Part shown: in pieces, positions 1-64,000 of the stretch | Layout: each line of letters opens with the position of its first letter | Numbering within the stretch: the stretch's first letter is position 1 | Assembly: GCA_965204175.1 (NCBI GenBank) | Contig: OZ241978.1 | Span: 3,814,164-3,878,163, forward strand | Direction: 5' to 3' | DNA: 64,000 nucleotides | Source of the DNA: Vicinamibacterales bacterium | Lineage (GTDB): Bacteria; Acidobacteriota; Vicinamibacteria; Vicinamibacterales; UBA8438 | Position numbers and translations under genes: made by a program | Notes under the pieces: generated by a model | Told to the model about the DNA's origin: nothing | Database searches by the model: none | Seen by the model: the letters and a program-made list of their open reading frames with translations, nothing else

Positions 1-1986
1 CTGGAGACCGCGCTGGACCGCGAAGCAGCCGCGAACCCCAACCCCGGCGCGCCCGCCATCCACCGGCTGAACCGTGCCGAGTACCGCAACGCCGTCCGCG
101 ACCTGTTGGGGCTCGATCTCGATCACGCGCGCGATCTGCCGGCGGACGATTCCGGTTACGGCTTCGACAACATCGGCGACGTGCTGACGGTCTCGCCGCT
201 GCACGTCGAGCAGTACGTGGCGGCGGCGCGCCGCGTCAGCCGGCTGGCGGTCGGCAACCTGGCGCCGAGACCGGTCGTCGAGCGCTACGAGCCGCCGGAC
301 GGAACCACCGACGAGGCGATCGACGGGCTGCCCCCCGACGAGCGGGGCGGCATCCTGTTCCGCCACTACTTCGCGTTCGACGCCGACTATACGCTTACCG
401 TGCGCGTGCGCGGGCGGCGCACCACCGGGATGCCGGCGCCCCGGCTCGACGTTCGCGTCGACGGACGGCGGGTCCGGCTGATCGACGCCGATTTCGATCC
501 CGAGGAGGCGAACCAGCTCACGCGCAACTTCGAACTGCGGCTGCCGCTGCCGGCCGGGGAGCACGAGATCGGCGCCGGGTTCCTCACCGAGTACGCGCGG
601 AGCGAGGACGGCGCCGAGACGAACGACTACTCGGTCGACTACGTGCTCGTCGAGGGCCCGTACGACGCAGCCGGCCCGGGCGAGACCGACATCCAGCGCC
701 GCATCTTCGTCTGCCGGCCGGCAGCGAATGAACCCGAGGAGCCGTGCGCCCGTCGGATCCTGCAGCGCCTGGCCCGCCGCGCCTACCGGCGCCCGGTGGC
801 GGAAGCGGATCTCGACCCGCTGCTCGACCTGTTCGCCATGGGCCGCGCCGACGGCGAACGCTTCGAGGACGGCATCGAGATGGCGCTGAGCGGGGTGCTG
901 GTCTCGCCGAGCTTCCTGTTCCGGGCGCCGCGCGCTCCGGAGGACGCCGACCCGGGCTCGGCCTACCCCCTCTCGGTCATCGATCTGGCGTCGCGGCTGT
1001 CCTTCTTCCTGTGGAGCAGCATCCCCGACGAGGAGCTGCTCGACCTGGCCGAGCGCGGCCGACTGCGCGATCCGCCGGTGCTCGCCGGGCAGATCGCCCG
1101 GATGCTGGCCGACCCGAAGGCCGGGGCGCTGGTGGAGAACTTCGGCGGTCAGTGGCTGCACCTGCGCAACGTGGCCGGCTGGACGCCGGATCCGGTGCGG
1201 TTCGCCGACTTCGACGACTCGTTGCGGTATGCCTTCGAGCGCGAGACGACGCTCTTTCTCGACCACCTGATCCGCGAGGACCGCAGCGTCCTGGAGCTGA
1301 TCGACGCCGACTACACGTTCCTGAACGAGCGTCTGGCCGGCTTCTACGGCATCGAGGGCGTGAACGGCGGCTACTTCCGCCGCGTCCCGCTCGCGGACAC
1401 TGCCCGCGGCGGCATCCTGACGCACGGCAGCGTGCTGATGGTCACCTCGTACCCGACGCGGACGTCACCGGTGCTGCGCGGCAAGTGGGTGCTGGAGAAC
1501 CTGCTCGGCGCGCCGCCCCCGCCACCGCCGCCCGACGTGCCGGCCCTGGACGCCGGCGCGGAGACCTCGGCCGGCAGCCTGCGCGAGGCGCTGGAGCGGC
1601 ACCGGGCCAACCCGGCCTGCGCCGCCTGCCACGCGAAGCTCGACCCGCTCGGGTTCGCGCTGGAGAACTTCGACGCGGTCGGCGCGTACCGGACGGAGGA
1701 CGAGGGCGTGGCCGTCGAGGCGTCGGGGGCGCTGCCGGACGGCACGCTCGTCGACGGCCCCGCGGGTCTGCGCCGCGTGCTGCGGGACCGGCGCGACGAG
1801 TTCGTGGAGACGCTGGCCGCGAAGCTGCTGACCTACGCCGTCGGCCGGGGCCTCGAATCGTACGATCAGCCGGCCGTGCGCGAGATCCGCCGCCGGGTCG
1901 AAGCCGAGGACTACCGGTTCTCGGCGCTGGTCTCGGCCATCGTCGATAGCGTACCATTCCGTTTGAGGAGGATTCCGGAGCCATGA
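1..1986 (+). CDS. DUF1587/DUF1592/DUF1595/DUF1588/DUF1585-family protein (PSD-type); 5' end lies outside the window
   Basis: The reading frame is open from nt 1 (LETALDRE...RLNRAEYRNAVRDLLGLD, a DUF1587-like motif). The C-terminal CAACHAKLDPLGFALENFDAVGAYR motif is typical of DUF1588/DUF1585. It is followed by the canonical DUF1552 partner with a 4-nt overlap. Confidence 0.8.
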   Translation: METALDREAAANPNPGAPAIHRLNRAEYRNAVRDLLGLDLDHARDLPADDSGYGFDNIGDVLTVSPLHVEQYVAAARRVSRLAVGNLAPRPVVERYEPPDGTTDEAIDGLPPDERGGILFRHYFAFDADYTLTVRVRGRRTTGMPAPRLDVRVDGRRVRLIDADFDPEEANQLTRNFELRLPLPAGEHEIGAGFLTEYARSEDGAETNDYSVDYVLVEGPYDAAGPGETDIQRRIFVCRPAANEPEEPCARRILQRLARRAYRRPVAEADLDPLLDLFAMGRADGERFEDGIEMALSGVLVSPSFLFRAPRAPEDADPGSAYPLSVIDLASRLSFFLWSSIPDEELLDLAERGRLRDPPVLAGQIARMLADPKAGALVENFGGQWLHLRNVAGWTPDPVRFADFDDSLRYAFERETTLFLDHLIREDRSVLELIDADYTFLNERLAGFYGIEGVNGGYFRRVPLADTARGGILTHGSVLMVTSYPTRTSPVLRGKWVLENLLGAPPPPPPPDVPALDAGAETSAGSLREALERHRANPACAACHAKLDPLGFALENFDAVGAYRTEDEGVAVEASGALPDGTLVDGPAGLRRVLRDRRDEFVETLAAKLLTYAVGRGLESYDQPAVREIRRRVEAEDYRFSALVSAIVDSVPFRLRRIPEP

Positions 1987-3317
1987 TCACCGGAACTGCG
2001 CTACCCCGCCGCACCTTCCTGCGAGGCATGGGCGCCACCGTCGCCCTGCCGTTCCTCGACGCGATGACGCCGGCGTTCGCGCGGGCGTCGACCCCGGTCA
2101 CCCGGGTCGCGTTCGTCTACACGGCCAACGGCATCATCATGCAGGACTGGACGCCGGCCGAGAAAGGCCCCGGCTTCGCGTTCAGCAAGACGCTGATGCC
2201 GGTGGAGCCGTTTCGCGACGACCTCCTCGTCCTGACGGGTCTGGCCCACCGCAACGGCGAAGCGCTGGGCGACGGTCCCGGCGACCACGCCCGCGCCGGC
2301 GCGAGCTGGCTGACCGGCGTGCACCCGAAGAAGACCCGCGGCGCCGACATCCGCAACGGCATGTCCGTCGACCAGATGCTGGCCGAGACGATCGGCCGCG
2401 ACACCCCGCTCCCCTCTCTGGAGCTGGGGCTGCAGGACGTGCGGATGGTCGGCGGCTGCGATTCCGGCTACAGTTGCGCCTACAGCAACACCCTCTCGTG
2501 GAGCTCGCCGACCACTCCGCTGCCCTACGAGAACAACCCGAGCCGGGTGTTCTCGCGGCTGTTCGGCGACGGCGACACCACCGACCCGGCGGTGCGCGCG
2601 GTGCGCGCGCGGCAGAACCGCAGCCTGCTCGACTTCGTGCGGGACGACGCGGCGCGGCTGCGCACCACCCTCGGCGCCGGCGACCGGCGCAAGCTGGGCG
2701 ACTACCTCGACTCGGTGCGCGAGGTGGAGCGCCGCATCCGGAACGCACGCTACGACGGCGTCGACCTGCCGGTGCTCGACCGTCCCGACGGCATTCCGCC
2801 GACCTTCGAGGAGCACGTCCGGCTGATGTCGGACCTGGTCACCATCGCGTTCCAGGCGGACCTGACGCGGGTGGTCACGCTCATGTACAGCCGCGAGGGC
2901 GGCAACCGGACCTACCGCTCCATCGGCGTCCCGGACGCCCACCACGGGCTGTCGCATCACCAGAACGACCCGGAGAAGATGGCGCGGCTGGCGATGATCG
3001 ACCGGCACCACGTCGCCATGCTCGCCTACTTCCTCGAGAAGCTGCGGGACGCGCAGGACGAGACCGGATCGCTGCTCGACCACTCGATGGTCGTCTACGG
3101 CAGCAGCCTGAGCGATTCGAACGCGCACACCCACGACGACCTGCCGACGCTGCTGGCCGGCGGCGGCAGCGGCGCGCTGCACGGCGGGCGCCACCTGCGG
3201 TACGCCGACGGCACACCGATGACGAACCTGTTCCTGACGATGCTCGACCGCCTCGGGGTGCATCGGGAGCAGATCGGCGACAGCACGGGCCGGGTCGCGC
3301 ACCTGAGCGAGCTGTAG
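1983..3317 (+). CDS. DUF1552 domain-containing protein with a Tat-type signal
   Basis: The N-terminus MITGTALPRRTFLRGMGATVALPFLDAM has a twin-arginine motif. The length (444 aa) and the ATGA overlap with the upstream DUF1592-family gene match the usual DUF1592/DUF1552 pair. Confidence 0.8.
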   Translation: MITGTALPRRTFLRGMGATVALPFLDAMTPAFARASTPVTRVAFVYTANGIIMQDWTPAEKGPGFAFSKTLMPVEPFRDDLLVLTGLAHRNGEALGDGPGDHARAGASWLTGVHPKKTRGADIRNGMSVDQMLAETIGRDTPLPSLELGLQDVRMVGGCDSGYSCAYSNTLSWSSPTTPLPYENNPSRVFSRLFGDGDTTDPAVRAVRARQNRSLLDFVRDDAARLRTTLGAGDRRKLGDYLDSVREVERRIRNARYDGVDLPVLDRPDGIPPTFEEHVRLMSDLVTIAFQADLTRVVTLMYSREGGNRTYRSIGVPDAHHGLSHHQNDPEKMARLAMIDRHHVAMLAYFLEKLRDAQDETGSLLDHSMVVYGSSLSDSNAHTHDDLPTLLAGGGSGALHGGRHLRYADGTPMTNLFLTMLDRLGVHREQIGDSTGRVAHLSEL

Positions 3318-3371
3318 GCGGGGGCCGCGGCAGCGGAGGCTCACGGCGTCCGGTCCAATCGAGTTGCGTCC

Positions 3372-4919
3372 ATGACTCGACGCAAGCTGCCCCTCGGCGT
3401 GCAGACCTTCCGCAAGATCAGGGAAGAAAACCGCTACTACGTGGACAAGACCGGCTACGCGGCGCGGCTGGTGGAGGAGGGCGACCACTATTTCCTCTCG
3501 CGCCCGCGCCGATTCGGGAAGAGCCTGTTCGTGGACACCCTGAAGGAGCTGTTCGAAGGCAACGAACCGCTGTTCCGGGGGCTCGCGGTCCACGACCGCT
3601 GGGACTGGTCGGTTCGTCACCCGGTGGTGCGGCTCGACTTCGGCAGCGGCGACTTCAAGGAACCGGGCTACCTTCGCGAAGATGCGGCGGCGCAACTCGC
3701 GGCCATCGAACGGCGGGCCGGCGTGGCGGCGGAAGGCGGCAGCGCGCCGGTGCGCTTCCGCCACCTGCTCGAAGAGCTGCACCGCCGCAGCGGCCAGCGG
3801 GTCGTGGTGCTGGTGGACGAGTACGACAAACCCATCCTCGATGCACTCGAGGCGCCGGCGATAGCCAGGGCCAACCGCGACTATCTGCGCGGACTGTATT
3901 CGGTCACCAAGACCGGTGACGCCCACATCAGGTTCAGCTTCCTCACCGGCGTCAGCCGGTTCTCCAAGGTGAGCCTGTTCTCCGGTCTCAACAACCCTAC
4001 CGATCTCACCCTGGACCCTGCCTTCTCGCCGGTCTGCGGCTACACCGAGGCGGATCTGGACACGGTGTTCGCGCCGGAGCTGCCCGGTCTGGACCGCGCG
4101 CGAATCCGCGAGTGGTACAACGGCTACAACTGGCTCGGCGCGGAGCGGGTATACAACCCCTTCGGCATCCTGCAGCTTCTCCGCACCCGCCGCTTCCGGC
4201 CGTACTGGTTCGAGACCGGCACGCCGGCGTTCCTGGTCAAGACCCTGATCGAGAAACGGATCAGCATCCCGACTCTGGACCGGATGCAGGGCGACGACGA
4301 ACTCCTGTCGAAGTTCGACGTGGAGGACATGGCCCCGGAGGCCCTGCTGTTCCAGACCGGCTACCTGACGATCCTGGGCGAGGAGTTGGACTTCGACGGA
4401 ACCCCGCGCTATCGGCTCGGCTATCCGAACCACGAGGTGCGGCGAAGCCTGAACAAGAGCCTGCTGGCCGCCCTGGCGCCTCCGTCGTCACGCCAGGACG
4501 CGGACCCGCGGTTGCCGGATCTGCTTCGCGCCAACGACTTCGCGGCCATCAGGGCGCGGCTGGAGCAGTTGTTCCACTCCATCCCCCACGAGTGGCATAC
4601 GCGGAACGAGATCGCGCGCTACGAAGGCTATTACGCAAGCGTGTTCTACGCCTGGCTGGCAGCCGCGGGGCTGGACCTGACGGCGGAGGACAGCGGCAGC
4701 GGCGGGCGCGCGGACCTCGTGGTGGAATTCGGAGAAAACGTGTACCTGTTCGAGCTCAAGGTGGTGGAACAGGCGTCGACGGGCACGGCCCTCGCGCAGT
4801 TGCAGGCGAAGGGCTACGCCGAGAAGTACCGCCGCCGGGCGGCGGAGGTCCACCTGATCGGACTCGAATTCAGCAAGGCACAGCGGAACGTGGTGGCGTT
4901 CGACACCGCGCGGGCGTGA
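3372..4919 (+). CDS. AAA-ATPase-like (PF09820-type) protein with a C-terminal PD-(D/E)XK nuclease domain (PDDEXK_9/DUF1703 type)
   Basis: The N-terminus LPLGVQTFRKIREENRYYVDKTGY...FLSRPRRFGKSLFVDTL is characteristic of the predicted AAA-ATPase family. The C-terminus GRADLVVEF...VYLFELKV supplies D...ExK nuclease motifs. Confidence 0.75.
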   Translation: MTRRKLPLGVQTFRKIREENRYYVDKTGYAARLVEEGDHYFLSRPRRFGKSLFVDTLKELFEGNEPLFRGLAVHDRWDWSVRHPVVRLDFGSGDFKEPGYLREDAAAQLAAIERRAGVAAEGGSAPVRFRHLLEELHRRSGQRVVVLVDEYDKPILDALEAPAIARANRDYLRGLYSVTKTGDAHIRFSFLTGVSRFSKVSLFSGLNNPTDLTLDPAFSPVCGYTEADLDTVFAPELPGLDRARIREWYNGYNWLGAERVYNPFGILQLLRTRRFRPYWFETGTPAFLVKTLIEKRISIPTLDRMQGDDELLSKFDVEDMAPEALLFQTGYLTILGEELDFDGTPRYRLGYPNHEVRRSLNKSLLAALAPPSSRQDADPRLPDLLRANDFAAIRARLEQLFHSIPHEWHTRNEIARYEGYYASVFYAWLAAAGLDLTAEDSGSGGRADLVVEFGENVYLFELKVVEQASTGTALAQLQAKGYAEKYRRRAAEVHLIGLEFSKAQRNVVAFDTARA

Positions 4920-4926
4920 GCGACGG

Positions 4927-6477
4927 CTACGGCGCGGCGCAAGCGAAGCTCGTATCGTCGTTCGGATCGCCCGCTCCGTCGTAGACTGCGGCCTGCGGGT
5001 AGGGACAGAGCGGCCGCGTCATGGTCGGCTGTCCGTCCTGTCCGAGCTTCGACGCGAGCAGGCGCTCCGGCGCGTTGCCCTCCTCCACCCAGGCGCGGAT
5101 GGCCTCCACCCAGTCGACGCGGTCGGGACCGGGGCCGCCGGCGCAATGGAGCACGCCCGGCAGCATGTAGAGCCGCGCGTAGTCGCGCGCCGCCGGATCG
5201 CCCGCCTCGAGCCGCTCGTAGTAGTCGATGGTGCCGAGCGGGGCGAGCGCCAGGTCGGACCAGCCGGTCCAGTAGATGATCTTGCCCCCGCGGTCCCGGA
5301 AGGCGCTCAGATCGGTGTCGGTCGCGTTGAGGATCGCTGCGGTTTCCGCAACGTCGTCCTTCCACGTCGAGAAGTCGTAGGTCGTATAGTCCCAGTCGGG
5401 GTCGTCGAAGACGAAGTACTTGAACAGCTCGGTGCCGAAGCCGAACTGCGCGTTGGGCACGCCGGCGGCCCGCCGCTGCGGGGCGCTGACCACCCACGAA
5501 TCCCAGCCGCCGCCGTCGTTCTCGCCGCCGTAGTTGAAGCCGTGGTAGATGGGCTCGCCGTTCGAGACAGGGCCGTCGTAGACCGTGTTGATGGCCGCGA
5601 GCTGCGCCGCGGTGACGCAGCCGTCGGCCGGACGATCGCCCGCGCAGCGCGGCAGGTCCTCCGGCTCGAAATCGCACCGGCGCGGGTCGTTGAGCACGCC
5701 GTCCTCCACCCCGTCGCCGGCGTCGCAGGCGGCGAGGATGCTCGACCCGAGCAACTCGAGAGAGGCCGGCGTGAGCACCGGGTCGTCGACGTCGCCGTCC
5801 GGGTAGATCGCCTGCTGGTTCTGCACGAAACCTGCCGTGATGCCGGTCCAGTCGTAGGCGGGCGCCGCCGCCACGATCCCGTCGAAGTCGGCCGGGTAGC
5901 GCTGCGACTCCATCATCGCCTGCCCGCCGCCCCGCGAGCAGCCGACGAAGTAGGAGTAGTCGGCCGGGCGATCGTAGTAGTGGCCGATGATCGACTTTGC
6001 CGCTTCCGCGGTCAGGTGCACAGCGCGGTGCCCGAAGTTCTCCTGCCGCACGGGATGATCGAGCGCCCAGCTCGCCTCGATGCCGCTCCCCGTGTGTCCC
6101 GTATCGGTCCCCGCCGTGGCATAGCCGCGCTGGAGGGGACTTCCGCCGTGGGCGTAGAGCGTCCGCGCCTGGTTCTGCACGGTCCCGACGAAGCCGCCCC
6201 CGCCGCCCATCAGGAAGCGGCCGTTCCAGTCGTCGGGCAGCAGCAACTCGAAGTCGATCTCCGTCTCGATGGTCCCCGTCACCCTGCAATGCGCCGGCAG
6301 ACCGGCCGCGGCCGGTACCGGTTCCGCCGCCCCGATGTACAGGTCCAACAATTCCAGCGTCGCGAGCCCGTTGCAGGCGTCCGCGGGGTCGGCGGCGGGA
6401 GTCGCACACGCGGCGGCGACCGCCAGGCCGGCGGCAACGACGACGTTCACGAACTGGCGCTGGATGCGGGACATCAT
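4927..6477 (-). CDS. Tannase/feruloyl esterase family alpha/beta hydrolase, lipoprotein-like signal
   Basis: GCSRGGGQAMMESQRYPADFDGIVAAAPAYDW is the family nucleophile-elbow region. Start chosen at MMSRIQRQF (a GGGGGA SD-like stretch lies upstream); the ORF extends to 6510. Confidence 0.8.
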   Translation of the reverse strand: MMSRIQRQFVNVVVAAGLAVAAACATPAADPADACNGLATLELLDLYIGAAEPVPAAAGLPAHCRVTGTIETEIDFELLLPDDWNGRFLMGGGGGFVGTVQNQARTLYAHGGSPLQRGYATAGTDTGHTGSGIEASWALDHPVRQENFGHRAVHLTAEAAKSIIGHYYDRPADYSYFVGCSRGGGQAMMESQRYPADFDGIVAAAPAYDWTGITAGFVQNQQAIYPDGDVDDPVLTPASLELLGSSILAACDAGDGVEDGVLNDPRRCDFEPEDLPRCAGDRPADGCVTAAQLAAINTVYDGPVSNGEPIYHGFNYGGENDGGGWDSWVVSAPQRRAAGVPNAQFGFGTELFKYFVFDDPDWDYTTYDFSTWKDDVAETAAILNATDTDLSAFRDRGGKIIYWTGWSDLALAPLGTIDYYERLEAGDPAARDYARLYMLPGVLHCAGGPGPDRVDWVEAIRAWVEEGNAPERLLASKLGQDGQPTMTRPLCPYPQAAVYDGAGDPNDDTSFACAAP

Positions 6478-6710
6478 GGCTTTCCCCCTGTGTCGTCCGG
6501 ACCGCTTCAACCGTATCAGCGTACCTCCGGTGTCTCAAGGGACTTGCAGCGTGGACGCGCTGACCGCGCGACCCGCGGCGGGAATCGCGCCGCGGCGCCG
6601 AACGCCTCCGTACGTCTGGAGGGTCCGGTCTCGCTGCCGCCCGCGGTCCGGGGCTCCGCAACCTGCCGGCCCGCGGCCGACATCGGGCCCGCATATAATC
6701 GCCCCACCCC

Positions 6711-7907
6711 ATGCCGCCTCTCGACGGACTGCGCGTGCTCGATCTCACCCGGGTGCTGGCCGGCCCCTACTGCGCCATGATGCTGGGCGACATGGGCGCC
6801 GAGGTGCTGAAGATCGAGGAGCCGACCCACGGCGACGACACGCGGGCGTGGGCGCCCCACCGCAACGGCTGGAGCACGTTCTTTCTCGGCCTGAACCGGA
6901 GCAAGAAGAGCGTCGCGCTCGACCTGAAGTCCGCGGCCGGCGCCGACGCCCTCCGCCGGTTGATTGCGACGGCCGACGTGCTGATCGAGAACTTCCGGCC
7001 GGGCAGCTTGGCGAAGCTCGGCTTCAGCTACGAGACCGTCTCCGAGACAAATCCCCGGCTCGTCTATTGCTCCGTCACCGGCTACGGGCAAGTCGGCCCC
7101 AAGAAGGGCCTGCCCGGCTACGACGCGGTAATCCAGGCCGAGAGCGGGCTGATGGACGTGACCGGCCAGCGCGACGGTCCGCCGACCAGAGTCGGGGTGG
7201 CGATCACCGACTACCTGGCCGGCCTCTACGCGATGAACGGCATCCTGCTCGCCCTGCGCGACCGCGACCGCACCGGTCGGGGCCAGCACGTCGACATCGC
7301 GCTGATGGATGCGATGACGTCGGCGCTCGCGCTGCCGGCAGGCATCTACTTCAACACCGGCGAGGCGCCGGGACGCGAAGGCAACCAGCACCACACGCTG
7401 ACCCCGTACGAGACGATCGAGGTCGCCGACGGACTGGTCGTCGTCGCCGCCGGCAACGAGCGGCTCTGGAAGCAGTTCTGCGACGCCATCGGGGCCGCGG
7501 ATCTCGAGCGCCATCCGGACTACGCCACCAACACGGACCGGATGGCGCACCGGCCGCAGCTCATCGCCGAGTTGACGCCGCGCCTCGCACGGTACACGCG
7601 CGACGCGTTGATCGAGCGGCTCCGTGCGCACAACGTACCATGCGCCCAGGTGCGAACCATCGGGGAGGCGCTCGAGGACCCCCACCTGCGGGAGCGGGGA
7701 ATGGTCCTCGACATCCCGCACGAAGACCTCGGCGCGATGCGCAGCCTCGGCAACCCGATCCGACTGTCGCGAACGCCGGCCGTGATTCACCGCCGCCCGC
7801 CGGCACTGGGCGAGCACAACGACGAGATTCTGGAGTCGCTCGGCGCGGACGACTCACCAGCCGACCGGCAACCCGTCGGCGCAACGTCGCGAGGAGTGGA
7901 CCGATGA
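6711..7907 (+). CDS. CaiB/BaiF family III CoA-transferase
   Basis: The N-terminus PLDGLRVLDLTRVLAGPYCAMMLGDMGAEVLKIE is the canonical family III CoA-transferase motif; 398 aa. Confidence 0.85.
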   Translation: MPPLDGLRVLDLTRVLAGPYCAMMLGDMGAEVLKIEEPTHGDDTRAWAPHRNGWSTFFLGLNRSKKSVALDLKSAAGADALRRLIATADVLIENFRPGSLAKLGFSYETVSETNPRLVYCSVTGYGQVGPKKGLPGYDAVIQAESGLMDVTGQRDGPPTRVGVAITDYLAGLYAMNGILLALRDRDRTGRGQHVDIALMDAMTSALALPAGIYFNTGEAPGREGNQHHTLTPYETIEVADGLVVVAAGNERLWKQFCDAIGAADLERHPDYATNTDRMAHRPQLIAELTPRLARYTRDALIERLRAHNVPCAQVRTIGEALEDPHLRERGMVLDIPHEDLGAMRSLGNPIRLSRTPAVIHRRPPALGEHNDEILESLGADDSPADRQPVGATSRGVDR

Positions 7908-8359
7908 TGAGCAGCATGAGAATCCTGACGTTCACCCTGGTGGTCCTGACCGCGGGGTCCCCCGCGGCAGGCGCGGGAGCGCAGGAGGTGGAGCACTACG
8001 GCGAACGCTTGTCGCGCATGCCGGTCGACCTGCGCACGACGTCGACCATCGCGGGCGAGGGCTCGGTCGCCGCCGAGCTGGCCGGCGACGAGCTCACCCT
8101 CCGCATCCGGTTCAGCGGGCTGACCTCGGGAGTAACCGCCGCCCACGTGCACAACGCGCCGGTCGCCCGCCGGGGCGGAGTCGCGTTCGCCGTCGATCCG
8201 GGCGGCGCGACCGGCACCGCCGGGGAGATCGTAGATACCATAACGCTGACCGGCGACCAGATCGCCGAGCTGCGTAGCGAACGGTACTATGTGCAGATCC
8301 ACTCCGAGAGCAATCCGGGCGGTGAGCTGCGGGGCTGGCTCCTCCGACGCGACGACTGA
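7904..8359 (+). CDS. CHRD domain-containing secreted protein
   Basis: ATGA overlap with the CoA-transferase stop. Signal peptide MMSSMRILTFTLVVLTAGSPAAGAGA. The AAHVHNAP...YYVQIHSESNPGGELRGWL pattern is typical of CHRD domains. Confidence 0.7.
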   Translation: MMSSMRILTFTLVVLTAGSPAAGAGAQEVEHYGERLSRMPVDLRTTSTIAGEGSVAAELAGDELTLRIRFSGLTSGVTAAHVHNAPVARRGGVAFAVDPGGATGTAGEIVDTITLTGDQIAELRSERYYVQIHSESNPGGELRGWLLRRDD

Positions 8360-8462
8360 GCGTCCCGAGCATCCGTGGTAGCATGCTTTTGGGGACATCG
8401 GGTCCGTTTAGTACAACCTCGAAGCGCCCTGCCTCCGGGGCGCCCCAGCAGGAAGCGCCGGC

Positions 8463-9329
8463 ATGACGAACGGTAATCCAACGCTGCTGCAGGATCTGCT
8501 GACACGTGTGAAGCAACTACCGCCCGCCGCCGGTCTGGGCGGCGTCGTGATTCTCGTTGCGATTCTCGGCTATCTCTTCGTGGGCACCGAGCCGGAGCCG
8601 GAGCCGGAAGCGGAAATCGTGGAGGCCCCGCCGCCTCCGCCGCCTCCGCCGCCTCCACCGCCCGAGCCGGAACCGGAGCCCGAGCCGGAACCGGAGCCCG
8701 AGCCGGAGGTCGAGATACCGCCGCTCAACGCGAGCGACCCGGTCGTTCGCGAGTTGGCCGCGGAACTGTCCGCGAGTCCGGAGCTGGCGAGCTGGCTCGT
8801 CACCGACGAGCTCGTCCGGACGGTCGTCGTGGTCATCGACAACGTGGCCGAGGGCACGAACCCCTCGCAACACGTACCGTTTCTCCGACCGGAGGGCCGC
8901 TTCCAGATCGACGGCGACACGTCGGCGCCGCGGATTTCGGCCGCCAGTTACGCCCGGTACGACGAGGTGGCGGCGCTCGTGGCCTCGCTCGACGCGGAGG
9001 GCATCGCCGAGCTGTATCGGCAGTTGCGTCCGTTGCTGCGGGAAGCTTACGAAGAGCTCGGCCAGCCCGGCGACGCATTCGGCGACACCCTGTGGCGGGC
9101 GGTGGCGCATCTGCTCAACGCGCCGGTCATCGAAGGCCAGCCCGAGCTGGTCGCGCGCGGACCGCTGTACCTGTACGCCGACGAGACACTCGAGTACCTC
9201 TCGCCGGCACAGCGCCAGTTGATCGGCATGGGTCCCGACAACCAGCGTCGCGTGCAGCGGAAGATCCGGGAGATCGGGGTGGCCCTCGGCTTCACCGACC
9301 TGCCCCGGCCCCACGTCGTGCAACGGTAG
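8463..9329 (+). CDS. DUF3014 domain-containing membrane-anchored protein with a Pro/Glu-Pro low-complexity linker
   Basis: N-terminal TM (GGVVILVAILGYLFV), a poly-P and (EP)n tract, then a conserved C-terminal body (DPVVRELAAELSASPELASWLVTDELVRTVVVVIDNVAEG...) as in DUF3014 proteins. Confidence 0.7.
   Translation: MTNGNPTLLQDLLTRVKQLPPAAGLGGVVILVAILGYLFVGTEPEPEPEAEIVEAPPPPPPPPPPPPEPEPEPEPEPEPEPEVEIPPLNASDPVVRELAAELSASPELASWLVTDELVRTVVVVIDNVAEGTNPSQHVPFLRPEGRFQIDGDTSAPRISAASYARYDEVAALVASLDAEGIAELYRQLRPLLREAYEELGQPGDAFGDTLWRAVAHLLNAPVIEGQPELVARGPLYLYADETLEYLSPAQRQLIGMGPDNQRRVQRKIREIGVALGFTDLPRPHVVQR
8589..8712 (+). repeat. Coding low-complexity tandem repeat (gagccg/ccgcct units) encoding EPEPEPE...PPPPPPPPPPPP...(PE)n
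   Basis: Direct reading of 8589-8712: repeated gagccggag/ccgcctccg/gagccggaaccggagccc units inside the DUF3014 CDS. Confidence 0.9.
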
Positions 9330-9342
9330 CGGCGCGACCTGG

Positions 9343-11238
9343 ATGCACCGCGTGCTCCGCGTCGCGCTCTGCCAGTCGAATCCGGTCGTCGGCGATCTCT
9401 CCGGCAACGTTGCCGCCCTTCAGGCGCGAGTGCGAGAGGCGCGAGAGCGGCAGGCGGACATCATCCTGTTCCCCGAGTTGTCGATCACCGGTTACCCGCC
9501 GGAAGATCTCCTGCTGAAGCCGAGCTTCGTACGGGACGCCGCCGCGGCGCTCGGCGAGCTGGCCGCGGGGGTCACCGGCATCGTGGCCTGCGTCGGGGCG
9601 CCGAACGACGGTGCAACCGCGGCCGGAACGGAGGAACTCCACGGCGCCGACCCCGCGCCCGTCACGACCGTGCCCCCGCGGACCGTGCTGTACAACGGCG
9701 CGGCGGTGTTGGCCGACGGTCGCGTCCAGGCGCTCTACCCGAAGCACCACCTGCCGAACTACGCCGTCTTCGACGAGCGCCGCTACTTCACGCCCGGCAA
9801 CGAGGCGGTCGTCATCGAGCTCGGCGGCCAGCGTCTCGGCGTCACGATCTGCGAGGACATCTGGCTGCCGGGCGGTCCGGCGGACTGGTCGGTGCGGAAC
9901 GGCGGCGCGGAGATAGTCCTCAACCTCTCGGCCTCGCCGTATCACCAGGGCAAGGGCCGCGAGCGGGAGGAGCTGTTCGCGGCCCGCTGCCGCGACCAGC
10001 GCTGCTTCCTCGCATTCTGCAACGCCGTCGGCGGCCAGGACGAGCTGGTCTTCGACGGCCACAGTCTGGTCATCGGACCGGATGGAGAAATCCTCGCCCG
10101 CGGTGCGCCGTTCGAGGAGGAGATGCTCGTCGTGGACCTCGATCCGGCAGCGGCCCGCGAGTTGCGAGAGTCCGATCCCGCCTGGGCGACGTCGCCCGGG
10201 CCCACACCGGAACGAACCTCGAGCCTGCCGCGCGCTGCGAACGCCGACGCGTCGCCGGCGCGGCCGCCGCGCCAGGACGCAAGACGGGTGATCATCGTCC
10301 GCCCGCGCCGACCGGCGCGCTCCGAGACGGCTCCGCTCGCACCGCGGCCGGCGGCGGAGCCGCTGTCTCCGGAGGCGGAGATCTACAGCGCCCTCGTGCT
10401 GGGAACCGCCGACTACGTCCGGAAGAACGGCTTTCCGGGAGCCGTGCTCGGACTCTCCGGAGGAATCGATTCCGCCCTCGCGCTCACGATTGCGGCGGAC
10501 GCCATCGGTCCGGAAGCGGTCACCGCCGTGTCGATGCCGTCGCGCTACACCGCCGGGATGAACCGGGACGACGCGGCCATTCTCGCCCGCCGGCTCGGCG
10601 TCCGGTTTCTCGAGCTGCCGATCGAGGATCTGGCAATCGCGTACGGCGGGGCGCTCGCCGGCCCCTTCGCGGGCACGGAACCGAACGTCGCCGAGGAGAA
10701 CCTGCAGGCGCGCATCCGCGGCAACCTGCTCATGGCCCTGTCGAACAAGTTCGGCTGGCTGGTGCTCACCACCGGCAACAAGAGCGAGATGAGCGTCGGC
10801 TACGCCACCCTGTACGGCGACATGGCGGGCGGCTTCGCGGTGCTGAAGGACGTGCTGAAGACGTGGGTGTACCGTCTGGCCGACTGGCGCAACCGCGACG
10901 GCGAGGTCATCCCGCAGCGCATCATCGACAAGCCGCCGACCGCCGAGCTCAGGGACGACCAGCGCGACGCCGACAGCCTGCCGCCCTACGACGTGCTCGA
11001 CGGGATTCTGGAAGCCTACGTGGAAGAAGACCGGAGTCCGGCCGGGATCGAGGCGCTCGGCTTCGCCCGGGAGACGGTGGAACGCGTCGTGCAGCTCGTC
11101 GACCGCGCCGAGTACAAGCGCCGCCAGGCGCCCCCCGGCGTCCGCATCTCCACACGCGCGTTCGGCAAGGACCGGCGGCTGCCGATCACCAACCGCTATG
11201 CGCCGCGGAAGGCGGCCGCGAGCGGTCCCCCCGGGTGA
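9343..11238 (+). CDS. nadE: Glutamine-dependent NAD+ synthetase
   Basis: N-terminal nitrilase/CN-hydrolase domain (LRVALCQSNPVVGDL..., ICEDIW) plus a C-terminal NAD synthetase domain (GLSGGIDSAL PP-loop, ...TGNKSEMSVGYATLYGDMAGG). A roughly 70 aa Pro/Arg-rich linker lies between the domains. Confidence 0.9.
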   Translation: MHRVLRVALCQSNPVVGDLSGNVAALQARVREARERQADIILFPELSITGYPPEDLLLKPSFVRDAAAALGELAAGVTGIVACVGAPNDGATAAGTEELHGADPAPVTTVPPRTVLYNGAAVLADGRVQALYPKHHLPNYAVFDERRYFTPGNEAVVIELGGQRLGVTICEDIWLPGGPADWSVRNGGAEIVLNLSASPYHQGKGREREELFAARCRDQRCFLAFCNAVGGQDELVFDGHSLVIGPDGEILARGAPFEEEMLVVDLDPAAARELRESDPAWATSPGPTPERTSSLPRAANADASPARPPRQDARRVIIVRPRRPARSETAPLAPRPAAEPLSPEAEIYSALVLGTADYVRKNGFPGAVLGLSGGIDSALALTIAADAIGPEAVTAVSMPSRYTAGMNRDDAAILARRLGVRFLELPIEDLAIAYGGALAGPFAGTEPNVAEENLQARIRGNLLMALSNKFGWLVLTTGNKSEMSVGYATLYGDMAGGFAVLKDVLKTWVYRLADWRNRDGEVIPQRIIDKPPTAELRDDQRDADSLPPYDVLDGILEAYVEEDRSPAGIEALGFARETVERVVQLVDRAEYKRRQAPPGVRISTRAFGKDRRLPITNRYAPRKAAASGPPG

Positions 11239-11314
11239 ACGACGCCCTCGGCAACCGGCGCACGCCGCAGGCGTCCCGCGCGCGAAGGGTTACCGCCCCG
11301 CGGACCGGCCGCGG

Positions 11315-12259
11315 CTACCGGCGCGACGCCGAGCCGCCATCGCCTGACACCTGCTTCAGCACCGTGGTGGCGGCGCCGATCATGGACGCGACATCGCTCA
11401 GGTTGGCCGGCACGATGAGGGTGTTGCCCGCCTTCGCGAGGTTGCCGAAGCGTTCCAGGTAGTCCTCGGCGACGCGGAGCTGCATGGCCTTGTCCCCGCC
11501 TTCCGAGTTCAGTGCCCCCGCTACCTTCTTGAGCCCTTCCGCCGTCGCCCCCGCTACCGCCAGGATGGCGGCCGCCTCACCCTCGGCCTCGTTGATCTGC
11601 TGCTGCTTGGCGGCCTCGGATTCCTTGATGACCCGCTGCTTCTCACCCTCGGCCTGGTTGATCTTGGCGTCCCGGTCGCCCTCGGACTCGAGTATGGTGG
11701 CGCGCTTCTCCCGCTCGGCGCGCATCTGCTTCTCCATCGCCGTCAGCACGTCGTGCGGCGGGTTGATGTTCTTGATCTCGTAGCGCAGCACCTTGACGCC
11801 CCACGGATTCGAGGCCTGGTCGAGCTCCTCGACCACGCGCAGGTTGATGTGGCTGCGCTCCTCGAACGTCTTGTCCAGCTCGATCTTGCCGATCTCGCTG
11901 CGCAAGGTGGTCTGGGCGAGCTGGGCGATCGCGAACAGGTAGTCGCCGATCCCGTAGGAAGCCTTGCGTGCGTCCATCACCTGCAGGTACAGGACGCCGT
12001 CCACCCCCACCTGGACGTTGTCCGCGGTGATGCAGACCTGCTCCTCGACGTCGATGGCGCGCTCCTTCAGGCTGTGGCGGTAGGCGACCCGTTCGACGAA
12101 CGGAATCAGCAGGGCGAATCCCGATTCGAGCGTTCTCGAGTACTTGCCCAAGCTCTCGATGATGTAGGCGTTCTGCTGCGGCACGACCACCGCCGTCTTC
12201 ACGATCACGAGAATCGCGACGAATGCCAGCACCAGGGCGACGATCAAGCCCGCGTCCAT
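11315..12259 (-). CDS. SPFH/band-7 (stomatin/paraslipin-like) protein
   Basis: MDAGLIVALVLAFVAILVIVKTAVVVPQQNAYIIESLGKYSRTL... is a canonical SPFH N-terminus. Start taken at the internal Met (residue 44 of the ORF), just after the NfeD partner. Confidence 0.85.
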   Translation of the reverse strand: MDAGLIVALVLAFVAILVIVKTAVVVPQQNAYIIESLGKYSRTLESGFALLIPFVERVAYRHSLKERAIDVEEQVCITADNVQVGVDGVLYLQVMDARKASYGIGDYLFAIAQLAQTTLRSEIGKIELDKTFEERSHINLRVVEELDQASNPWGVKVLRYEIKNINPPHDVLTAMEKQMRAEREKRATILESEGDRDAKINQAEGEKQRVIKESEAAKQQQINEAEGEAAAILAVAGATAEGLKKVAGALNSEGGDKAMQLRVAEDYLERFGNLAKAGNTLIVPANLSDVASMIGAATTVLKQVSGDGGSASRR

Positions 12260-12281
12260 CACTGCTCCTTTGTCATCGAAA

Positions 12282-12731
12282 TCACCAACCGTCCTGTCCC
12301 GGGGCCGGGCCCTCGATGTGCAGCTCCACGCCATCGACCTCGACCACGCGGGCCTCGGCGCCGGCCGCAATCGACTCCCACCCGACATTCACGGCGGTCC
12401 ACTGCGTCCCCTGCAGGCGGACTCGGGTCCGTCGTCCGGGAGGGACGTCCTCGTCGACCGTCACCAGCGCATCGACGGCCGCATGCTGCATACGCGGTGA
12501 GCCGCCCCGCAGCCGGTCGTAGAGCTTGCGCCTGAACAGCACCATCGAGGCGATGGCCAGCACCGAGAACGCCACCCACTGCGCCCACACCGGCAACCCG
12601 AGGCCGGCCGTGACGAGCAGGCCGACCACGATCGCCGCCGCGCCGGCGAACACCAGATAGAACGCGGCGTCCGTCATGAGCTCCGCGCCCACCAGCACGA
12701 TGCCGACGATCATCCAACCCCACCACGACAT
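12282..12731 (-). CDS. NfeD family membrane protein
   Basis: Multi-TM N-terminus and a C-terminal OB-like region (GTQWTAVNVG...ARVVEVDGVELHI), immediately upstream of the SPFH gene. This is the classical NfeD-SPFH operon. Confidence 0.8.
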   Translation of the reverse strand: MSWWGWMIVGIVLVGAELMTDAAFYLVFAGAAAIVVGLLVTAGLGLPVWAQWVAFSVLAIASMVLFRRKLYDRLRGGSPRMQHAAVDALVTVDEDVPPGRRTRVRLQGTQWTAVNVGWESIAAGAEARVVEVDGVELHIEGPAPGQDGW

Positions 12732-12954
12732 GTCGTGCCCCCTGCGCCGCTCCGGTCAGGTTCTTTGCGGGAACGCCTCCGCGGTTGCCCCCTCTGTTTC
12801 AGTGTACACGTCGCAACGAAGGGCGCGGTTCCGAAGCAGCGAGCGGACGAAGCCCTTGACCGGTGGCTACCGGAAGCTACGTTGAGTGCGTATGCGATCC
12901 GTCGGCTTGAAGGTGCTCGACCGAAGCCGAAGCGACCGGTGATGGAACGGATCC

Positions 12955-13311
12955 TCACACGCCGATCATGCGCGACCGCAGCATCGACTGCACGAACCGC
13001 GCCAGCCGTTCCTCGGCCGGCTCGACGCGCTCGCCGAACTCTTGCCGCAGCCGTTCGGAGATCTCCGTCAGCGGCGTCTCGCCGTCGCACGCCTTCCAGA
13101 TGAAGGTTCCGACGTCGTCGAGGCGGATCCGGTAGAACGAGTCGCCCAGCTTCGAGGCGAGCCAGCGGCCGATGCGCCCCTCGCCGAACTTCGGACGCAA
13201 GACGACGCAACGCCTGTCGTCCAGATCGCGCCAGTCCAGGAGGCGGCGAGGGCAGGCGTTCCAGAAGGCGACGGCACCCTCGGACGCGTGCGGTCGAGCG
13301 CCCGGGCTCAC
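12955..13311 (-). CDS. PqqD-family (RRE-like) small protein
   Basis: YRIRLDDVGTFIWKACDGETPLTEISERLRQEFGERVEPAEERLARFVQSMLRSRMIGV matches the PqqD-family pattern. The GTG start overlaps the OPT stop (GTGA). Confidence 0.65.
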   Translation of the reverse strand: MSPGARPHASEGAVAFWNACPRRLLDWRDLDDRRCVVLRPKFGEGRIGRWLASKLGDSFYRIRLDDVGTFIWKACDGETPLTEISERLRQEFGERVEPAEERLARFVQSMLRSRMIGV

Positions 13312-15293
13312 TCCCCGCCGCCGCGAATCGCGTTCAGCGGCATCCTGACCAGCATGTAGTAGAGCAGGACGAAGACGAGCGCGCCGCCGAGCGCGCTATC
13401 CGCGATCTCCGGCAGGTTCAGCCAGGGCAGCGCCTCGCTGGCCCCGACCACGAAGGCGAGCAGCACCGCCATCAGCGCCTCGCCGGCGATGAAGCCGGAC
13501 GAGAGCAACACCCCCGTGTTGGTGGCGCGCGTCCGTTCCTCGCCGGTCGCCTCCTGCTCGTCGAGCGAGCGCGACAGCCACCAGCTCACGAGGCCGCCGA
13601 CGAAGATGCCCGCGGTGGATGGAAATGGCAGATACATCCCGACCGCGATGAGCATCGGCGACGGCGCCTGAATGAGAATCATGACGGCGGCCAGGGCCAT
13701 CCCGGCGATGACCAGCGGCCAGGCCATGTCCCCGCCGACGATGCCCTGCGAGATGAGCGCCATCAGGCCGGCCTGCGGCGCGGGCAGCTCCGGGCTGCCG
13801 ATCTCGTAGACCTGATCCATCAGGATCATCGGCCAGATGAGCACCATGGCGGCGACGGTCACCCCGATCAGCTCGCCGATCTGCATCTTCCAGGGCGTGC
13901 CGCCGAGGATGTGGCCCACCTTCAGGTCCTGCAGCATGTCGCCGGCGATGCCGCAGGCGCAGCAGACGACGCCGGCCACCGCCAGCACCCCGAGGATGCC
14001 GCCCGATCCGGTGACGCCGATTCCGACCATGACGATGGCGGCGATGAGCAGCGTGCTCAGCGTCAGGCCGCTGATCGGGTTGTTCGAGCTGCCGAGCAGG
14101 CCCACCAGGTAGCCGGCCACCGCGGCGAACAGGAACCCGAGGATGACCATCATGACGGTCAGCAGGATGGCGCCGCCGAAGCTCTCGCTGAAGTACCAGT
14201 AGAGGCCGAACAGCGGTACGGCCAACGCCGCGATCGCGAGGCCGGTCTTCCGGAAGTCGATGTCGATGTCCTGGCGGCCGGCGCCTTCCGCCTGCGCTGC
14301 GCCGAGGTCCCCGAAGGCGCGGCCGATGCCCTGGATGAGCGACGTGCGCAGGTTGTAGAGGGTGTAGAACGCGGCGACGATCATCGTCCCGACCGCGAGT
14401 GGCCGCACCTGCCGCAGCCACACCTCGGTACTCAGCTCGATGAACCCGGCCGAATCGGTCGCCTGGGCAGCCAGCTCCGGGTTCAGGAAGAGGCCCAGCG
14501 GAACCAGCAGCAGCCAGCCGAGCACCGCGCCGGCGAACAGCGTGGCGGCGATCTGCGGCCCGACGATGAAGCCGACCCCGATCAGCGCCGGCGACGCCGC
14601 CGGGGACTGCAGCAGGAAGCCGCCGACGTAGTTCACCGGGCGGCCCAGAATCTCGATGGTCGACTGGCCGAGGGAGACGAACCACGTGGCCGAGTCGGCC
14701 ACCAGCTTGATGCCGTTGCTGTTCTTGAGCAGCTCCCACGCCCCGGCGACGCCCATCGCCTGGAACACGAACTTGGCGCCCGTCTGACGCCCGCCCTGCC
14801 CCGCCTTCACCAGCTCGGCCGCGGCGACGCTCTCGGGGAACGGCAGCTCCGCCTCGACCACCAGGGTGCGGCGCAGCACGATGATGAACAGAACGCCGAG
14901 GATGCCGCCCACCAGCATGATGGCGGTGCTCTCCCAGTAGCGCAGCTCGTCCCAGACCCCGCTGATGACGAACGCGGGAATCGTGAAGATCGCCCCGGCG
15001 ACCAGCGCCTCCCCCACCGACGCGGTGGTCCGCGCCATGTTCTCCTCGAGGATCGAGCCCCCGAAGATGCGCAACGCCGCCATCGCCACCACCGCGGCGG
15101 GGAAGGTGGCGGCCACCGTCAGGCCGGCCCGCATCCCGAGGTAGGCGTTGGCGGTGCCGAGCACGATCGCCATCGCGGTGCCGAGCAGCACCGCACGGAA
15201 CGTCAGCTCGGGCAGATCGGACGATTCGGCCACGAACGGCACGAAGGGACGCGAAGACGGATCGCTGGTCGGATTCATCCGGCCATTCTGCAT
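13308..15293 (-). CDS. OPT family oligopeptide transporter
   Basis: About 660 aa polytopic membrane protein. N-terminus FVAESSDLPELTFRAVLLGTAMAIVLGTANAYLGMRAGLTV and internal GYLVGLLGSSNNPISG are typical of bacterial OPT transporters. Start ambiguous (15293, 15278 or 15338). Confidence 0.85.
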   Translation of the reverse strand: MQNGRMNPTSDPSSRPFVPFVAESSDLPELTFRAVLLGTAMAIVLGTANAYLGMRAGLTVAATFPAAVVAMAALRIFGGSILEENMARTTASVGEALVAGAIFTIPAFVISGVWDELRYWESTAIMLVGGILGVLFIIVLRRTLVVEAELPFPESVAAAELVKAGQGGRQTGAKFVFQAMGVAGAWELLKNSNGIKLVADSATWFVSLGQSTIEILGRPVNYVGGFLLQSPAASPALIGVGFIVGPQIAATLFAGAVLGWLLLVPLGLFLNPELAAQATDSAGFIELSTEVWLRQVRPLAVGTMIVAAFYTLYNLRTSLIQGIGRAFGDLGAAQAEGAGRQDIDIDFRKTGLAIAALAVPLFGLYWYFSESFGGAILLTVMMVILGFLFAAVAGYLVGLLGSSNNPISGLTLSTLLIAAIVMVGIGVTGSGGILGVLAVAGVVCCACGIAGDMLQDLKVGHILGGTPWKMQIGELIGVTVAAMVLIWPMILMDQVYEIGSPELPAPQAGLMALISQGIVGGDMAWPLVIAGMALAAVMILIQAPSPMLIAVGMYLPFPSTAGIFVGGLVSWWLSRSLDEQEATGEERTRATNTGVLLSSGFIAGEALMAVLLAFVVGASEALPWLNLPEIADSALGGALVFVLLYYMLVRMPLNAIRGGGE

Positions 15294-15349
15294 ATCACGG
15301 CCCCGGTTGTCACCCTGCCGTGGACCGGCGGAACGCACCGCCGCCGCGC

Positions 15350-16291
15350 ATGAGCACCCTCTCCGCCGGGTCCGCCCCGGTATACTCCGGTGCCGTGAGG
15401 CGCATCCCCGACATCTATGCCGAGAAGCGCGCCGCCGGCCTGCCGGTCATCTCCATCGAGTTCTTTCCGCCCAAGACGCCGCGGGGGGACGAGAGCCTGT
15501 TCGAGCGGGTGCTGCCCCGCCTCGCCGAAGCCCGACCCGACTTCTGCTCGGTAACGTACGGCGCAGGCGGCGGCGGCACGCGCGAGAAGACGCTGCAAAT
15601 CGTCGATCGCATGCAGCGGGAACACGGCCTGACCGCGATGGCGCACGTCACCTGCGTCAGCTTCACCCGCGCCGAGATGGACGGTTTTCTCGACGAGGCG
15701 GCCGGGCTCGGCATCGAGAACATCCTGGCCCTGCGCGGCGATCCGCCGCCGGGGGAACCGGACTTTCGGCGGCCTGCCGGCGGCTTCGACTACGCCTACC
15801 AGCTCATCGACGTCCTGAAGGCGCGGTCGAACGAGTTCGCCATCGGCTGCGCCGGCTTTCCCGAGGGTCATCCAGACTGCGAGGAGGGAAGGCACGTCGA
15901 CTGGCAACGGTTGCGCGACAAGGTCGACCATGGCGCCGAGTTCATCCTCACCCAGCTCTTCTTCGACAACGCCGATTATTTTCGGATGATCGACTACCTG
16001 ACCGGCACGCTCGGCGTGACCGTGCCGATCACCCCCGGCGTCCTGCCGATTCTGAGCACGAAGCAGGTGAAGCGTTTCACCGCGCTGTGCGGCGCCACGC
16101 TGCCTCCCGCGCTGGTCGCCGATCTCGATCGGCTCGGGGACGACGACGAGGCGGTGACCAGGTTCGGCATCGACTTCGCCTCGCGGCAGTGCGAAGCGCT
16201 GCTCGCGGGGGGCGCGCCCGGCCTGCACCTCTATGGTCTGAACCGGTCACGGTCGGCCCTGGCGATACTCCGCAACCTGAAACTCGCGTAG
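15350..16291 (+). CDS. metF: Methylenetetrahydrofolate reductase
   Basis: ISIEFFPPKTPRGDE..., VTYGAGGGTREKT, HVTCV, LALRGDPP and GFPEGHP motifs are typical of MetF. Start uncertain (15320, 15350 or a downstream GTG). Confidence 0.85.
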   Translation: MSTLSAGSAPVYSGAVRRIPDIYAEKRAAGLPVISIEFFPPKTPRGDESLFERVLPRLAEARPDFCSVTYGAGGGGTREKTLQIVDRMQREHGLTAMAHVTCVSFTRAEMDGFLDEAAGLGIENILALRGDPPPGEPDFRRPAGGFDYAYQLIDVLKARSNEFAIGCAGFPEGHPDCEEGRHVDWQRLRDKVDHGAEFILTQLFFDNADYFRMIDYLTGTLGVTVPITPGVLPILSTKQVKRFTALCGATLPPALVADLDRLGDDDEAVTRFGIDFASRQCEALLAGGAPGLHLYGLNRSRSALAILRNLKLA

Positions 16292-16452
16292 GCGCGAACT
16301 CGGCAGGACGTCGGCGCTGGCCAGGGCTGCTCAGTCCCGTTTCGGGGTCCCATGCATCAACGCCCGGAGGAGGTGGTGCTGCGCCTGTTCGATGGAATCG
16401 ACACGGCCGGTCAACCATGCGATCTGCGGCGGACCGCCTGTATGCTGTGTGC

Positions 16453-17367
16453 ATGACGCCGCGTCGCTCCGGTGGTTCCGGCGGGAAGCGCGTCAGCCGT
16501 ACCGCAACGCTGGCCGCCGGGATCCGGGCGCACCACCGGCGGTGGCATCCCGACCCGATCCTGGACGACGCCTATGCCGTGCGGCTGGTATCGCCGTTCT
16601 GGCGGCAGGTCGCCAACAACCGCCTGCTCAACTGGATCGTCGTCCACAAGCTCCTGGTGCCGTTCCATCCCATCCACACCGAGAACATCCTGCGGGCGCG
16701 CTATGCCGAGGATCGACTCGCGGAGGCGATCGCGGCCGGCGTCCGGCAGTACGTGATCCTCGGGGCCGGACTGGACAGCTACGCCCTGCGGCATCCGGAG
16801 CTCGCCGAGAGCGTCCGGATCTTCGAAGTGGATCAGCCGGGCATGCAGGCCCTGAAGCAGGAGCGGGTACGCCGGGTGCACGGCGGACTGCCCACCCATC
16901 TGACGTTCGTACCGGTCGACTTCGAGACCGACCGGCTGCACGAAACGCTCCACCGTGCCGGGTTCGACCCACGGGCGCCGGCGTTCTTCTCGTGGCTGGG
17001 AACGACGTACTACCTCACCCGGCCGGCCATCCGGGACACGCTCGACTCCATCGCGGCGGTGGCGGCGCCGGACAGCCGGCTCGTGCTGGACTTCCTGCTC
17101 GCCCGGCACCTGATCCCCATGGACGGGCTGCCCCTCGCCGACAAGCTGGAACGGCTGGTCAAGCGTCTCGGGGAACCGATGGTGTCGGAGTTCATTCCCG
17201 AGGAATTGGACGGCGAGCTGGCGCGGGTAGGCTTCGTACCGCTGGACAAGGTCCCCCCGGACGAGCAGGCACGACGCTACCTGCGAAACCGCGGCGACAT
17301 GGCCGCGCCGGCGCCGAACTTCGCGTTCGCTCTCTACGAGCGGTCCCGAACGGGCGCCGGAACGTAA
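16453..17367 (+). CDS. Class I SAM-dependent methyltransferase (LCMT/TIGR00027-like O-methyltransferase)
   Basis: RTATLAAGIRAHH...DDAYAVRL..., QYVILGAGLDSYALR and FFSWLGTTYYLT are signatures of the putative S-adenosyl-L-methionine-dependent methyltransferase family. Confidence 0.75.
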   Translation: MTPRRSGGSGGKRVSRTATLAAGIRAHHRRWHPDPILDDAYAVRLVSPFWRQVANNRLLNWIVVHKLLVPFHPIHTENILRARYAEDRLAEAIAAGVRQYVILGAGLDSYALRHPELAESVRIFEVDQPGMQALKQERVRRVHGGLPTHLTFVPVDFETDRLHETLHRAGFDPRAPAFFSWLGTTYYLTRPAIRDTLDSIAAVAAPDSRLVLDFLLARHLIPMDGLPLADKLERLVKRLGEPMVSEFIPEELDGELARVGFVPLDKVPPDEQARRYLRNRGDMAAPAPNFAFALYERSRTGAGT

Positions 17368-17373
17368 CAGCCG

Positions 17374-20300
17374 TCAGAAGCGGAACAGCCGGTTGAACTT
17401 GACGACGAAGCCGCGGTTGCGCAGGTCCCAGCTCCGGTCGGGCCGCAACCCGCCGGTGACGTCGCGGTCGTCGGTGTAGACCACGAACAGCTCGCTGCCC
17501 GGGCTGTACTCCCAGCGCAGGCGCAGGTTGCTGCTGAACGAGTTGCTCGCCGAGTTGTACTGCAGCAGCCCGCTGAAGAACATCCGCGGGTTGAACGCAT
17601 AGTTCACCCGCGTCACGCCCAGGTTCGTCTGGAACTTCCCGTACGGCGTGTCGATCCAGTTGAAGGAGACGGTCGGTTCGACGGACATCTGCGGCAGCAC
17701 CGCGATGCGTCCCTGGCTCAGCTCCACCGTCGACAGGTCGCCGTCGAAGTAGGCGCCCCGCCGCACGGTCACCGTCCCGTTGATGCGCCGCTGCTGGCCG
17801 ATGGAATAGGAAACCCCGGCATCGGCGAAGCTGTAACCCCCCACCGGAATGGAGAAGCCGGAGCCGGGAGGCGTGAACGGCCGGACGAGCAGCTCGTAGT
17901 TGTCGGTCGCCGTGAACGTCAACCGGTCGCTCGACTCGAACTCGGTCTGGAACGCCACGATGTTCTGGCGCGTCTCCAGGTGGTTCTCGTCGGCGGTCAG
18001 GATGTAGTCGATGCTGCCTTCCAGGCTGAACTGCCTGACGCTTTCGATGGATTGCGGCCGCGGGCTGAACCGGCCCGTCACGTAGGTGCGCCGGAAGTTG
18101 TCGCGCCGCAGGAAGCCCACCTCGGGCAGGAAGTTGTCCTCGACCAGCAGGTGATCGACCTTCAGGCCGTAGCGGTCGGCCGCATACTCGAAGGCGCCCT
18201 GGTAGCTCAGGTCCTTGCCGCGGTGATCCGGCCCGGGCACCCGGGTCCGGGCCAGGTAGGTGACGAGGCTCAGGTTCTCGAAGAAGGCAAAGGTGCCGTC
18301 GACGCCGTAGGCCTGACTCGAGCCCGGGGCCACCCGCGAGACCGAGCGGTTGGTGAACATGGCGCCTACGGAGCTGCGCCGCAGGACGTCCCGCCGGAGG
18401 CGGACGACGGTGAAGTTGGTCGGATCGGAGCGGGAGACCGACTCGTCGCCGGCCTGGATGTTCAGCGCCCCGACGTCGAACTGGCCGATCTTGCCGGTCA
18501 CCCGGGCGCCCCCGACGATAGGTACGATGCGGCCCTGCTCCAGACCGATCTTCCGGCTGTAGAAGAGCTGCGGCACGTTGACGTCGCCGAAAACCCCGCC
18601 GACCGGACCGCCGCCGGGACCGCCGAACCGGCCGGTGACGCCGCCGCGGGCAAAGCCGAAGATGCCCCTTCCTTCGAGGAAGAACTCGCGCTTCTCCGGG
18701 AAGAACAACGGGAAGCGGGTCAGGTTCACCTGCCGCTCGTCCACCTCCACCTGGGCGAAGTCGGTGTTCCAGGTAAAGTCGGCGGTCAGGTTCTGGGTGA
18801 TGCCGTACTTGACGTCGAGGCCGCCGGCGCCGCTGCCCTCGTCGACCAGTTGCGGGGAGGCGGTCAGGTCGGTGGTGATCCCGCCGATGGCGTAGGGCTT
18901 GACCTCGATGTTGCGGCTGGCCGGAGGCGGCTGGAGGCCGACCAGGGATCCGGCCGCCGAGACCCGGAAGATGCCGGCCGAACCGCTGCCGCCACCGGCC
19001 GAGATGGGCAACCGGGTCAGGTAGACCCATTCGTTCTTGCGCCGGATCGCGCGGCGGAGCTGTATGCCCCAGACATGCGGCGGCTCCGAGCGGTAGCGCA
19101 GCGTCTTGAACGGGATCTCCATCTCGACCGTCCAGCCGCCGCCGAAGCGGCCGGTCCGCACGTCCCATACCGGGTTCCAGTCGGCGTTCGGGTTGCCCTC
19201 GTTCGTGAACTGCTGGTCGGCGCGCGCCCCGAGCGGGTTGGTGTAGAAGTTGAAGCCGTTGCGGCGGTCGTAGAAGGTGTCGAAGAAGGCGGTGAACGTG
19301 TCGTTCTGGCGAAGCTGGCTGGTGTCGCGCCGCATCTCGTTCGCGACCCACTGGCTCTCGGGGGCCGAGTCCCAGACCCGCGCCGAGACGTACACGTTCG
19401 TGTCGTCGAACATGATCCACGCCTCGGTCCGCTCGGTGGCGGGCGCGCCGATGTCGGGCACCTGCTGGATGAAGTCGGTGATCGCGGGCACGGTCTCGTA
19501 CACCGGCTCGTCGAGCACGCCGTCGAGCCGGATGCCGTCCTCGAGGCGGACGGCCCGCACCGTCGTGCGCCCCGCTTCGTCGCGCGTCATGACCGCCGGC
19601 GGCACCGGCGCGGGCGGCCCGTCGATGAGGCCGGCATCGACGAAGAGGCCGGCGGTCTGGCCGAAGGGTCGCCCGGCGGCATCGGGAACCGGAGCCGCGG
19701 CCGGGACCGGGGCGCCGGCGTTGCCGGGAGGCGGGACGGCGGCCGCGGCGGTGCCGGGAGGCGTCGCGGGAACGGCTGGCCGCACCGGCGGAGCCGGCTG
19801 GCCGAAGGGTCCGCGACGCCCCTGCGGCGCGCTGACCGCGGTCTCGGCGGCGGGAGACTCGGAATCCGCGCGGGGCGACATCCCGAGCGCCGGCTCCCGC
19901 TCGGCCGCCGCGGCCGAACCGGCGGGCGCGGCCCCGTCGCGCAATCCCGCCGCCACCTGATCCTGCAGCTCGAACATGTCGGAGACCCTGCCTGTCACGG
20001 TCGCGGACTGAAGCACCGCCCCGTCCGCCACGGCGACGAGTCGCGCGGTCACGCGGATCCGGTCGCCGAGCCGCTGATAGGCGCCGTTGACCACCCGGTC
20101 GGCGCCGGCGCGTCGACCCGCCTGCAGCCCGCCGTCCGCGCCCGAATCGGCGGACCCGGCCACCGCGCGCGCGACCCGCGCTCCCCGCATCTGCAGGTCA
20201 ATCGCGACCGCCTCGGCGATCCCGACGCCGATCCAATCGTCCGCCGGGTCGCCGGCGAGATTGGCGAAGGGGACCACCAGCACGAGGGCGCCGTTGCCGA

Positions 20301-20388
20301 CGGCAGCAGCAGCGGATTGCGACTGCGCCGCGACCGCGCCGGTCAACGCCGCGATCACGAGTCCTGAAGCGATAACTGTCGTCCGCAT
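17374..20388 (-). CDS. DUF5916/CBM9-like (DOMON-like) outer-envelope protein with an extra N-terminal module
   Basis: Signal peptide MRTTVIASGLVIAALTGAVAAQ and an N-terminal roughly 170 aa module (VPFANLAGDPADDWIGVGIAEAVAIDL). An Ala/Pro-rich linker follows, then IRLDGVLDEPVYETVPAITDFIQQVPDIGAPATERTEAWIMFDDTNVYVSARVWD (CBM9-like). A long beta-rich C-terminus ends in ...FVVKFNRLFRF. Confidence 0.7.
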   Translation of the reverse strand: MRTTVIASGLVIAALTGAVAAQSQSAAAAVGNGALVLVVPFANLAGDPADDWIGVGIAEAVAIDLQMRGARVARAVAGSADSGADGGLQAGRRAGADRVVNGAYQRLGDRIRVTARLVAVADGAVLQSATVTGRVSDMFELQDQVAAGLRDGAAPAGSAAAAEREPALGMSPRADSESPAAETAVSAPQGRRGPFGQPAPPVRPAVPATPPGTAAAAVPPPGNAGAPVPAAAPVPDAAGRPFGQTAGLFVDAGLIDGPPAPVPPAVMTRDEAGRTTVRAVRLEDGIRLDGVLDEPVYETVPAITDFIQQVPDIGAPATERTEAWIMFDDTNVYVSARVWDSAPESQWVANEMRRDTSQLRQNDTFTAFFDTFYDRRNGFNFYTNPLGARADQQFTNEGNPNADWNPVWDVRTGRFGGGWTVEMEIPFKTLRYRSEPPHVWGIQLRRAIRRKNEWVYLTRLPISAGGGSGSAGIFRVSAAGSLVGLQPPPASRNIEVKPYAIGGITTDLTASPQLVDEGSGAGGLDVKYGITQNLTADFTWNTDFAQVEVDERQVNLTRFPLFFPEKREFFLEGRGIFGFARGGVTGRFGGPGGGPVGGVFGDVNVPQLFYSRKIGLEQGRIVPIVGGARVTGKIGQFDVGALNIQAGDESVSRSDPTNFTVVRLRRDVLRRSSVGAMFTNRSVSRVAPGSSQAYGVDGTFAFFENLSLVTYLARTRVPGPDHRGKDLSYQGAFEYAADRYGLKVDHLLVEDNFLPEVGFLRRDNFRRTYVTGRFSPRPQSIESVRQFSLEGSIDYILTADENHLETRQNIVAFQTEFESSDRLTFTATDNYELLVRPFTPPGSGFSIPVGGYSFADAGVSYSIGQQRRINGTVTVRRGAYFDGDLSTVELSQGRIAVLPQMSVEPTVSFNWIDTPYGKFQTNLGVTRVNYAFNPRMFFSGLLQYNSASNSFSSNLRLRWEYSPGSELFVVYTDDRDVTGGLRPDRSWDLRNRGFVVKFNRLFRF

Positions 20389-20506
20389 GGATTGGGCAAG
20401 GGTACCGGGATTAGAGGGCGTCGATCGGGTGCGCACGCAACCAGGTATGTTAGACGAATCCGCTTATGGGCGCGTTTAGCGCTCCTCGGCGAACCGGCGC
20501 AGGCCC

Positions 20507-22933
20507 CTAGTTCCGAAACAGCCGTGTGAGCTTGATCACGAACCCGCGGTCGCGAAACCCGTCGTAGCGATCCGGACGCAACGGATCCGTATCCTGCTCC
20601 TCCGTGTAGACGACGAACAGCTCGCTGCCCGGCGAGTACTCCCAGCGCAGCCGCAGATTGGTGCCCAGCGTCCGGTTGGCGGAGTTGTACTGCAGCAACC
20701 CGCTGAAGAACATGCGGGGCGAGAACGTGTAGTTCACCCGCGCCCGCCACAGGTCGGTGCGGAACGATCCGCCCGGCAGGTCGATCCAGTTGAACGAGGC
20801 GCTCGGCTCGACGGACAGCCGCGACGACAGATCGACCCGCCCCCGGCCGAGATCGACCGACGTGATCTCGCCGTCGAAGTAGCCGCCGGTCGCGACCTCC
20901 ACCCGCCCGTTGAGCAGCCGCTGCGGGCCGAGCGCGTAGGTCAGGCGCGTGTCGGCGAAGCGGTAGCCGCCGACGGGTATGGCAACGTCGCCGCCCGAGG
21001 GAAAGAAGGGAGCCTGCAGCAGCTCGTAGCTGTCGCTCAGGCGCACGCCGAACTGATCGCTGTTCTCGAGCTCGGTCTGGAACGCGATCTGGTTCTGGCG
21101 CGTCTCCAGCAACCCGGTGTCGGCCGTCAGGAAGTAGTCGTGGCTGGCCTCGAGCACGAACTGGCGCACCGACTCGATGGATCGCGGCCGCGGGCTGAAG
21201 CGTCCCGACAGCGACGTGCGGCGGAAGTTGCGCCGCCGCACGAAGCCGACCTCCGGCCGGAAGTCGTCCTCGACCAGCAGGTGGTCCACCTCCAGGCCGT
21301 AGCGGTCGGCGCCGTAGTCGAAGCGCGCCTGGTAGCTCGCGTCGCGCTCCGTCAGGCCGCTGGTGCGCGTCCTGGCGTAGTAGCCGAGCAGGTTGACGCT
21401 GTCGAAGAACGAAAAGACGGCGTCGGCGCCGTAGGCCTGGTTCGACCCGTCGCCGGAGAGCGACAGCGACCGGTTCGTCACGAGGGCGCCGACGCTGCTG
21501 CGCCGCAGGATGTCGCGCTTGACGCGGAGCACCGTGAAGTTCGTGTCCAGGGCGCCCGACAACGCCTCGTTGCCGGTCTGGATGTTCAGCGCTCCGACGT
21601 CGAACGCGCCGATCTTGCCGGTCAGGCGCCCCCCGCCGAGGATCGGCACCGCCTGTCCGCCCTGCAACCCGATGCGGCGGCTGTAGAACATCGTGGGCGC
21701 GTCGCCGCCGCCGAGCACGCTGCCCCGCCGCAGGCTGCGCGCCGTGCGGAAGCTGCCGCGGGCGAAGTCGAAGATGCCGCGGCCTTCGAGAAAGAACTCC
21801 CGCTTCTCGGGAAAGAACAGGTTGAAGCGGGTCAGGTTCACCTGCTGCTCGTCCACCTCGACCTGCGCGAAATCGGTGTTCCAGGTGAAGTCCGCGGTCA
21901 GGTTCTGCGTGATGCCGTACTTCAGGTCCACCCCGGCCTTGCCGTCGCCTTCGAGCCGTCGCTCCGGCGCCGCGCCGGGATTGGCCGGGTCCGCGCCGGC
22001 GGGCGTCAACCCGCCGATCGCGTACGGCTTGACTTCCAGGTGGACGCCGGCCGGCGGCGCTTCGAGCCCGACCAGCGTGCCGGCCGCGGACACGCGGAAG
22101 ACGCCGCCGCGCCCCCCGAATCCGGCGGCCGAGATCGGGATCAGGGTCAGGTAGGCCCACTCGTTCTTGCGCATCACGGTGCGCCGGAGCTGGATCCCCC
22201 AGACCTGGTCGCGCGCCGGCCGGTAGCGCAGCGACTTGAAGGGGACGACCATCTCGATGGTCCAGCCGCCGTCGAACCGGCCCGTCTTGACGTCCCACAC
22301 CGGGTTCCAGTCGCGGTTCGGGTTGCCCTCGTTGGTGAGGGCCTGATCGACGAAGCCGCCGAGGGGATTGGCGTAGAAGAGCAGCGCGTTGCGGCGGTCG
22401 TAGAAGGTGTCGATCAGGAAGCCGAACAGGTCGTTGTTCAGCATGTTGAACGCGTCGCGGCGCATCTCGGTCGCGACCCATTCGCCGGGCGGCGCGCTGT
22501 CCCAGCAGCGCCCGGCGACGTAGAAGTTCTCGTCGTCGAACATCACCCACGCGTCGGTCCGCTCGGTGGCGGGCGCTCCTTCATCGGGAAGCTGCTGGAT
22601 GAAGTCGGAGACCGGCGCCACGGCGTCGTAGACCGGCTCGTCGAGACGTCCGTCGACCTCGATGCCGGCGAGGAGCCGGATGGCGCGCATGGTCGCCTGC
22701 CCCCCGTCCCGCGTGATCACGTCGGGCGCCACCGGCGCGGGAGGACCGTCGATGACGACGTCGGTCTCGAACCGCGTCCCGTCGGGAACGGGCGCCGGCG
22801 TGCCGGCGGCAATCTGCGCCCGCGGCGACGGCTGCCCGGCGGGCTGCGCCGCCCCCGGCGCTGCGCACAGAACCAGCGAACCCAGGGTGACGCCGACGAT
22901 GGTCGCTCTCATGAACGCTGTGGATCGTCGCAT
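20507..22933 (-). CDS. DUF5916/CBM9-like outer-envelope protein (tandem paralogue of 17374-20388)
   Basis: Colinear with the upstream neighbour from IEVDGRLDEPVYDAVAPVSDFIQQLPDEGAPATERTDAWVMFDDENFYVAGRCWD to ...FVIKLTRLFRN. Start at MRRSTAFMRATIVG inside the much longer artefactual ORF 20507-23992. Confidence 0.7.
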   Translation of the reverse strand: MRRSTAFMRATIVGVTLGSLVLCAAPGAAQPAGQPSPRAQIAAGTPAPVPDGTRFETDVVIDGPPAPVAPDVITRDGGQATMRAIRLLAGIEVDGRLDEPVYDAVAPVSDFIQQLPDEGAPATERTDAWVMFDDENFYVAGRCWDSAPPGEWVATEMRRDAFNMLNNDLFGFLIDTFYDRRNALLFYANPLGGFVDQALTNEGNPNRDWNPVWDVKTGRFDGGWTIEMVVPFKSLRYRPARDQVWGIQLRRTVMRKNEWAYLTLIPISAAGFGGRGGVFRVSAAGTLVGLEAPPAGVHLEVKPYAIGGLTPAGADPANPGAAPERRLEGDGKAGVDLKYGITQNLTADFTWNTDFAQVEVDEQQVNLTRFNLFFPEKREFFLEGRGIFDFARGSFRTARSLRRGSVLGGGDAPTMFYSRRIGLQGGQAVPILGGGRLTGKIGAFDVGALNIQTGNEALSGALDTNFTVLRVKRDILRRSSVGALVTNRSLSLSGDGSNQAYGADAVFSFFDSVNLLGYYARTRTSGLTERDASYQARFDYGADRYGLEVDHLLVEDDFRPEVGFVRRRNFRRTSLSGRFSPRPRSIESVRQFVLEASHDYFLTADTGLLETRQNQIAFQTELENSDQFGVRLSDSYELLQAPFFPSGGDVAIPVGGYRFADTRLTYALGPQRLLNGRVEVATGGYFDGEITSVDLGRGRVDLSSRLSVEPSASFNWIDLPGGSFRTDLWRARVNYTFSPRMFFSGLLQYNSANRTLGTNLRLRWEYSPGSELFVVYTEEQDTDPLRPDRYDGFRDRGFVIKLTRLFRN

Positions 22934-23107
22934 ATTCGGCCGGACAGGACGCTGGAGACAACGGCGGCGCGCGGCGGCGGGCCGCCGCGGTCCCGGATCG
23001 CAGCCGCGCGCCCTCCCGGTTGCGGCAGCGGACCCCGCGCGTCTTGACGCCCCCCGCCCCCGGTTGTAGGCTCGGCTCACCGCAAAAGAGCCTTGAGGAG
23101 GAAACCC

Positions 23108-24157
23108 ATGAAGGTGTCCGCACGACTCGTTCCACTCGTCTTCGTGGTCCTGGCCATCGTCACCGCCGGGGCCGCCACCATGCAGGACAAGGCCGGCCAG
23201 ACCGCCTCGATGGCGGAAGCGGCGCAGGCCTTCCTCGACTCGCTGACGCCGGAGCAGCGCTCGGCCGCGATGTTCGCGTTCGACAGCGACGATCGCTTCG
23301 ACTGGCACTACATCCCCCGCGAGCGCAAGGGCGTGCCGCTCAAGACGATGAGCGGGCCGCAGAAGAAGGCCGCGCTGGCCCTCGTGGAGGCCAGCCTGAG
23401 CGCCGAGGGCTACGACAAGTCCGAGCGGATCCGCCAGCTCGAGCAGATCCTGTTCGACCGCGAAGGGCGCGCCATCCGCGACACCGAGCTCTACTTCTTC
23501 ATGATCTTCGGCGAGCCGACGGCGGACGGCACGTGGGGCTGGCGCTACGAGGGGCACCACATCTCGGGGAACTGGACCGTCCACGACGGCATGCTCAGCT
23601 CCAGCACGCCGCAGTTCTTCGGCACCAACCCGGCCTACGTCCGCGAGGGCAGCCGCGCCGGCGAGCGGGTCCTCGTTCTGGAGGACATCCTGCCGCGCAG
23701 CCTCATCGCCTCGATGTCCGACGCCCACCGCCGGGCCGCCGTCATCTCCGACGAGGCCCCGAGCGACATCCTGACCACCTCGGACCGGCAGGCCGCGATA
23801 CAGGAGAACACCGGCGTCGCCTTCGGCGATCTGAGCCGCGGCCAGCAGGACGTCCTCTGGGCGCTGATCGAGGAGTACGCCAACGTGCAACCGCCCGCGG
23901 TCGCAGCCGAGCGTCTCGCCAAGGTCAAGGAGGCCGGGCTCGACGGCATCCGGTTCGCCTGGGCGGGCAGTCTCGACGAGGGCCAGCCGCACTACTACCG
24001 CGTGCAGGGGCCGACGTTCCTAATCGAGTACGACAACGTGCAGAACACGGCGAACCACGTCCACAGCGTATGGCGCGACTTCGACGGCGACTTCGGCCGC
24101 GACGTGCTCGCCGCGCACTATCAGCGGTACGCGCACGACACGGTCAACGCGAACTGA
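23108..24157 (+). CDS. DUF3500 domain-containing secreted protein
   Basis: GAGGAGG SD before the ATG at 23108. AAQAFLDSLTPEQRSAAMFAFDSDDRFDWHYIPRERKG...GHHISGNWTV... is typical of DUF3500. Confidence 0.75.
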   Translation: MKVSARLVPLVFVVLAIVTAGAATMQDKAGQTASMAEAAQAFLDSLTPEQRSAAMFAFDSDDRFDWHYIPRERKGVPLKTMSGPQKKAALALVEASLSAEGYDKSERIRQLEQILFDREGRAIRDTELYFFMIFGEPTADGTWGWRYEGHHISGNWTVHDGMLSSSTPQFFGTNPAYVREGSRAGERVLVLEDILPRSLIASMSDAHRRAAVISDEAPSDILTTSDRQAAIQENTGVAFGDLSRGQQDVLWALIEEYANVQPPAVAAERLAKVKEAGLDGIRFAWAGSLDEGQPHYYRVQGPTFLIEYDNVQNTANHVHSVWRDFDGDFGRDVLAAHYQRYAHDTVNAN

Positions 24158-24299
24158 GCGCCGACCCGACGCCGGATGGCGGCGTTTCCCGGCCGGAACG
24201 GGGAATCATCCCCCTGCGGGACCCGGCGGCCATTCGAGCACGGCGCGGATGATCGGAGCCGGGCGGCCGCCCCCGTCCGGCTCTTTCTTCGTACGGTCG

Positions 24300-25607
24300 T
24301 CACGATGGAATCGGGCGGGCGGTCGGCTCGGCGTTCGAGCGGATGATCACCAGCGTGCGATCGTCCACCTGCTTGCCGGCCCCGAACCGGTGCACGTCCT
24401 GCATCACGCGGCTGCAAAGCTCGGTGGCGCCGGCCTCCCCCGCCTCCCGCAGGGTCGTGATGAGCCGCGCTCTGCCGTACTCCTCGCCCTCCGGATTCGT
24501 CTGCTCGACGATGCCGTCGGTGTGCAGCCCGAGGACGTCGCCGGGCGCCAGCGTCGCGTGCCCCTCGAAGTAACGCGGAGACTCGAACAGGCCGAGCGGC
24601 ACGCCGCCTTCCTCCAACAGCTCCACCTCGCCGTTCGCGCGCACCAGCACCGGCGGCACGTGGCCGGCATTGACGTAGAGCAGGCTCCGCGCCGGGACGT
24701 CGAGCACCATGTAGAACAGCGTGACGTAGCGCCCCTCCTCGACCGACTCGTGGAAGAAACGGTTCGCACGGCGCATGATCGCGCGCACAGCCAGCTCGTG
24801 GCCGACCAGCGAGGCGATGGACGCGCGGGTCGCGGCGACCAGCAGCGCCGCCGCGACGCCCTTGCCGACGACGTCCGCGATCACGACGCCCCAGCGATCC
24901 TCCGGCAGCGGAATGAACTCGTAGTAGTCGCCGCCGACGGCCAGCGACGACTCGTGCGCCCCCGCGATGTCGAATCCGGCCACCGCCGGGGTCGCCCGCG
25001 GCAGCAGATCCGCCATGACGTCGCGCGCCAGGGCGAGGTCGCTGTCGAGGCGGCGCTTGACGCGGACCTCGGCGATGAGCCGGGCGTTCTCGATGGTCGC
25101 GGCGACGGCAGCGGCATAGACCTCGACCACCGCCTCGGCTGCCGGGTCGTATCCGGACGGCCGGTCGGACCACAGGTCGAGCGCCCCTCGGATCCGTCCC
25201 CGGGAGCCGACGAGAGGCACGACGAGACGCGAACGCGCCTGTCGGCGTCCTTCGCAGACGCCGGGCTGATCGTGCAGCGAAACCGGCTCGCCGCCGGCGA
25301 GAACCCGGCCCACCACGCCGTGACCCTCGAACGGCGCCGACATCTCTGCCGGAACGGGATTGACGCAGCCGCGCACGAGGCTGTGGGACACGCGCCCCCC
25401 CAACTGATCGACGACGTAAATCGCCGCCGCATCGTGGTCGACCAGCGACACCAGGCCGTCGAGGATGCCGTTCAGGATGCGGTCGGCATCGCTGCCGTCG
25501 GTCGTCAGGCGGAACGCCTCGACCATGACACGGCCGCCGGTGACGGCGTCCTCGCCGACCCTCGCAGTCGGCCGGCCGGAGTCTGCCGGCGCGCCCGTCC
25601 CATCCAT
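24300..25607 (-). CDS. GAF domain-containing PP2C/SpoIIE-family phosphatase (RsbU-like)
   Basis: N-terminal GAF-like region(s), then LLPRATPAVAGFDIAGAHESSLAVGGDYYEF...VIADVVGKGVAAALL...NAGHVPP...LHTDGI SpoIIE motifs. Confidence 0.8.
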   Translation of the reverse strand: MDGTGAPADSGRPTARVGEDAVTGGRVMVEAFRLTTDGSDADRILNGILDGLVSLVDHDAAAIYVVDQLGGRVSHSLVRGCVNPVPAEMSAPFEGHGVVGRVLAGGEPVSLHDQPGVCEGRRQARSRLVVPLVGSRGRIRGALDLWSDRPSGYDPAAEAVVEVYAAAVAATIENARLIAEVRVKRRLDSDLALARDVMADLLPRATPAVAGFDIAGAHESSLAVGGDYYEFIPLPEDRWGVVIADVVGKGVAAALLVAATRASIASLVGHELAVRAIMRRANRFFHESVEEGRYVTLFYMVLDVPARSLLYVNAGHVPPVLVRANGEVELLEEGGVPLGLFESPRYFEGHATLAPGDVLGLHTDGIVEQTNPEGEEYGRARLITTLREAGEAGATELCSRVMQDVHRFGAGKQVDDRTLVIIRSNAEPTARPIPS

Positions 25608-25704
25608 GCACCTATTCTAGCGCCCCGAAACGCTACCGGAGCAGGACTGCTACAATGTCGGATTACGCCGAGTGCGAAGCGGGTGCTTCGCGGGCACGCA
25701 CGGT

Positions 25705-25781
25705 GGTGAGTGTAGCTCAGTTGGTGGAGCGCCGGACTGTGGCTCCGGAGGTCGCGGGTTCAAGCCCCGTCACTCACCCCA
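25705..25781 (+). tRNA. tRNA-His (anticodon GTG) with genome-encoded G-1 and CCA
   Basis: Hand-folded cloverleaf: G(-1) GTGAGTG TA GCTC AGTTGGTG GAGC G CCGGA CTGTGGC TCCGG AGGTC GCGGG TTCAAGC CCCGT CACTCAC C CCA. Confidence 0.9.
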
Positions 25782-25798
25782 ACCTCTATCGGCCGCGA

Positions 25799-27103
25799 TT
25801 GCTGCGGCGCTGTCTACGGGCCGGGGCGGGTGTTCTCCTCGGCGCCGTATCGTTGATCGCCTGCGGCGCGGGAGCCAACGCCGAACGCGGGCTCCCGGCA
25901 TCGTCCGGGCAGCAGGCCACCGGCGGCATCGACCGTCCCGCCGCGGAATCGCGCCCGCATGTCGTCCTGGTCTCGTTCGACGGCTTTCACCCCGGGTACC
26001 TCGACCGCTTCGACACACCGCACTTCGACCGCCTCGCGGCGCGCGGGATGCGTGCGGCCGGTCTCGTCAGCGTATTTCCGTCGCTGACCTTCCCCGGACA
26101 CTACTCGATCGCCACCGGCCTGCACCCGGAAACCCACGGCATCGTCGGGAACCGGTTCTTCGATCCGGTGCGCGGCGCGGAGTTCAGCTACCGCCGGAGC
26201 GAGGACGCGCAGGACGGCACCTGGTGGGGCGGCGAGCCGATCTGGGTCACCGCGGAGAACCAGGGCCTGATCTCGGCCGCCTTCTTCTTTCCCGGCACGG
26301 AGGCCGACATCGGGGGCGTGCGGCCGAGCCACTGGCGGCCGTACGACGGGCGCGTCCCCAATCGCGAACGGATCGAGCAGGTCCTCGCCTGGCTCGCCCT
26401 GCCGCCCGCCGCACGCCCGCACCTGGTCACGCTCTATTTCTCGCTCGTCGACAGCGCCGGCCACCGGCTCGGCCCGGACCATGCGGCCATGCGGCGCAGC
26501 GTCGAGAGCGCCGACGGGCTGCTGGGAACGTTGACGGCGGGCCTCGACGCCCTGCCCCATGCGGAACGTGTCGCGCTCGTCGTGGTTTCCGATCACGGCA
26601 TGGCCGCGCCGGACCCCGACAGGACCACCGTGCTCCCGGCGGTGGCGGAGCTTGCGGGCGTGCGCATCGTCGCCGCCGGCCCCTCGCTCAGCCTGCACGT
26701 CGGCGACCCGGAGCGTGCGCGCGCCCTGCGCGACCGGCTCAACGCCCGCCTGGCCCACGCGCGGGCCTACCTGCGCGAGGAGCTCCCGGAGCACCTGCAC
26801 GCCGGCGGCAACCCGCGGCTGGGCGACGTGCTCGTGATGCCGGCCGGGCTGGGCATGGTGCAGCTCGGCCCCGACGACAGACCGCCGGCCGGCATGCACG
26901 GCTGGGACCCGACGCTGCCCGAGATGCACGGCATCTTCCTGGCCGCCGGTCCGGGCATCGCCCCGGGCACGGCGCTGCCCGCGGTGAACGCGGTGGACGT
27001 CTACCCGCTCCTCGCCCATCTGCTCGGCCTGATCCCGCCACCCGACGTCGCCGGAGACCTCGCGGCGTTCGCACCCGCGCTGGAATCCGAAGCGGTCCGC
27101 TGA
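25799..27103 (+). CDS. Nucleotide pyrophosphatase/phosphodiesterase (alkaline-phosphatase superfamily, NPP type), lipoprotein-like
   Basis: VVLVSFDGFHPGYLDRFDTPHFDRLAARGM...VFPSLTFPGHYSIATGLHPETHGIVGNRF and VVSDHGM motifs. The ORF's upstream part overlaps tRNA-His, so a TTG start at 25799 is proposed (LLRRCLRAGAGVLLGAVSLIAC lipobox-like). Confidence 0.75.
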   Translation: MLRRCLRAGAGVLLGAVSLIACGAGANAERGLPASSGQQATGGIDRPAAESRPHVVLVSFDGFHPGYLDRFDTPHFDRLAARGMRAAGLVSVFPSLTFPGHYSIATGLHPETHGIVGNRFFDPVRGAEFSYRRSEDAQDGTWWGGEPIWVTAENQGLISAAFFFPGTEADIGGVRPSHWRPYDGRVPNRERIEQVLAWLALPPAARPHLVTLYFSLVDSAGHRLGPDHAAMRRSVESADGLLGTLTAGLDALPHAERVALVVVSDHGMAAPDPDRTTVLPAVAELAGVRIVAAGPSLSLHVGDPERARALRDRLNARLAHARAYLREELPEHLHAGGNPRLGDVLVMPAGLGMVQLGPDDRPPAGMHGWDPTLPEMHGIFLAAGPGIAPGTALPAVNAVDVYPLLAHLLGLIPPPDVAGDLAAFAPALESEAVR

Positions 27104-27123
27104 ACCGCAGAAACGGAAGACGG

Positions 27124-28035
27124 ATGACGACGCGCGTACAGTCCGTAATCGACCGGTCGGGCAGCCCGGTGTTCCCCGGCGTCTACGACACGCTGTCGGC
27201 GAAGCTGGCCGAGCGGGCCGGCTTCGAGCTCGCGTTCGTGTCCGGCTATGCCGTCTCGGCCACCTGCATCGGCGAGCCCGACATCGGACTGCTGACCCAG
27301 AGCGAGGTGATCGACCGGGCGCGGCGCATCTGCGGCAGCGCCGGCATCCCGATCCTCGTCGACGCCGACACCGGCTACGGCAATCCGCTGAACGTGATCC
27401 GCACCGTGCGCGAGTTGATCGCGGCGGGAGCGGCCGGCTGCTTCCTGGAGGACCAGGTGTGGCCGAAGCGCTGCGGCCACATGCGCGGCAAGCGGGTCGT
27501 CCCGCGCGACGAGTACCTGGGCAAGATCCGCGCCGCGGTGGACGCCAGGGGCGACGCCGACTTCTTCATCGTCGCCCGCACCGACGCCATCGCCGACGGC
27601 GGCCTGGACGAAGCCCTGGCGCGCGCGGAGGCGGCTCGTGCAGCCGGGGCCGACGCCACGTTCATCGAGGCGCCCCGGACCCGCGAAGAGCTGATCGAAG
27701 TCGGCCGCCGGGCCCCGCAGCCGACCGTGGCGAACATGGTCGAGCAGGGGCGGACCCCGGTACTGCCGCGGGACGAGCTGGCTGCGCTCGGGTTCCAGCT
27801 CATCCTCTACCCGGTGTCCGGTCTGTATGCGGCGGCCAGGGCGCTGGAAGCGGTGTACGGACGCCTGCGCGCGGAAGGCACGACCGCGGGCGCCGAGAAC
27901 GAGCTGATTGCCTTCGAGCGGTTCAACGACCTGATTGGCGTGGAGGAGAAGCACGCCCTCGCCGCGCGCTACGGCGGCGATTCGCAGCCCGACCATCGTC
28001 GCCCGCGGTTCCGATTGCCATCCAACCGGACCTGA
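27124..28035 (+). CDS. Isocitrate lyase/PEP mutase family protein (methylisocitrate lyase / carboxyvinyl-carboxyphosphonate phosphorylmutase-like)
   Basis: PGVYDTLSAKLAERAGFELAFVSGY..., VDADTGYGNPLNV, FLEDQVWPKRCGHMRGK and IVARTDA are family signatures. Confidence 0.8.
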   Translation: MTTRVQSVIDRSGSPVFPGVYDTLSAKLAERAGFELAFVSGYAVSATCIGEPDIGLLTQSEVIDRARRICGSAGIPILVDADTGYGNPLNVIRTVRELIAAGAAGCFLEDQVWPKRCGHMRGKRVVPRDEYLGKIRAAVDARGDADFFIVARTDAIADGGLDEALARAEAARAAGADATFIEAPRTREELIEVGRRAPQPTVANMVEQGRTPVLPRDELAALGFQLILYPVSGLYAAARALEAVYGRLRAEGTTAGAENELIAFERFNDLIGVEEKHALAARYGGDSQPDHRRPRFRLPSNRT

Positions 28036-28175
28036 CCGGCGCCCGCGCTCGGGTAGACGGCGAGTTCCTCCCGGCCCTGGCGCTTCCGAACCGGGCGCGC
28101 CCTGCCGCACCGACACGTAAAGTGGCGCGTATCCGCTGCCGGAAGCTATAATGCCGCTCCCCTGGGAGGTGACGC

Positions 28176-28655
<480 letters not shown>

Positions 28656-28669
28656 CGGGAGAAACAGCC

Positions 28670-31051
28670 ATGAGCAGCAGAATCTTCGGCTCCGGAATCC
28701 GCCGCCGCGAAGACCCGCGCCTCATCACGGGGAGCGCGACCTACACGCACGACATCGTCCTGCCGGGCATGGTGCACGCGGCGATGCTCCGCAGCAGCCA
28801 CGCGCACGCCCGGATCACCCGCATCGACACCGAGAAGGCCAGGGTCGCCCCGGGCGTCGTGGCCGTCTACACCGGCGCCGACATCGAGGGCGCCCTGCAG
28901 CCGATGCCCTGCGCCTGGCTGCTTCCCGATTCGGAGCTCAAGATCGCTCCCTATCCGTGCATCGCCAAGGACGTGGTGCGCTACACCGGCGACATCGTGG
29001 CGGCGGTCGTGGCCGAGACGCCGTACCAGGCCCAGGACGCGGCCGATCTCATCGAGGTCCACTACGACCCGCTGCCGACCGTCACCGACCCGGAGAAGGC
29101 CTCCGGCGCCGACGCACCGCAGCTTCACGCCAAGGACCTCAACGGGGAGGACATTTCCGGGAACCAGGCGTTCCACTGGGTCGTGGCGGGCGGCGGCGAC
29201 GTCGACGCGGCCTTCGCCGAGGCCGAGGCCGACGGTGTCGTCATCAAGGAGCGGATCCTCCAGCAGCGGCTGATTCCGAACGCGATGGAGCCGCGCGGGG
29301 CGGTGGCCCAGTACACGCAGGCGACGGGCGAGCTGACGCTCTGGAACACGACCCAGAACCCGCACATCGTGCGTTTCCTCTGCTCGGTGGTCACCGGGAT
29401 TCCGGAGGACAAGCTGCGGGTCATCGCGCCGGAGGTCGGCGGCGGCTTCGGCAGCAAGATCGCCGCCTACCCGGCGGACTTCGTCACGGTGTTCTGCTCG
29501 AAGACGCTGGGCCGGCCGGTCAAGTGGATCGAGACCCGCAGCGAGAACTACCAGGCGACGACGCACGGGCGCGACCACGTCCAGGACGTCGAGCTGGCGG
29601 CCGCGAAGGACGGCAGGATCACCGGGCTGCGCTGCACCGTCCACGCCGGGATGGGCGCGTATCTCTCGACCGCCGCCCCCGGCATCCCGACCATCCTGCA
29701 CGGCCTGATGCTGTCGGGCTGCTACACGATCCCGGCGCTCAAGGAGGACGTCTACGGCGTCTATACCAACGGCGTTCCGGTCGAGGCGTACCGCGGCGCG
29801 GGACGGCCGGAAGCCACGTTCATGCTCGAGCGGCTCATCGACATGCTCGCCAACGAGCTGGACATGGACCCGGCGGACGTCCGGCGGAAGAACTTCATCC
29901 CCAAGTTCGACGACGGCCACGAGGTCGTCACCACGCTGAACTACGACAGCGGCGACTACCCCGGCGCGCTGGAGAAGCTGCTCGATCACACCGGCTACAA
30001 GGCGTTGCGGGAGAAGCAGAAGGCCGGGCCGTCGAACGGGAAGTACCTCGGCCTGGGGCTGTCCTCCTACGTCGAGATCTGCGGTCTCGGACCGTCGCAG
30101 GTCGCCGGCGCCATCGGCTTCCAGGGCGGGCTGTGGGAGAGCGCCATCGTCCGCTTCCACCCCACCGGCAAGGTGCACGTCTTCATCGGCGCCTCGCCGC
30201 ACGGACAGGGCGAGGAGACGACCTTCGCGCAGATCGTCGCCGACGAGATCGGCGTCGACGCGGGCGACGTGAAGATCTTCCACGGCGACACCGACTCGAC
30301 CCCGATGGGCTGGGGCACCTACGGCAGCCGCACCACCGCGGTGGGCGGCGCCGCGCTGGCGCTCGCGGTCCGCAAGATCCGCGAGAAGGCGAAGGTGCTC
30401 GCGGCGCACCTGCTCGAGGCGTCGGTCGACGACATGGACTACGCCGACGGCAAGTTCTTCGTCAAGGGCTCCCCCGACAAGGCGAAGACGATCCAGGACA
30501 TCGCCCTGATGGCCAACGTCGCCTGGAACATGCCGGAGGGGATGGAGGCCGGACTCGAGGCGACGACCTTCTACGACCCGCCCAACTTCGTCTTCCCCTA
30601 CGGCGCCCACCTCGCCGTCGTCGAGGTGGATGCGAGCACCGGGCATGTCGAGCTGACCGGCTACACGGCGCTCGACGACTGCGGGCCGCAGATCAACCCC
30701 ACCATCGTCGAGGGGCAGGTGCACGGCGGCATCGTGCAGGGCGTCGGGCAGGCCCTCTGGGAGGGCGCCGAGTACGACGAGAGCGGACAGCTCGTCACCG
30801 GATCGATGCTCGACTACGCGTTGCCGCGGGCCGACCTGCTGCCCGATCTCGACGTCATCTCGACCGTCACGCGATCTCCGCACCACCCGCTGGGCGTGAA
30901 GGGCATCGGCGAGGCGGGCACGATCGCGTCGACGGCGGCGGTCTACAACGCCGTGATGGACGCGCTGAAGCCGCTGGGGGTCAAGCGGGTGGACATGCCG
31001 TTCACGCCCGAGCGGGTGTGGCGCGCCATCCAGGAAGCGAAGGGGAGCTGA
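28670..31051 (+). CDS. coxL: Molybdopterin-binding large subunit, form II CoxL-like (AYRGAGR motif)
   Basis: RREDPRLITGSATYTHD N-terminus and an aldehyde oxidase/xanthine dehydrogenase fold. The active-site loop reads VEAYRGAGRPEATF, which is the form II signature and not the form I AYxCSFR. Confidence 0.85.
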   Translation: MSSRIFGSGIRRREDPRLITGSATYTHDIVLPGMVHAAMLRSSHAHARITRIDTEKARVAPGVVAVYTGADIEGALQPMPCAWLLPDSELKIAPYPCIAKDVVRYTGDIVAAVVAETPYQAQDAADLIEVHYDPLPTVTDPEKASGADAPQLHAKDLNGEDISGNQAFHWVVAGGGDVDAAFAEAEADGVVIKERILQQRLIPNAMEPRGAVAQYTQATGELTLWNTTQNPHIVRFLCSVVTGIPEDKLRVIAPEVGGGFGSKIAAYPADFVTVFCSKTLGRPVKWIETRSENYQATTHGRDHVQDVELAAAKDGRITGLRCTVHAGMGAYLSTAAPGIPTILHGLMLSGCYTIPALKEDVYGVYTNGVPVEAYRGAGRPEATFMLERLIDMLANELDMDPADVRRKNFIPKFDDGHEVVTTLNYDSGDYPGALEKLLDHTGYKALREKQKAGPSNGKYLGLGLSSYVEICGLGPSQVAGAIGFQGGLWESAIVRFHPTGKVHVFIGASPHGQGEETTFAQIVADEIGVDAGDVKIFHGDTDSTPMGWGTYGSRTTAVGGAALALAVRKIREKAKVLAAHLLEASVDDMDYADGKFFVKGSPDKAKTIQDIALMANVAWNMPEGMEAGLEATTFYDPPNFVFPYGAHLAVVEVDASTGHVELTGYTALDDCGPQINPTIVEGQVHGGIVQGVGQALWEGAEYDESGQLVTGSMLDYALPRADLLPDLDVISTVTRSPHHPLGVKGIGEAGTIASTAAVYNAVMDALKPLGVKRVDMPFTPERVWRAIQEAKGS

Positions 31052-31054
31052 GCC

Positions 31055-31963
31055 ATGTTTGCTGCCGATTTCGAGTACTACCGCGCGGGCTCGGTGGCCG
31101 AGGCCGGCCAACTGCTCGCGGCGCATCCCGGCGCGAAGCTCCTCGCCGGCGGCCACAGCCTGATCCCGCTGCTCAAGCTGCGCCTGGCGGCGCCGGCCGC
31201 GGTGATCGACATCGGGCGCATCGCGGAGCTGCGCGGCATCTCCGCCGACGCCGACGGCCTGCGCATCGGCGCGCTGACCACGCACGCCGAGATCGCGGCG
31301 TCGGACGCGGTCAGGGAGCACACCGCCGCCCTCGCCGAGGCGGCCGGCCAGATCGGCGACCCGGCGGTCCGCAACCGCGGCACCATCGGGGGCAACCTCG
31401 CGCATGCCGATCCGGCGTCGGATCTGCCCACCGTGCTGGCGGCGCTCGGCGCCACGGTCGGCATCACCGGCCCGCAAGGCGAACGGTCGGTAGCGGCGGC
31501 CGATTTCTTCACGGGCGTGATGATGACGACGCTCGGCGAGAACGACCTGCTCACGTCGATTCGCGTGCCGTCGGCCGCGGGCCGCGGCACCGCCTATGTC
31601 AAGTTCTCGCACCCCGCCTCGCGCTACGCGGTCATCGGCGTTGCCGTCTCGCTCGGGATCGGCACCAAGGGCGGCGGCTGGATAGCCAAGATCAAGGGCG
31701 AGCCGAAGGAAACCGTTTGCAACGAGGCGGCGGTCGCCATCGGCGGACTCACGCCGAAGCCGGTACGCTGCGGCGCGGTCGAGGCGGCGCTCAACGACCA
31801 GCCGCCCACGGCCGAGACGTTCGCCGCCGCCGCGGATGCGGTGAACGGGGACGTCGGCGACGACCTGCTCGGTGACGTCTTTGCGTCGGGCGAGTACCGC
31901 AAGGCGGTCGCGCCGGTGTACGTCCGGCGGGCGATCGAGGCCGCGGCGGGGCGGGCCGGTTAG
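31055..31963 (+). CDS. coxM: FAD-binding medium subunit of the molybdoenzyme
   Basis: LLAGGHSLIPLLKLRL, NRGTIGGNLAHADPASD, and a C-terminal CO-dehydrogenase flavoprotein domain (EYRKAV). Confidence 0.85.
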   Translation: MFAADFEYYRAGSVAEAGQLLAAHPGAKLLAGGHSLIPLLKLRLAAPAAVIDIGRIAELRGISADADGLRIGALTTHAEIAASDAVREHTAALAEAAGQIGDPAVRNRGTIGGNLAHADPASDLPTVLAALGATVGITGPQGERSVAAADFFTGVMMTTLGENDLLTSIRVPSAAGRGTAYVKFSHPASRYAVIGVAVSLGIGTKGGGWIAKIKGEPKETVCNEAAVAIGGLTPKPVRCGAVEAALNDQPPTAETFAAAADAVNGDVGDDLLGDVFASGEYRKAVAPVYVRRAIEAAAGRAG

Positions 31964-31983
31964 GCTTGCGCGATACGGGGGAA

Positions 31984-32397
31984 TCACAGCGAACCCCGTG
32001 GCGCCACCCACTCCATGCTCTGCCGCGTGACCGCGGCGATGGTGTCGAAGTCCGCGTCGTAGTGCAGCACCGTCATGCCGGCCGCCTCGGCGGCGGCCGC
32101 GATGATCAGGTCCGGTATCGGCAGGCGGTGGCGCCCCCGGGCGGCGAGCAGCCCCTGCACTTCGATGGCCCGTTCGAACGTCGCGCCGGTCAATTCGAGC
32201 TGGCGATAGGCGAGTTGCCGGCGGGCGCGGGTACGCGCGTGCTCGTCCCGATTGCGGGCGGAGTACAGGACCTCCAGCTCGATGATGGCGCACGTCGCCG
32301 CGTCGCCCGCTGCGATGACGGGTGCGAGCCGCGCCTGGACGCGCGGGTCCTCCATGCGGGCCAGCGCGCTCTTGTCGATGAGATAGACATGCATCAC
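31984..32397 (-). CDS. vapC: PIN-domain toxin, VapC family
   Basis: MHVYLIDKSAL...IIELEVLYSARN...IPDLIIAAAAEAAGMTVLHYDADFDTI gives the D...E...D...D acidic quartet spacing of PIN nucleases. It lies downstream of a small antitoxin ORF. Confidence 0.8.
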   Translation of the reverse strand: MMHVYLIDKSALARMEDPRVQARLAPVIAAGDAATCAIIELEVLYSARNRDEHARTRARRQLAYRQLELTGATFERAIEVQGLLAARGRHRLPIPDLIIAAAAEAAGMTVLHYDADFDTIAAVTRQSMEWVAPRGSL

Positions 32398-32449
32398 CCG
32401 CGCCTCGCGGCTCCCGATGCTGCGCGGAAGTCCACCACGGCCTGCCGGG

Positions 32450-32659
32450 TCAGGATCGCCAAGCCTTCGCCATCACCTTCTCGTCGGCCAGGTCGAGTCC
32501 GTCCATGACGGCGAGCGCCGCGATCTCCCGGCGCCGCGCCTCGGCACGTACGACCTCACGCAACGCGCCGTCAATCGTCTCCTTGATCGACGACGTTCCC
32601 AGCACGTCCCGCACCTGCTCCAGCAGGCGATCATCGACGTCGACACTCGTTTTCCGCAT
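32450..32659 (-). CDS. vapB: Type II antitoxin, VapB-like (DUF2191/RHH-type)
   Basis: MRKTSVDVDDRLLEQVRDVLGTSSIKETIDGALREVVR... is a typical small antitoxin N-terminus. Start taken at the internal Met of ORF 32450-32779. Confidence 0.7.
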   Translation of the reverse strand: MRKTSVDVDDRLLEQVRDVLGTSSIKETIDGALREVVRAEARRREIAALAVMDGLDLADEKVMAKAWRS

Positions 32660-32739
32660 GGGAATCCCTTCCTGCACCTGCCCTCCATGATATACCAGCA
32701 CCCTCTTATTTGATATCATCGCAGCCTGTGAATCGATCA

Positions 32740-33702
32740 ATGCCCTCCTCGACGCCTGCATCCATCTCGACGCCTGCATCCATCGACGATCTCGGACGGC
32801 TCCTTGCGAAGCACCTGTACATCGCCGACGACGGACTGGCGACGGCCATCTACCTGGCGCTGAAGCTGCGCCGGCCGTTGTTGCTCGAGGGCGAAGCGGG
32901 GGTCGGCAAGACCGAGGTCGCCAAGGTACTCTCGACGGCGCTCGGCGCCGACCTCATCCGGCTGCAGTGCTACGAGGGACTCGACGTCACCCACGCCGTC
33001 TACGAGTGGAACTATGCGCGGCAGTTGATCGAGATCCGACTCGGCGAGGCGGCCGGCGATCAGTCACGCGACCGGCGTGGGCGGGCCCGCGAGCTGTTCG
33101 GCCCCGACTTCCTGATCGAGCGCCCGTTGCTGCAGGCGCTGCGGCAGCGCGAACGTCCCCCTGTGCTCCTGATCGACGAGCTCGACCGCGCCGACGAGGA
33201 GTTCGAGGGCTACCTGCTGGAGTTGCTCTCGGACTTCCAGATCACGATTCCCGAGCTCGGCACGATCAAGGCGACGGCGCCGCCGGTTGTCATCATCACC
33301 TCCAACCGCACCCGCGAGCTGCACGACGCCCTCAAGCGGCGTTGCGTCTATGCCTGGATCGACTACCCGAGCTTCGAGAAGGAACTGCGGATCGTCACGA
33401 CGAAGGTGCCCGAGGCGCCTGCCGCGCTCGCCGAGCAGGTGACCGGGTTCGTGCAGGAGCTGCGGCAGGCCGACCTCTACAAGGTCACCGGCGTGTCCGA
33501 GACACTCGATTGGGTTGCGGCCCTCGTCGCGCTCGACAAGCAGGAGCTGGACGCAGCCACCATCGACCGCACCCTGGGCATCGTCCTCAAGACGCAGGAG
33601 GACATGCAGAACGTCCGCGGCGAGCAGATTCAGCAGATGCTGAACCGGGCGAAGACGCCGGGGGCCCGACCGGCCCGATCGGCTGCGCCGGCGCGCGCCT
33701 GA
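32740..33702 (+). CDS. coxD: MoxR-family AAA+ ATPase (CoxD-like)
   Basis: Walker A LLLEGEAGVGKTEVAK, Walker B VLLIDELDRADEEFE, and ITSNRTRELHDALKRRC as in MoxR/CoxD. Confidence 0.85.
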   Translation: MPSSTPASISTPASIDDLGRLLAKHLYIADDGLATAIYLALKLRRPLLLEGEAGVGKTEVAKVLSTALGADLIRLQCYEGLDVTHAVYEWNYARQLIEIRLGEAAGDQSRDRRGRARELFGPDFLIERPLLQALRQRERPPVLLIDELDRADEEFEGYLLELLSDFQITIPELGTIKATAPPVVIITSNRTRELHDALKRRCVYAWIDYPSFEKELRIVTTKVPEAPAALAEQVTGFVQELRQADLYKVTGVSETLDWVAALVALDKQELDAATIDRTLGIVLKTQEDMQNVRGEQIQQMLNRAKTPGARPARSAAPARA

Positions 33703-33723
33703 CGCGTCACGCGAGAGGCAGCC

Positions 33724-34923
33724 GTGTCCTTCCTCCTCCACAACCTGCTGCACTTCACCCGCCTGCTCCACCGGCTGGGCCTCGACGTGCAGGCCGGCCG
33801 GGCGCGCGAGGTGGCGGCGGCGCTGGCGCACGTCGACGTCGGGCGCCGGACGGACTTCTACCACACGTTGCGCAGCCTGCTCATCCATCGCGCCGACGAC
33901 CTCGCGGTGTTCGACGAGGCGTTCCGCGTGTTCTGGCGCCGACCGCACGGCGACTGGACCGAGAAGGACCTGAGCGCGATGGGCGAGAAGCGCCGCTCGG
34001 GGGCGCCGGAGTACGAGTCGGAGGCGCCGGAAGCGAATGCGGAGGGCGAAGGCGGGCAGCGCCGGGACGGCTACCAGGTGGAACGGATGGCCGTGCTCAG
34101 CTACAGCGACCGCGAGTCGCTGTACGCAAAGGACTTCGAGCAGTTCACCGAGGACGAGCTGGCCGCGGCCGAGCGGATGATGGCCGATCTGCATTGGGAT
34201 CCGGGCGAGCGCACGTCCAAGCGCTGGATGCCCGGCCGGGGACCGGCGCTCGACCTGCGCCGCGCGGTGCGCGCCAACATGCGCTACGGCGGCGAGCTGA
34301 TCGACCTGCCGGAGCGGCGGCGCAAGACCAAACACCGGCCGCTGATCCTGCTCTGCGACGTCAGCGGCTCAATGGAGCGCTACAGCCGGATGCTGCTCCA
34401 CTTCGTTCACGCGCTGACCGGCGGCGGACGGCTGGGCCGGGTCGAATCGTTCGTCTTCGCGACGCGATTGACCCGCGTCACCCGGCAGCTCGTCACGCGC
34501 AAGGCCGAGGTCGCCGTACCCCGCCTGCCGCGCTCCATCGCCGACTTCGGCGGCGGCACGCGCATCGGCGACGCGCTGCGCGCGTTCAACGTCGAGTGGG
34601 CGCGGCGGGTCCGCGGCCAGGGTCCCGTCGTGCTGCTGATATCCGACGGCTGGGACCGTGGCGAGCCCGAACGGCTGCGGACGGAGATCGCGCGCCTCCA
34701 GCGCTCGTGCCAGCGACTGATCTGGCTGAATCCGTTGCTGGGGTCACCCGACTACGTGCCGTTGACCCGCGGCATGCAGGCGGCGCTGCCGCACATCGAC
34801 GACTTCCTCCCGGTCCACAACCTGGCCAGCCTGGAAGCGCTGGCCCGCCACCTGAACAGCCTGCCGGCGCACCGCCCGGCCCGGTCTGCCGCCCGGTTCC
34901 AGCCGAGTCGGCCGGCCGCGTGA
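33724..34923 (+). CDS. coxE: vWA domain-containing CoxE-like protein
   Basis: The N-terminus LLHFTRLLHRLGLDV...TDFYHTLRSLLIHRADDLAVFDEAFRVFW and the MIDAS LCDVSGSME match the CoxE/VWA family, directly after the MoxR ATPase. Confidence 0.8.
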   Translation: MSFLLHNLLHFTRLLHRLGLDVQAGRAREVAAALAHVDVGRRTDFYHTLRSLLIHRADDLAVFDEAFRVFWRRPHGDWTEKDLSAMGEKRRSGAPEYESEAPEANAEGEGGQRRDGYQVERMAVLSYSDRESLYAKDFEQFTEDELAAAERMMADLHWDPGERTSKRWMPGRGPALDLRRAVRANMRYGGELIDLPERRRKTKHRPLILLCDVSGSMERYSRMLLHFVHALTGGGRLGRVESFVFATRLTRVTRQLVTRKAEVAVPRLPRSIADFGGGTRIGDALRAFNVEWARRVRGQGPVVLLISDGWDRGEPERLRTEIARLQRSCQRLIWLNPLLGSPDYVPLTRGMQAALPHIDDFLPVHNLASLEALARHLNSLPAHRPARSAARFQPSRPAA

Positions 34924-35062
34924 ACACCGCATACGGCGACACCCCTCCGCACTTCCGAACCCGCGCGTATCGTGCGACAGCCGAGTCGGCGGCCGGCGTT
35001 CCGGCCGTGCCGGCGCGCGACGCGCGCGGCACCTGCCGCCCGATTCTCTGTATGCTCAACAG

Positions 35063-35521
35063 ATGGAAGTTTCGGCCACGTATGCGTTCGACGCACCGCG
35101 ACAACAGGTCTGGGAGCTGCTGATCGATCCAGAGGTCATCGCCGGCTGCCTCCCCGGCTGCGAAGCGATGGAGCCGACCGGCGACGACACCTGGCGGGCC
35201 ATCCTGACCATCGGCATCGCCGCCATCACCGGACGCTACGAGGGCACGGTGCGCATGAGCGACAAGAACGAGCCGGCGGGCTACACGCTGGTCGTCGAGG
35301 GCAGGGGCAAGCCCGGGTTCGTGAACGGCTCGGCGAACGTCGCGCTGGCGGAAGCCGACGGCGGCGCCCGCACGAGCGTGGCGGTGACCGGGAAGGCGCA
35401 GGTCGGCGGCACCATCGCCCGGGTCGGCCAGCGGCTGTTGGGCGGCGTCTCGAAGATGATGATGGACCGCTTCTTCGCCTGCCTGCAGGAGCGCGCCAAG
35501 GCGGCGGGAGCCGGCTCGTGA
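35063..35521 (+). CDS. coxG: SRPBCC-fold CoxG family protein
   Basis: MEVSATYAFDAPRQQVWELLIDPEVIAGCLPGCE...GKAQVGGTIARVGQRLLGGVSKMMMDRFFACL is typical of carbon monoxide dehydrogenase subunit G. Confidence 0.85.
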   Translation: MEVSATYAFDAPRQQVWELLIDPEVIAGCLPGCEAMEPTGDDTWRAILTIGIAAITGRYEGTVRMSDKNEPAGYTLVVEGRGKPGFVNGSANVALAEADGGARTSVAVTGKAQVGGTIARVGQRLLGGVSKMMMDRFFACLQERAKAAGAGS

Positions 35522-37050
35522 CGTCCCTGCTGTTGCGCGCCCTGGCCGCCGTCGTGGTGCTCGCGGCATTCGCGGCCGGCGTCGTCGGGTTCCTCGTCGT
35601 CGCCTTCGACATGCAGATCGAGTTCGCCGGCAACGGGATGCGCCCGCTCTTCTCCTTCGGCGCCCCGGAGGCCCACTACGCGGTACTGGAAGCCGATCGT
35701 GCGAGCCGGCCGGCCGACCGCGAAGCGCCGCTGCCGGAGTCGGGCGGCCCCGCGGCAGCGGAGCGCATGGCGGGCGGGTCCGGCGAGATCGCGGATCCCG
35801 GCGCATCGACCGCCGCGGCCGGCGCCACCCCCTCTCTCGCGGGGGGCGACGCGGCAGAACCCGATCCGGCGACACCGGCCGCACGGGAGCACGACGCCTA
35901 TTGGACGGACTTCCGCGGCCCGCGCCGCGACGGGCTCTACACGCAAACCGCGATCCGCAGCGAATGGCCCGCCACCGGGCTGCAGCCGCTCTGGGTCCAG
36001 CCGGTCGGCGGCGGTTACGCGTCCTTCGTCATCGCCGGCGGGCGGGCGTTCACCATCGAGCAACGCCGGGACGAAGAGGTGGTCGCCGCGTACGACATCG
36101 ACACGGGCGCCGAGCGCTGGACGTACGCCTGGCCCGCGCACTTCCGGGAGGCGATGGGCGGACCGGGACCGCGCGCGACGCCGACGTGGCACGACGGCCG
36201 GCTCTACGCACTCGGCGCGACCGGGCGGTTGGCCTGCCTGGACGCCGCTACCGGCGCGGTACTCTGGGAACGGGACATCCTGGACGACGCCGGCGCCTCC
36301 AACCTGCCCTGGGCGATGTCCGGCGCTCCCCTCGTCGTCGACGATCTGGTCGTCGTCCAGCCGGGGGGAACTCGCAATTGGTCTATCGCCGCCTACGACC
36401 GACTGACCGGCGACGTCGTCTGGCACGGGCTGGACGACGTGCAGAGCTACACGTCGCCGATGCTGGCCACGCTGGGCGGGGTGCGGCAGATCGTGGTGGT
36501 GACGGCCGAGCGGGCCGCGGGCCTGCATCCGTCGGACGGCACGCTGCTGTGGGAGTACCCCTGGACCGTGCGGGTCGTGCCCAACATCGCGCAACCGCTT
36601 GTCGCCGGCGACACGCGGCTCTTCCTCTCCGCCGGCTACGGGAAGGGCGCCGCGCTCGTCGAGCTGACCCCGGACGGCGACCGCTTCAACGCGGCGACGG
36701 TCTGGGAAACGAACCGGATGAAGAACAAGTTCAGCAGCTCGGTGCTGATCGACGGCTACATCTACGGTCTCGACGAATCGATCCTGGCCTGTATCGACGC
36801 CGGCACCGGCGAGCTGATGTGGAAGGGCGGGCGCTACGGCTACGGCCAGCTCCTGGCCGCGGACGATCATCTGGTCGTGCTGACCGAACGGGGCGATCTC
36901 GTGCTGGTGCGGGCCACGCCGGAGGGCCACCAGGAGGTGGCCCGCTTCCGCGCCATCGACGGCAAGACCTGGAACGTCCCTGCGATGGCGGACGGTCGCA
37001 TCCTGGTGCGGAACACGCGGCAGATGGCCGCGTTCGACCTGTCGCCGTAA
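35518..37050 (+). CDS. PQQ-like beta-propeller repeat protein (BamB-like fold), membrane-anchored
   Basis: The GTG start overlaps the coxG stop (GTGA). N-terminal TM, then repeated ...G.V.W... blades (LDAATGAVLWERD, DRLTGDVVWHG, PSDGTLLWEY, DAGTGELMWKG). Confidence 0.7.
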   Translation: MTSLLLRALAAVVVLAAFAAGVVGFLVVAFDMQIEFAGNGMRPLFSFGAPEAHYAVLEADRASRPADREAPLPESGGPAAAERMAGGSGEIADPGASTAAAGATPSLAGGDAAEPDPATPAAREHDAYWTDFRGPRRDGLYTQTAIRSEWPATGLQPLWVQPVGGGYASFVIAGGRAFTIEQRRDEEVVAAYDIDTGAERWTYAWPAHFREAMGGPGPRATPTWHDGRLYALGATGRLACLDAATGAVLWERDILDDAGASNLPWAMSGAPLVVDDLVVVQPGGTRNWSIAAYDRLTGDVVWHGLDDVQSYTSPMLATLGGVRQIVVVTAERAAGLHPSDGTLLWEYPWTVRVVPNIAQPLVAGDTRLFLSAGYGKGAALVELTPDGDRFNAATVWETNRMKNKFSSSVLIDGYIYGLDESILACIDAGTGELMWKGGRYGYGQLLAADDHLVVLTERGDLVLVRATPEGHQEVARFRAIDGKTWNVPAMADGRILVRNTRQMAAFDLSP

Positions 37051-37176
37051 ACAGGCTGCGTCCCGGCGAGACGATCGCCGGCCGGCGATCTCGCGGACGC
37101 GGCGCCGCGGGCCCGCCACGCGGCGGCTCGGCCCCCTCCTGTTGCAGGCGATCTCACGGACGCGGCGGCGGGCCGG

Positions 37177-38088
37177 CTATGCACGCTTCCGCCTCCGGAC
37201 CGGCGCCGCCGCGGCGTCCACGTCGGCCGCATCCGCGGCCGCTCGCGCGGTGCGCCGGGTCGTCTTCTTCCCGCCCCGTTTCGCCGGCGCCTTGACCGGC
37301 TTCTTCTTCGATGCGCTGACCTGATCGAGGCTCTTGCGCAGCGCCTCCATCAGGTTGACGACCTTGGCCGGGGAATCGGCCTCCGTCTCGACCACCTCCT
37401 CGCCCGCGACCTTCGCGTCGATGATCCGGCGCAGCTCCGCCTGGTACTCGTCGGTGAACTCCGACAGGTCGAGATCGCCCGCGAAGGTGCCGATCACCTG
37501 GCGCGCGAGTTGCACCTCGGCGTCGTTGACGCTCTCCGGCAGATCCTCCAGCTCGTCGATCGCCGACATCCGGCGCACCTCGCTCGCGGCCCGCAGGGTG
37601 AACATCATCAGGCCCTTGTCGCGCGGCTGCACCGCGACCAGGTACTCGCGGCCGAGGAGCGCCAGCTTGCCGATGCCCGCCTTGCCCTCGAGCGCCTCGC
37701 GGAGCACCGCGAACGCCTCGGCCGCCACCTTGCCGTCCGGCGCGAGGTAGAACGGACGCTCGACGTAGATGGGATCGATCGACTCGACGTCGGCGAACCG
37801 CAGCAGGTTGATGATGCGGGTCGACTCGGGCTTCGCCTTGGAGATGTCCTCGTCGTCCACGACGACGTAGCGGCCCTTCTCGAACTCGTAGCCCTTGACG
37901 ATCTCGGACTTGTCGACCTCGCGGTCACACTCCTCGCACCACTTCTTCTGGCGGATGCGCGTCCGGCATTCCGCGTGCAACTGATTGAACCGGACCACGC
38001 CGGTCGTGTTGGTCGCGGGAAACACCCGTACCGGAACGGTCACCAGGCTCACCTTCAGGTGGCCCTTCCAAGTCGGACGTGCGGCCAT
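37177..38088 (-). CDS. ku: Non-homologous end-joining protein Ku
   Basis: MAARPTWKGHLKVSLVTVPVRVFPA...FNQLH...C.RIRQKKWCEEC... is a canonical bacterial Ku, with a Lys/Arg-rich C-terminal tail. Confidence 0.9.
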   Translation of the reverse strand: MAARPTWKGHLKVSLVTVPVRVFPATNTTGVVRFNQLHAECRTRIRQKKWCEECDREVDKSEIVKGYEFEKGRYVVVDDEDISKAKPESTRIINLLRFADVESIDPIYVERPFYLAPDGKVAAEAFAVLREALEGKAGIGKLALLGREYLVAVQPRDKGLMMFTLRAASEVRRMSAIDELEDLPESVNDAEVQLARQVIGTFAGDLDLSEFTDEYQAELRRIIDAKVAGEEVVETEADSPAKVVNLMEALRKSLDQVSASKKKPVKAPAKRGGKKTTRRTARAAADAADVDAAAAPVRRRKRA

Positions 38089-38274
38089 CGGTCGTGCTCC
38101 TTGCTCTCTACTCCATGACTATATCGGCACGAGCGCCGCCAAGCCCGTCGCAAGGCTCCGTGTTCGGCCCCAGCCACATCGCCACAGGACTTTGCGCCGC
38201 GGAACTCACTTCCGTTGCGTTCTGCGGCGCAGGCTCCCAGCCGCCCCGCGGTTCCCGTATGCTGGTGGCTTCGC

Positions 38275-40551
38275 GTGCCCAAGCGGACCGACAAGCGGCA
38301 ACCGGCCCCCACGGCGTGGCGCGGCGAGCCCCGCGACGTGCGACCCATGTTGGCCGAATCGGCCCCGGCGAGCTCGCACGCCCGACTTCTCGCAAAGCCG
38401 AATCTCGTCTTCGAGCCCAAGTACGACGGCATCCGCGCTCTGGCAGCGCTGGACGGCGGCAATGCTCCCTGCATCTACACGCGGCTGGGCCGCGACAAGA
38501 CCGCGCAGTTCCCGGACCTGGTCGGGCCGCTGGCCGCACTCGCCGATCGACTCGGGCGGCCGGCGCTGCTCGACGGCGAGATCGTGGCGATCGACGCGCG
38601 GGGCGCGGCGCTGCCCTTCCAGCATCTGCAGGAACGGCTGCACGCCCGCGGCCATGGGGTGCGGACGGCGGCGCGGCACGTTGCGGCCGCGCTCATGGTC
38701 TTCGACCTGCTGCGTGACGGCGACGAGGATCTGCGACCGCTTTCGTTCACTGCGCGTCGGCGCCGGCTGGAACGCCTGTTGGGCCCCGACGCCTCGGATG
38801 CAGTGCGGCTGGTCGACAGCACGGCCGGCAACGGCGCGGAGCTGGCGGCTCGGGGCCTGGACAACGAGTGGGAGGGAATCATCGCCAAGCAGCCGGACGG
38901 GCGCTACGTTGCCGGCCGCGGCTCGTCGTGGCAGAAGCTGAAGTTCACCCGGACGGAAGAGTTCGTGGTCGGTGGCTGGACCGCACCGCGCGGGTCGCGC
39001 CGCCATTTCGGCGCGCTGCTGCTCGGCTACTACCCGGAAGGGAGCCGCCGTTCACGGACCGCACCGCTCGTCTTCGCGGGGCAGGTCGGTACCGGGTTCA
39101 CCGACGCCGAGCTGGATCGCCTCGCCGAGCGCCTGGCGCCGCTGGCGACGGAAACGCCCCCGTTCGTCGCACTGGCCCCTCCGAAGCCTTCGGAGAAGCG
39201 GCGCTGGGTCGAGCCGGTCCTCGTCGTCCAGACGTCGTTCGGCCAGTGGACACGGGACGGCGTGCTGCGACATCCGGTATACCAGGGGCTGCGGGAGGAC
39301 AAGCGGGCGCTGGAGGTCCGATTGCCGGCCCGCCGTCCACCTGCTGATCGTGCGCTCGAAGCAGCTTCGCCGTCTCCCGCGAAACCGCCCGGCGACCGGC
39401 CGGCGCGGCGGACCACGGTCGCGGCCGGCACATCGCAGCGCACGACTCGACCGGCGGCAGCGGCCCGCTCGAGCACAGAGGTACCGGCGGCAGGGACAGC
39501 CACGAATCGGCGCGTGCGCCGCAACCGAGGGCGCCCGCAACCACCGCTCGTGAATTCGCCGCATCCCGAACCGGCGGTCGACGACATGCTGGCGCAGCTC
39601 GAGGACCTCGAGCGCAGCCGGCGGCGCGGCACCCTCGTCCTGAGCGACGGCGCACGGGTCCCCGTCGGCAACCTCCACAAGGTGTTCTGGCCCGGACCGG
39701 GCGTCACCAAGGGCGAGCTGCTGCGCTTCCATCTCCGCGCGGCCCCGTACCTGCTGCCGGTCGTCGAGGACCGGCCGCTGGTCATGAAGCGGTTCCCCAA
39801 CGGCGTCGAGGGCAAGTCGTTCTACCAGCACCGTGCTCCGGACCCGCTGCCGGACGGCCTGCGCGTGGCGACGGTCCGCGAGAGCCCGGACAAGCCGTCG
39901 TCGGTGGTGCCGTACCTGGTCGGCGGCCGGCTCCAGACCCTGCTCTACATGGCGCAGCTCGCGGTGATCTCCCAGGATCCGTGGTTCTCGACGTTGCCGG
40001 ACATCGAGGCCGCGGACCTGGTCGCCCTCGACCTCGACCCGATGCCGGAGGCCTCCTTCGACCGCGTGCTGGACGTCGCCTGCTGGCTGCACGACGAGCT
40101 CGAGCGGCTGGGCGTGCCCTGCTTCGCCAAGACGTCCGGCTCCGAGGGACTGCACATCTTCATTCCGCTGCCCCCCGGCACCCCCTACGAAGCGGGCATG
40201 ATCTTCTGCCAGATCGTCGCCACCGTCGTGGCCTCGGCGCAGCCGGCCGCGGCCACCGTCGAGCGCATGGTCAGGCAGCGCCGTCCCGACGCGGTCTACG
40301 TCGACTACCTGCAGAACATCTACGGCAAGACGCTCGCCTGCGCCTACAGCGCGCGCGCCAGCTCGTTCGCCGGGGTATCGACGCCGCTCACGTGGAGGGA
40401 GGTGCACGAAGGAGTCGCGGCAGGGCTTCGGCCGCAGGACTTCACGCTACGGTCCATCTTCGGGCGGCTCGGGCAGGTCGGCGACCTGTGGGCGGAGCTG
40501 CGGGCCGCGGAGCCGGCGCGGCTGGAGGCGGCGTTCGCCTACGAGGAGTAG
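38275..40551 (+). CDS. ligD: ATP-dependent DNA ligase LigD, ligase domain plus C-terminal polymerase/primase domain (no phosphoesterase domain seen)
   Basis: Ligase motif I FEPKYDGIRA, ...EGIIAK..., WQKLKF. A long Pro/Arg/Ala-rich linker, then the LigD-Pol region (LHKVFWP...TKGELLRFH..., MKRFPNG, FAKTSGSEGLHIFIPL, VYVDYLQN). Start uncertain (38215, GTG 38275 or ATG 38347). Confidence 0.85.
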   Translation: MPKRTDKRQPAPTAWRGEPRDVRPMLAESAPASSHARLLAKPNLVFEPKYDGIRALAALDGGNAPCIYTRLGRDKTAQFPDLVGPLAALADRLGRPALLDGEIVAIDARGAALPFQHLQERLHARGHGVRTAARHVAAALMVFDLLRDGDEDLRPLSFTARRRRLERLLGPDASDAVRLVDSTAGNGAELAARGLDNEWEGIIAKQPDGRYVAGRGSSWQKLKFTRTEEFVVGGWTAPRGSRRHFGALLLGYYPEGSRRSRTAPLVFAGQVGTGFTDAELDRLAERLAPLATETPPFVALAPPKPSEKRRWVEPVLVVQTSFGQWTRDGVLRHPVYQGLREDKRALEVRLPARRPPADRALEAASPSPAKPPGDRPARRTTVAAGTSQRTTRPAAAARSSTEVPAAGTATNRRVRRNRGRPQPPLVNSPHPEPAVDDMLAQLEDLERSRRRGTLVLSDGARVPVGNLHKVFWPGPGVTKGELLRFHLRAAPYLLPVVEDRPLVMKRFPNGVEGKSFYQHRAPDPLPDGLRVATVRESPDKPSSVVPYLVGGRLQTLLYMAQLAVISQDPWFSTLPDIEAADLVALDLDPMPEASFDRVLDVACWLHDELERLGVPCFAKTSGSEGLHIFIPLPPGTPYEAGMIFCQIVATVVASAQPAAATVERMVRQRRPDAVYVDYLQNIYGKTLACAYSARASSFAGVSTPLTWREVHEGVAAGLRPQDFTLRSIFGRLGQVGDLWAELRAAEPARLEAAFAYEE

Positions 40552-40579
40552 CGGGCCGCGTGATAGGATGATGGCTCGC

Positions 40580-40656
40580 GCGCCCGTAGCTCAGCTGGAT
40601 AGAGCGCCGGGCTTCGAACCCGTAGGTCGGGGGTTCAAATCCCTCCGGGCGCGCCA
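40580..40656 (+). tRNA. tRNA-Arg (anticodon TCG), CCA encoded
   Basis: Hand fold: GCGCCCG TA GCTC AGCTGGATA GAGC G CCGGG CTTCGAA CCCGT AGGTC GGGGG TTCAAAT CCCTC CGGGCGC G CCA. There is one 27:43 mismatch. Confidence 0.85.
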
Positions 40657-40713
40657 AAGCGGTCACCGTTCGATGCCGCCGGATGACCCGTCGGCGCGCG
40701 AATCGTGGAGAAC

Positions 40714-40790
<77 letters not shown>

Positions 40791-40800
40791 ACTCTTCAGG

Positions 40801-40828
40801 CCCTCTTCCCGCAAGAAAGGGGCTTTTT
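40801..40828 (+). terminator. Possible rho-independent terminator after the tRNA-Arg pair
   Basis: CCCTCTTC-ccgcaa-GAAAGGGG followed by CTTTTT. The 8-bp stem has one mismatch and one G:U pair. Confidence 0.45.
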
Positions 40829-40999
40829 CGCCTCGAATCGGCACTTGATCCTGCAATCGTCGGAGACACGCTCCAGGTATAATCTGCTGACTCGCAGCAG
40901 CTTATGCCCCTCGAACCCCTGCTGGCCGGTGGCGAGCAGCGGCTGAGGAGCCAAACGGGTGCGATCGACGACGGTACTCGATTCAGGAGCGGAACATTC

Positions 41000-43303
41000 A
41001 TGGCCGCCATGAAGTCTGTGCTGGTGGTGCTCGGTGTGCTCCTGTTCCCCCCGTCCGGCGTTCGGGCCCAGCCGGCTACGTCAGCAGAACCGCCGGACGT
41101 GCCCGCCGACATCGAAGAGTGGATGCGCACCGCATGGGGCCTGGAGCCGCAGGTGCTTGGCGTCACCGACACGCACTTTCTGTCGTCGTTGAGCGCGAGC
41201 GAACGGCACGGCGCGTTTCTGTTCAAGCAGCGCTGCAACACGTGTCACTACTCGACGATGTCAACCACCAGAGGCGCCGGGGCAGGCCTCGTCGACGCGA
41301 CATCCTACGGGCCGCCGCTCTCCAGGACGAATGTCGAAGGGGAGGACCGCGAACGCGCGGTGCGACGGCTCATCTCCGAAGGCTCAGCCACGATGCCGGC
41401 GTTCAGGTACGCCCTCCGGCCCGAGCAGATCGACTCGATCATCGGCTACCTCAAGAGAGTCGAGACGCTCCGCCCGCCGGTGGTGGACCGGCTGGTCGAG
41501 CTCTCGTCGCCGAGTGTGGCCGACCCCGTGTCGTTCGGCGAGACCGCCGGTCCCCTGTGGGGGACCGTTACATCGACGTCAGGCGAGAGGCTCGAGGGCG
41601 TTACCGTGTCTGCCCGGGCGCCGGGGCGGAACGTCACCACGAGCGTGTTCACCGACAGTGACGGCGAGTACCATTTCCCGCCCCTCGAGGCTGGACGGCC
41701 CTACAAGGTCTGGGCGCAGGCCCAGGCCTTCGAGGCGGCCCGCGCGGAGGTGGCGCTGAGCGAGGCCGGGGCCAGACGGAACTTCACGCTCACCCCTACC
41801 GCGGACTTCCACAATCAGCTGACGGGGAGCCAATGGTATGCGGCGCTGCCGGACGGCACCCGTGAGGACCTCCGGATGAAGGAGGTCTTTCGGGCGGCCT
41901 GTATGGGATGTCATCCGCAGAACTTCACGCTGATCAGCCGATTCGACGAGGCCGGCTGGCGGAACATCATCGACGTGATGAGCCGGATGCACCCGTATCG
42001 GTATGGCACTCCGGCCGCCGCGGCCCGTCGCCGGCCGAACGCGATCATGGTCCACTTCCGGGATGAGCTGGCGGCGTGGCTGGCGAAGGTGCGTGGTCCG
42101 GGCCCGTCGCCCATGACGTTCACGCCCCGTCGTCCGACGGGGGACTCGACGCTGATGATCGCCCGCGAATACGACGCGCCCGAGCCCGGTTTCGGATTGC
42201 CGTTCTTCAACGATGGCAGCACCGATTGGGCGCTCGGCCCTGTCGATTTCATGGACGAGTCCAAGCACCACGCGATGAACGCCACGCTGGATGACGATGG
42301 CAACGTGTGGATGGCCGACATGTTCAACATCACCCGCACCGTCGTCAGATACGACTGGCGGACCGGGCACGCGACGAACTTCGTGCTGTCGGAGACACCG
42401 GACGCTCCCCGCGCGAACTCGCACGACATCATCCGGGACGACGCCGGGGTCGTGTGGTTCGACATGAGCAACATTGGTGCGCTGGGGCGCATCGACCCGC
42501 GGACGGGCGAATGGGCCATCATTCGCCCGCCCGAGGGGGCACGCGTGGGGCCCTGGATTGGCGGCGACGGGCGAGGTGGCATCTGGGCCGCGGGGGCGAC
42601 GAACGACGCGAAGGCGATGCGCTACGACACGAGGACCCGCGACTGGACGCTCTTCGAGAATCCGGTTCCGAACGCCTCGAACTACGGGATGACCGGCGAT
42701 GGCGCCGGCAATGGCTGGTGGTCGACCGCCATTCCGCGGGACGGGTTGATGAAGGCGGACCTCGAGACCGGCCAGGCCACGTTCGTGCCTCTACCCGCAG
42801 CGGTGAACGACAGGAGCGACCTGTTCACCGCGGAGGAGCTGGCGGTCTTCGCCGATCGCCTGACGTTCTACGGCTACGGGAGGCCGGGCGCCGTGGCGAT
42901 TCGCAAGCCGGGCGCCGATCCGCGGAGCACCACGTTCTGGGGCTGCTCGTGGTACGGTGGCGGCCTGCTGAAGCTCGACAGCCGCTCTGACCTCGAAGAG
43001 ATGTATCCCTTTCCGCCCGAGCATGAGGACGGGAACTGCTACGAGACGTCGGTGGACGAAGACGGCATGGTGTGGCTGCCGTTCACGCATGGCGATTCGA
43101 TCGCGAAGTTCGATCCCGGCACGGAAGCGTGGACCAGCTATTTCCTGCCGACGATCGGGACCAAGACCCACGGGCTGCAGGCGGTGACGGTGAATGGCCG
43201 CAACCAGATCGGCATGGGCTACCTTGGGGCCGGGAAAGTGGCGAAGCTGGAGTTCCGGACGCGGGAGGAGCTGCAGCGACTGAAAGCGGAGACGAGACCA
43301 TGA
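41000..43303 (+). CDS. Secreted multidomain protein: c-type cytochrome motifs, a carboxypeptidase-regulatory-like domain and a beta-propeller-like C-terminus
   Basis: Signal peptide [24 protein letters not shown] and two CxxCH motifs (CNTCH, CMGCH). [39 protein letters not shown] is a CarboxypepD_reg-like segment. Confidence 0.6.
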
Positions 43304-44586
43304 GCATGGCTCAGTACGTCCTGCGATGCCTCGGGCTGGCCGGCGCCCTCGCGGCGCTTCCGTGCTCGGCGCCGGCGCAGCCGGCCGACGAGGCGGGCCC
43401 GCCCCGTACGCCCTGGGGCGTGCCGGATCTCCAGGGGACCTGGTCGCTTCCCACGATGACGCCCCTCGAGCGACCGGCCGAACTCGAGGACAGACTTCGT
43501 CTCACGGAAGAAGAAGAGGCGGAGTTTCTTGCCACGCGGCGGCGCGGCATCCGCCAGCGGCTCGCTCGGTCCCTGAACGCCGACTTCGAGCTGGGCGGTG
43601 GCGGGGTCGACCAGTCCATCTACGACCATCCGCTGCTGGACGGGCGCACGTCGCTCGTCGTCTCACCCGAGAACGGGCGGATTCCACGCACCGAGGAAGG
43701 CCGCTACCGGGTGGGCATGCCAGGTCGGCGCATGAGCGGCATCCCGGAGGGCCCCGAGGACCGGGCACTGGACGAACGCTGCCTGGTGGGCGGGATGCTG
43801 CCGCTCCGAGGGAGTGCGTTCCCGGCCCGGATCTTCCAGACCCCGGATCATGTGGTCATCCACTACGAGTTCATCAACGCCACGATCACGATCCCGCTGG
43901 ACGACCGGCCGCAGGTGTCCAGCGCCATCCAGCAGTGGACCGGGACCTCGCGCGGCTCCTGGGACGGCGACACCCTGGTGATCGAATCGACGAACTTCGA
44001 CCCGCGCTGGACCTTTGCGGGTTCCGGGGCGGGTATGCGTCTGGTGCAGCGTCTAACGCGGATCGACCAGGCCACGATGCATCTGGAGTACACCGTCTAC
44101 GACCCGGACTCGTTCACGGAGCCGTGGTCGGCGGAGTACCCGCTGACCAACACCGGGGAGCCGATCTACGAGTTTGCCTGTCACGAAGGCAATCGGAGCA
44201 TGACGCTGATGTTGAACGGCGCGCGGGCCACCGAGCAGATAGCCCGGTTCGTCGGCGCGTTCGGTCTCTCGTCGTTCGAGCGGGTCGGTGGGGCGGCCGC
44301 AGGCGGTCCGGCGTTCACCGACGGGATGCTGTCGTATGACGCCAGCGACCGGGTGTCGGTCCAGCTTTCAGGCCGTGAGAGCTATCTGGCCTACTACGGC
44401 CGATATGACGTGAACGTCACTCGGAGAGTCGTCGAGCATGAGGTCGAGGGCGGGTCTCGACCGGATGTGCGGGGCAGGACGCTGAGCTACTCGTACGACC
44501 TCGCGGACGACGGCGACACGCTGGTGCTGTCGCTGATGGGTGACGACGGAGTTGAGAGCCGCGCCACCTGGCAGCGTCATCGCTAG
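43300..44586 (+). CDS. Secreted hypothetical protein (C-terminal lipocalin-like region)
   Basis: ATGA overlap with the upstream gene. Signal peptide [27 protein letters not shown]. The protein-like composition favours this frame; no catalytic motif was recognised. Confidence 0.55.
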   Translation: MSMAQYVLRCLGLAGALAALPCSAPAQPADEAGPPRTPWGVPDLQGTWSLPTMTPLERPAELEDRLRLTEEEEAEFLATRRRGIRQRLARSLNADFELGGGGVDQSIYDHPLLDGRTSLVVSPENGRIPRTEEGRYRVGMPGRRMSGIPEGPEDRALDERCLVGGMLPLRGSAFPARIFQTPDHVVIHYEFINATITIPLDDRPQVSSAIQQWTGTSRGSWDGDTLVIESTNFDPRWTFAGSGAGMRLVQRLTRIDQATMHLEYTVYDPDSFTEPWSAEYPLTNTGEPIYEFACHEGNRSMTLMLNGARATEQIARFVGAFGLSSFERVGGAAAGGPAFTDGMLSYDASDRVSVQLSGRESYLAYYGRYDVNVTRRVVEHEVEGGSRPDVRGRTLSYSYDLADDGDTLVLSLMGDDGVESRATWQRHR

Positions 44587-44588
44587 AC

Positions 44589-44715
44589 GTGGGTTTCCTC
44601 GGCGAGGTGGTCGCGACCCGCGCACCCGACGAGGAGATCCACGTGATCCTCGACAACCTGTCCGCCCACAAGACGAAGCTCGTGGAAGGGTTCCTGGACG
44701 AGCATCCGAACGTGA
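44589..44715 (+). pseudogene. IS630-family DDE transposase remnant (short internal fragment only)
   Basis: EEIHVILDNLSAHKTKLVEGFLDEHPNVT matches the conserved IS630/Tc1-like block (D-N-x-x-x-H-K). Neither the N-terminal part nor the following HFTPT...SWLN block is present. Confidence 0.6.
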
Positions 44716-44829
44716 CGAGATCGCCACGTTCGGGGACGTCCTCCACATCGGCGAGTTGCATGCATCCTCCTCGTAGTGCTTGCACCGCAATCGCGTCTAG
44801 ATTACGCTTCCGGACAGAGGCCATGGCGG

Positions 44830-45072
44830 ATGGCGAGCATCACGATTCGCAACCTCGACGACGACGTCAAGACTCGGCTGCGTGTGCGGGCGGCGGACAA
44901 TGGCCGCTCCATGGAAGAGGAAGCGCGACTGATTCTGCGCGATGTCGTCGGGCGCAAGCCGAGTTCCCGGAATCTGACGACCATCATCCGCTCGCACTTC
45001 GGCCCGGTCAACGGCGTGGACCTGGAACTGCCGCCGCGCGAGCCCGGGCGCGAGCCACCGTCCTTCGACTGA
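44830..45072 (+). CDS. vapB: RHH antitoxin, FitA/VapB-like (plasmid-stability type)
   Basis: MASITIRNLDDDVKTRLRVRAADNGRSMEEEARLILRDVV is the classical FitA/Arc-type antitoxin N-terminus. Confidence 0.8.
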   Translation: MASITIRNLDDDVKTRLRVRAADNGRSMEEEARLILRDVVGRKPSSRNLTTIIRSHFGPVNGVDLELPPREPGREPPSFD

Positions 45073-45082
45073 GCCCGCGGCC

Positions 45083-45508
45083 ATGACCGTGCTGCTGGAC
45101 ACGAACGTCGTGTCCGAACTGATGCGCAAGGCGCCTGACCCGACCGTCGCGGTGTGGGCAGCCGGCCACCGCCTGGAGAGCCTGTTCTTCTCCGCGGTCG
45201 GCGAAGCGGAATTGCGCTATGGGGCCGCCATCCTGCCGACAGGCCAGCGCCGGGCGACGCTGATCTCGGACATCGAGAAGATGTTGGGCGAGGCTTTCGA
45301 GAATCGGGTGCTGCCGTTCGACAGCGGCGCGGCGCGCGCATACGCGGACATCGCCGCCAAGCGCCGTTCCACCGGCCGTCCCGTCGGAGCCCCAGACTGC
45401 CAGATCGCAGCAATTGCCCGCTCCCGCCGCATGGCGCTAGCGACGCGCAACATTCGAGACTTCGAGGACGTCGGCATCGAGATCGTCGATCCTTGGACGA
45501 CCCCATGA
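45083..45508 (+). CDS. vapC: PIN-domain toxin, VapC/FitB-like
   Basis: MTVLLDTNVVSELMRKAP...SAVGEAELRYG...PDCQIAAIARSRRMALATRNIRDFEDVGIEIVDPW is a canonical VapC. Confidence 0.85.
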   Translation: MTVLLDTNVVSELMRKAPDPTVAVWAAGHRLESLFFSAVGEAELRYGAAILPTGQRRATLISDIEKMLGEAFENRVLPFDSGAARAYADIAAKRRSTGRPVGAPDCQIAAIARSRRMALATRNIRDFEDVGIEIVDPWTTP

Positions 45509-45651
45509 ACTGTGGACCTCGACGGTGGCCGCCAAGCACGGCAGGGTTGTCTCGTGTCGACCGCCCGTGTATCCCTCGACTAGTACCTGCCAAGCAGGCG
45601 ACCTGCGACCGGTTGACAACGGTCAGCAGTATTCACGGATGATGCCCTGCG

Positions 45652-46683
45652 ATGTGGAAGACGACGCTTCGATCCATCTGGCGGACGCTCAGCATAGCAT
45701 CCGTGCTGCTAAGCGCGTTGGGCCTTCATCGGGCGCAAAGTGACCTTGCGATATGGTGGGATGCCCTGAAGGAGGTTCATCCTGGGGTTCTGTTTCTTGG
45801 GCTTCTCGTCGGCGGTCTGTTGCTCGGGGAGGGGCTGAGATCCGCGGCCACACTCGCGGTATCCCTGCACAGACGGTATTCCAAGTGGCTGCGTTCCGAC
45901 GATGTGGCCTGGGGAATTCAGGTGCGAGGATTCATGCGCCATCCTGAAGGGTACGTGCCTCCCGACCCAAAGTTTGATCTGAACTGGAAGACGGCCTCCG
46001 TCGGCGCACCCTGGAGTGACCGCATAGTCCGCGGTACAGACCCAGTGTGGTTGGCCGTGGCGTTCGCCAGCAGAGACCCCATCTTCAACAGATTCCGCAT
46101 TAGCACTCCCGTAGAAAAGCACAGGATGGACGAGTGGAATGCCCGATTCAGCGAATACGAGACACAGGACTGGCACGCGGGGCATCGGGCGAAGGACAAG
46201 TTCTTCGAGTACCGCATTCCAAAGACGGGAGAGTATTCGGGGCCAATCCCGCTCGACCCCGTCCTCAAGAGCGGATACAATCGTATCTGCGAGCGGTCAT
46301 TGGAACATGCGGCGACACAAACGGTGGCGTTCGAGATCGCCGATATCGATTGCATGCGTGAGTTGTTGATCAGCTATTCGGTCGACAACGCTGGCATAAG
46401 CGTTCGATTTCGCAATCCAGGCCGACTCACGACCATACCTGACACCGAAAACCGAAACCGAAGAGTGGAGGAAGGCGAAGGCATCCTCGTCACTTTGTCC
46501 AACGGAACACGGACTGCGGAACTCGGGTGTTCGCTCCCGGAGACCGCGGAGGACAGAAGCCTACAGTGCCTGTTGGCGTTCCGACAGGCCCCCCTCCCCA
46601 ACAGGAACCCGAGACTCGTGGACGAACTTGCCATAGTCGTGAACGAGGCGGCCCGTGGCAGTCTGGTCGTCTATTGGAAGTGA
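45652..46683 (+). CDS. Hypothetical membrane-anchored protein, no recognisable domain, lower-GC gene
   Basis: 343-aa ORF with two N-terminal hydrophobic segments (LSIASVLLSALGL, VLFLGLLVGGLLLGEGL). Amino-acid composition is balanced. GC is about 57-60% by hand count of sampled lines, against about 70% in the surroundings. Confidence 0.55.
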   Translation: MWKTTLRSIWRTLSIASVLLSALGLHRAQSDLAIWWDALKEVHPGVLFLGLLVGGLLLGEGLRSAATLAVSLHRRYSKWLRSDDVAWGIQVRGFMRHPEGYVPPDPKFDLNWKTASVGAPWSDRIVRGTDPVWLAVAFASRDPIFNRFRISTPVEKHRMDEWNARFSEYETQDWHAGHRAKDKFFEYRIPKTGEYSGPIPLDPVLKSGYNRICERSLEHAATQTVAFEIADIDCMRELLISYSVDNAGISVRFRNPGRLTTIPDTENRNRRVEEGEGILVTLSNGTRTAELGCSLPETAEDRSLQCLLAFRQAPLPNRNPRLVDELAIVVNEAARGSLVVYWK

Positions 46684-46995
46684 CTCGCCGCGAAATTGGC
46701 CCCATGCAAAAGCGAGCAAGCGTCAGCACCATGGATCCCGACAACGGCGCTCTTCGTCGGCAACCGCAATACGTGCCGACGTTCGCCAATAGTTGGGGGA
46801 AGGCCTGCAGCGTCGCTGAGTCGGGAACGGTCAGCTTAGCCTGACGCTGACGCTATGATGGAGCCTACCAGCGTGCATGCCTGAACCGAGAACCTCAACG
46901 TTCCGCGGAGTCGTCGCGACCAGGCTAGCTTTCCGAAGCAACTCGGCTCCGCGAGGCGCTTTCGGAGCACCGGTCCGGGACTTCGCGCGTTGGCC

Positions 46996-47517
46996 TCACA
47001 GGTTCCCGCGCCAGCAGCGCAGGCCGACCTGCGTTAGCCGCTCCTTCAAGAGCCGCTCGAACGACCGGGCATCCGGGGCTGTAGACGCAGAATGGAGCTC
47101 GCCGGCGCTGATCTTGCAAGCACACGTCCCCTCCGGCCCCACAGTAACGCTCACTTCGACCAAGCGGTCACCGGCGACCTCGGCGGTGGCTGCGATGAAG
47201 CCCTCCTCGGTCACCTGCACACCGGTCACGCGGCAGCCGAACGTCGCGCACAGGAACCGCAGGACCGACTCGGCGTACCACGCCGCGGCTGCCCCGTCCT
47301 TCCTGCATCCGACCTCCGCCCTGTCGGTCGCTTCGCGCAGGGCGTCGGCCGCCGCGCGGACAGTCGCCGTTTCGCGCAGGTCGGCCGGCAGCGACTCGAT
47401 GTCGTAGCGTCGCGGCACCACGGCTGGGCGGCCGGCCCCGAGGAGGGCCAGCAGCGTCTCGACACGCGCCCGCGCCCTACCGGACCGTCGGGCCGCACGT
47501 CGTGCCCGAGCTAACAT
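46996..47517 (-). CDS. Hypothetical protein
   Basis: The 173-aa minus-strand ORF has a protein-like composition, while the overlapping plus-strand ORFs are Arg/Ser/Pro-rich shadow frames. No domain was recognised. Confidence 0.4.
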   Translation of the reverse strand: MLARARRAARRSGRARARVETLLALLGAGRPAVVPRRYDIESLPADLRETATVRAAADALREATDRAEVGCRKDGAAAAWYAESVLRFLCATFGCRVTGVQVTEEGFIAATAEVAGDRLVEVSVTVGPEGTCACKISAGELHSASTAPDARSFERLLKERLTQVGLRCWRGNL

Positions 47518-47889
47518 CGACGATTAGCATTACCAGCCACCACCGCCTCTTGACAATGAGCGGCGTTGCCCCCACCGCAGCCGCTCCGGGAATGTCCCGG
47601 ACGCTGTTGAACTTGAGGTGAAGCGGGTGGCGACTCCTCGCCCCCGTTCTGTGGTAGGACAGGGGTGGAATCAAAGAGGAGGAGAGCCACCCATGGCGAA
47701 GCATGACAGGCGGAAGACTTCCAGCCACCCCCCCAGCTCTGGTAGCGGCAAGATGAAAAGGGACCCCGTGGCCACTTGAAAAGGGACCCCCTGAGCACTC
47801 ACGAAATGGCGGTCCTGTGGCGATGGATCGATGGGACGAGGCACGGTTCGTCTCGTCGACATCGCCAGGAGGACGCGGAGGTGATCAGG

Positions 47890-48135
47890 ATGAGTCAGTG
47901 GGCCGAGATCCGCCACCTGCATCTGGTGGAGGGGTTACCGAAGAAGGAGATTGCGCGGCGTCTGCAGTTGGACGTCAAGACGGTGCGCCGCGCCGTAGAC
48001 CAGCCGACACCGCCGGTGCGGGTGTCGGCGCCGCGAGTCAGCAGCCTGGATCCGTGGCGGGACCAGATCACGCAGTGGTTGCGCGACGACCGGAAGTTGA
48101 CCGCGAAGCGGATCCGCCGATTGCTCCTCGGTGAG
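47890..48135 (+). pseudogene. istA: Outer IS21 istA, 5' part (HTH region), cut by the inner IS21
   Basis: MSQWAEIRHLHLVEGLPKKEIARRLQLDVKTVRRAV...LDPWRDQITQWLRDDRKLTAKRIRRLL is a typical IstA N-terminus. The reading frame runs into the inner IS terminal repeat after ...LLGE. Confidence 0.8.
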
Positions 48136-48182
48136 CGCCCAAATCCGGCCATTAGTGGGCGGCTGAAAACCGGCCATTTCCG
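48136..48182 (+). repeat. Left terminal inverted repeat region of the inner IS21 (two copies of the ccggccatt core)
   Basis: Direct comparison with the reverse complement of 51471-51523. A further copy of aaatccggccattt lies at about 48411-48425 inside istA. Confidence 0.8.
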
Positions 48183-48235
48183 ATAGCGGCCCGAGACGTT
48201 GACGCGGGTCGGGAACTCGACGTTCCTGCCCCGGC

Positions 48236-49825
48236 ATGAGCAACGTCTTGAGCAAAGAGAAACGACAACAGATCCTCGCGCTGGGACGCCTCGGCTGGTC
48301 GCTGCGGCGGATCGAAGAGGCCACCGGGGTCCGGCGCGAGACCGCCAGCAACTACCTGAAGGCGGCCGGTCTGACGGTGCGCGGCCGTGGCCGCCCTCCC
48401 GCTCGACCGGCAAATCCGGCCATTTCGCCGGAGGCGCCCACCGACTCTGCGCCAGCCTCCGAGGCCGGCAAGGGCACCGCCGCCGCATCCGTCCCCGCGC
48501 AACGGCCCAGTCGAGCACCACAGGCGAGCGCGTGCGAGCCCTACCGCGAGCTGATCGTCGACGCGCTCGGCCGCGGGCGCAACGCCATGGCCATCTGGCA
48601 GGACCTGGTCGATGACCACGGTTTCCCGGCGAGCTATACGAGCGTGCGGCGCTTCGTCTCGGCCGTTCGGCAGCAGCCCGCCGTCGGGGCTCGGGCGGTG
48701 ATCACCACCGATCCGGGAGAAGAAGCACAAGTCGACTACGGCGAGGGACCGATGGTCCGTGACCCCGACACCGGCAAGTACCGGCGGACACGGCTCTTCG
48801 TCCTCACCCTGGGCTATTCGCGCAAGGCCGTCCGGCTGCTGGTTCACCGCTCCAGCGCCCAGGTCTGGGCCGAGCTGCACGAGCGGGCGTTCCGCCGGCT
48901 GGGCGGCACCGTACGCGTCGTCGTCCTCGACAACCTCAAGGAGGGCGTCCTCAGCCCGGACATCTACGACCCGACGCTGAATCCGCTCTACCGCGACGTG
49001 CTCGCCCACTACGGCGTCGTCGCTCTGCCGTGCCGCGTCCGCGATCCCGATCGGAAGGGCAAAGTCGAAGCCAGCGTCGGCCACGCGAAGAGAACGCCCC
49101 TGCGCGGCCTCCGATTCGAGCGCCTCGACGACGGCCAGACGTACCTGGACCGCTGGGAGCAGCGCTGGGCCGACACCCGCATCCACGGCACGACCAAGCG
49201 CCAGGTCGCCGCCATGTTTGCCGAGGAGCGTCCGGCGCTCGGACCGCTGCCCATCGAGCCGTTCCGCTACTACCAGTACGGCCGCCGCACCGTGCATCTG
49301 GACGGTTGCGTCGAGGTCTCCTCGGCCTACTACTCGGCGCCGCCCGGCTGGATCGGACGCCGCGTCGACGTGCAGTGGGACGACATCCACGTCCGCCTCC
49401 TCGACCCGAGCACCGGCCAACTGCTGCGCGAGCACCTGCGTACAAGACGCGGCTGGCATCGCATCGCCGACGAAGACCGGCCCGCCCGCACCCCGCCGAA
49501 GACCCTCGCCCTGCTCGCCGCCGCCAAGCGCGCCGGGCCCGCCATCTCCGCCGTCTGCGACCACATCCACCGCCATGAGGGCGCCGCCGGCGTCCGCCGC
49601 ATCCTCGGTGTCCTCTCGCTCGCCAGGAAGCACGGTCCCGCCGTCGTCGAACACGCCGCCACCGCCGCGCTCGAACTCGGCGTGCCCACCTACCGCTTCC
49701 TGAAGCGCTACCTCGACCGCCACCCCGTCGCGCCGCCGCTGTCGTTGCGCCAGGTCGACCCGCTCATCCGCGAACTGACCGTCTACCGCGATCTGATCGA
49801 CCGCAGAACAGGAGACCCCTCATGA
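48236..49825 (+). CDS. istA: IS21-family transposase IstA (inner element)
   Basis: 529 aa. N-terminal HTH (KRQQILALGRLGWSLRRIEEATGVRRETASNYLK). DDE region (QVDYGEG...FVLTLGYSR...VVLDNLKEGV...RKGKVE). ATGA overlap with istB. Confidence 0.9.
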   Translation: MSNVLSKEKRQQILALGRLGWSLRRIEEATGVRRETASNYLKAAGLTVRGRGRPPARPANPAISPEAPTDSAPASEAGKGTAAASVPAQRPSRAPQASACEPYRELIVDALGRGRNAMAIWQDLVDDHGFPASYTSVRRFVSAVRQQPAVGARAVITTDPGEEAQVDYGEGPMVRDPDTGKYRRTRLFVLTLGYSRKAVRLLVHRSSAQVWAELHERAFRRLGGTVRVVVLDNLKEGVLSPDIYDPTLNPLYRDVLAHYGVVALPCRVRDPDRKGKVEASVGHAKRTPLRGLRFERLDDGQTYLDRWEQRWADTRIHGTTKRQVAAMFAEERPALGPLPIEPFRYYQYGRRTVHLDGCVEVSSAYYSAPPGWIGRRVDVQWDDIHVRLLDPSTGQLLREHLRTRRGWHRIADEDRPARTPPKTLALLAAAKRAGPAISAVCDHIHRHEGAAGVRRILGVLSLARKHGPAVVEHAATAALELGVPTYRFLKRYLDRHPVAPPLSLRQVDPLIRELTVYRDLIDRRTGDPS

Positions 49826-50583
49826 ATCTCGTCGAACTCGACAAGGCGCTGCGCAAGCTGCGCCTTTCCGGCATGGCAAACGTCCTCGAGACGCGCCTGC
49901 TGCAGGCCCAGACCGAGCAGATGGCACCGATCGACCTGCTCGCCGCGCTCGTCTCCGACGAGCTCCAGCGCCGCGAGGACCGCCTGCTCGCCCGACGACA
50001 CAAGCAGGCCCGATTCCGAGACCCCGACCGCTCGCTCGACGGCTTCGACTTCGCCTTCAACAAGAAGATCAACCGCGCACTCGTCTTCGAGCTCGCCACC
50101 GCACGCTTCGTCGCCCAACGCGAAGACGTCCTCCTCATCGGCCAACCCGGTACCGGGAAGAGTCACCTCGCCCAGGCCATCGGCCGCGCCGCCATCCAGC
50201 AGGGCTATCGCGTCCTCTACCGCGAAACGCACGCCTTCCTCGAAGAACTCGCCGAGGCGACGCTCGCCGAGACCCGCAAGGACTACCTCGCCGAGCTGGC
50301 CCGCGCGCACCTGCTCATCATCGACGACCTCGGCATGCGCAAGCTGCCCCACACCGCCGCCGAGGACCTGCTCGAGCTGATCATGCGCCGCTACGAGCGG
50401 GCCTCGACGATGCTCACCTCCAACCGCCCGGTCGACGAGTGGGGGAAGCTGCTCGGCGACACCGCCGCGGTCACCGCGCTGCTCGACCGGCTCCTGCATC
50501 ACGCCCACGTGCTCAAGTGCGGGCCGCGCAGCTGGCGCACCCGGGTGCGGACCACCTCGGTAGTGTCGACGGGAGGCGCGTAA
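49822..50583 (+). CDS. istB: IS21-family helper ATPase IstB (inner element)
   Basis: Walker A GQPGTGKSHLA, Walker B LLIIDDLG, and ...LLELIMRRYERASTMLTSNRPVDEWG as in IstB. Confidence 0.9.
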   Translation: MNLVELDKALRKLRLSGMANVLETRLLQAQTEQMAPIDLLAALVSDELQRREDRLLARRHKQARFRDPDRSLDGFDFAFNKKINRALVFELATARFVAQREDVLLIGQPGTGKSHLAQAIGRAAIQQGYRVLYRETHAFLEELAEATLAETRKDYLAELARAHLLIIDDLGMRKLPHTAAEDLLELIMRRYERASTMLTSNRPVDEWGKLLGDTAAVTALLDRLLHHAHVLKCGPRSWRTRVRTTSVVSTGGA

Positions 50584-51084
50584 CCGGTGGGGAGTCGGTG
50601 GCTCATCCGGCGCTTTCGCACCGGGCCGCAGTCCGAACCCCGTGGGCACGTTTCCTCCACCCGTGCTCCGGTAGCCGGCGTTGCGCTGGCGTCCGAAGGC
50701 GTCCGCAGCGTTCCGCCAGTTGCCCCGGCGTTGCAAAACGGAGCGGAGGATTCGCGCGCGGCCGAGCGTCAACGCCCCATCCGGACGGGGTCCGCACGCG
50801 CGATAGCGCCGCCTCCAGGCTCGCCTGACGCAACAACCGCCACGGATCGTCCCCACGGTCACCGCGTGCGCCAGACGAGCCTTCCGCGGCACTCGAGTGG
50901 TCGCTCGACGCAACGCCCTTTCCACTTCGTCGTCGTCGACCACACCGTCCAGCCCAGCCCGGCCGTTCCGTCTCGCGAGGGTACCCCGGCCGGGCATGAC
51001 CAACACCGACGTCCGGCTCGCCCAGCGGTGGGTCTGTCGCCACGCTTGCGCCTCGATCGCGCGGCCGACCGCTTCCCCCTCGCT

Positions 51085-51098
51085 CCGTTACGTAACGG
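51085..51098. promoter_or_regulatory. Perfect 14-bp palindrome CCGTTACGTAACGG, 14 nt upstream of the passenger ORF
   Basis: Read directly from 51085-51098. Any operator function is speculative. Confidence 0.25.
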
Positions 51099-51112
51099 TG
51101 TAGCATGGCCGT

Positions 51113-51403
51113 GTGGCGTTGACGAACGCGGAGCGGCAGGCACGTTACCGGGAGCGGCGCAAGGCCGGCGAATCCCGGATCCGGTACCGTCGGCCAGCGG
51201 ACCGGAGATCGCGGCCACAGCAGTGGAACGACGCCGTGCAGACGCTCCTGCAGTTGCAGGAACAGTACCGGGAGTGGCGGGACGCGTTGCCGGAATCGCT
51301 TGCCGGGTCCGCGACCGCAGCGTTGCTCGAGCAAGTCTGCGATCTGGATCTGTCGGTACTGGAGGCTGTCGAGCTGCCCAGAGGCTTCGGGCGTGACGGC
51401 TAG
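51113..51403 (+). CDS. Small hypothetical protein carried between istB and the right end of the inner IS21 (possible passenger gene)
   Basis: 96-aa GTG-initiated ORF (ALTNAERQARYRERRKAG...LPRGFGRDG) with protein-like composition. It is the only plausible ORF in the roughly 940 bp between istB and the right IR. Confidence 0.4.
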   Translation: MALTNAERQARYRERRKAGESRIRYRRPADRRSRPQQWNDAVQTLLQLQEQYREWRDALPESLAGSATAALLEQVCDLDLSVLEAVELPRGFGRDG

Positions 51404-51470
51404 CGCGCCGGCAAACACGTTGCCAACAGAGGACGCCGTGAAGTAGATCTCAACTCCAGTCTCGGGCCGC

Positions 51471-51523
51471 CGGAAATGGCCGGTTTTGAGGTGCCCACAA
51501 ATGGCCGGTTTTGACCCGTCCAT
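51471..51523 (+). repeat. Right terminal inverted repeat region of the inner IS21
   Basis: cggaaatggccggttttgaggtgcccacaaatggccggttttgacccgtccat is the reverse-complement match to 48136-48182. Confidence 0.8.
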
Positions 51524-52535
51524 TGAGGTGCTGCTGCCGCTGGCCGGCGCGGTCTCCCCGCGTACGGTGCGCCGCTACGTCGCGGCGCTGCGCAGGCGTG
51601 TCACGTCGAAGGAGGCCTTCGTGCACCGCAGCATGGCTCCGGGGACGACGATGGAGGTCGACTTCGGCGAGTCGTGGGTCGATATCGCCGGGGCGCCGTG
51701 CAAGGTGAAGTACCTGGTGGCGACGCTGCCGTTCTCGAATGCGTACTTTGCCAAGGCGTACCCGGTCGAACGGCTCGAGTCGCTGCTCGACGGCATCGAG
51801 TCGGCGTTCGCTTACTTTGGAGGCGTGGTGGAGCGCGTGGTCCTCGACAACACCTCGCTGGCGGTCAAGGACATCCTGGCCGGTCGGGACCGGGTGCAGA
51901 CCGAGGCGTTCGCGGCGTTCCGTGGCGCGTATCCGTTCCGGGCCGAGTTCTGCGCGCCGGCCAAGGGCTGGGAGAAGGGAAAGGTCGAATCGGGTGTGAA
52001 GTATCTCAAGCGGAATTTCCTGGCGGGCCGGCGATTTTGTGACGACCTCGACTTCAACGAACAGTTGCAGGAGTGGATGGCGACGGTGGCCGACGTGCGC
52101 GTGCACGGGACGACGCACGAGCGTCTGATTGACCGGTTCGCGCGGGAGCGTGACGCGCTGGTTCCGGCGCCGCCGGGCCGGGCGTTCCGACTCGAGGCGC
52201 CGCTGACGCGGGTGGTGGCGACCGACTACCTGGTCACCGTCGACACGAACCGCTACTCGGTGCCGTTCACGCTGATCGGCCAGCCGGTCGAGGTGATGCG
52301 ACGCAACGGCTTCCTGCAGATGCGGCACCGCGGCCGGCTCGTCGCCACCCACCCGGTGCTCGGCGGCCGGCACTAGCTCCGGATCCTGCCCGAGCACGGT
52401 CCGGGGCCGATCGCCCGCAATGCACGCGTGCGCTACTCGACGGGCGGGCGCTCGACCGAGGCGGTCCCGCTCGACGTCGAGATCCGCGACCTCGCCTGCT
52501 ACGAGACGGCCTACGGCCTCGGGGGTGCGCAATGA
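51524..52535 (+). pseudogene. istA: Outer IS21 istA, 3' part (DDE domain), carrying an additional in-frame TAG at 52374-52376
   Basis: ...VLLPLAGAVSPRTVRRYVAALRRR...MEVDFGES...VATLPFSNAY...VVLDNTSLAV...GWEKGKVES... is IstA-like. After the TAG the same frame continues (LRILPEHGP...[19 protein letters not shown]) to a TGA that overlaps the istB ATG, as in intact IS21 elements. Confidence 0.8.
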
Positions 52536-53308
52536 CGTCTCCGCAGATGGTCCGGCTCGACGAGCACCTGCAGCGGCTGCGCCTGCATACGGTCCGCGAG
52601 CGGCTCGAAGCGCTGCTGCAGGAAGCCACGAAGAAGGAGTTGTCGTATGCCGACTTCCTCGACGGCCTGTTGACCGAGGAGGTGTCGGCGAAGACCGCCA
52701 AGCACGTCACGATGCGGACGAACCTGGCGCGGTTCCCGTTCATCAAGGGGCTCGACAGCTTCGACTTCGGCTACCAGCCCTCGGTCGACCGGAAGCAGAT
52801 CCAGAAGCTGAGCCTGTGCCACTTCGTCGAGCACGGGGAGAACCTGGTCCTGCTCGGTCCACCCGGGGTCGGGAAAACTCATCTGGCCGTGGGTCTCGGG
52901 CTCAAGGCGATCGAGCACGGCTACCGGGTGCTGTTCACCACGGCCGCGGCGATGCTGACGACGCTGACCAAGGCGCTGAACGAGGGCCGCTTCGACGACA
53001 AGCTGAAGGTCTTCACGATTCCGCGGCTTCTCATCATCGACGAGATTGGGTATCTGCCGATCGACCGGCCGGCGGCGACGCTGTTCTTCCAACTCATCAG
53101 CCGGCGCTACGAGCGCGGGCCGATGATCCTGACCAGCAACCAGAGCTTCGGCAGCTGGGGCGACGTCTTCGGGGACCGGGTGATCGCCAGTGCGATCCTC
53201 GACCGGATCCTGCATCACGCGACGACGATCAGCATCCGGGGCGATTCGTATCGGCTGAAGGACAAGCTGAAGTCCGGGGTGGTCAAGCCGACGACAGCGG
53301 GAGCGTGA
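52532..53308 (+). CDS. istB: IS21-family helper ATPase IstB (outer element)
   Basis: Walker [12 protein letters not shown], Walker [10 protein letters not shown], and [25 protein letters not shown]; 258 aa. Confidence 0.9.
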
Positions 53309-53490
53309 GCGATGGGAGCCTGTGGACGCTGCCGGCGATGTGGACGCGCAGACGCGACCACATCGCCTTGGACAGGCCGCAGACGGCCTGCCCACAGCCC
53401 CCACAGGCACTCAACTTATCGATGTTTTCAACCAGGGGTGGGGGAATTTTCGATGACCGCGGGTGGGGGAATTTTGAATGACCGTTGACA

Positions 53491-53692
53491 TCCGTGGGCC
53501 GACCGTCCCGTCCGAGTGCTGCATCCTCCACTCCCGCGGCAGGTACTCCTTCACTGCCCGCCACGCATCCCATGAGAGGTCCCGCGCCAGATACGTCACA
53601 CCGAAGCCTCCGGACCCCAGCACGCACTCGATCTCAAGCTCGTCCAGGCGCATTCCGCTCGGCAGCTCCTCACCCTCACCCGCATCCGCCAT
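53491..53692 (-). pseudogene. 5' fragment (about 67 codons) of a second Hanks-type Ser/Thr kinase gene, truncated at the outer IS21 right end
   Basis: MADAGEGEELPSGMRLDELEIECVLGSGGFGVTYLARDLSWDAWRAVKEYLPREW..DGTVGP parallels residues 1-73 of the kinase at 53772-56390. Similarity stops at about 53490, where IS sequence begins. Confidence 0.75.
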
Positions 53693-53771
53693 CTCCAGCC
53701 TTCTCGTCGGTCACACGGGCGACGCGCTAAGACACCGCATCGCAAGTGGCCACTGATGTCGACCGCGGCTG

Positions 53772-56390
53772 TCAGTTCCGCGTGCTCACGGTTATCGTGT
53801 AAGTTCCGCCGCTACCTTCTCCGACAATATCAGGATCACCATCAAGATCCCTCGCCTCGATTAGATACCTTCCCGACACGGGGAGCCTCTCAAATAGGGC
53901 GCCGCCGAAAGACTGATTGATACTACGGCCTTCTGGCGACTTCAGCTCATAGGTCATTGCAATATCATCAGAAAATTCCACAAAAACTCTTTGTCCTGCA
54001 GTACCCTCGAAAGTCCAGACCTCGACTCCCGGCCCATCGATTCCACGGACGGGCGTGTCGAATGCGAGAGGGCGTGCAGCGCGCACAACTATCGTGTAGT
54101 CACCTCGGGGTCGTTCGTCCCAATCAATATCGACGACGTACCGTCCCGACAACGGTAGCGTCTCCACGATTGGGAGAATGGGAAACCCGTAAGCCAGGTA
54201 CCTTTCAGTCGGCGAGTGCAGGTGGAGTCGCGGGAAAAGGGAATCGCCGCCAACAACACTCACACTGATTGTTTGTCCCGCAGAACCTTCGAAAGTCCAA
54301 CCGTCTGTGCCTGGTCCACCGCGGGATGGCACGTTCAGAGCAAGGGATCCCCTCTCTGTCGTGCGGTTTGTCGTGCGGTCTGTCGTGCGGTCTGTCGTGC
54401 GCACGACGACTTCGTAGCTGCCTCCGACGGAGAGATTGTCCCCCGCAATGACGAAATAACGGCCAGACACGGGTAGTACTAGCTCAGAAGGCAATGCGGA
54501 ATAGTCGGGTGAAAGTAGGCCGCCGCCCTCCACGGTGATCGCTTGCCCTGCGACGCCCTCGAAAAACCAAACGTGTAGCGGCTCGCCGGGATTCCACCTG
54601 CCTCGCGATGGCGTACCCAAGGTGAGCGACGACATCGATCTCTCCTGGAACACAACCAAGCCGAACTCACTCGAATCGCTGCTCAATGCCCGCACGCTGA
54701 ACAGATATTGTCCAGATGCTGGCAAAGTTTGCCTCGTTTCCAGTACCCTATCCTGAGCGATGACTTCACCAACCGGCGACATTACTTGAATCGCGACGTT
54801 TTCGCCTCCCCCGCCCAGGAGCACGCTCTGTCCTGCCGTACCTTCAAAGGATCGGAGCACAGTAGCGGGCGCATCACCACCCACCGTGCCAGAGTTGGGT
54901 GGATCAGAGGGGGCCACGTTGGGCACAATGGGAGTAACGTTGCGTCCAAGGTCCCGGCGGAGCGCCGCTTCGCTCTCGCCGGTCAGATAGCCCGTTGCGG
55001 TGACGCTTTGCGCCGCCTGCCATTCCCGCAGCACCGCCCGCGTACCGGGTCCAAACATTCCGTCCAGTGGGCCGACGTCAAACCCGGCCGCCACCAGGGC
55101 CGCCTGAAGCAAACGCCGCTCGTTGCGGTCCAGTCCCAGCGCCTCCTCCTCCTCCTCCTCCGCAGCCGGCGAGAGTGCCTCCCGTGTCGGAGGCCGCTCG
55201 ACTACCGCTGCTTCTCTGTCGCTTTCCGGATCCGGCTCACGGACGGATCCACCACCCTCACCGTCGTCGATTCGATCGGCGTCGACCGCAACCGGCTCGC
55301 CACCTCCACTCGGCAGTGCCGTCTCGCCAGCCGAGGCTGTTTCCACCCGACCGCCTCGTTCTTCCAGAACCGCCCCATTCCGAGAACTCAGGGTCATGGC
55401 CAGCACCACGCCGACAATTCCGACGGCCGCCGCGCCGGCCAGCCACCACTGCCACGGCGACGCCGACGTTTCTCCTCGGGAAGAACCGCCTGGTTCGAGG
55501 GGCTTCCCCAAGATCGGACCCGGAGGGGCGTCCAGCAACCGCTGCCACGCCTCCAGATCCTGCGGGCGATCCTCCTGGTACACTGCCATCGCCGCGCCGA
55601 CCGCCGTCGCCAAACCGGAACTCACCTTCTGCGGCGCCACCTCCACCAGTGGCCGCAGCCGGTCTTCCTGGGTCCGCTCCGTAGCCGCTTTCGGCACCCC
55701 ACCGCTCAACGCGCAATAGGCCAGAGCCCCCAGGGCATAGATGTCCGTCCACGGTCCCTGACGATCGCCCGGCGGATACTGCTCAATCGGTGCGTATCCC
55801 GGCGTCAACACCGACGCCAGTGTGCCCGACTGCCCCCCCATCGCATGACGCGCCGCCCCGAAGTCAATCAGAACCGGCGAGCCATCTCGGCGCACCACCA
55901 CATTCGCTGGTTTGATGTCCCGATGCAGCAGTTCCGCCGCGTGAACCTCCTTCAGCCCCTCCGTCAACGCGTCCAGCACCTCCCGTACCCGATCCTCCGA
56001 GAGCGCACCCGCCGCCTCCACCTGCGACGCCAGCGTCCGCCCCTCCACGTATTCCATCACCATGTAGGCGGTTCCTAGCGCCTCGAACACTCGATGCACC
56101 TGCACGATGTGCGGGTGCTTGAAACGCGCCAGAATACGCGCCTCCTCCAGAAACCGCTCCAGGCCCCATTGATAGTCCTCGGCGTTGCCGCCCGTCCACG
56201 GACCTACCGTCCCGTCCTGCCGCCGAGTTCCCCACTCCCGCGGCAAGTACTCCTTCACCGCCCGCCACGTCTCCAGCGACAGATCCCGCGCCAGATACGT
56301 GATCCCGAAACCGCCCGAACCCAGCACCCGCTCGATCTCGAGCTCGTGCAGCCGCGTCCCCGGAGCCAGAGCGTCACCTGCGTTCGTCAT
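53772..56390 (-). CDS. Hanks-type Ser/Thr protein kinase, TM, peptidoglycan-binding domain and four PPC-like (pre-peptidase C-terminal-like) repeats
   Basis: Kinase motifs LGSGGFGITYLARD, AVKEY, HRDIKPANVV, DFGAAR and GYAPIEQ. TM WWLAGAAAVGIVGVVLAM. PG_binding_1-like LLQAALVAAGFDVGPLDGMFGPGTRAVLREWQ. Four repeats follow the pattern (W/S)FEG(T/S/V)AGQ...LP(A/V/L)SG(Q/R)Y...Y.(I/V)(V/T)V. AAGGAG SD upstream. Confidence 0.85.
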   Translation of the reverse strand: MTNAGDALAPGTRLHELEIERVLGSGGFGITYLARDLSLETWRAVKEYLPREWGTRRQDGTVGPWTGGNAEDYQWGLERFLEEARILARFKHPHIVQVHRVFEALGTAYMVMEYVEGRTLASQVEAAGALSEDRVREVLDALTEGLKEVHAAELLHRDIKPANVVVRRDGSPVLIDFGAARHAMGGQSGTLASVLTPGYAPIEQYPPGDRQGPWTDIYALGALAYCALSGGVPKAATERTQEDRLRPLVEVAPQKVSSGLATAVGAAMAVYQEDRPQDLEAWQRLLDAPPGPILGKPLEPGGSSRGETSASPWQWWLAGAAAVGIVGVVLAMTLSSRNGAVLEERGGRVETASAGETALPSGGGEPVAVDADRIDDGEGGGSVREPDPESDREAAVVERPPTREALSPAAEEEEEEALGLDRNERRLLQAALVAAGFDVGPLDGMFGPGTRAVLREWQAAQSVTATGYLTGESEAALRRDLGRNVTPIVPNVAPSDPPNSGTVGGDAPATVLRSFEGTAGQSVLLGGGGENVAIQVMSPVGEVIAQDRVLETRQTLPASGQYLFSVRALSSDSSEFGLVVFQERSMSSLTLGTPSRGRWNPGEPLHVWFFEGVAGQAITVEGGGLLSPDYSALPSELVLPVSGRYFVIAGDNLSVGGSYEVVVRTTDRTTDRTTNRTTERGSLALNVPSRGGPGTDGWTFEGSAGQTISVSVVGGDSLFPRLHLHSPTERYLAYGFPILPIVETLPLSGRYVVDIDWDERPRGDYTIVVRAARPLAFDTPVRGIDGPGVEVWTFEGTAGQRVFVEFSDDIAMTYELKSPEGRSINQSFGGALFERLPVSGRYLIEARDLDGDPDIVGEGSGGTYTITVSTRN
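54357..54404 (-). repeat. 12-nt tandem repeat (tgtcgtgcggtc x about 4) encoding TDRT/TNRT/TERG units between PPC repeats 2 and 3
   Basis: Read directly: tgtcgtgcggtt tgtcgtgcggtc tgtcgtgcggtc tgtcgtgcgcac. The protein reads RTTDRTTDRTTNRTTERG. Confidence 0.85.
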
Positions 56391-56406
56391 CGCTGCTTCT
56401 CCTTCG

Positions 56407-56838
56407 CTACTGCCGCCGCCGGGGTTCCTTCTGGATCAACTCTCCCGTCTCAGGAATCCGCTCCAGACCCTGGGCCAAATCCAGCACGTCTTCCCCAGCC
56501 GGCGGCGAGCCGGCATCGCCGTGACTCGCGTTGCCGTCGCCCGAGGGAGACGCAACATCGTGCGGACACCGCGCATCGAGCTGATCGACGCGCATCTCGT
56601 AGTCGCCGAAGCGGATGTGATCGGTCGGCTCGACCAATTGCTGACGGATCGCCCGCCAAGCGCCGCTGTTCAGCACGAACGTCCCGTTCGTCGTCGCGCA
56701 GTCGGTAACGTGCAGACGCCCGGCGGAAACCCGTACGACTTCCGCGTGCCGCCGGGACACGCTCGAATCGTCCAGCCGCACGTCGCACGATCTCTCTCGA
56801 CCCACGGTGTACGTTCTCACTCTCGACATCTCGTCCAC
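56407..56838 (-). CDS. Small FHA domain protein
   Basis: YTVGRERSCDVRLDDSSVSRRHAEVVRV..LHVTDCATTNGTFVL...IRFGDYEMRV is an FHA core. Start at 56838 (GTG) or 56829 (ATG). Confidence 0.85.
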   Translation of the reverse strand: MDEMSRVRTYTVGRERSCDVRLDDSSVSRRHAEVVRVSAGRLHVTDCATTNGTFVLNSGAWRAIRQQLVEPTDHIRFGDYEMRVDQLDARCPHDVASPSGDGNASHGDAGSPPAGEDVLDLAQGLERIPETGELIQKEPRRRQ

Positions 56839-56847
56839 CCTGGCCGC

Positions 56848-57708
56848 TTACAGGAGCGACAGCAGCAGGTTCACGGTGATGGAACCGCTGCTATCGCGCA
56901 CCAGCTGGCCGCGGCCGGCCGACGCCACGCGCTCCAGAAAGGAATCGGTCCGGGACAGACCGCGACCATTGTTCACCAGGACGGTAGACACCCGGCCATC
57001 CCCCGCTGCCGAAAACGACGCCGCTTCCGAGACAGCTTGCTCTACTTCCTCCCGATAGGCCGGGTTGTCGGTGATCAACACGATCACTCGCTGCTCCGCC
57101 GTCGAACGCCAGCTCATGCGGGTGGCTTCCCGCAATCCGAGAAGGAACGCCTCCGCCGCATCGGGATTTCCACCGCCACCCCTCCCTATGCGGATACTCA
57201 ATCCGTTGACGAAGCGCCGCAACGCGTCCTGTGCGCCGCCAGAATCGTTGATCTCCCGCAGATCGAAACTGGTAACGGGTCTGTCGTAGTCTCGATCGCC
57301 GAACGCCACCACCCCCACGCCCAAGCTTGGAGTCAAGCCGACCAGGAGCCGGCTCAACTGGTCGACCTCGGCCTTGAGACCGGCAATCTGCTCGCCCATG
57401 CTGCCGGTCACGTCGAGCGCGATGACCAGGTCCAGATGCGGAAAGCTCGCCGCGGGAGGGGCGGGAGGCGCCGGCGGACAGGGCGGGCAGGGCTCAGCTG
57501 GCGGGCAGGGCTCGGCCGGCGGGCAGGGCAAGACCGGCGGACACTCCGGTGGATCCGGCGCCGCCATGACCACGACCGGACTGCGGGCGGTGTTCGGAAA
57601 GTAGGGAAAGATGACGATCGCAATCAGGATGAACGCGCCGAGCGCCGACGCGAACAGGTCCAGCGCCGACATGCTGAAGATACTGATCTCGCGGTTTCGC
57701 TTCTTCAT
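56848..57708 (-). CDS. Membrane-anchored vWA domain protein with an ExbD/TolR-like N-terminal anchor and a Cys/Pro-rich linker
   Basis: MKKRNREISIFSMSALDLFASALGAFILIAIVIF is a basic N-terminus with an EI(S/N)I-like motif and a TM containing Asp. The linker is PECPPVLPCPPAEPCPPAEPCPPCPPAPPAPP. vWA MIDAS DLVIALDVTGSMG and a later VIVLITDNPA. Confidence 0.8.
   Translation of the reverse strand: MKKRNREISIFSMSALDLFASALGAFILIAIVIFPYFPNTARSPVVVMAAPDPPECPPVLPCPPAEPCPPAEPCPPCPPAPPAPPAASFPHLDLVIALDVTGSMGEQIAGLKAEVDQLSRLLVGLTPSLGVGVVAFGDRDYDRPVTSFDLREINDSGGAQDALRRFVNGLSIRIGRGGGGNPDAAEAFLLGLREATRMSWRSTAEQRVIVLITDNPAYREEVEQAVSEAASFSAAGDGRVSTVLVNNGRGLSRTDSFLERVASAGRGQLVRDSSGSITVNLLLSLL
57482..57535 (-). 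repeat. 18-nt tandem repeat (ggcgggcagggctcRgcY x3, with degenerate flanking copies) encoding the (A/V)(E/L)PCPP units
   Basis: Read directly at 57482-57499, 57500-57517 and 57518-57535. Confidence 0.85.
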
Positions 57709-57734
57709 GGTCGTACCCGTATCGGGTCGTCAGG

Positions 57735-59027
57735 TCAGGGCCGGACGGATTGCACCGCCAGCACCGGCAGGTCGCCGAGTTGGACGTCGTCGCCCGGAGC
57801 AATCGTCCGCGGCTTGAACGGTTCGAGCGCTACACCGTTGACGCGCGTGCCGTTGCTGGAATTTAGATCCTCGATGTAGAAGCGGCGACGTTCGCGCGTC
57901 ACGCGGGCGTGCCGACGGGAGATGGTGGGGTGGCCAACGACACTGTCCACGAGCGGCGCGTGGCTGCCGACCACGAACCCGCCGGCGCCCCGACCCAAGC
58001 CGGTGTCGCGTACCAGGATCTGCGGCGCCCCTTCGGCAGCCAGCACCAGCACCGGAGCGGCCGCGGAGTTAACTACCCTCGGCCCTGTAGCTGCACGACG
58101 GCGACCGGCCGGCCGACCCATATGGTGGCGGATGCTGGTCGACATCTTCTCCACGATCCGCACCACCTCCCGCCGCGGCTTGCGCAACGCCAGCAGCAGC
58201 GCCGGCAGCGCCACGGTACCGACGCCAACCGCCAGCCACAGCGCCCGGTTCGCGGCCGAGACGGCCGCGGCCGTCTCATCACCGAACGCACCCGCGGCAT
58301 CGGCTGCGGCTGCAGCAGCAGCGGCAGCCCGCGCCGCATCGTCATCACAAGGTGCATCCGTCGTATCGAGGCTGATGTCATCGAATCTGTCCAGCTCACG
58401 TACCGCCTCGGTGATGCGGGAAGCCATGAACATTCCCTGCGCCGACAGGAACCCCGCGGTGTTCACGCCGATGACGACGCCGCAGTCGTTGATCAGCGGC
58501 CCGCCGCTGTTGCCGGGATTGATGTCGGCGCTGTGTTGAATGATGTCCAGCTGCCGGCCGGCGCGTCCGTCCCAGGAGTTCGTGTGCAGACGCCCGATGA
58601 CGCCCTCGGTCGACGTCACATCGTCCGCCGGGCTGATCTGGTCGGCCACGCCCGGATACCCCAACGCCCATACCCTCTCGCGGGTCCGCAACTCCATCGT
58701 GCCGAGCGTGACCGGCGGCAGCGTCAGGCCGTCCACCTCCAGCACCGCCAAGTCCAGCGCCTCGGACGACCACGCGACCCGCGCACGCCGCCTTCCGCCG
58801 GTATGCGCCGATGCGACCTCAAACGTCGTCTGGCCGTCCACGACGTGCTGGTTGGTGAGTACCCACCCGGGCGCGACCACCGATCCGCTACCGGTGCCGC
58901 TGTCGCCGACGACCCGGACGACGCTCCGTTCCACGGCGTCGAGCGCCGTGGCGGGTTGGGCGACAGCCCACCCGCATGTCCAGGACAACGAGCATGCAAC
59001 GGTCGATGCAATCGCAACGCTTCGCAT
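57735..59027 (-). CDS. Trypsin-like serine protease (catalytic triad present), TM, C-terminal FHA domain
   Basis: Signal peptide MRSVAIASTVACSLSWTCGWAVAQ. Catalytic motifs: His in VLTNQHVV, Asp in LDLAVLEV, Ser in NPGNSGGPLIN. TM ALWLAVGVGTVALPALLLAL. FHA VVGHPTISRRHARVTRERRRFYIEDLNSSNGTRVNG. GAGGAAGGGG SD upstream. Confidence 0.85.
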   Translation of the reverse strand: MRSVAIASTVACSLSWTCGWAVAQPATALDAVERSVVRVVGDSGTGSGSVVAPGWVLTNQHVVDGQTTFEVASAHTGGRRRARVAWSSEALDLAVLEVDGLTLPPVTLGTMELRTRERVWALGYPGVADQISPADDVTSTEGVIGRLHTNSWDGRAGRQLDIIQHSADINPGNSGGPLINDCGVVIGVNTAGFLSAQGMFMASRITEAVRELDRFDDISLDTTDAPCDDDAARAAAAAAAAADAAGAFGDETAAAVSAANRALWLAVGVGTVALPALLLALRKPRREVVRIVEKMSTSIRHHMGRPAGRRRAATGPRVVNSAAAPVLVLAAEGAPQILVRDTGLGRGAGGFVVGSHAPLVDSVVGHPTISRRHARVTRERRRFYIEDLNSSNGTRVNGVALEPFKPRTIAPGDDVQLGDLPVLAVQSVRP

Positions 59028-59060
59028 GAACCCCTTCCTCTTCGGACTCTGCGGCGAACG

Positions 59061-60506
59061 TCAAACGTTGTCGCCGAGGCGGCCTGCTTCCGTAGCGTCG
59101 AGCGTCACGGTGAGCGTCAGGTCGCCCACCCGCAGCACGCCGCCGTGGCACAACGCGACGGCGGCGCCCGGCGTCAGACGAACGTCGTCGAGCGTCGTCC
59201 CATTCGTTGAATGCAGATCCTCTATGAACACTGCACTCTCGCGGGCAGACAGGCGGAAGTGTCGGCGGGACACCGCGGTATGGTCGAGTACCAAGGCGCT
59301 CTGGAACGGATTGCGCCCGACCACGGCGCCACCCGCGTCCGCGATGGCGCTGCCCGGGACGCGCACCGCGATCGGGTGACCTTCCGCATCGGCACCGTTG
59401 AGAAAGACCGACGGGACGGCGCTCGCCAGACGGTCCTGCGCAGCTCGATCGGCAAGATCCTCTTGCGCGGCTTGTGCCAGGGTCTCCGCCGTTACCTGCT
59501 CCTGCCGCGCCTTCGCAACCGAGCGCCGAGCGGCCAACCAGAACAGCATCCCGGCCGTTGCTACTCCAGCCGCACCCAGACCTGCCCACCGGAGGTACCG
59601 CGCCCTGTCCGCTGCCGCCCGCTCCTGCGCCTCGGCAGACTCTTCCTCCGCCAACCGTCGCGCTTCGACCGCCTCGGCGGCATCGACCTGCGCCGCCTCG
59701 GCTGTCGACTCGGCCTGTTCCCGCAGATCGGCCTCGGCGTCGGCCGCCGCTTCGGCCCGGCGTCGCCTTTCCGCCTCCGCCGCGGCGCGTCGCTCCGCAT
59801 CGGCGGCCGCCGCTTCGGCCACCGCAGCCCGCTCCGCATCGGACAGACAGGGCCTGTCAGCGGTGGTCGCTGCCAAGCCAACCGCGCTGAAGCGCGCGAG
59901 CAGCCACACCCCTGGCACGGCGCGATCGCTGCCGGAGGACGCCAGGTTCGGGTCGCGGTCGTCGACCACGACACCGATGATCTCGCCGCAGATATTGAGC
60001 AACGGCGCACCGAAGTTGCGCTGCCAGTCGTTGAACGCGTCGTGCCGAACGAACCCTGGATCGGATGTCGCTGCGCCAACCTCGACGGCTAGCACACGGC
60101 CGGGCACCAGCGCTATGGTCCCTGATCTCGCGTCGCGCGTGGCGGCATGGACTTCCTGCGGCTCCTGTGCCGAGACGCTTGCGAAGGGGTACGGAGGCGC
60201 GGGCAGGCCCGGTACAGCCAGCAACCCGAGACCCAGCCTCTCGTCGGCGGCCACGAGGCGTCCCTCATGCTCGGTTCCACCGACGTCGGTCACCACGAGG
60301 TTGGCGATGTCGGCGTCGATGCTCGTGATGACCTGCGCCTCGCCGGCGACGAAGCCGAGCCCCACGAGCGCGTCTGTCGTCCCCGCCGCATTCGCAGCGC
60401 GCACGACGACCACGCCGGCCACCGACGGCGTCTGCGCAGCCACCGGAGCCACGACCACACTGCCGGCCACCCACACGAGTAGGCCGGCCCGCAACATCGT
60501 CACCAT
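59061..60506 (-). CDS. Degenerate trypsin-like domain (triad apparently lost), Ala/Glu/Arg coiled-coil, TM, C-terminal FHA domain
   Basis: Signal peptide MLRAGLLVWVAGSVVVAPVAAQ. The protease-fold remnant has RNFGAPLLNICGEIIGVV in place of GNSGGPL, and no His or Asp at the aligned positions. Coiled coil AERAAVAEAAAADAERRAAAEAERRRRAEAAADAEADLREQAE.... TM WAGLGAAGVATAGMLFWLAA. FHA VVGRNP...VSRRHFRLSARESAVFIEDLHSTNGTTLDD. Start at 60506 (GGAGG SD) or 60608. Confidence 0.8.
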   Translation of the reverse strand: MVTMLRAGLLVWVAGSVVVAPVAAQTPSVAGVVVVRAANAAGTTDALVGLGFVAGEAQVITSIDADIANLVVTDVGGTEHEGRLVAADERLGLGLLAVPGLPAPPYPFASVSAQEPQEVHAATRDARSGTIALVPGRVLAVEVGAATSDPGFVRHDAFNDWQRNFGAPLLNICGEIIGVVVDDRDPNLASSGSDRAVPGVWLLARFSAVGLAATTADRPCLSDAERAAVAEAAAADAERRAAAEAERRRRAEAAADAEADLREQAESTAEAAQVDAAEAVEARRLAEEESAEAQERAAADRARYLRWAGLGAAGVATAGMLFWLAARRSVAKARQEQVTAETLAQAAQEDLADRAAQDRLASAVPSVFLNGADAEGHPIAVRVPGSAIADAGGAVVGRNPFQSALVLDHTAVSRRHFRLSARESAVFIEDLHSTNGTTLDDVRLTPGAAVALCHGGVLRVGDLTLTVTLDATEAGRLGDNV

Positions 60507-60611
60507 CCACCCTACCTCCGTGCTACAGGTAGTCTTCCGAGAGTTTCCGACGCCTCCTTGCTTGCCGTCCCAGGCACCCTGCGCTACGGAAGTCTCGTGC
60601 GTCACCACCTC

Positions 60612-61469
60612 CTATCGGGCGATTCGCCGCGTCGGCGCCGTGAGCCGTTCAAATCGGCGCCGTACGGCAGCCAGTGCAAGGTGTCGATAGACGATGACGC
60701 TGGCGTTGTCCTGCGACGGCCTGTCCGCCGCTGCTACGGCCTGCAAGAGACGCAACACCATCGCTTCAGCCGACCGCTGCCCGCTGCACAGGCACCGGAT
60801 CTGCTCCTGCGCAACGGTTTCGAGGCCGTCGCTTGCCAGCACGATCCGATCGCCGATTCCGAGCCGGACCGAGGCGCCATCGTCTACCAGCGCCAAGCCC
60901 TCGCCAGTCAGCGCGGACTGCAACTGGTGCGCCGCTCCCCCCCTTGCCTCCTCCGGCGTCATGCGACCAAGCCGTACCTGATTCTCCAGAACGGGCCGCA
61001 TCGAATGGTCCGCGTTCAGGCGGTCGATCCCGGCGTCTTCTCCGTCCACCCCTCCACGTACGCGCCACAGCGGTGAATCGCCCACGCTGATCCACTGCGC
61101 TGTCCCGTCGTCGGTCACGACGCACCCCACCAGGGTGCAGCCCATGCCTGCGTAGCGCGCATCGTCAGCCCCGCAGCGCCCGACCTCCGCATTGGCCACG
61201 TCAAGCGATGCGCGTAGCCGCGCGGTGATGCCGCCGCTCGCTTCCCGAAAGGTGTCGACGAAGGTCGACACGGCCAACTGGCTCGCTCGGGCGCCCCCCC
61301 GGTGCCCGCCCATGCCATCGGCCAGCACCAGCAGCAGATCGCAGCCGTCCGGGTCCGGGTCCCGGAATCCGATAGTCCAATAGTCGTCCTCCTGATAGTC
61401 ACGGGCGCCGGCAATCTGGCCGGCCGCGAGCAAGTGGTCGAAGCCCTGCAGCCCAACGGAATTCCGCAC
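60612..61469 (-). CDS. PP2C-family Ser/Thr protein phosphatase
   Basis: ARDYQEDDY, LLVLADGMGGHRGG, GCTLVG, ISVGDSPLW and VLASDGL motifs. The GTG start lies 1 nt after the upstream FHA gene's stop. Confidence 0.9.
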   Translation of the reverse strand: MRNSVGLQGFDHLLAAGQIAGARDYQEDDYWTIGFRDPDPDGCDLLLVLADGMGGHRGGARASQLAVSTFVDTFREASGGITARLRASLDVANAEVGRCGADDARYAGMGCTLVGCVVTDDGTAQWISVGDSPLWRVRGGVDGEDAGIDRLNADHSMRPVLENQVRLGRMTPEEARGGAAHQLQSALTGEGLALVDDGASVRLGIGDRIVLASDGLETVAQEQIRCLCSGQRSAEAMVLRLLQAVAAADRPSQDNASVIVYRHLALAAVRRRFERLTAPTRRIAR

Positions 61470-61470
61470 G

Positions 61471-62184
61471 TCAGTCCCCGTTCGATTCGTCTTCCCACGA
61501 GAAACCGGCGCCGCACAGCGGTACGAACCGGAGCACGGTGTTTCCCATCTGCACGTGCGTCAACGGCTCGATCTCGCGCGACTCCAACACCGGCTCGTCG
61601 CTGACGTAGGTGAGGTTCGTCCCGTCGCCGCTCTGGACGTAGAACTTCCGTCCGCGCGGTTCGTACGTGATCTTGCAGTGATTGGTCCGGGAGATCATTC
61701 GGTCGCCGTAGTCGAGCGACACCCGTTGCGTTCGGTCCCGGCCGATGGAGTTGATGCCAATCCCTAGCGTCGCAACATGACCCTTGCCCGGGCCCTCGAT
61801 GATCGTCAGCCAGCCGACCGGCGGATCGGCCATCGGATCGTCTTCGACCCGCACAGTGCGGGCCGCCGCCCCGGCGTCATCACCGCTACCTGCACCTTGT
61901 TGTCGATTGCCGTGGAATACCTCGGTGTGCCCTGAGTCCCGGCCTGGCGGATCCTGAACCCGCTTCTCGGTCGGGGCTCCGAAACGCCCGGCATCCCGGG
62001 GGGAGGTGCGTGGTGCGGTCGGGACGCCCTCGCGAACCCCGGTGGGCCTGGCGATGTCCGCCGTACGCCGGTTTGACCAACTCCCGCGCCCGCCGCCACC
62101 CACCTGATCGGTGGGTTCGGACCGCTCAACGAGCTCCGTGCTCTCGTCGATGATGTTGCCGTCCGCATTCCGCTCTAACGGCAT
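61471..62184 (-). CDS. FHA domain protein with a disordered Gly/Arg/Pro-rich N-terminal half
   Basis: GWLTIIEGPGKGHVATLGIGINSIGRDRTQRVSLDYGDRMISRTNHCKITYEPRGRKFYVQSGDGTNLTYVSDEPV is an FHA core. Start at MPLERN (62184) behind a GGGAGG SD. Confidence 0.8.
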   Translation of the reverse strand: MPLERNADGNIIDESTELVERSEPTDQVGGGGRGSWSNRRTADIARPTGVREGVPTAPRTSPRDAGRFGAPTEKRVQDPPGRDSGHTEVFHGNRQQGAGSGDDAGAAARTVRVEDDPMADPPVGWLTIIEGPGKGHVATLGIGINSIGRDRTQRVSLDYGDRMISRTNHCKITYEPRGRKFYVQSGDGTNLTYVSDEPVLESREIEPLTHVQMGNTVLRFVPLCGAGFSWEDESNGD

Positions 62185-62275
62185 GCCGTTCCTCCCTAGT
62201 GCGCGCGAACTCCTTACGCCGAAACCCCACCGCGCGCACGCGCCCTTCAGACCGGCTGCTCCCTGCACGGCGAGC

Positions 62276-63067
62276 CTATGTGGGCCGTTCGTAGAGGCGA
62301 TTGACGAGGTTCCTCAGGCAGTACAGCCCCACCCGGTTGAGCGCGCCCTCCTCGCGGCCCTGCACCACGTGCATCGCAAACATGAGCACCGCCGCCTGCA
62401 GCAGGGCGAGCAGCGTCGTATAGAACGCGACGCCGAGCTTGCCCGTCAGGCTCGTCATCAGTTCCGGCCCCAGCTCCGCCAGGTTCGCGTTCGGATCGAT
62501 GCCCGCGAACAGCTGGCCCGCGTCTCGCAGCGCGAACGCAATGCCAACGACCGTGCCGATGAAACCGAGCGTCGGAATCAGCCACACCAGGTACCGGAGC
62601 AGGTTGTAGCGCAGCTCTGTCTCGTGGTGGTAGAGCTCCATCGACGAGTTGAACATCGCGTTGACCTGGTCGACGGACCCGCTGCTCTGGAACTGGAGCA
62701 TGGCACCCGTCAACAGGCGCTGCAGCCAGTACTGCTCCTCCGCAGCCGATTGGCGCACGCGGCGGTAATAGGGGGCGATGTCCTCCTGGCGCAGGACGGT
62801 CTTGTCGTCTTCGGGAAGCAGACTTAGTCGGAGCTGATCTTCCTCCCTGTCCCCCACCCGATGGCGGACCAGCAACTCGCCCGCCGCCACGAAGAACACG
62901 ATCCACATCACGTTCTGGATCGTGAACGGATAGGTGAAGAGCTCTGTGTTCCGATCCAGGAGCAGATCGGCTGCATCGCTCTCGGCGGGCACCAGCAGCG
63001 ATAGAAGCCCTACCCAGACGAAACCGGCTACGAACGAACCGGTCAGCGTGACGACCGGCATGGGCAT
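62276..63067 (-). CDS. MotA/TolQ/ExbB-family proton-channel protein (4-TM MotA-like topology)
   Basis: LVWLIPTLGFIGTVVGIAFAL and LGVAFYTTLLALLQAAVLMFAMH correspond to the conserved C-terminal helix pair of MotA/ExbB/TolQ. There are two N-terminal TMs and a long cytoplasmic loop. ATG at 63067 behind a GGAGA SD; the ORF extends to 63115. Confidence 0.8.
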   Translation of the reverse strand: MPMPVVTLTGSFVAGFVWVGLLSLLVPAESDAADLLLDRNTELFTYPFTIQNVMWIVFFVAAGELLVRHRVGDREEDQLRLSLLPEDDKTVLRQEDIAPYYRRVRQSAAEEQYWLQRLLTGAMLQFQSSGSVDQVNAMFNSSMELYHHETELRYNLLRYLVWLIPTLGFIGTVVGIAFALRDAGQLFAGIDPNANLAELGPELMTSLTGKLGVAFYTTLLALLQAAVLMFAMHVVQGREEGALNRVGLYCLRNLVNRLYERPT

Positions 63068-63113
63068 TCGTTCATCTCCTGACAATGCGCGACGGTCTGC
63101 GCGCAACCGGCAC

Positions 63114-63362
63114 AAGACGGGGCACCGCAGGTCGAAGTTCTGGCCTAACCAATTGCGGGTACTGATGACCGCCGCCGCCTACGTCCTGATGCAGCAAATG
63201 TGCCTGCGCGCCGCGCGCGCCCGCATCCAGGTGACGTGGCTGCACGACCGCCCGCTCAAGTTGGGCGCTCACGTCGCCGTCTCCGTCCGGCGCATCGTGT
63301 TGCACCTACTTCGCAGCACGCCGGACCGCGACGACTGGCAACGCATCGCCGTCGCTCTCGGC
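63114..63362 (+). pseudogene. 3'-terminal remnant of an IS1380-family transposase gene
   Basis: RSKFWPNQLRVLMTAAAYVLMQQM......IQVTWLHDRPLKLGAHVAVSVRRIVLHLLRSTPDRDDWQRIAVAL matches the conserved C-terminal block of IS1380-type DDE transposases (ANQ.RL.L...AY.L...LR.KLLK.GA.V..S.RR..L.L). No upstream catalytic part is present. Confidence 0.6.
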
Positions 63363-64000
63363 ACCCGTGCCGGATTAGAGACCTCCACCGCACCATATCC
63401 AGATCGCCAACAGGGTGACCGCGTGCGGCTTGGGCGGAAGTCTCGTCAACGAAGCCCCGTTTCGACCCGGCCGCCAGTCGACCACCACCGATTCACATGC
63501 TGTCACGACGAGCGGCGCCGTGCTCGGCCGGACTGCTCAGGGAAGCGACCGACCGTCTCGGACCTCGCAGTGATCTCTGGCACCTCGCATTGCAGACAAC
63601 TCGTCAATCGACGTCAATCGCCAAACCCGCGAACGAACCACCACGTGATCCGGCCTACACGCACGAATTTGCTATGCCCAATTGTTCGACCCGTTCTCTG
63701 GTCTTCGTTTAGCTGGCAACCCTGCCATCCGCATCGATATGGAGTTCCCGGCGGCGTTCGCCAGATGCCAGCATCTCATTCCGCAGCAACTCTCCCGTCC
63801 AGCGGCCGGCAGAGCGACCGGACGTTGAGTCCGTACTCGCGGCCGTGCATCACGTCGCGCCTCCGGCGGCCGATCTCGTACTTTCCCGGCCACCGCGGCG
63901 TTCCCGGCGTGCAGTGCCGCGTTGGCGGTTGGCCGTAGGTACGAGTTCGAGATGACCGTGTCGCCGCTCCCCCAATCGGGCGCTGCATCCTGCGTATGCC

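Follow-up and report, generated by a model that had tools for sequence, protein, structure and literature searches.

A conserved bacterial gene cluster that may encode a trans-envelope motor gated by threonine phosphorylation

Results

Gene content of the locus

The window, as we call the whole 64,000-nt stretch of DNA that was analysed, carries eight co-oriented open reading frames, g1 to g8, on the minus strand between positions 53772 and 63067. The cluster and its borders comprise the following features.

51471..53488, plus strand: IS21-family copy, left border of the cluster (Mu-transpos_C_2, 1.4e-18)
53489..53692, minus strand: remnant of a paralogous second kinase gene, reduced to the first ~68 codons, which include the Gly-loop and VAIK-type Lys
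53772..56390, minus strand: g8, Hanks-type Ser/Thr kinase, TM helix, acidic linker, PG_binding_1 domain and four PPC-like repeats
56407..56838, minus strand: g7, FHA protein, small and soluble, whose tail is acidic or disordered (Pfam FHA, 6e-15)
56848..57708, minus strand: g6, N-terminal trans-pore-like helix, Cys/Pro-rich linker and periplasmic vWA domain (Pfam VWA, 2.8e-7)
57735..59027, minus strand: g5, signal peptide, HtrA/MarP-like trypsin domain, Ala-rich linker, TM helix and cytoplasmic FHA domain
59061..60506, minus strand: g4, signal peptide, catalytically dead trypsin domain, coiled coil, TM helix and cytoplasmic FHA domain
60612..61469, minus strand: g3, cytoplasmic PP2C-type Ser/Thr phosphatase (Pfam PP2C_2, 3.7e-9)
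61471..62184, minus strand: g2, soluble, FHA domain at the C-terminus (Pfam FHA, 1.5e-6), N-terminal region unconserved and presumably disordered
62276..63067, minus strand: g1, ExbB/TolQ/MotA-family membrane protein of 263 aa (Pfam MotA_ExbB, 7.5e-8)
63132..63347, plus strand: DDE_Tnp_1_4 transposase, C-terminal fragment only, adjoining the cluster at its 5′ end (Pfam, 2.1e-9)

The eight genes lie where an earlier note, made from the sequence, had placed them, and its intergenic gaps of 91, 1, 105 (or 3), 33, 26, 9 and 16 nt were obtained again with starts at 62184 (g2), 60506 or 60608 (g4), 59027, 57708, 56838 and 56390. The alternative start of g4 at 60608 is a GTG. The 5′ end given there for g1, 63079, was wrong, as the codon at that position is GGA; the gene starts at the ATG at 63067, with an AGGAG at 63080-63076, 8 nt upstream. 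It is the spacing of the genes that suggests an operon, scans of the cluster with consensus promoters and terminators having returned hits at chance level that are uninformative on operon structure.

Pfam matches quoted for g1 to g8 are above the gathering cut-off, and such matches in all eight proteins bear out the main domain calls of the note. The exception is the four PPC repeats of the kinase, for which the match in the window is weak (E 0.002, below the cut-off) and that of the homologous region at locus L053 clear (6e-18). Hydropathy places no membrane segment in g2, g3 or g7, one each in g5, g6 and g8 and four in g1, and together with the AF2 models is consistent with the topology predicted earlier.

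The cluster had been described as IS-bounded and as consisting of eight genes, and both descriptions need qualification. The kinase remnant is a ninth gene: over a direct repeat of 184 nt it shares 76% identity with the 5′ end of g8, and its translation follows g8 residues 1-65 before diverging beside the IstB gene. The IS21 copy comprises a partial IstA (51486-52376) and an IstB-like ATPase (52532-53308), identified from its sequence with a Walker motif, and its inverted-repeat arm at 51471-51513 matches 48140-48182; on the other side, the DDE_Tnp_1_4 fragment covers only profile positions 351-426 of 435. Judged from this arrangement, the IS21 insertion truncated a pre-existing tandem kinase downstream of g8 and did not deliver one. 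Insertion sequences do flank the cluster on both sides here, but they are secondary, as clusters elsewhere have housekeeping neighbours. The lower GC content noted for part of the cluster was also found, at ~0.59-0.61 over 53000-55000, which takes in the PPC region of g8 and the IS junction.

Conservation across phyla

With the MotA/ExbB-like protein we retrieved 80 loci, representing at least five phyla, and gene order was counted in the 43 that lie outside Gemmatimonadota. A block of FHA, MotA-like, FHA, PP2C, inactive trypsin-FHA, active trypsin-FHA, TM-vWA and kinase gene(s) recurs in Gammaproteobacteria, Acidobacteriota, Binatia, Latescibacterota and Alphaproteobacteria. Directly downstream of the MotA-like gene lies a g2 orthologue (40/43 loci), followed by the PP2C gene (second downstream in 36/43), and a g7 orthologue lies directly upstream in 35 of the 43, covering most other phyla. 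The gene set thus co-occurs across phyla, the outcome that the earlier note had set as a check on its proposal, and is not an IS-made one-off; since gene order is also kept between phyla, the arrangement is far beyond chance. In Gemmatimonadota the locus takes another form, of motor, vWA gene and a PG-binding/LRR protein, usually lacking FHA, PP2C and protease genes, which implies that the motor works without the phospho layer and that the latter is perhaps a loosely coupled regulator. Clustering of all unassigned open reading frames in the fetched loci yielded no further family conserved across phyla. Many carriers are sponge-symbiont MAGs, and free-living planktonic SAR86 and Pseudohongiella are also among them.

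The MotA/ExbB-like protein and its vWA partner

The AF2 model of g1 (pLDDT 88.8) has ExbB, TolQ, ZorA or MotA chains as every one of its best 49 PDB fold matches, at modest scores (E about 3e-3, TM about 0.5), and its sequence profile retrieved no PDB sequence at E<=1. The protein is 60-83% identical between phyla, and the membrane motifs GTVxGI and FYTTLLAL, as well as the Thr residues of the membrane helices, are invariant across homologues. As the presumed A subunit, g1 would form the pentamer of a 5:2 proton motor.

In the AF2 model of g6 a helix (11-36) and a disordered stretch (37-90) precede the vWA domain (92-286), which carries a DxTGS MIDAS-like motif and whose PDB fold matches are integrin beta-I, SpaC and the CMG2 vWA domain (~3e-9). 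The linker holds 5 Cys and 23 Pro within 56 residues. The N-terminal helix, SALDLFASALGAFILI, is almost constant between phyla; the first 45 residues are almost invariant among 79 homologues, with Asp17 invariant in Gemmatimonadota, Acidobacteriota, Gammaproteobacteria, Binatia and Latescibacterota, and as sole query they matched 726 representative proteins, in each case at the N-terminal end. This near-invariant helix with a mid-membrane Asp agrees with the ExbD-like helix assigned to the vWA protein in the earlier note, although its sequence profiles retrieved no ExbD, TolR or MotB from the PDB and it did not match Pfam ExbD. In 74 of the 80 loci the MotA-like gene has a vWA gene no more than 9 kb away; three of the other six (L038, L061 and L083) are on contigs that end close by, and L053, L064 and L078 gave no vWA match. 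Neither g1 to g8 nor four loci for which Pfam annotation had been precomputed contained a member of the ExbD, MotB or OmpA families. Together, the Asp-bearing helix of g6 and the lack of an ExbD, TolR or MotB gene strengthen the idea of a stator-like energy supply, with g6 as the presumed B subunit.

Kinases, FHA proteins and the trypsin-FHA pair

The kinase g8 (Pkinase 3e-33, PG_binding_1 1.5e-10) retains the VKE Lys, HRD and DFG motifs and has a TM helix at 317-335. Kinases number one to five per locus and are arrayed, with periplasmic sensors that vary between PG-binding/PPC, Sel1, ankyrin and FGE-sulfatase types. The phosphatase g3 also matches NCBIfam Stp1_PP2C (6e-30), under the equivalog cut-off. 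Canonical phosphothreonine-binding residues are retained in all four FHA families, including the GR, SR and H residues of g2 (43 homologues) and those of g4; the FHA domain of g5 in the window is a rare exception, with Ser instead of the usual Arg.

Both membrane-bound FHA proteins carry a trypsin fold, with Pfam matches to Trypsin_2 (6e-8) and FHA (1e-13) in g4 and to Trypsin_2 (1.5e-26) and FHA (5e-17) in g5. The trypsin domain of g5, which is HtrA/MarP-like without a PDZ domain, is predicted to be active, H/D/S being kept in the window copy and all g5-type homologues; further on come a TM helix (263-281, by hydropathy) and, behind that helix, a conserved LALRKPRQ motif. In g4 all three catalytic residues are lost, S/G/F standing in place of H/D/S, and Ser and Asp are likewise lost in every g4-type homologue across phyla. 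Only its N-terminal signal-like stretch exceeds the hydropathy threshold; the second anchor, at ~355-378 of the 515-aa frame after the Ala/Glu-rich coiled coil, is Gly/Ala-rich, sub-threshold and assigned by eye. The live/dead pair claimed previously therefore holds up, and every phylum having the pair has one H/D/S copy and one without Ser and Asp. Some loci have a single trypsin-FHA gene, or none.

Discussion

In the model that we propose, the products of the cluster form a single machine spanning the envelope, with an unusual 5:2-type proton motor at its centre and gating by threonine phosphorylation, and we give this reading a probability of roughly one half. A pentamer of g1 would form the channel, into which a g6 dimer would be inserted instead of ExbD, TolR or MotB, placing its Asp-bearing N-terminal helix in the pore, while the Cys/Pro-rich stalk, which may be disulfide-linked, would carry the periplasmic metal-dependent adhesion (vWA) head. 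One or more membrane kinases, in this genome g8 and previously the destroyed second kinase, with a periplasmic PG-binding domain and swappable ligand-binding repeats, would phosphorylate their own cytoplasmic sites or those of the motor. These marks would be read by the four FHA modules, the soluble g2 and g7 and the cytoplasmic tails of g5 and g4, and reset by the PP2C g3. The periplasmic output may be force or rotation via the vWA head together with proteolysis by the FHA-anchored protease pair; the cluster contains neither a transcription factor nor a nucleic-acid effector. Kinase targets, FHA ligands and protease substrates are assigned here by conjecture, as is the chain of events suggested in the earlier note, in which the kinase would sense the wall and phosphothreonine would recruit the proteases, and a role in envelope or cell-wall surveillance and remodelling is the one we favour.

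This model fits a 5:2 motor of a TolQ-like protein and a trans-pore-helix vWA protein predicted with AF3 in a 2025 MBE paper, which also proposed force transduction for such families (PMC12204202); a 5:2 assembly of g1 and g6 is what we would expect. The earlier note knew of no described system with an added MotA-like channel, which is right only in part: the TolQ-like/vWA pairing had been predicted in that paper, and the phospho-signalling and protease parts go unmentioned in it. The two soluble FHA proteins, PP2C, one to five receptor kinases and the live/dead trypsin-FHA pair are apparently undescribed additions to the motor/vWA core. Supporting context comes from Myxococcus GltG, for whose TM-adjacent cytoplasmic FHA domain docking onto a pentamer of the TolQ-like AglR has been predicted (PMC11761067).

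Two other readings are unlikely, to a similar degree. The cluster could be a Zorya-type anti-phage or conflict system, in which motor and receptor-kinase array sense perturbation of the envelope or foreign molecules and the FHA-tethered proteases are effectors. Much as in immune receptors, the receptor part is both variable and multiplied (Sel1, ankyrin, LRR, FGE-sulfatase, PPC), the surroundings are IS-rich here and at L001 and L087, the g8 kinase domain resembles the defence kinases mad6 and PD-T4-6 at the domain level, and ZorA is among the g1 fold matches. PADLOC, however, gave no system-level match and no component-specific match for g1-g4, g6 or g7, the core is unusually conserved for defence genes, as the identity of g1 illustrates, and many loci have housekeeping neighbours. 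Nor did clustering in the fetched loci reveal a conserved nuclease, NADase, pore-forming or other suicide effector nearby, and matches numbered zero in phages and one in plasmids.

It is equally improbable that the motor serves adhesion, motility or host interaction by pulling on an outer-membrane or external partner via the vWA head, tuned by kinases and proteases, as modelled on TonB/TolA and Agl-Glt/CglB. vWA heads are adhesion modules, the best fold matches of g6 being integrin beta-I and pilus adhesin domains, and Agl-Glt likewise has a vWA adhesin and an FHA-TM protein alongside a TolQR-like motor. The force transduction suggested in PMC12204202, the many sponge-symbiont carriers, with eukaryote-like repeats on their kinases, and TolC-like and membrane-fusion genes in one variant locus point the same way. 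Against this, ORF clustering of the fetched loci found no outer-membrane partner conserved with the vWA-type cluster, the g6 linker spans only about 55 residues, and some carriers are free-living plankton.

Slightly less probable still is a set of two or three independent, co-travelling modules: an orphan T6SS- or actinobacterial-like kinase/PP2C/FHA regulatory set, the protease pair and the motor/vWA pair. The reduced Gemmatimonadota form, stand-alone trypsin-FHA proteins elsewhere and known motor-free kinase/PP2C/FHA/vWA sets (e.g. Deinococcus and the archaeal ArnA/B system) would be explained in this way, but in 35-40 of 43 loci from four phyla the two small FHA genes and the PP2C gene sit right beside the motor gene, even where the blocks are rearranged, as they are in Latescibacterota, and variant clusters whose B subunit has another head retain FHA, motor, FHA/PP2C and kinase together. 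Chance juxtaposition by IS activity in this genome, suggested by the IS21 and other transposase remnants on both sides, is refuted by the synteny survey, with identical gene order in dozens of genomes of several phyla, many without IS neighbours, and by the tandem kinase that IS21 appears to have cut.

Organization of the gene cluster

We interpret the cluster as a recently predicted type of motor joined to an apparently undescribed layer of phosphorylation and proteolysis. ORF calling places its eight genes, all on the minus strand, within 53772-63115: a MotA/ExbB/TolQ-like channel protein (g1, the motor gene), a small soluble FHA protein (g2), a PP2C (g3), a catalytically dead (g4) and an active (g5) trypsin-TM-FHA protein, a vWA protein with an N-terminal helix and a Cys/Pro linker (g6), a second small soluble FHA protein (g7) and a membrane kinase with PG-binding and PPC-like domains (g8). 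Starts were chosen by the lengths of homologues (g1 ATG 63067, g2 ATG 62184, g4 ATG 60506 or GTG 60608), and with these the intergenic distances of the earlier note are reproduced. At 63079, where it had placed the g1 start, the sequence reads GGA, a codon within the Shine-Dalgarno motif; the actual start is ATG 63067, which has AGGAG 8 nt before it, and the database copy of the protein, P0121, is 263 aa long. All the main domain calls pass the Pfam gathering score (MotA_ExbB, four FHA, PP2C_2, two Trypsin_2, VWA, Pkinase and PG_binding_1), and the four C-terminal kinase repeats, whose direct match to PPC is weak here, align to a homologue in locus L053 that scores PPC at 6e-18. The eight proteins all stay below the cut-offs of NCBIfam equivalogs, g1 and g6 being without any match, and promoter and terminator scans of the cluster remain at chance level.

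Hydropathy assigns four membrane segments to g1, one each to g5, g6 and g8, and none to g2, g3 and g7. In g4 the N-terminal signal-like stretch alone exceeds the threshold; the Gly/Ala-rich stretch after the coiled coil scores below it, and we read this from the sequence as a putative membrane anchor. The topology predicted earlier fits this pattern: the kinase, PP2C and every FHA domain would lie on the cytoplasmic side of the inner membrane, and both trypsin folds, the vWA head and the PG-binding/PPC region beyond it.

The cluster is flanked by the following features.

48140-53488: two IS21-family copies
48140-48182 and 51471-51513: a 43-nt inverted-repeat pair in the IS21 region
48236-49825 and 49822-50583: IstA and IstB of the first IS21 copy, apparently complete
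52532-53308: IstB of the second IS21 copy, which also has a partial IstA
53489-53692, minus strand: second-kinase remnant, about 68 N-terminal codons of a g8 paralogue, with 76% DNA identity to 56195-56378
63132-63347, plus strand: C-terminal end of a DDE_Tnp_1_4 transposase, profile positions 351-426 of 435 only, abutting the g1 5' end

The remnant shows up as a 184-nt repeat downstream of g8, formed by the start of a second kinase gene, a paralogue that was cut by the second IS21 copy. At least two receptor kinases once stood in tandem in the cluster, so the IS elements broke up an array that was already there and did not assemble the cluster. At the other end, as the transposase fragment abuts the g1 5' end, a deletion or rearrangement junction is placed at about 63120. 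A dip in GC coincides with the variable PPC ectodomain of g8 and with the junction between the kinase remnant and the IS. Further away on the plus strand there are an adjacent pair of tRNA genes at 40580-40787 and a third at 25706-25778, and a Ku (NHEJ) gene lies at 37177-38088 on the minus strand. The IS-rich stretch with the cluster, downstream of the tRNA pair, might be an island.

Conservation and gene order across phyla

Homologues were sought with g5 and with g1, both families being large, and their neighbourhoods were inspected. A locus whose g5 homologue is 61% identical (L001) carries the same eight genes in unchanged order, and in another, with 43% identity (L003), these same genes lie between housekeeping genes. 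When one genome per species was scanned with a g1 alignment, 234 places matched, of which 80, from Gemmatimonadota, Acidobacteriota, Gammaproteobacteria, Binatia, Latescibacterota and Alphaproteobacteria, were fetched with 10-kb flanks; the closest relatives of g1 itself are found in Vicinamibacterales and Terriglobia MAGs. The window domains were mapped onto six-frame ORFs, and adjacency was counted in the 43 non-Gemmatimonadota loci, L001 and L003 included.

Table. Gene adjacency and content in the 43 non-Gemmatimonadota loci
g2-type FHA gene directly after the motor gene: 40/43
PP2C gene next after the g2-type FHA gene: 36/43
g7-type FHA gene directly before the motor gene: 35/43
vWA gene present: 37/43
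Trypsin-FHA genes: two in 20/43, one in 15/43
At least two kinase genes: 22/43

Kinase genes total 89 across these loci. The Latescibacterota keep the set with its blocks permuted, in the order trypsin pair, vWA, FHA, motor, FHA, PP2C and kinases. Clustering of all remaining ORFs in the fetched loci found no further gene family conserved across phyla, and the eight families of the window therefore define the system. The phage collection returned no match and the plasmid collection one. Cultured carriers are Halioxenophilus sp. WMMB6 and strain LSUCC0112, with a variant on a Rhizobium leguminosarum megaplasmid.

The putative motor pair

Over its N-terminal 45 residues g6 hardly varies among 79 homologues from all phyla, reading REI(N/S)IF(S/G)MSALDLFASALGAFILI, and Asp17 within them is invariant in the 79 locus homologues, in 34 aligned proteins and in 104 representatives. 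When used alone as a query, these 45 residues retrieve 726 representative proteins from 1.84 billion (E<=1e-3), always with an N-terminal match. The heads that this helix carries in the 104 longer representatives are vWA domains in 58 and coiled coils in most of the others. The AF2 model of g6 comprises a helix (residues 11-36), a disordered Cys/Pro-rich linker, whose 56 residues include 5 Cys and 23 Pro, and, modelled with confidence, a vWA fold that matches integrin beta-I, SpaC and CMG2 domains. A single vWA gene is present in the window and in most loci, pairs occurring in L052, L070 and L071 only. For g1, the AF2 model has a pLDDT of 88.8 and its best 49 PDB fold matches are all ExbB, TolQ, ZorA or MotA chains, with modest scores; the Thr residues in its GTVxGI and FYTTLLAL membrane helices are invariant in alignments of 12 and of 32 homologues and would line the pore. 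The cytoplasmic domain of g1 also has an invariant Thr, in LLPEDDxT.

The ExbD, MotB and OmpA families have no match among the eight window proteins or the called genes of L001, L003, L087 and L088. The g1 profile finds nothing at E<=1 among PDB sequences, and neither a PDB profile search nor Pfam, run on the N-terminal 60 residues, matches the g6 helix to ExbD/TolR, the helix being too short for such methods; it may resemble the 'EINIVPLLDV' stretch of E. coli TolR. Insect Orco channels, returned by the g6-helix profile against the PDB at an insignificant E of about 0.4, were discarded as evidence. Also rejected, as a Rosetta-stone link, was an apparent vWA-FHA fusion in the metagenome protein P0321, whose FHA joins on to the C-terminus of the vWA part in just the way that g7 comes after g6. 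Since a real fusion would put the FHA on the periplasmic, wrong side of the membrane, P0321 probably reflects a lost stop or a frameshift.

The phosphorylation layer and the protease pair

The residues that serve phosphothreonine binding, namely Gly-Arg, Ser-Arg-x-His and Asn-Gly(-Thr), are retained in all four FHA families. The g5 copy in the window has Ser at about residue 354, where 27/30 homologues have the phosphate-binding Arg of the Gly-Arg motif, and judged by this residue its FHA may bind phosphothreonine weakly or not at all. The best NCBIfam score of the FHA domains is FhaB/FipA, below cut-off, and g3 resembles Stp1-type enzymes by the same collection. In g8 the kinase motifs HRD and DFG are present, as is the VKE Lys. 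Across loci the kinases share a common catalytic domain and differ in their ectodomains (PG_binding with PPC, Sel1, ankyrin, FGE-sulfatase or PEGA), and they stand in tandem arrays of up to five. Adjoining a full cluster, L067 encodes at 15614-18703 a single 1030-aa protein of trypsin, kinase and ankyrin repeats, which links protease and kinase directly.

In each phylum that has the pair, His/Asp/Ser is complete in all g5-type copies, and Ser and Asp are missing from all those of the g4 type; the pairing of an active with an inactive protease is ancient. The stop-transfer motif LALRKPRQ is conserved in g4/g5. A TonB/TolA-like conserved polar motif was sought in their TM helices and not found, these showing moderate hydrophobic conservation only. 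Pfam finds no PDZ domain after the trypsin domain, and the HtrA, DegS and MarP models of NCBIfam score far below their cut-offs. A stand-alone subfamily of active trypsin-FHA proteins of about 500 aa is encoded in L002, L004 and L005 (gene 10001-11527 in each); its neighbours are an amidase (in L002 an unannotated 622-aa gene) and sometimes a small FHA protein, without motor, vWA, PP2C or kinase.

Minimal and variant forms

In 39 Gemmatimonadota loci a vWA gene is always near the motor gene, usually with a membrane-anchored PG_binding_1 protein bearing LRRs or a kinase domain, and genes for FHA, PP2C and proteases are almost always absent. An example is L010 (8139-12041), which, like the 38 others (L007-L057), encodes a TM/PG_binding_1/coiled-coil/plant-type LRR protein, the motor and a longer vWA protein. 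An upstream gene with a weak SH3_3 match, in L010 at 7195-8448, is conserved in Gemmatimonadota only.

Two further loci vary the partner of the motor. The Rhizobium leguminosarum BT01 locus (L086; plasmid pRlBT01d, NZ_CP125637.1 154345-173064), on a megaplasmid of a cultured organism, has genes for FHA, kinase-PDZ, PP2C, FHA and a motor protein with 44.5% identity to g1, together with a protein that has the same N-terminal helix as g6 and a coiled-coil/beta-rich head instead of vWA, proteins of 180 and 1610 aa without a Pfam match, and an X-TM-FHA protein. L088 (9118-19013) begins with the same kind of helix/coiled-coil protein, followed by motor, FHA and PP2C; next come a PEGA-PKD protein, a TolC-like OEP and a membrane-fusion protein, then a kinase-FHA fusion and FHA. 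Its TolC-like and membrane-fusion genes hint that some versions of the cluster reach the outer membrane. The constant part across these variants is FHA/PP2C/kinase, motor and helix-bearing partner.

Comparison with known systems

Several known systems share parts of this gene set. In the H1-T6SS of P. aeruginosa, an envelope machine is under the post-translational control of three proteins: PpkA, a Hanks kinase of the membrane with a periplasmic domain, which itself bears a vWA domain in the periplasm; PppA, a PP2C; and the FHA scaffold Fha1. The cluster likewise has kinase, PP2C and FHA, but without T6SS core or other structural genes and with IS elements at its flanks; the controlled machine would here be a proton motor, there are four FHA modules as well as proteases, and the VI_FHA model scores far below cut-off for the window FHA domains. 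The actinobacterial fhaA-fhaB-pstP-rodA-pbpA-pknA-pknB operon is a conserved unit with two FHA proteins, one PP2C and a membrane kinase that senses the wall; the kinase/PP2C/FHA set studied here would act much like this module and that of the T6SS. The present cluster, from diderm hosts, lacks RodA/PbpA and PASTA and has instead PG_binding_1 with variable repeats, a motor, vWA and proteases. The TerY-P triad comprises a soluble TerY-type vWA protein, PP2C and kinase. As in TerY-P, Deinococcus DRA0331-0334 and archaeal ArnA/ArnB, vWA, Ser/Thr kinase, PP2C and FHA co-occur in our loci. In those systems, however, the vWA protein is cytoplasmic and itself a phospho-target or partner, whereas here a motor subunit is the invariable neighbour and the vWA protein, having an N-terminal membrane helix, is not of the soluble type; because it follows this helix and the Cys/Pro linker, the g6 vWA head should be periplasmic.

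The known 5:2 proton motors MotAB, ExbBD, TolQR, AglRQS, GldLM and ZorAB serve rotation, import, envelope integrity, gliding or defence. We know of no 5:2 proton motor under Hanks-type kinase control, and none was found in the literature searched. Full-text searches, whose coverage leaves out most subscription-journal papers, returned none that brings ExbB, TolQ or MotA together with FHA and PP2C, and a description of the whole cluster, with channel, FHA, PP2C, kinase, vWA and trypsin, was likewise absent from the literature searched.

The arrangement of g1 and g6 corresponds to that of a family predicted in 2025, "TolQ-like + trans-pore-helix vWA", whose vWA protein would serve as the inserted dimer in a motor of the 5:2 type (PMC12204202). 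Like that family, the cluster has a TolQ/ExbB-family gene without tolR/exbD/motB, adjoining a membrane-tethered vWA protein with a conserved Asp in its N-terminal helix, and a conserved Thr in the channel protein. The published family consists mainly of heterologous vWA pairs from Proteobacteria and Verrucomicrobia, whereas the cluster usually has one vWA gene and comes largely from other phyla (Gemmatimonadota, Acidobacteriota, Latescibacterota, Binatia and marine Gammaproteobacteria). The g1/g6 pair fits the family by its gene content and conserved residues, bar the trait of heterologous pairs, and PMC12204202 makes no mention of kinases, PP2C, FHA proteins or proteases.

The Agl-Glt system of Myxococcus xanthus also has a TolQR-type motor, an FHA-TM membrane protein and a vWA adhesin, and the cytoplasmic FHA beside the GltG TM helix is predicted to dock on the TolQ-like AglR pentamer (PMC11761067). 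It differs in having separate TolR-like subunits and an outer-membrane vWA protein, and neither kinase/PP2C nor a protease pair in the module; moreover, GltG runs FHA-TM-periplasm and g4/g5 run periplasmic protease-TM-FHA. Zorya ZorAB is likewise a MotAB-like 5:2 unit outside flagella and Ton/Tol, and ZorA is among the g1 fold matches, but the cluster lacks the ZorA tail, a ZorB-type PG-binding B subunit and ZorC/D.

Proposed model

Beyond domain identity, residue status and gene linkage, we infer a mechanism in which g1 and g6 would form a proton-driven 5:2 unit whose vWA head stands in the periplasm, on a stalk that may be disulfide-linked. Periplasmic or wall ligands would be reported by the receptor kinases, FHA modules would dock on the resulting phosphothreonines, and PP2C would reset the system. 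The outputs would be force, delivered via the vWA head, and proteolytic cuts made by the protease pair on its FHA anchors. Docking of an FHA beside a TM helix on a TolQ-like pentamer would have its precedent in the predicted GltG-AglR interface (PMC11761067). As the biological role we favour envelope surveillance or remodelling. In a bolder form, which we consider improbable, the cluster would encode an energy-coupled, phosphorylation-gated periplasmic protease or force machine, where the vWA-headed dimer of a proton-driven 5:2 motor grips a target, the FHA-docked active/inactive pair cuts it and an array of receptor kinases, their ligand-binding ectodomains being interchangeable, sets the firing. 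If true, this would provide the ATP-free periplasm with an energy-dependent, signal-licensed device for proteolysis or remodelling, and would be the first 5:2 motor shown to be under Ser/Thr phosphorylation control.

The variability of the receptors and the IS context would also suit a Zorya-like defence system, a less probable reading opposed by the high conservation of the core proteins, the absence of a suicide effector and a PADLOC scan without a system match, which returned generic kinase and trypsin domain matches only and none for g1-g4, g6 and g7. The cluster could otherwise, again less probably, be a force transducer for adhesion or host interaction, or its parts could be independent modules that travel together. 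Chance assembly by IS activity is refuted, as the co-occurrence check that the earlier note had proposed finds the gene set recurring in several phyla, with a synteny across genomes that rules out an IS-made one-off.

The cluster represents a distinct, highly conserved putative motor subfamily. Its presumed inserted subunit has a vWA adhesion head at the end, its genes are firmly linked to those for receptor kinases, a PP2C and two FHA proteins, and it is accompanied by a conserved live/dead pair of proteases that span the membrane to FHA tails. This would tie Ser/Thr signalling in bacteria to the mechanics of proton-motive machines, make the recently predicted vWA-type motors accessible to experiment and offer a candidate for energy-dependent periplasmic events.

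Finally, the eukaryote-like ankyrin and Sel1 repeats that the cluster kinases often bear, the LRRs on the Gemmatimonadota PG-binding partner and the names of sponge bins together suggest a possible host-association signal. Judging from the names of the MAGs and organisms, an association with sponges seems likely for the bins of many carriers (L012, L014, L017, L023, L026, L027, L033, L034, L050, L051, L064, L078, L081 and L083).

Follow-up and report, generated by a model that had tools for sequence, protein, structure and literature searches.

Membrane-tethered von Willebrand A (vWA) proteins have been proposed, from sequence and models, to act as the Asp-bearing dimer within TolQ-like pentamers (PMC12204202; 2025). 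That family combines a TM-tethered vWA protein with a tolQ-like gene and no tolR or exbD, and in its AlphaFold3 5:2 models the modeled Asp is encircled by a ring of Thr. The pair of genes reported here is described in the same terms, and the concept of a vWA protein as the partner in a proton motor, as proposed in that work, is not new. In the Agl-Glt system, the cytoplasmic face of the TolQ-like pentamer is the predicted docking site of an FHA domain (PMC11761067). We found no description in the literature of the FHA/PP2C/kinase/pseudoprotease operon, nor of interchangeable heads on the helix.

Organization of the operon

An eight-gene operon lies on the minus strand of the window (the whole stretch of DNA analyzed, 64,000 nucleotides), with its genes packed gene to gene and a MotA/ExbB/TolQ-like gene (62276-63067) in first place. 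It continues with genes for an FHA protein, a PP2C, a trypsin-fold protein with TM helix and FHA domain, a trypsin protein with TM helix and FHA domain, the vWA protein, a further FHA protein, and a Ser/Thr kinase. All genes were found at the positions and on the strand given in the original prediction, and the IS1380 remnant that it had placed upstream is present as well. The features are as follows.

about 63132-63347, plus strand: remnant from the C-terminus of an IS1380-type (DDE_Tnp_1_4) transposase, immediately upstream of the operon (PF13701 positions 351-426 of 435, E 2e-9)
62276..63067, minus strand: MotA/ExbB/TolQ-like channel subunit, 263 aa from ATG 63067 (PF01618, E 7.5e-8)
61471..62268, minus strand: cytoplasmic FHA protein with a low-complexity N-terminal half and a C-terminal FHA domain (PF00498, E 1.5e-6)
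60612..61469, minus strand: PP2C-type Ser/Thr phosphatase (PF13672, E 3.7e-9; NCBIfam Stp1_PP2C_phos, E 6e-30)
59061..60608, minus strand: bitopic pseudoprotease adaptor whose single TM helix links a periplasmic trypsin-fold domain to a cytoplasmic FHA domain (Trypsin_2, E 6e-8; FHA, E 1.2e-13)
57735..59027, minus strand: bitopic HtrA-like serine protease with a single TM helix and an FHA domain in the cytoplasm (Trypsin_2, E 1.5e-26; FHA, E 4.8e-17)
57601..57708, minus strand: vWA residues 1-36, a basic cytoplasmic tail (MKKRNRE) and a proposed trans-pore helix with the invariant Asp17 (sequence; AF2 helix 11-36)
57439..57600, minus strand: vWA residues 37-90, a Cys/Pro-rich stalk (CPP, CPPC, and CPPAEP repeats), predicted to be disordered (AF2)
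56848..57438, minus strand: vWA residues 91-286, a periplasmic von Willebrand A domain (PF00092, PF13519; AF2)
56407..56838, minus strand: small cytoplasmic FHA protein (PF00498, E 6e-15; NCBIfam gliding_GltG, E 1.7e-7)
53772..56390, minus strand: Ser/Thr protein kinase with one TM helix, a periplasmic PG_binding_1 domain, and repeated beta-rich modules (Pkinase, E 3e-33; PG_binding_1, E 1.5e-10)

The IS1380-type remnant is outside the system and marks the operon boundary; two IS21 copies are also found near the operon. Integrases and transposases lie near the operon in both of its close relatives (loci L088 and L089), and the kinase of L088 carries an FGE-sulfatase domain and sits beside bAvd and a reverse transcriptase, which is the layout of a diversity-generating retroelement.

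The two trypsin-fold proteins differ in their catalytic residues. The protease (57735..59027) has intact VLTNQHV and GNSGGP motifs; the trypsin-fold domain encoded at 59061..60608 is without the catalytic Ser and His motifs, as are those of 44/47 orthologues. By sequence, the TM helices of the operon proteins other than the vWA protein contain no acidic residue.

The MotA/ExbB/TolQ-like channel subunit

The PF01618 match of the MotA-like protein has a score of 32.6 bits, above the cut-off of 22.9 bits. The open reading frame can be extended to TTG 63115; the public annotation gives it 263 aa, starting at 63067. Besides a signal-like helix at the N-terminus, the protein contains three TM helices and a helical domain on the cytoplasmic side, and Foldseek comparison of its AF2 model (mean pLDDT of 84.4) with the PDB gives ExbB (9ddo, 5sv0), TolQ, ZorA, and MotA as top matches. 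By hmmsearch against the PDB, a profile of the protein matched none of ExbB, TolQ, and MotA; membership in this family is based on Pfam, hhalign, and fold comparison only.

The motifs WLIPTLGFIGTV.GI in TM2 and LGVAF.TTLLAL in TM3 are invariant. T172 of TM2 (GT172V) aligns with TolQ T145 and ExbB T148 by hhalign; this pore threonine is kept in the subunit, whose model has an ExbB/TolQ-like fold. The T217/T218 pair in TM3 aligns with TolQ T178 and ExbB T181 by MAFFT only. Both T172 and T217/T218 are invariant among homologues.

The vWA protein and its membrane helix

The vWA gene (56848-57708, minus strand; PF00092/PF13519) encodes a protein whose N-terminus, MKKRNREISIFSMSALDLFASALGAFILIAIVIFPY, is exactly as first quoted. 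The proposal of an Asp at the helix entry also holds: this is Asp17 (codon 57658-57660), near the cytoplasmic end of the helix formed by residues 11-36, and the motif around it is SALDLFASALGAFILI..FP (vWA residues 1-36). With its basic N-terminus and an Asp near the cytoplasmic end of the helix, the protein has a topology like that of MotB (D32), ExbD (D25), and TolR (D23).

The claim that this anchor looks like ExbD/TolR did not stand up to profile comparison. For the vWA helix, no ExbD, TolR, or MotB match was found in Pfam or, at E<=10, in a PDB profile search; hmmsearch scored MotB at -1.6 bits (rank 206 among 1907 background ORFs), and hhalign gave MotB at an E value of 0.084, the Asp being shifted by one position, and nothing for TolR or ExbD. 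The MotB TM segment is the closest profile match, although not a significant one. Since all four methods are negative, homology of the helix to TolR/ExbD is unproven from its sequence, and therefore the case for pairing rests on topology, the Asp, and the genomic context.

Behind the helix, the AF2 model has pLDDT values of <50 at residues 37-49 and no secondary structure up to residue 91. The length of this stalk varies among homologues, many of which have coiled coils in its place, and the number of Cys is even in 151/155 Cys/Pro stalks. The vWA domain, modeled with pLDDT mostly >85, retains the residues of the metal-ion-dependent adhesion site (D99-x-T-x-S103 ... T213-D214) and resembles the folds of integrin beta-I, CMG2/TEM8, and SpaC (Foldseek, E about 1e-8).

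Conservation of Asp17 and of the gene neighborhood

Conservation of the vWA helix and its Asp exceeds chance. Asp17 and the motif LDLFAS..GAF are found in 120/120 close homologues among the matches listed, and Asp17 is kept in 90/90 genomic copies from 84 loci in several phyla, which include GTDB genomes of Acidobacteriota, Gemmatimonadota, Rhodothermales, Binatia, and Gammaproteobacteria. It is also kept in all 105 distant representatives with different heads; their mean column identity is 12%, and all seven invariant columns fall inside the N-terminal segment. Conservation of the Asp among orthologues, on which the original prediction depended, is thus complete in these three sets. The helix that bears it is the best-conserved part of the vWA protein, and elsewhere identity falls to 33-45%.

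Used as a stand-alone profile, the N-terminal helix retrieves 1047 representative clusters at E<=1e-3, and in 146 of the 150 clusters listed it begins within the first five residues. It also occurs in fusions with a vWA domain of another type or with a coiled coil and a DUF2135-like beta domain. Two genes with non-vWA heads were checked (L090 and L091), and both adjoin MotA_ExbB and FHA genes. Many homologues have a long coiled coil straight after the helix, which hints at a dimer.

In 71/84 loci from several phyla, the vWA gene has a MotA-like gene no more than 10 kb away; of the other 13, 5 are cut by contig ends and 8 are full-length. No homologue of ExbD, TolR, or MotB was found within 10 kb in any of the 84 loci. 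In the window itself, the reported absence of a MotB/ExbD/TolR gene from the operon was borne out: Pfam ExbD, MotB_plug, and OmpA have no match in the operon, and phmmer with E. coli ExbD, TolR, and MotB against all ORFs of >=30 aa in the 64-kb window gave a best E value of 0.5. The precomputed Pfam labels of six neighborhoods (L001-L004, L088, and L089) likewise include none of the three. The operons are so tightly packed that a hidden partner gene has no room.

Minimal loci in Longimicrobiales contain only the vWA protein, the MotA-like protein, and a PG_binding protein, often as direct neighbors, and a kinase or PG_binding_1 protein is present beside the vWA/MotA-like pair even in minimal loci. 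Homologues of the FHA protein at 61471..62268 occur in 45/84 loci; where a MotA-like gene was found too, the FHA gene nearly always follows it directly. In most other loci, the small FHA gene (56407..56838) has its homologue immediately 5' of the MotA-like gene.

Proposed complex and alternative explanations

The invariant Asp, the synteny, and the absence of an ExbD/TolR/MotB gene support the earlier idea of the vWA protein as the MotA-like partner, and we infer that the two probably assemble into a single ion-driven complex of the MotAB/ExbBD/TolQR type, in which a pentamer of the MotA-like protein surrounds two copies of the vWA helix. Asp17 of each helix would lie near the cytoplasmic end of the pore, beside the conserved TM2/TM3 threonines, and would take up and release protons, the flow of which would rotate or displace the pentamer with respect to the dimer. 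In place of the usual periplasmic domain of MotB, ExbD, or TolR, the vWA protein has a stalk (Cys/Pro-rich here, coiled coil in relatives) and a vWA domain whose metal-dependent binding site is intact, and thus the motor would be attached to a periplasmic or outer-membrane protein ligand or exert a pull on it. The remaining operon may provide phosphorylation control through the PG-binding kinase, the PP2C, two soluble FHA proteins, and two bitopic trypsin-fold/FHA proteins, with FHA domains docking on the cytoplasmic face of the pentamer. Covariation of vWA A22-L23 or G-M with MotA-like Y216/Q224 or N/M tracks phylogeny and has exceptions, and it therefore proves nothing about helix and pore.

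The transposase remnant abuts the start of the MotA-like gene, and a partner perhaps lost through it had been considered from the outset. That a normal MotB/ExbD/TolR gene once lay upstream and was removed by an IS1380-type insertion, leaving a damaged copy of the operon in the window, is nevertheless hardly credible. The closest relatives, L088 and L089, whose MotA-like proteins are 81-82% identical, have the same eight genes with the MotA-like gene first and only a spurious ORF or integrases upstream of it; as these intact operons start with the MotA-like gene, the remnant removed no partner. Gene order in other phyla also contradicts a lost upstream partner, the upstream gene there being an FHA gene or a kinase and never ExbD/MotB. 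It is quite improbable, too, that the vWA helix is a membrane anchor only, conserved through contacts with other bitopic proteins (the kinase or trypsin-FHA proteins), lipid, or a metal, while the MotA-like protein works alone or with a housekeeping TolR/ExbD encoded elsewhere. The undetectable homology to ExbD, TolR, and MotB and the eight full-length loci with no MotA-like gene within 10 kb would agree with an anchor, but at least 13 residues are invariant across phyla, unlike in an anchor, while the head drifts to 33% identity. Furthermore, the vWA and MotA-like genes still adjoin in minimal loci that have no trypsin-FHA genes, the MotA-like neighbor is retained where the head has been swapped, and the invariant pore threonines matter only with an Asp-bearing helix inside.

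A pair that acts as a gated proton leak or signaling effector rather than as a force-transmitting motor is conceivable, although we consider it unlikely. Surveillance by the kinase, FHA, and PP2C proteins would then open the channel and depolarize the cell (e.g., in phage defense or upon envelope damage), with the vWA head as a sensor or latch. Such a role would suit the mobile elements around the operon (the IS1380-type remnant, the two IS21 copies, and, in L088 and L089, the integrases and transposases), the FGE-sulfatase domain of the L088 kinase beside bAvd and a reverse transcriptase, and the link of TerY-P triads of vWA, PP2C, and kinase to defense systems (PMC11090510). The operon kinase also matches PADLOC kinase models, but these matches are generic, and PADLOC has no match for the MotA-like protein, the vWA protein, the PP2C, either soluble FHA protein, or the pseudoprotease (59061-60608). 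Many loci have an ordinary chromosomal setting, and the intact adhesion site, long stalks, and coiled coils are at least equally compatible with a mechanical link.

Gene content of the operon and its flanks

The MotA/ExbB/TolQ-like protein (here, MotA-like) and the vWA protein are encoded within a set of eight closely packed genes on the minus strand, running from 63067 down to 53772.

62276-63067 (-), MotA/ExbB/TolQ-like protein (PF01618, E 7.5e-8)
61471-62268 (-), FHA protein
60612-61469 (-), PP2C phosphatase
59061-60608 (-), periplasmic trypsin-fold domain, one TM helix, and a cytoplasmic FHA domain
57735-59027 (-), periplasmic trypsin domain, one TM helix, and a cytoplasmic FHA domain
56848-57708 (-), vWA protein
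56407-56838 (-), small FHA protein (NCBIfam GltG model, E 1.7e-7)
53772-56390 (-), Ser/Thr kinase that has a TM helix and, on the periplasmic side, PG_binding_1

The original prediction had proposed that the MotA-like and vWA proteins form a stator pair in an operon without a canonical partner gene, and both the gene layout and the absence of such a gene hold in the window. None of the operon genes matches ExbD, MotB_plug, or OmpA in Pfam, and a phmmer search of ORFs of ≥30 aa found nothing like E. coli ExbD, TolR, or MotB in the 64-kb window (best E of 0.5).

The two trypsin-type proteins differ in their catalytic residues. The catalytic Ser and His motifs are missing from the protein encoded at 59061-60608 and from 44 of 47 orthologues. 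This protein looks like a pseudoprotease, and the loss suggests that the protein, which is conserved beside the vWA gene, probably binds rather than cleaves. The protein encoded at 57735-59027 retains VLTNQHV and GNSGGP and looks active.

The operon is flanked by insertion sequences. The C-terminal remnant of an IS1380-type transposase (PF13701; ~63132-63347) abuts it upstream, and two IS21-family elements (istA-like rve/Mu-transposase C terminus and IstB ATPase) lie in tandem just downstream (48236-50583 [+] and ~50587-53308 [+]). A 93-aa fragment (53411-53692 [-]) duplicates the N terminus of a Ser/Thr kinase (E 3e-25 against the operon kinase) and looks like a second kinase gene that was truncated by insertion of the adjoining IS21 element (51486-53308 [+]). 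Relatives often have two or more kinases downstream.

A divergent ExbB-type channel protein

The AlphaFold2 monomer model of the MotA-like protein (mean pLDDT of 84) consists of a signal-like helix, three long TM helices, and a helical cytoplasmic domain. The protein scores 32.6 bits against PF01618 (curated cutoff of 22.9), and its best structural matches in the PDB by Foldseek are E. coli ExbB (9ddo and 5sv0), TolQ, ZorA (8vvn), and MotA; the top ~40 matches are all ExbB, TolQ, MotA, or ZorA. A profile of its family (>1,300 homologues) had no match among PDB sequences, missing all of the ExbB, TolQ, and MotA chains, which shows that this subfamily is highly divergent. Family membership rests on Pfam, hhalign, and Foldseek.

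An invariant motif in TM2, WLIPTLGFIGTV.GI, aligns with SPYIGLFGTVWGI of TolQ and SPFVGLFGTVWGI of ExbB by both MAFFT and hhalign, which places the invariant T172 on TolQ T145 and ExbB T148. In TM3, MAFFT alone aligns the invariant motif AF.TTLLAL with AEALIATAIGL and thereby places T217/T218, likewise invariant, on TolQ T178 and ExbB T181. Thus, the MotA-like protein has the conserved threonine-ring positions found in the family of membrane-tethered vWA proteins described in PMC12204202. Thr90, which is near-invariant in an LLPEDDxT loop, is a candidate phosphorylation site.

An invariant Asp in the vWA protein helix

The vWA protein begins with MKKRNREISIFSMSALDLFASALGAFILIAIVIFPY, exactly as quoted in the original prediction, and the codon for Asp17 lies at 57658-57660. 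Its AlphaFold2 model (mean pLDDT of 80.6) has a helix at residues 11 to 36, an unstructured Cys/Pro-rich stalk at residues 37 to ~90, and a vWA fold at residues 91 to 286. The VWA domain was confirmed by Pfam, and its structural matches by Foldseek include integrin beta-I domains, CMG2/TEM8, and the pilus adhesin SpaC. The metal-site residues (D99, T101, S103, and T213-D214) are conserved. On the basis of the basic N terminus, we infer that this domain is periplasmic; the periplasmic part would then be a vWA domain, with no ExbD/TolR fold.

There are at least 866 homologues of the vWA protein, and among the 120 listed, LDLF[AG]S including the Asp is present in every one. The conservation of this residue, on which the proposed pairing depended, extends to 90/90 copies in the 84 loci described below, where overall identity drops to 33 to 45% while the Asp is retained, and to all 105 representative sequences with the helix.

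Many family members have long coiled coils directly after the helix, and these, together with paired cysteines in the stalk, would fit a parallel dimer. Of 155 Cys/Pro-rich stalks in homologues, 151 contain an even number of cysteines, arranged mostly in CPxCP or CPPC pairs (the stalk in the window is encoded at 57439-57600 [-]); this pattern suggests that the cysteines pair in the periplasm through disulfides or a metal. In other homologues, a coiled coil replaces the stalk.

Relationship of the helix to ExbD, TolR, and MotB

The original prediction had also pointed to a by-eye likeness between the membrane anchor and ExbD/TolR, and here the profile comparisons do not agree. A profile of vWA residues 1 to 45 matched no ExbD, TolR, MotB, PomB, or ZorB chain in the PDB at an E of ≤10. 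Its top matches were insect Orco channels; these odorant co-receptors share the motif LDLFASxLGA (E 0.18), almost certainly by chance. Residues 1 to 55 had no Pfam match to ExbD/TolR (PF02472) even at an E of ≤10, and the vWA protein had none to MotB_plug (PF13677) or the OmpA-like peptidoglycan-binding domain. With all hmmsearch filters off, MotB scored -1.6 bits and ranked 206th against 1,907 background ORFs; ExbD and TolR scored lower, with ranks of 566 and 1,141 of 1,907 for the two. By hhalign, the helix gave no alignment with TolR or ExbD. The sole profile alignment, with E. coli MotB, was nonsignificant (E 0.084, probability 0.7%); it matched TM to TM (FASALGAFIL with FMTAMMAFFL) but left the Asp one position out of register.

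We therefore did not assign the vWA protein to the ExbD/TolR or MotB family, and the by-eye resemblance is no evidence of homology. What is left in common is the topology and an Asp near the cytoplasmic end of the helix.

Co-occurrence of the two genes in relatives

The gene neighborhoods of relatives were compared across 84 loci, comprising 80 from GTDB genomes and four earlier loci. The 80 GTDB loci come from Vicinamibacterales, Terriglobia, Bryobacterales, Longimicrobiales, Binatia, Rhodothermales, and many Gammaproteobacteria, and many are sponge associated. A MotA-like gene lies within 10 kb of the vWA gene in 71/84 loci, as it does in the close relatives L088 and L089; 5 of the 13 loci lacking one within this distance end at contig ends. 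No ExbD/TolR/MotB homologue was found by phmmer in any of the 84 loci, and no ExbD/TolR/MotB Pfam label was present in the neighborhoods checked, including those of L088 and L089. The two genes thus co-occur in other genomes with no such gene alongside.

The usual gene order is FHA, MotA-like, FHA, PP2C, trypsin-fold-FHA, vWA, and kinase. Within this phospho-signaling operon, the vWA gene usually lies at a distance of three to four genes from the MotA-like gene. A minimal form is found in Longimicrobiales, where the vWA gene adjoins the MotA-like gene and is accompanied by a PG_binding_1 kinase or by PG_binding_1/LRR proteins. In Longimicrobiales, represented mostly by sponge-associated metagenome-assembled genomes, the minimal pair sits amid LRR, PG_binding_1-plus-LRR, and CarboxypepD_reg proteins and a 1,444-aa LRR/Big_2/Peptidase_M66 protein (11892-12728 in locus L003, 13400-20545 in L016, and 1-9912 in L001).

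An association between helix positions 22/23 and MotA-like positions 216/224 was set aside as evidence of covariation because it tracks phylogeny and has exceptions.

The helix as a module with different heads

Searched against 1.84 billion proteins, the profile of vWA residues 1 to 45 matched 1,047 representative clusters at an E of ≤1e-3, and in 146 of the 150 hits listed, the match starts within the first five residues. Roughly half of the 105 full-length representatives have vWA domains, in most of the others a coiled coil precedes a DUF2135-like beta domain, and the few that remain carry different heads. The only invariant columns across these 105 sequences are F, D, F, A, G, F, and P, all of them in the N-terminal segment. 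Two members with nonstandard heads were checked in their genomic context (L090 and L091), and both adjoin MotA_ExbB and FHA genes. This head swapping ties the MotA-like protein to the helix and not to the vWA domain, and we regard it as the strongest comparative argument that the helix and channel pair directly.

Paralogues with the Asp-bearing helix, a coiled coil, and a DUF2135-like beta domain (DVDLHV..P.G.E.YY...GPGNE.W) instead of a vWA domain are encoded at 9114-9884 in L010 and at 553-1326 in L090. The paralogue in L010 lies directly beside a vWA copy.

Comparison with known systems

The core of the pairing has been published. In [quoted passage not shown] (Mol Biol Evol 2025, PMC12204202), the authors proposed a vWA protein family, tethered by a TM helix, that co-occurs tightly with tolQ homologues, has no tolR/exbD genes alongside, and possesses a TolR/ExbD-like trans-pore helix with a conserved Asp; AlphaFold3 models there place the vWA proteins inside the pentamer, with a threonine ring around them. 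The window shares with that family an inner-membrane-tethered vWA protein, a single TM helix with a conserved Asp, a nearby tolQ/exbB-like gene, the lack of tolR/exbD/motB, and conserved pore threonines, and in both cases the vWA protein is proposed as the dimeric partner inside the pentamer. The pairing described here is therefore an independent rediscovery of the published prediction, to which the window adds another member and its context but no new principle.

The published family, built from an Idiomarina loihiensis seed, consists mostly of heterologous vWA pairs next to a tolQ-like gene in Proteobacteria and Verrucomicrobia, whereas the window has one vWA gene and only 6/84 loci have two (L010, L035, L061, L067, L070, and L074). 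The family studied here is also found in Acidobacteriota, Gemmatimonadota, Rhodothermales, and Binatia. It is carried by Idiomarinaceae (Pseudidiomarina mangrovi and Idiomarina sp. UBA6142, loci L075 and L077), and the Alteromonas locus L070 has a tandem heterologous pair. Its cultured carriers include Aliiglaciecola lipolytica, Alteromonas naphthalenivorans, and P. mangrovi. The name I. loihiensis does not occur among the vWA homologues listed, and the seed accession is given neither in the text of PMC12204202 nor in the supplements examined. That paper does not mention the FHA, PP2C, kinase, and protease genes. An operon of MotA-like, FHA, PP2C, kinase, and vWA genes is not described in the literature searched, which covers the field incompletely and leaves most subscription journals outside; neither this phospho-signaling operon nor a portable helix with interchangeable heads was found there.

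The similarity to ExbB-ExbD and TolQ-TolR lies in the structural matches, the TM2 motif P..G..GTV.GI, the TM3 threonine, and the topology of a partner with an Asp near its cytoplasmic end. However, the vWA partner lacks the ExbD/TolR domain (PF02472), the MotA-like protein has Val or Ile at the position of ExbB Glu176 and its TolQ counterpart, and neither a TonB- or TolA-like protein nor an SHLS-type helix is encoded in the operon. MotA-MotB and PomA-PomB likewise have an Asp-bearing helix and a periplasmic part that links the complex to something outside the membrane, but here there is no MotB_plug or OmpA-like domain, the operon has no flagellar genes, and the MotA-like protein has the three-TM layout of ExbB rather than the four-TM layout of MotA. 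Zorya ZorAB is a MotAB-derived 5:2 complex with a nonflagellar use, and ZorA (8vvn) is among the structural matches of the MotA-like protein. The plug and peptidoglycan-binding domains of ZorB are MotB-like, and the long cytoplasmic tail of ZorA is absent from the MotA-like protein.

TerY-type vWA proteins are soluble and cytoplasmic. The TerY-P triad combines vWA, PP2C, and Ser/Thr kinase genes, often with FHA proteins (Anantharaman et al. 2012, as summarized in PMC11090510), and the same three gene types share one operon here. That summary describes no membrane tether for TerY-type vWA proteins, and the TerY-P kinase terminates in a zinc ribbon or OB fold. In contrast, the vWA protein in the window is membrane anchored and predicted to be periplasmic, the kinase combines a TM helix with PG_binding_1, and the core includes a MotA-like gene. 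The Agl-Glt system of Myxococcus xanthus (AglRQS, GltG/GltJ, and CglB) combines a TolQR-type motor, FHA proteins, and a vWA adhesin, and a structural model predicts that an FHA domain binds the TolQ-like pentamer from the cytoplasmic side (PMC11761067). In the window, the small FHA protein is a match to the GltG model, and Glt genes are absent. Agl differs in having normal TolR-like partners (AglQ/AglS), and its vWA protein, CglB, is an outer membrane lipoprotein and not a pore partner.

Proposed mechanism and alternatives

In the proposed mechanism, five MotA-like subunits would surround two vWA helices, and Asp17, beside the TM2 and TM3 threonines, would act as the proton carrier. Ion flow would shift the pentamer with respect to the dimer, and the vWA head would grip a periplasmic or outer membrane ligand via its metal site. 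With its ligand bound, the head would serve either in stator mode, as an anchor for the complex, or in Ton mode, by pulling on the ligand. The kinase, the PP2C phosphatase, and the four FHA domains suggest that phosphorylation-dependent docking may take place on the cytoplasmic face of the pentamer. Overall, the interpretation of the MotA-like and vWA proteins as a pair is supported, and we consider it likely that the MotA-like protein pairs with the vWA helix. The output of the complex may be force, anchoring, or a gated leak.

Because a remnant of an IS1380-type transposase abuts the operon, the original prediction had allowed that a partner gene was lost through this insertion. This is contradicted by L088 and L089, the closest relatives, which have an identical eight-gene set starting with the MotA-like gene; the IS remnant thus deleted no partner. 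A 319-aa ORF upstream in L088 was considered as a hidden partner and rejected, as its translation is Arg/Pro-rich noise. It is also unlikely that the vWA helix is a plain membrane anchor, given its invariance and the swapping of the heads attached to it. A proton-leaking defense or surveillance effector, on the other hand, would be compatible with the pairing: mobile elements flank the operon in the window, L088, and L089, and a retroelement-type cassette lies beside the kinase in L088. PADLOC weighs against such an effector in that it returned no specific match. Only generic kinase and protease models matched, no defense assignment was made, and neither the MotA-like nor the vWA protein matched ZorA or ZorB.

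If the pairing of the MotA-like protein and the vWA helix is real, the MotAB/ExbBD/TolQR design needs no partner with a MotB/ExbD/TolR fold; a short Asp-bearing helix would suffice and could carry unrelated periplasmic heads, which would widen the range of uses for proton-driven 5:2 motors. The linked kinase, phosphatase, and FHA genes suggest on/off switching of such motors, of which the searched literature has no description. The system is widespread (~1,000 helix clusters and >1,300 MotA-like homologues) and simple enough for cryo-EM and D-to-N tests. A bolder and, as a whole, rather doubtful reading is that the Asp helix is a portable N-terminal "motor plug-in" (~1,000 representative clusters) whose interchangeable heads (two vWA types and the DUF2135-like beta domain) always go with one dedicated ExbB-like pentamer. 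The whole machine would be switched by eukaryote-like Ser/Thr phosphorylation via FHA docking on the pentamer, making it the first kinase/phosphatase-gated 5:2 ion motor, and it might serve envelope surveillance, adhesion, or defense in sponge-associated and marine bacteria.

Some relatives combine vWA and FHA domains in one polypeptide: the homologue P0081 (393 aa) is a vWA domain fused to FHA, and L091 encodes a separate 458-aa VWA-plus-FHA protein (7264-8640). These proteins hint at direct vWA-FHA coupling or may be gene-call fusions. In L088, the operon kinase, which has PG_binding_1 and FGE-sulfatase domains, is directly followed by bAvd and a reverse transcriptase (RVT_1) within 16697-20184. 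This is the layout of a diversity-generating retroelement, and it could diversify the periplasmic sensor domain of the kinase.

Follow-up and report, generated by a model that had tools for sequence, protein, structure and literature searches.

A predicted pseudoprotease and its active paralogue in a Ser/Thr-phosphosignalling operon of a Vicinamibacterales bacterium

Two adjacent genes in a Vicinamibacterales bacterium encode paralogous membrane proteins that combine an S1C domain, one transmembrane (TM) helix and an FHA domain. From the alignments and models, the upstream protein is predicted to be a true pseudoenzyme, in which the catalytic triad and the oxyanion Gly are lost but the fold, the dead-site loop motif and a canonical FHA domain are kept, and the downstream protein is predicted to be a catalytically competent HtrA-like endopeptidase. 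The window, which is the whole stretch of DNA analysed, comprises 64,000 nucleotides. The overall explanation that we favour, with somewhat less than even confidence, is a constant pseudoprotease adaptor that is docked through its FHA domain on phospho-threonine (pThr) beside a swappable effector protease, in an operon with a kinase and a PP2C phosphatase.

Architecture of the two proteins

Both open reading frames were confirmed on the minus strand of the window (Table 1). The ATG taken as the start of the pseudoprotease is preceded by GGAGG 8 nt to its 5' side and agrees with the N termini of homologues; a GTG at 60608, where the spacing is only 2 nt, was rejected. In Pfam the upstream protein matches Trypsin_2 at 33.9 bits (gathering score 27.6) and FHA at 1.2e-13, and the downstream protein matches Trypsin_2 (1.5e-26), Trypsin (3.6e-14) and FHA (4.8e-17), both proteins passing the Trypsin_2 gathering score for the S1C fold. 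The AlphaFold models have mean pLDDT values of 82 (pseudoprotease) and 81.6 (active protease). Foldseek matched the upstream model to MarP, DegS, DegP and HtrA1 at E 3e-11 to 1e-8, and the PDB sequence matches of the downstream protein are HhoA, Deg1, MucD and AlgW at E of about 1e-16. Neither protein has the PDZ match of a classical HtrA, the stalk, TM helix and FHA domain coming after the protease domain instead, and NCBIfam HtrA/DegP/DegS scores are far under their cutoffs. A profile-profile comparison aligned the two families over 436 columns (E=4.9e-45), and they are therefore homologous along their whole length.

A signal-like segment at the N terminus and a single TM helix occur in each protein, the helix of the active protein is followed by six K/R in 15 residues and preceded by one, and an invariant Cys pair in the ectodomain (C173 and C220 in the pseudoprotease), a presumed disulfide staple of the helical stalk, is common to both families. 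Together these features point to periplasmic S1C ectodomains and cytoplasmic FHA domains in both proteins. The layout proposed in the sequence-only reading (signal peptide, periplasmic chymotrypsin-fold domain, one TM helix, cytoplasmic FHA) was borne out by Pfam, topology prediction and models, and the topology prediction places the S1C domains of both proteins in the periplasm, not the cytoplasm. The same reading described an Ala/Glu/Arg-rich segment of about 110 aa before the TM helix of the upstream protein; the segment is present, with a length of about 85 aa (residues 220-305, helix 223-294 in the model), and in the AlphaFold models the active protein also has a stalk, shorter at about 33 aa. 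It had further called the fusion of FHA to an extracytoplasmic protease unusual. The Trypsin-TM-FHA architecture is in fact common: a word-limited search gave 2286 matches, and Trypsin_2 occurs together with FHA in almost every one of the 120 that were listed.

Table 1. Features of the operon in the window, in the order of transcription
Feature	Position in window	Strand	Basis or residues
MotA/ExbB/TolQ-like proton-channel protein, first operon gene here	62276..63067	-	Pfam MotA_ExbB 32.6 bits (cutoff 22.9)
Soluble FHA protein, 265 aa	61471..62268	-	Pfam; position conserved in relatives
PP2C-type Ser/Thr phosphatase	60612..61469	-	Domain profiles
Pseudoprotease-TM-FHA protein, 481 aa (start ATG at 60506)	59061..60506	-	ORF, Pfam, AlphaFold, Foldseek, SD and start codon
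Pseudoprotease parts			Signal peptide aa 1-24; degenerate S1C ~28-215; A/E/R-rich helical stalk ~220-304; TM ~305-325; FHA ~365-470
Degenerate chymotrypsin-fold domain	59862..60425	-	HMMER alignment to MarP, AlphaFold models, codons, family alignment
Pseudoprotease triad positions	D64 60315-60317; G92 60231-60233; F165 60012-60014	-	Codons checked
Pseudoprotease FHA	59097..59414	-	Canonical pThr-binding residues G397-R398, S413, H416, N435
Active S1C protease-TM-FHA protein, 430 aa	57735..59027	-	ORF, Pfam, PDB sequence matches, AlphaFold
Active protease parts			Signal peptide; protease domain aa ~34-215; short stalk; TM 263-281; FHA ~325-427
S1C domain, catalytically competent by residues	58383..58928	-	PDB matches, family alignment, codons
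Active triad	H61 58845-58847; D92 58752-58754; S174 (in GNSGGP) 58506-58508	-	Codons checked
Active-protein Cys pair C182/C227		-	Conserved in family
Active protease FHA	57747..58055	-	Arg of 'GR' motif is Ser355 (57963-57965); S370, H373, N392 kept
N-in/C-out membrane protein, periplasmic vWA	56848..57708	-	Pfam VWA; topology prediction
Small soluble FHA protein, 143 aa	56407..56838	-	Pfam
Hanks-type Ser/Thr kinase with TM helix, periplasmic PG_binding_1 domain and repeats	53772..56390	-	Pfam, topology

Catalytic sites, FHA domains and family age

The triad was mapped by HMMER alignment to MarP (Rv3671c) and by the strand register of the two AlphaFold models. His, Asp and Ser of the active protein (H61, D92 and S174) fall on D64, G92 and F165 of the upstream protein, as the sequence-only reading had aligned them (TSIDAD, LGLGLL and RNFGAP), and neither the S1C alignment nor the predicted structure contains an intact His/Asp/Ser triad in the upstream protein. 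MAFFT and hhalign gave another register in which the His column is shifted by 6 residues, onto Q58 (onto a His in some homologues); the D64 register was preferred because the HMMER alignment to MarP is gap-free and because of the strand register of both models. Under either register the upstream protein has no His at the catalytic His column. The oxyanion-hole Gly (G172 in the active protein) is Arg163 in the pseudoprotease, and the triad and GxSGG oxyanion loop required of a competent S1C enzyme are absent upstream and present downstream. H155, C173 and the motif G166-x-P168-L-x-N171 are kept in the pseudoprotease.

Among 42 members of the pseudoprotease family, none has His at 64 or Ser at 165 and all but one (41/42) have Gly at 92, whereas every member compared of the active family keeps the triad (41/41). 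The Cys pair, His155/165 and the PLLNxCG loop are common to both families. At 50% identity, 370 representatives score E<=1e-30 against the pseudoprotease profile; in the best 105 matches with the anchor motif only two have Ser at the nucleophile site, neither of them with TNxH, and the position is occupied in the family by varied hydrophobic or aromatic residues. Pseudo and active ectodomains are split in the tree by one branch (support 100/100), and the subclades on its two sides mirror each other. The two genes thus appear to be ancient paralogues, and the pseudoprotease family to be large and old; family size, constraint and the tree rule out a recent duplicate in simple decay.

The pThr-binding residues of the pseudoprotease FHA domain, a full reader set (G-R, S-x-x-H, N-G), are invariant in 42/42 family members. 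The set is only partial in the active protease of the window. Loss of its 'GR' Arg is common to the closest clade, more distant members keeping GR, and the FHA domain of this clade, lacking the phosphate-binding Arg, may not itself read pThr. The linker of the pseudoprotease showed no conserved Thr.

The operon and its relatives

The sequence-only reading placed the pair under cytoplasmic control through FHA, which is a reasonable inference because both genes lie in one Ser/Thr-phosphosignalling operon with the kinase, PP2C and two more FHA proteins. It also spoke of cytoplasmic tails of the vWA protein; the topology prediction leaves only some 15 N-terminal residues of this protein in the cytoplasm and puts the vWA domain in the periplasm. 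The TM anchor of the vWA protein contains an Asp, is highly conserved and looks like that of ExbD/TolR; a Cys/Pro stalk and the vWA domain follow it. Its first ~45 residues are 65-82% identical even in loci where the remainder differs or is replaced, and the MotA/ExbB-like protein is 50-74% identical across all related loci. For a possible stator, the MotA_ExbB match is above cutoff and the vWA protein, with its conserved Asp TM anchor, is a candidate partner; it has no Pfam match to an ExbD/MotB domain, and the label ExbD-like refers to the TM segment only.

Synteny was compared in 13 loci, the window's own being counted among those with an adjacent pair. The pseudoprotease gene follows PP2C in all 13 and directly precedes the ExbD-like-anchored gene in 10; an active S1 protease-TM-FHA protein was found in seven. 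(i) In the window, L003 and L085 the active S1 gene adjoins the pseudoprotease gene, with short intergenic gaps. (ii) In L106, L108, L109 and L111 it is at the head of the operon, away from the pseudoprotease. (iii) L001, L101 and L102 have a metalloprotease-type ectodomain in place of S1 on the TM-FHA anchor. In L001 the protein is thermolysin-type (Peptidase_M4_C-FHA, Pfam 4e-33); in L101 and L102 it is an HExxH-TM-FHA protein with the same juxtamembrane motif, LRKPRREVVR, and is called a metalloprotease from HExxH alone, the ectodomains having no Pfam, NCBIfam or PDB family match. (iv) In L105, L107 and L110 no effector protease was seen within ±10 kb and the pseudoprotease is retained; because of these three loci, proteolysis may not be a universal output of the operon. 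Gene order shows a core of MotA/ExbB-like protein, FHA, PP2C, pseudoprotease, receptor Ser/Thr kinase(s) and a periplasmic protein on the ExbD-like anchor, of which the pseudoprotease is the constant member, and the active S1 protein fills a swappable slot for a periplasmic protease on a TM-FHA anchor.

The kinase sensors vary among loci (PG_binding with repeats, FGE-sulfatase, Sel1, ankyrin), and L001 carries a diversity-generating retroelement (DGR), its TR and VR showing adenine-specific differences at the 3' end of each of two kinase genes. Some pseudoprotease homologues (P0033, P0034, P0036 and P0037) carry PG_binding_1, and stalk length varies. A genome search was run with the pseudoprotease ectodomain alone, since the full alignment was swamped by generic FHA matches, and gave a match in 14 of 401 genomes of the class (~3%, the window's own included), a minority within the genus. 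The operon is single-copy in this genome, with IS elements on its flanks. The taxon was placed through an RpoC fragment that shares 94% identity with a Vicinamibacterales MAG. Because it is patchily distributed and IS-flanked, a conflict or envelope-surveillance system is suggested. PADLOC gave no match for the vWA, PP2C, FHA, MotA-like and pseudoprotease proteins and only generic kinase and trypsin/protease domain matches, and therefore no known defence system was recognised. No published description of this operon was found in the literature searched.

Several known systems resemble parts of the operon. MarP, DegS, DegP and HtrA1 are the best sequence and fold matches of both ectodomains and are membrane-anchored or periplasmic, and MarP depends on a disulfide; the proteins described here differ in their type I arrangement, with a C-terminal TM helix and cytoplasmic FHA, and in the absence of the triad upstream. 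In the threonine-phosphorylation pathway of T6SS (PpkA, PppA, Fha1/TagH), too, a Hanks kinase that spans the membrane and carries its sensor in the periplasm is combined with a PP2C and FHA readers. However, FHA is fused here to periplasmic (pseudo)proteases, the FHA matches to TagH score 27-35 bits against a cutoff of 120, and no T6SS structural genes occur in the window operon or the related loci examined. ArnA/ArnB, an FHA and vWA pair of Sulfolobus regulated by kinases and a phosphatase, and the TerY-P triad resemble the operon in that a Hanks kinase and a phosphatase go together with FHA or vWA proteins, and ArnA is among the FHA PDB matches; in contrast, the vWA domain here is extracytoplasmic, and PADLOC has no match for the vWA/PP2C proteins.

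Proposed mechanism and alternatives

In the favoured explanation, the variable sensor domain of a receptor kinase would bind an extracytoplasmic ligand, and the kinase would then phosphorylate threonines at the cytoplasmic face, PP2C resetting the system. Pseudoprotease and effector protease would dock on these phospho-threonines through their FHA tails, a co-recruitment that is plausible, and this would bring a long-stalked, non-cutting, peptide-binding head beside a short-stalked cutting head in the plane of the membrane, where the protease would cleave a periplasmic target. The pseudoprotease would be a substrate-holding or positioning adaptor (or co-receptor), not a mirror-image partner of the S1 domain. 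Against this explanation stand the lost FHA Arg of the active protease in the window's clade, the lack of a conserved Thr in the linker and the three loci where no effector protease was seen. More speculatively, the MotA-like/ExbD-like pair may supply energy to the complex or itself be the target, the third-subunit role of TolA, TonB or GltG may fall to the two single-pass FHA proteins, and the system may serve conflict/defence or envelope surveillance. Like the Tol/Ton/Agl-Glt motors, the operon has a MotA/ExbB-family protein and a small protein with a conserved Asp N-terminal TM anchor. In both cases single-pass proteins with long periplasmic stalks go with these two, and GltG, with its FHA domain beside the TM helix, is predicted to dock on the TolQ/MotA-type motor AglR5QS (PMC11761067). 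The orientation is reversed here, with N-terminal periplasmic heads and C-terminal FHA, and there is no TonB/TolA C-terminal domain.

An extended form, to which we give little weight, is a hitherto undescribed class of envelope-spanning immune-like machine: receptor kinases with interchangeable sensors, hypermutated in some relatives by a DGR, would detect an external agent, pThr would recruit the FHA-tailed proteins onto the MotA/ExbD-type motor, the motor would drive or unleash the periplasmic protease with the pseudoprotease as its substrate-holding arm, and proteolysis would remodel or collapse the envelope. In DGR-associated or NTP-dependent conflict systems of multicellular bacteria, FGE-sulfatase/C-type-lectin sensors are hypermutated by DGRs, and these systems are patchily distributed like the operon and share with it variable sensors, trypsin-like peptidase effectors, vWA proteins and frequent enzyme domains that lack catalytic activity (PMC7159879, PMC10907252). 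The operon differs in having no MoxR, STAND, GTPase component or effector-associated adaptor domains, and the MotA-FHA-PP2C-pseudoprotease core is not in either paper ('MotA', 0 occurrences in both; 'FHA', 0 in one and three passing mentions in the other).

It is also conceivable, although rather doubtful, that the upstream protein is an outside-in receptor whose dead S1 domain senses peptides, cell-wall fragments or misfolded envelope proteins, the TM helix relaying to FHA and modulating kinase/PP2C. The S1C domain of the RsgI9 anti-sigma-factor ectodomain, a proposed sensor that lacks catalytic residues, is among the Foldseek matches (7sjy). A receptor would also fit the conservation of the substrate-binding loop motif despite lost catalysis, the long stalk of variable length, PG_binding_1 on four homologues and the standing of the pseudoprotease as the operon's most constant membrane component. 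However, the operon already has receptor kinases whose sensor domains are dedicated and highly variable, and FHA domains are readers of phosphorylation that are not known to send signals. On the receptor view, the stalk would hold the dead S1 domain near peptidoglycan or the outer membrane, and the active protease would be one of several outputs.

The sequence-only reading had proposed a heterodimer, which in its obligate form would be a hetero-oligomer through the chymotrypsin-fold domains, the dead subunit activating or inhibiting the live one and the FHA tails controlling assembly. HtrA proteases form trimers, and the short gaps between the adjacent genes in three loci, the Cys pair, His and loop shared by the families and the mirrored subclades agree with such a partnership. 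MamE/MamO of magnetotactic bacteria, an active HtrA protease with a repurposed pseudo-HtrA, provides a precedent for a membrane-associated HtrA-fold pseudoprotease encoded with an active HtrA-fold protease and needed alongside it (PMC4794232). The upstream protein matches the MamO NCBIfam weakly (E 1.2e-6, 27.2 bits against a cutoff of 800), and the pair differs in having no TauE, PDZ, c-type haem motifs or magnetosome genes, and in the FHA tails on both proteins and the kinase/PP2C/MotA operon. An obligate heterodimer is unlikely because the active protease occupies a variable slot across the 13 loci: it is replaced by a non-S1 ectodomain in three, moved to the far end of the operon in four and not seen in three, and the pseudoprotease is always kept. 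The stalks, moreover, differ by ~50 residues and would hold the heads at different heights.

A housekeeping module for envelope remodelling or quality control under the Ser/Thr kinase, with the pair as a DegS/DegP-like stress protease and a chaperone-like dead paralogue, is likewise improbable. HtrA proteases are classical enzymes of envelope quality control, MotA/ExbD-type motors serve Tol-Pal envelope maintenance, and the kinase and some of the pseudoprotease stalks carry PG_binding_1; against these stand the rarity of the operon in the class and genus, its flanking IS elements, its swappable effector and sensor domains and the hypermutation of kinase sensors by the DGR of L001. Very improbable is a hydrolase with non-canonical residues, for example the invariant His155 with Cys173 or Asp88, since, although H155, C173 and N171 are invariant, D88 is nearly so and chymotrypsin-fold cysteine proteases exist, H155/C173 have counterparts of the same invariance in the active family (H165, C182), where C182 is conserved together with C227 as fits a structural disulfide, C173 lies 8 residues past the nucleophile position, the oxyanion Gly is gone and the nucleophile position varies.

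Regulation has repeatedly been built from an enzyme paired with a pseudoenzyme; in the present pair, conservation is stronger in the dead partner than in the live one, and the pThr reader of the dead partner is intact. The operon is widespread and joins Hanks kinase/PP2C/FHA signalling, a MotA/ExbB-type motor and periplasmic proteolysis, three well-studied modules that, to our knowledge, have not been found to work together. If correct, the recruitment logic would be a bacterial case of cytoplasmic phosphorylation organising proteolysis across a membrane, and the operon would be a candidate, open to testing, for a new conflict system whose receptor kinases are hypervariable.

Operon Content and Membrane Topology

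The operon comprises eight co-directional genes separated by short gaps on the minus strand, between 53.7 and 63.1 kb of the window, and occurs once in the 6.76-Mb genome. IS21 copies are located directly past the kinase gene. A truncated second kinase gene (53495-53674, minus strand), whose product shares 73% identity with the ~60 N-terminal residues of the operon kinase, adjoins the kinase on its downstream side and stops at the IS21 element. Further mobile-element content around the operon is represented by a 463-aa ORF ~600-2000 nt past the right end of the window (window-equivalent 64594-65985, minus strand), the N terminus of which we take to resemble a group II intron reverse transcriptase/maturase. 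PADLOC recognized no known defense system in the operon, and literature searches found neither a description of it nor experimental work on the Trypsin-TM-FHA family or any operon member.

Genes of the operon in the window and diversified repeats in the related locus L001
Feature	Position	Strand	Basis or location
MotA_ExbB-like protein	62276-63067	-	Pfam
FHA protein, 265 aa	61471-62268	-	Pfam
PP2C phosphatase	60612-61469	-	Pfam
Upstream protein (pseudoprotease-TM-FHA)	59061-60506	-	Pfam Trypsin_2 + FHA
Downstream protein (active protease-TM-FHA)	57735-59027	-	Pfam Trypsin_2 + FHA
Membrane-anchored vWA protein	56848-57708	-	Pfam
FHA protein, 143 aa	56407-56838	-	Pfam
Hanks-type Ser/Thr kinase (TM helix, PG_binding_1, C-terminal repeats)	53772-56390	-	Pfam
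L001 variable repeats	1478-1600; 16190-16312; possibly 12833-12955		FGE-sulfatase C termini of two flanking Ser/Thr kinases

The two adjacent proteins are paralogues, one dead and one live, whose heads are periplasmic and whose FHA tails are cytoplasmic. The term periplasm is applicable because the host is a diderm acidobacterium, as indicated by an RpoC fragment with 94% identity to a Vicinamibacterales MAG, 88-91% to other Acidobacteriota, and 73% to an Armatimonadota MAG. Each has a signal-peptide-like N terminus that ends in A-x-A. The upstream gene probably starts at the ATG at 60506, which has a GGAGG 8 nt 5' and agrees with the N termini of homologues; an alternative GTG at 60608 is a poorer candidate, its spacer being 2 nt. 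The active protein has a single strongly hydrophobic helix, with 6 Lys/Arg in the 15 residues after it versus 1 before, and the pseudoprotease has a Gly/Ala-rich helix (residues ~305-325) followed by RRSVAKAR. The Ala/Glu/Arg-rich stalk of the pseudoprotease is ~85 residues long (model helix 223-294), as compared with ~33 in the active protein and with the ~110 residues of the sequence-only reading, which was too high. Among pseudoprotease homologues the stalk ranges from about 60 to >200 residues, and some (P0033, P0034, P0036, and P0037) have a PG_binding_1 domain, which in P0034 is within the periplasmic stalk together with a Pro-rich repeat. Each family has two invariant cysteines, C173 and C220 in the pseudoprotease, C182 and C227 in the active one: the first is eight residues past the nucleophile or pseudonucleophile, the second where the stalk helix makes its first turn. 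This arrangement fits a periplasmic disulfide stapling the stalk to the active-site strand. In the vWA protein, KKRNRE precedes the TM helix, and a Cys/Pro stalk connects that helix to the vWA domain; this order predicts a periplasmic vWA domain and not, as previously proposed, a cytoplasmic one.

Active Sites and Family Constraint

The assignment of one dead and one live protein holds up: both ORFs are real, both pass the Trypsin_2 gathering score, and each has a clear FHA domain. BLASTP of the two proteins against each other detects only FHA similarity (38% identity) and a marginal protease alignment, but comparison of the family profiles with each other (E=4.9e-45 over 436 columns) indicates that they are homologous from end to end. 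The downstream protein matches HhoA, Deg1, MucD, AlgW, DegQ, and HTRA1 (E ~1e-16 to 1e-12), and its triad is in register with these proteins (TNQ-H61-VV, L-D92-LAV, GN-S174-GGP). In the upstream protein, Asp64, Gly92, and Phe165, with codons verified, occupy the His, Asp, and Ser positions, and the oxyanion-hole Gly is replaced by Arg163. The triad loss claimed from sequence is confirmed by a gap-free HMMER alignment to MarP/Rv3671c and, concordantly, by the strand register of both AlphaFold models (mean pLDDT 82 for the upstream and 81.6 for the downstream protein). A MAFFT/hhalign register with the His column six residues off, at Q58, was rejected; neither Q58 nor Asp64 is His. Foldseek matches of the upstream model to S1C proteins (MarP, DegS, DegP, HtrA1, and the S1C domain of the RsgI9 ectodomain; E 3e-11 to 1e-8) indicate that the fold is kept.

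A word-indexed search found 48 relatives of the pseudoprotease, and its profile matched 370 clusters at 50% identity (E<=1e-30) among 1.84 billion representatives. In an alignment of 42 relatives, residue 64 is never His and residue 165 never Ser, residue 92 is Gly in 41, and H155, G166, P168, N171, and C173 are invariant. A PLLNxC anchor is present in 105 of the best 150 representatives; Tyr, Phe, Ala, Leu, and Val predominate at the nucleophile position of these 105, and the two with Ser there both lack TNxH. The active-protein triad is invariant in 41 relatives. In the maximum-likelihood ectodomain tree, pseudo and active proteins are split on one branch with support of 100/100, and subclades are mirrored, L002/L106/L108 grouping together in both halves and likewise L003/L085. 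The duplication therefore preceded the dissemination of these operons, and for the most part the two genes have been transmitted jointly. As judged from these comparisons, the dead copy belongs to a family that is old, large, and constrained. Its distribution is patchy: of 401 genomes in the class, 14 (the window's own counted) have a match, as do only a minority of those listed for the genus.

The fusion of FHA to an extracytoplasmic protease is not unusual, contrary to the sequence-only reading. The active-protein search, over a word-limited candidate set, gave 2286 matches, and nearly all of the 120 listed have Trypsin_2 and FHA. Of FHA-protease combinations, a 2008 survey listed only one with FHA-FHA-trypsin architecture (PMC2605481).

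The Dead Core and the Interchangeable Effector

Synteny was compared in 13 pseudoprotease-holding loci drawn from the window, four metagenome-assembly loci, and ten regions in species-representative genomes of the class, of which one is the L002 contig and two have an isolated match only. The recurring order is (small FHA), MotA-like, FHA, PP2C, pseudoprotease, ExbD-like-anchored protein (the vWA protein in the window), and kinase(s). The pseudoprotease is 3' of PP2C in all 13 loci, and the anchored protein directly follows it in ten, with a 4-nt overlap in L002. The effector protease varies. (i) An S1 protease is located between the pseudoprotease and the anchored protein in the window, L003, and L085. 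(ii) It is at the operon head in L106, L108, L109, and L111. (iii) Another protease-type ectodomain replaces it in L001, L101, and L102. (iv) No effector protease was seen within +/-10 kb in L105, L107, and L110. These loci are a small sample collected via the pseudoprotease; outside it, the locus L084 has an active Trypsin-TM-FHA protein without a pseudoprotease.

In two other genomes of the window's genus, the pseudoprotease gene is followed by one (L101:7092-8579 and L102:6939-8300, both minus strand) whose product has an ectodomain with MAHEV(G/A)HH...E(L)(E/D)ADFY, then a coiled coil, a TM helix, a juxtamembrane motif, and FHA. The TM/juxtamembrane segment (LLLxLRKPRREVVR) is near-identical to that of the window's active protease. 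The HExxH ectodomain has no Pfam, NCBIfam, or PDB match and is called zincin-like at the motif level. In L001 the FHA-tailed protein has a thermolysin Peptidase_M4_C domain (E 4e-33). The position is thus one for a periplasmic protease borne by a conserved TM-FHA anchor, the S1 version being one of several options. In L101 a further gene (4173-7034, minus strand) separates the effector protease from the kinase/vWA genes; its 953-aa product combines a TM helix and a coiled coil with about 12 TPR repeats.

The dead protein is hence the conserved core and the live protein the interchangeable effector, and this variability favors the pseudoprotease as a core subunit in its own right. Such a subunit could act as an outside-in receptor through its dead domain, an explanation that we consider unlikely but keep in view. 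The heterodimer of pseudoprotease and active protease put forward in the sequence-only reading, for which MamE/MamO would be a useful analogue of a dead/live pair (PMC4794232), is improbable as well: with the S1 protease elsewhere in the operon, exchanged for another ectodomain, or not seen, the variability argues against an obligate S1/pseudo-S1 hetero-oligomer.

Proposed FHA Recruitment, a Putative Motor, and Sensor Diversity

The G-R, S-x-x-H, and N-G-T motifs are invariant in the FHA domain of the pseudoprotease family (42/42). The GR-motif Arg contacts phosphate in FHA domains. In the window's active protease it is replaced by Ser355 (57963-57965, minus strand); it is Ser, Thr, or Cys in this protein and its closest relatives, and more distant active members keep Arg. 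In this clade the live protease may be a poor reader of phospho-Thr and may be recruited through other contacts. Segments at 56407-56450 and 62150-62200 of the window (both minus strand), L085:6190-6242, and L101:2259-2300 may be docking peptides.

Across related loci the first ~45 residues of the vWA protein (MKKRNREISIFSMSALDLFASALGAFILIAIV...) show 65-82% identity, and the periplasmic part behind this anchor is a non-vWA domain in L003 and L085 and ~35% identical elsewhere. The TM anchor contains an Asp (window 57570-57708, minus strand; counterparts L085:11256-11400 and L003:12839-12970), and the MotA-like protein is 50-74% identical in loci that share the anchor. Although the vWA protein has no ExbD domain match, the conserved anchor and MotA-like gene fit a putative stator pair of the MotA/ExbB-ExbD/TolR type. 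GltG, an FHA-bearing TolA-like protein predicted to dock on the AglR5QS motor, is an analogue for the single-pass FHA proteins of the operon (PMC11761067).

Kinase sensors differ by locus (PG_binding with repeats, FGE-sulfatase, Sel1, ankyrin). In L001 a reverse transcriptase (RVT_1) and bAvd are beside the homologous operon, and mismatches between a 123-nt template repeat (14521-14643) and the 3' ends of two kinase genes are confined almost entirely to adenines of the template, which at the sequence level is the signature of a diversity-generating retroelement. Conflict systems linked to such elements are an analogue for the operon (PMC7159879, PMC10907252).

A housekeeping role in the envelope, compatible with the other alternatives, is likewise doubtful, and residual non-canonical catalysis in the dead protein is highly improbable. 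We tentatively favor a layered model of dead core, live effector, FHA recruitment, motor, and conflict or surveillance. Receptor kinase(s) would make phospho-Thr marks that PP2C removes, and FHA tails would dock on these marks, bringing together the binding head on its long stalk and the cutting head on its short one, after which the protease would cleave a periplasmic target. More speculatively, the single-pass FHA proteins might engage the MotA-like/ExbD-like motor in a TolA-, TonB-, or GltG-like way, and the whole system may be a conflict or envelope-surveillance device.
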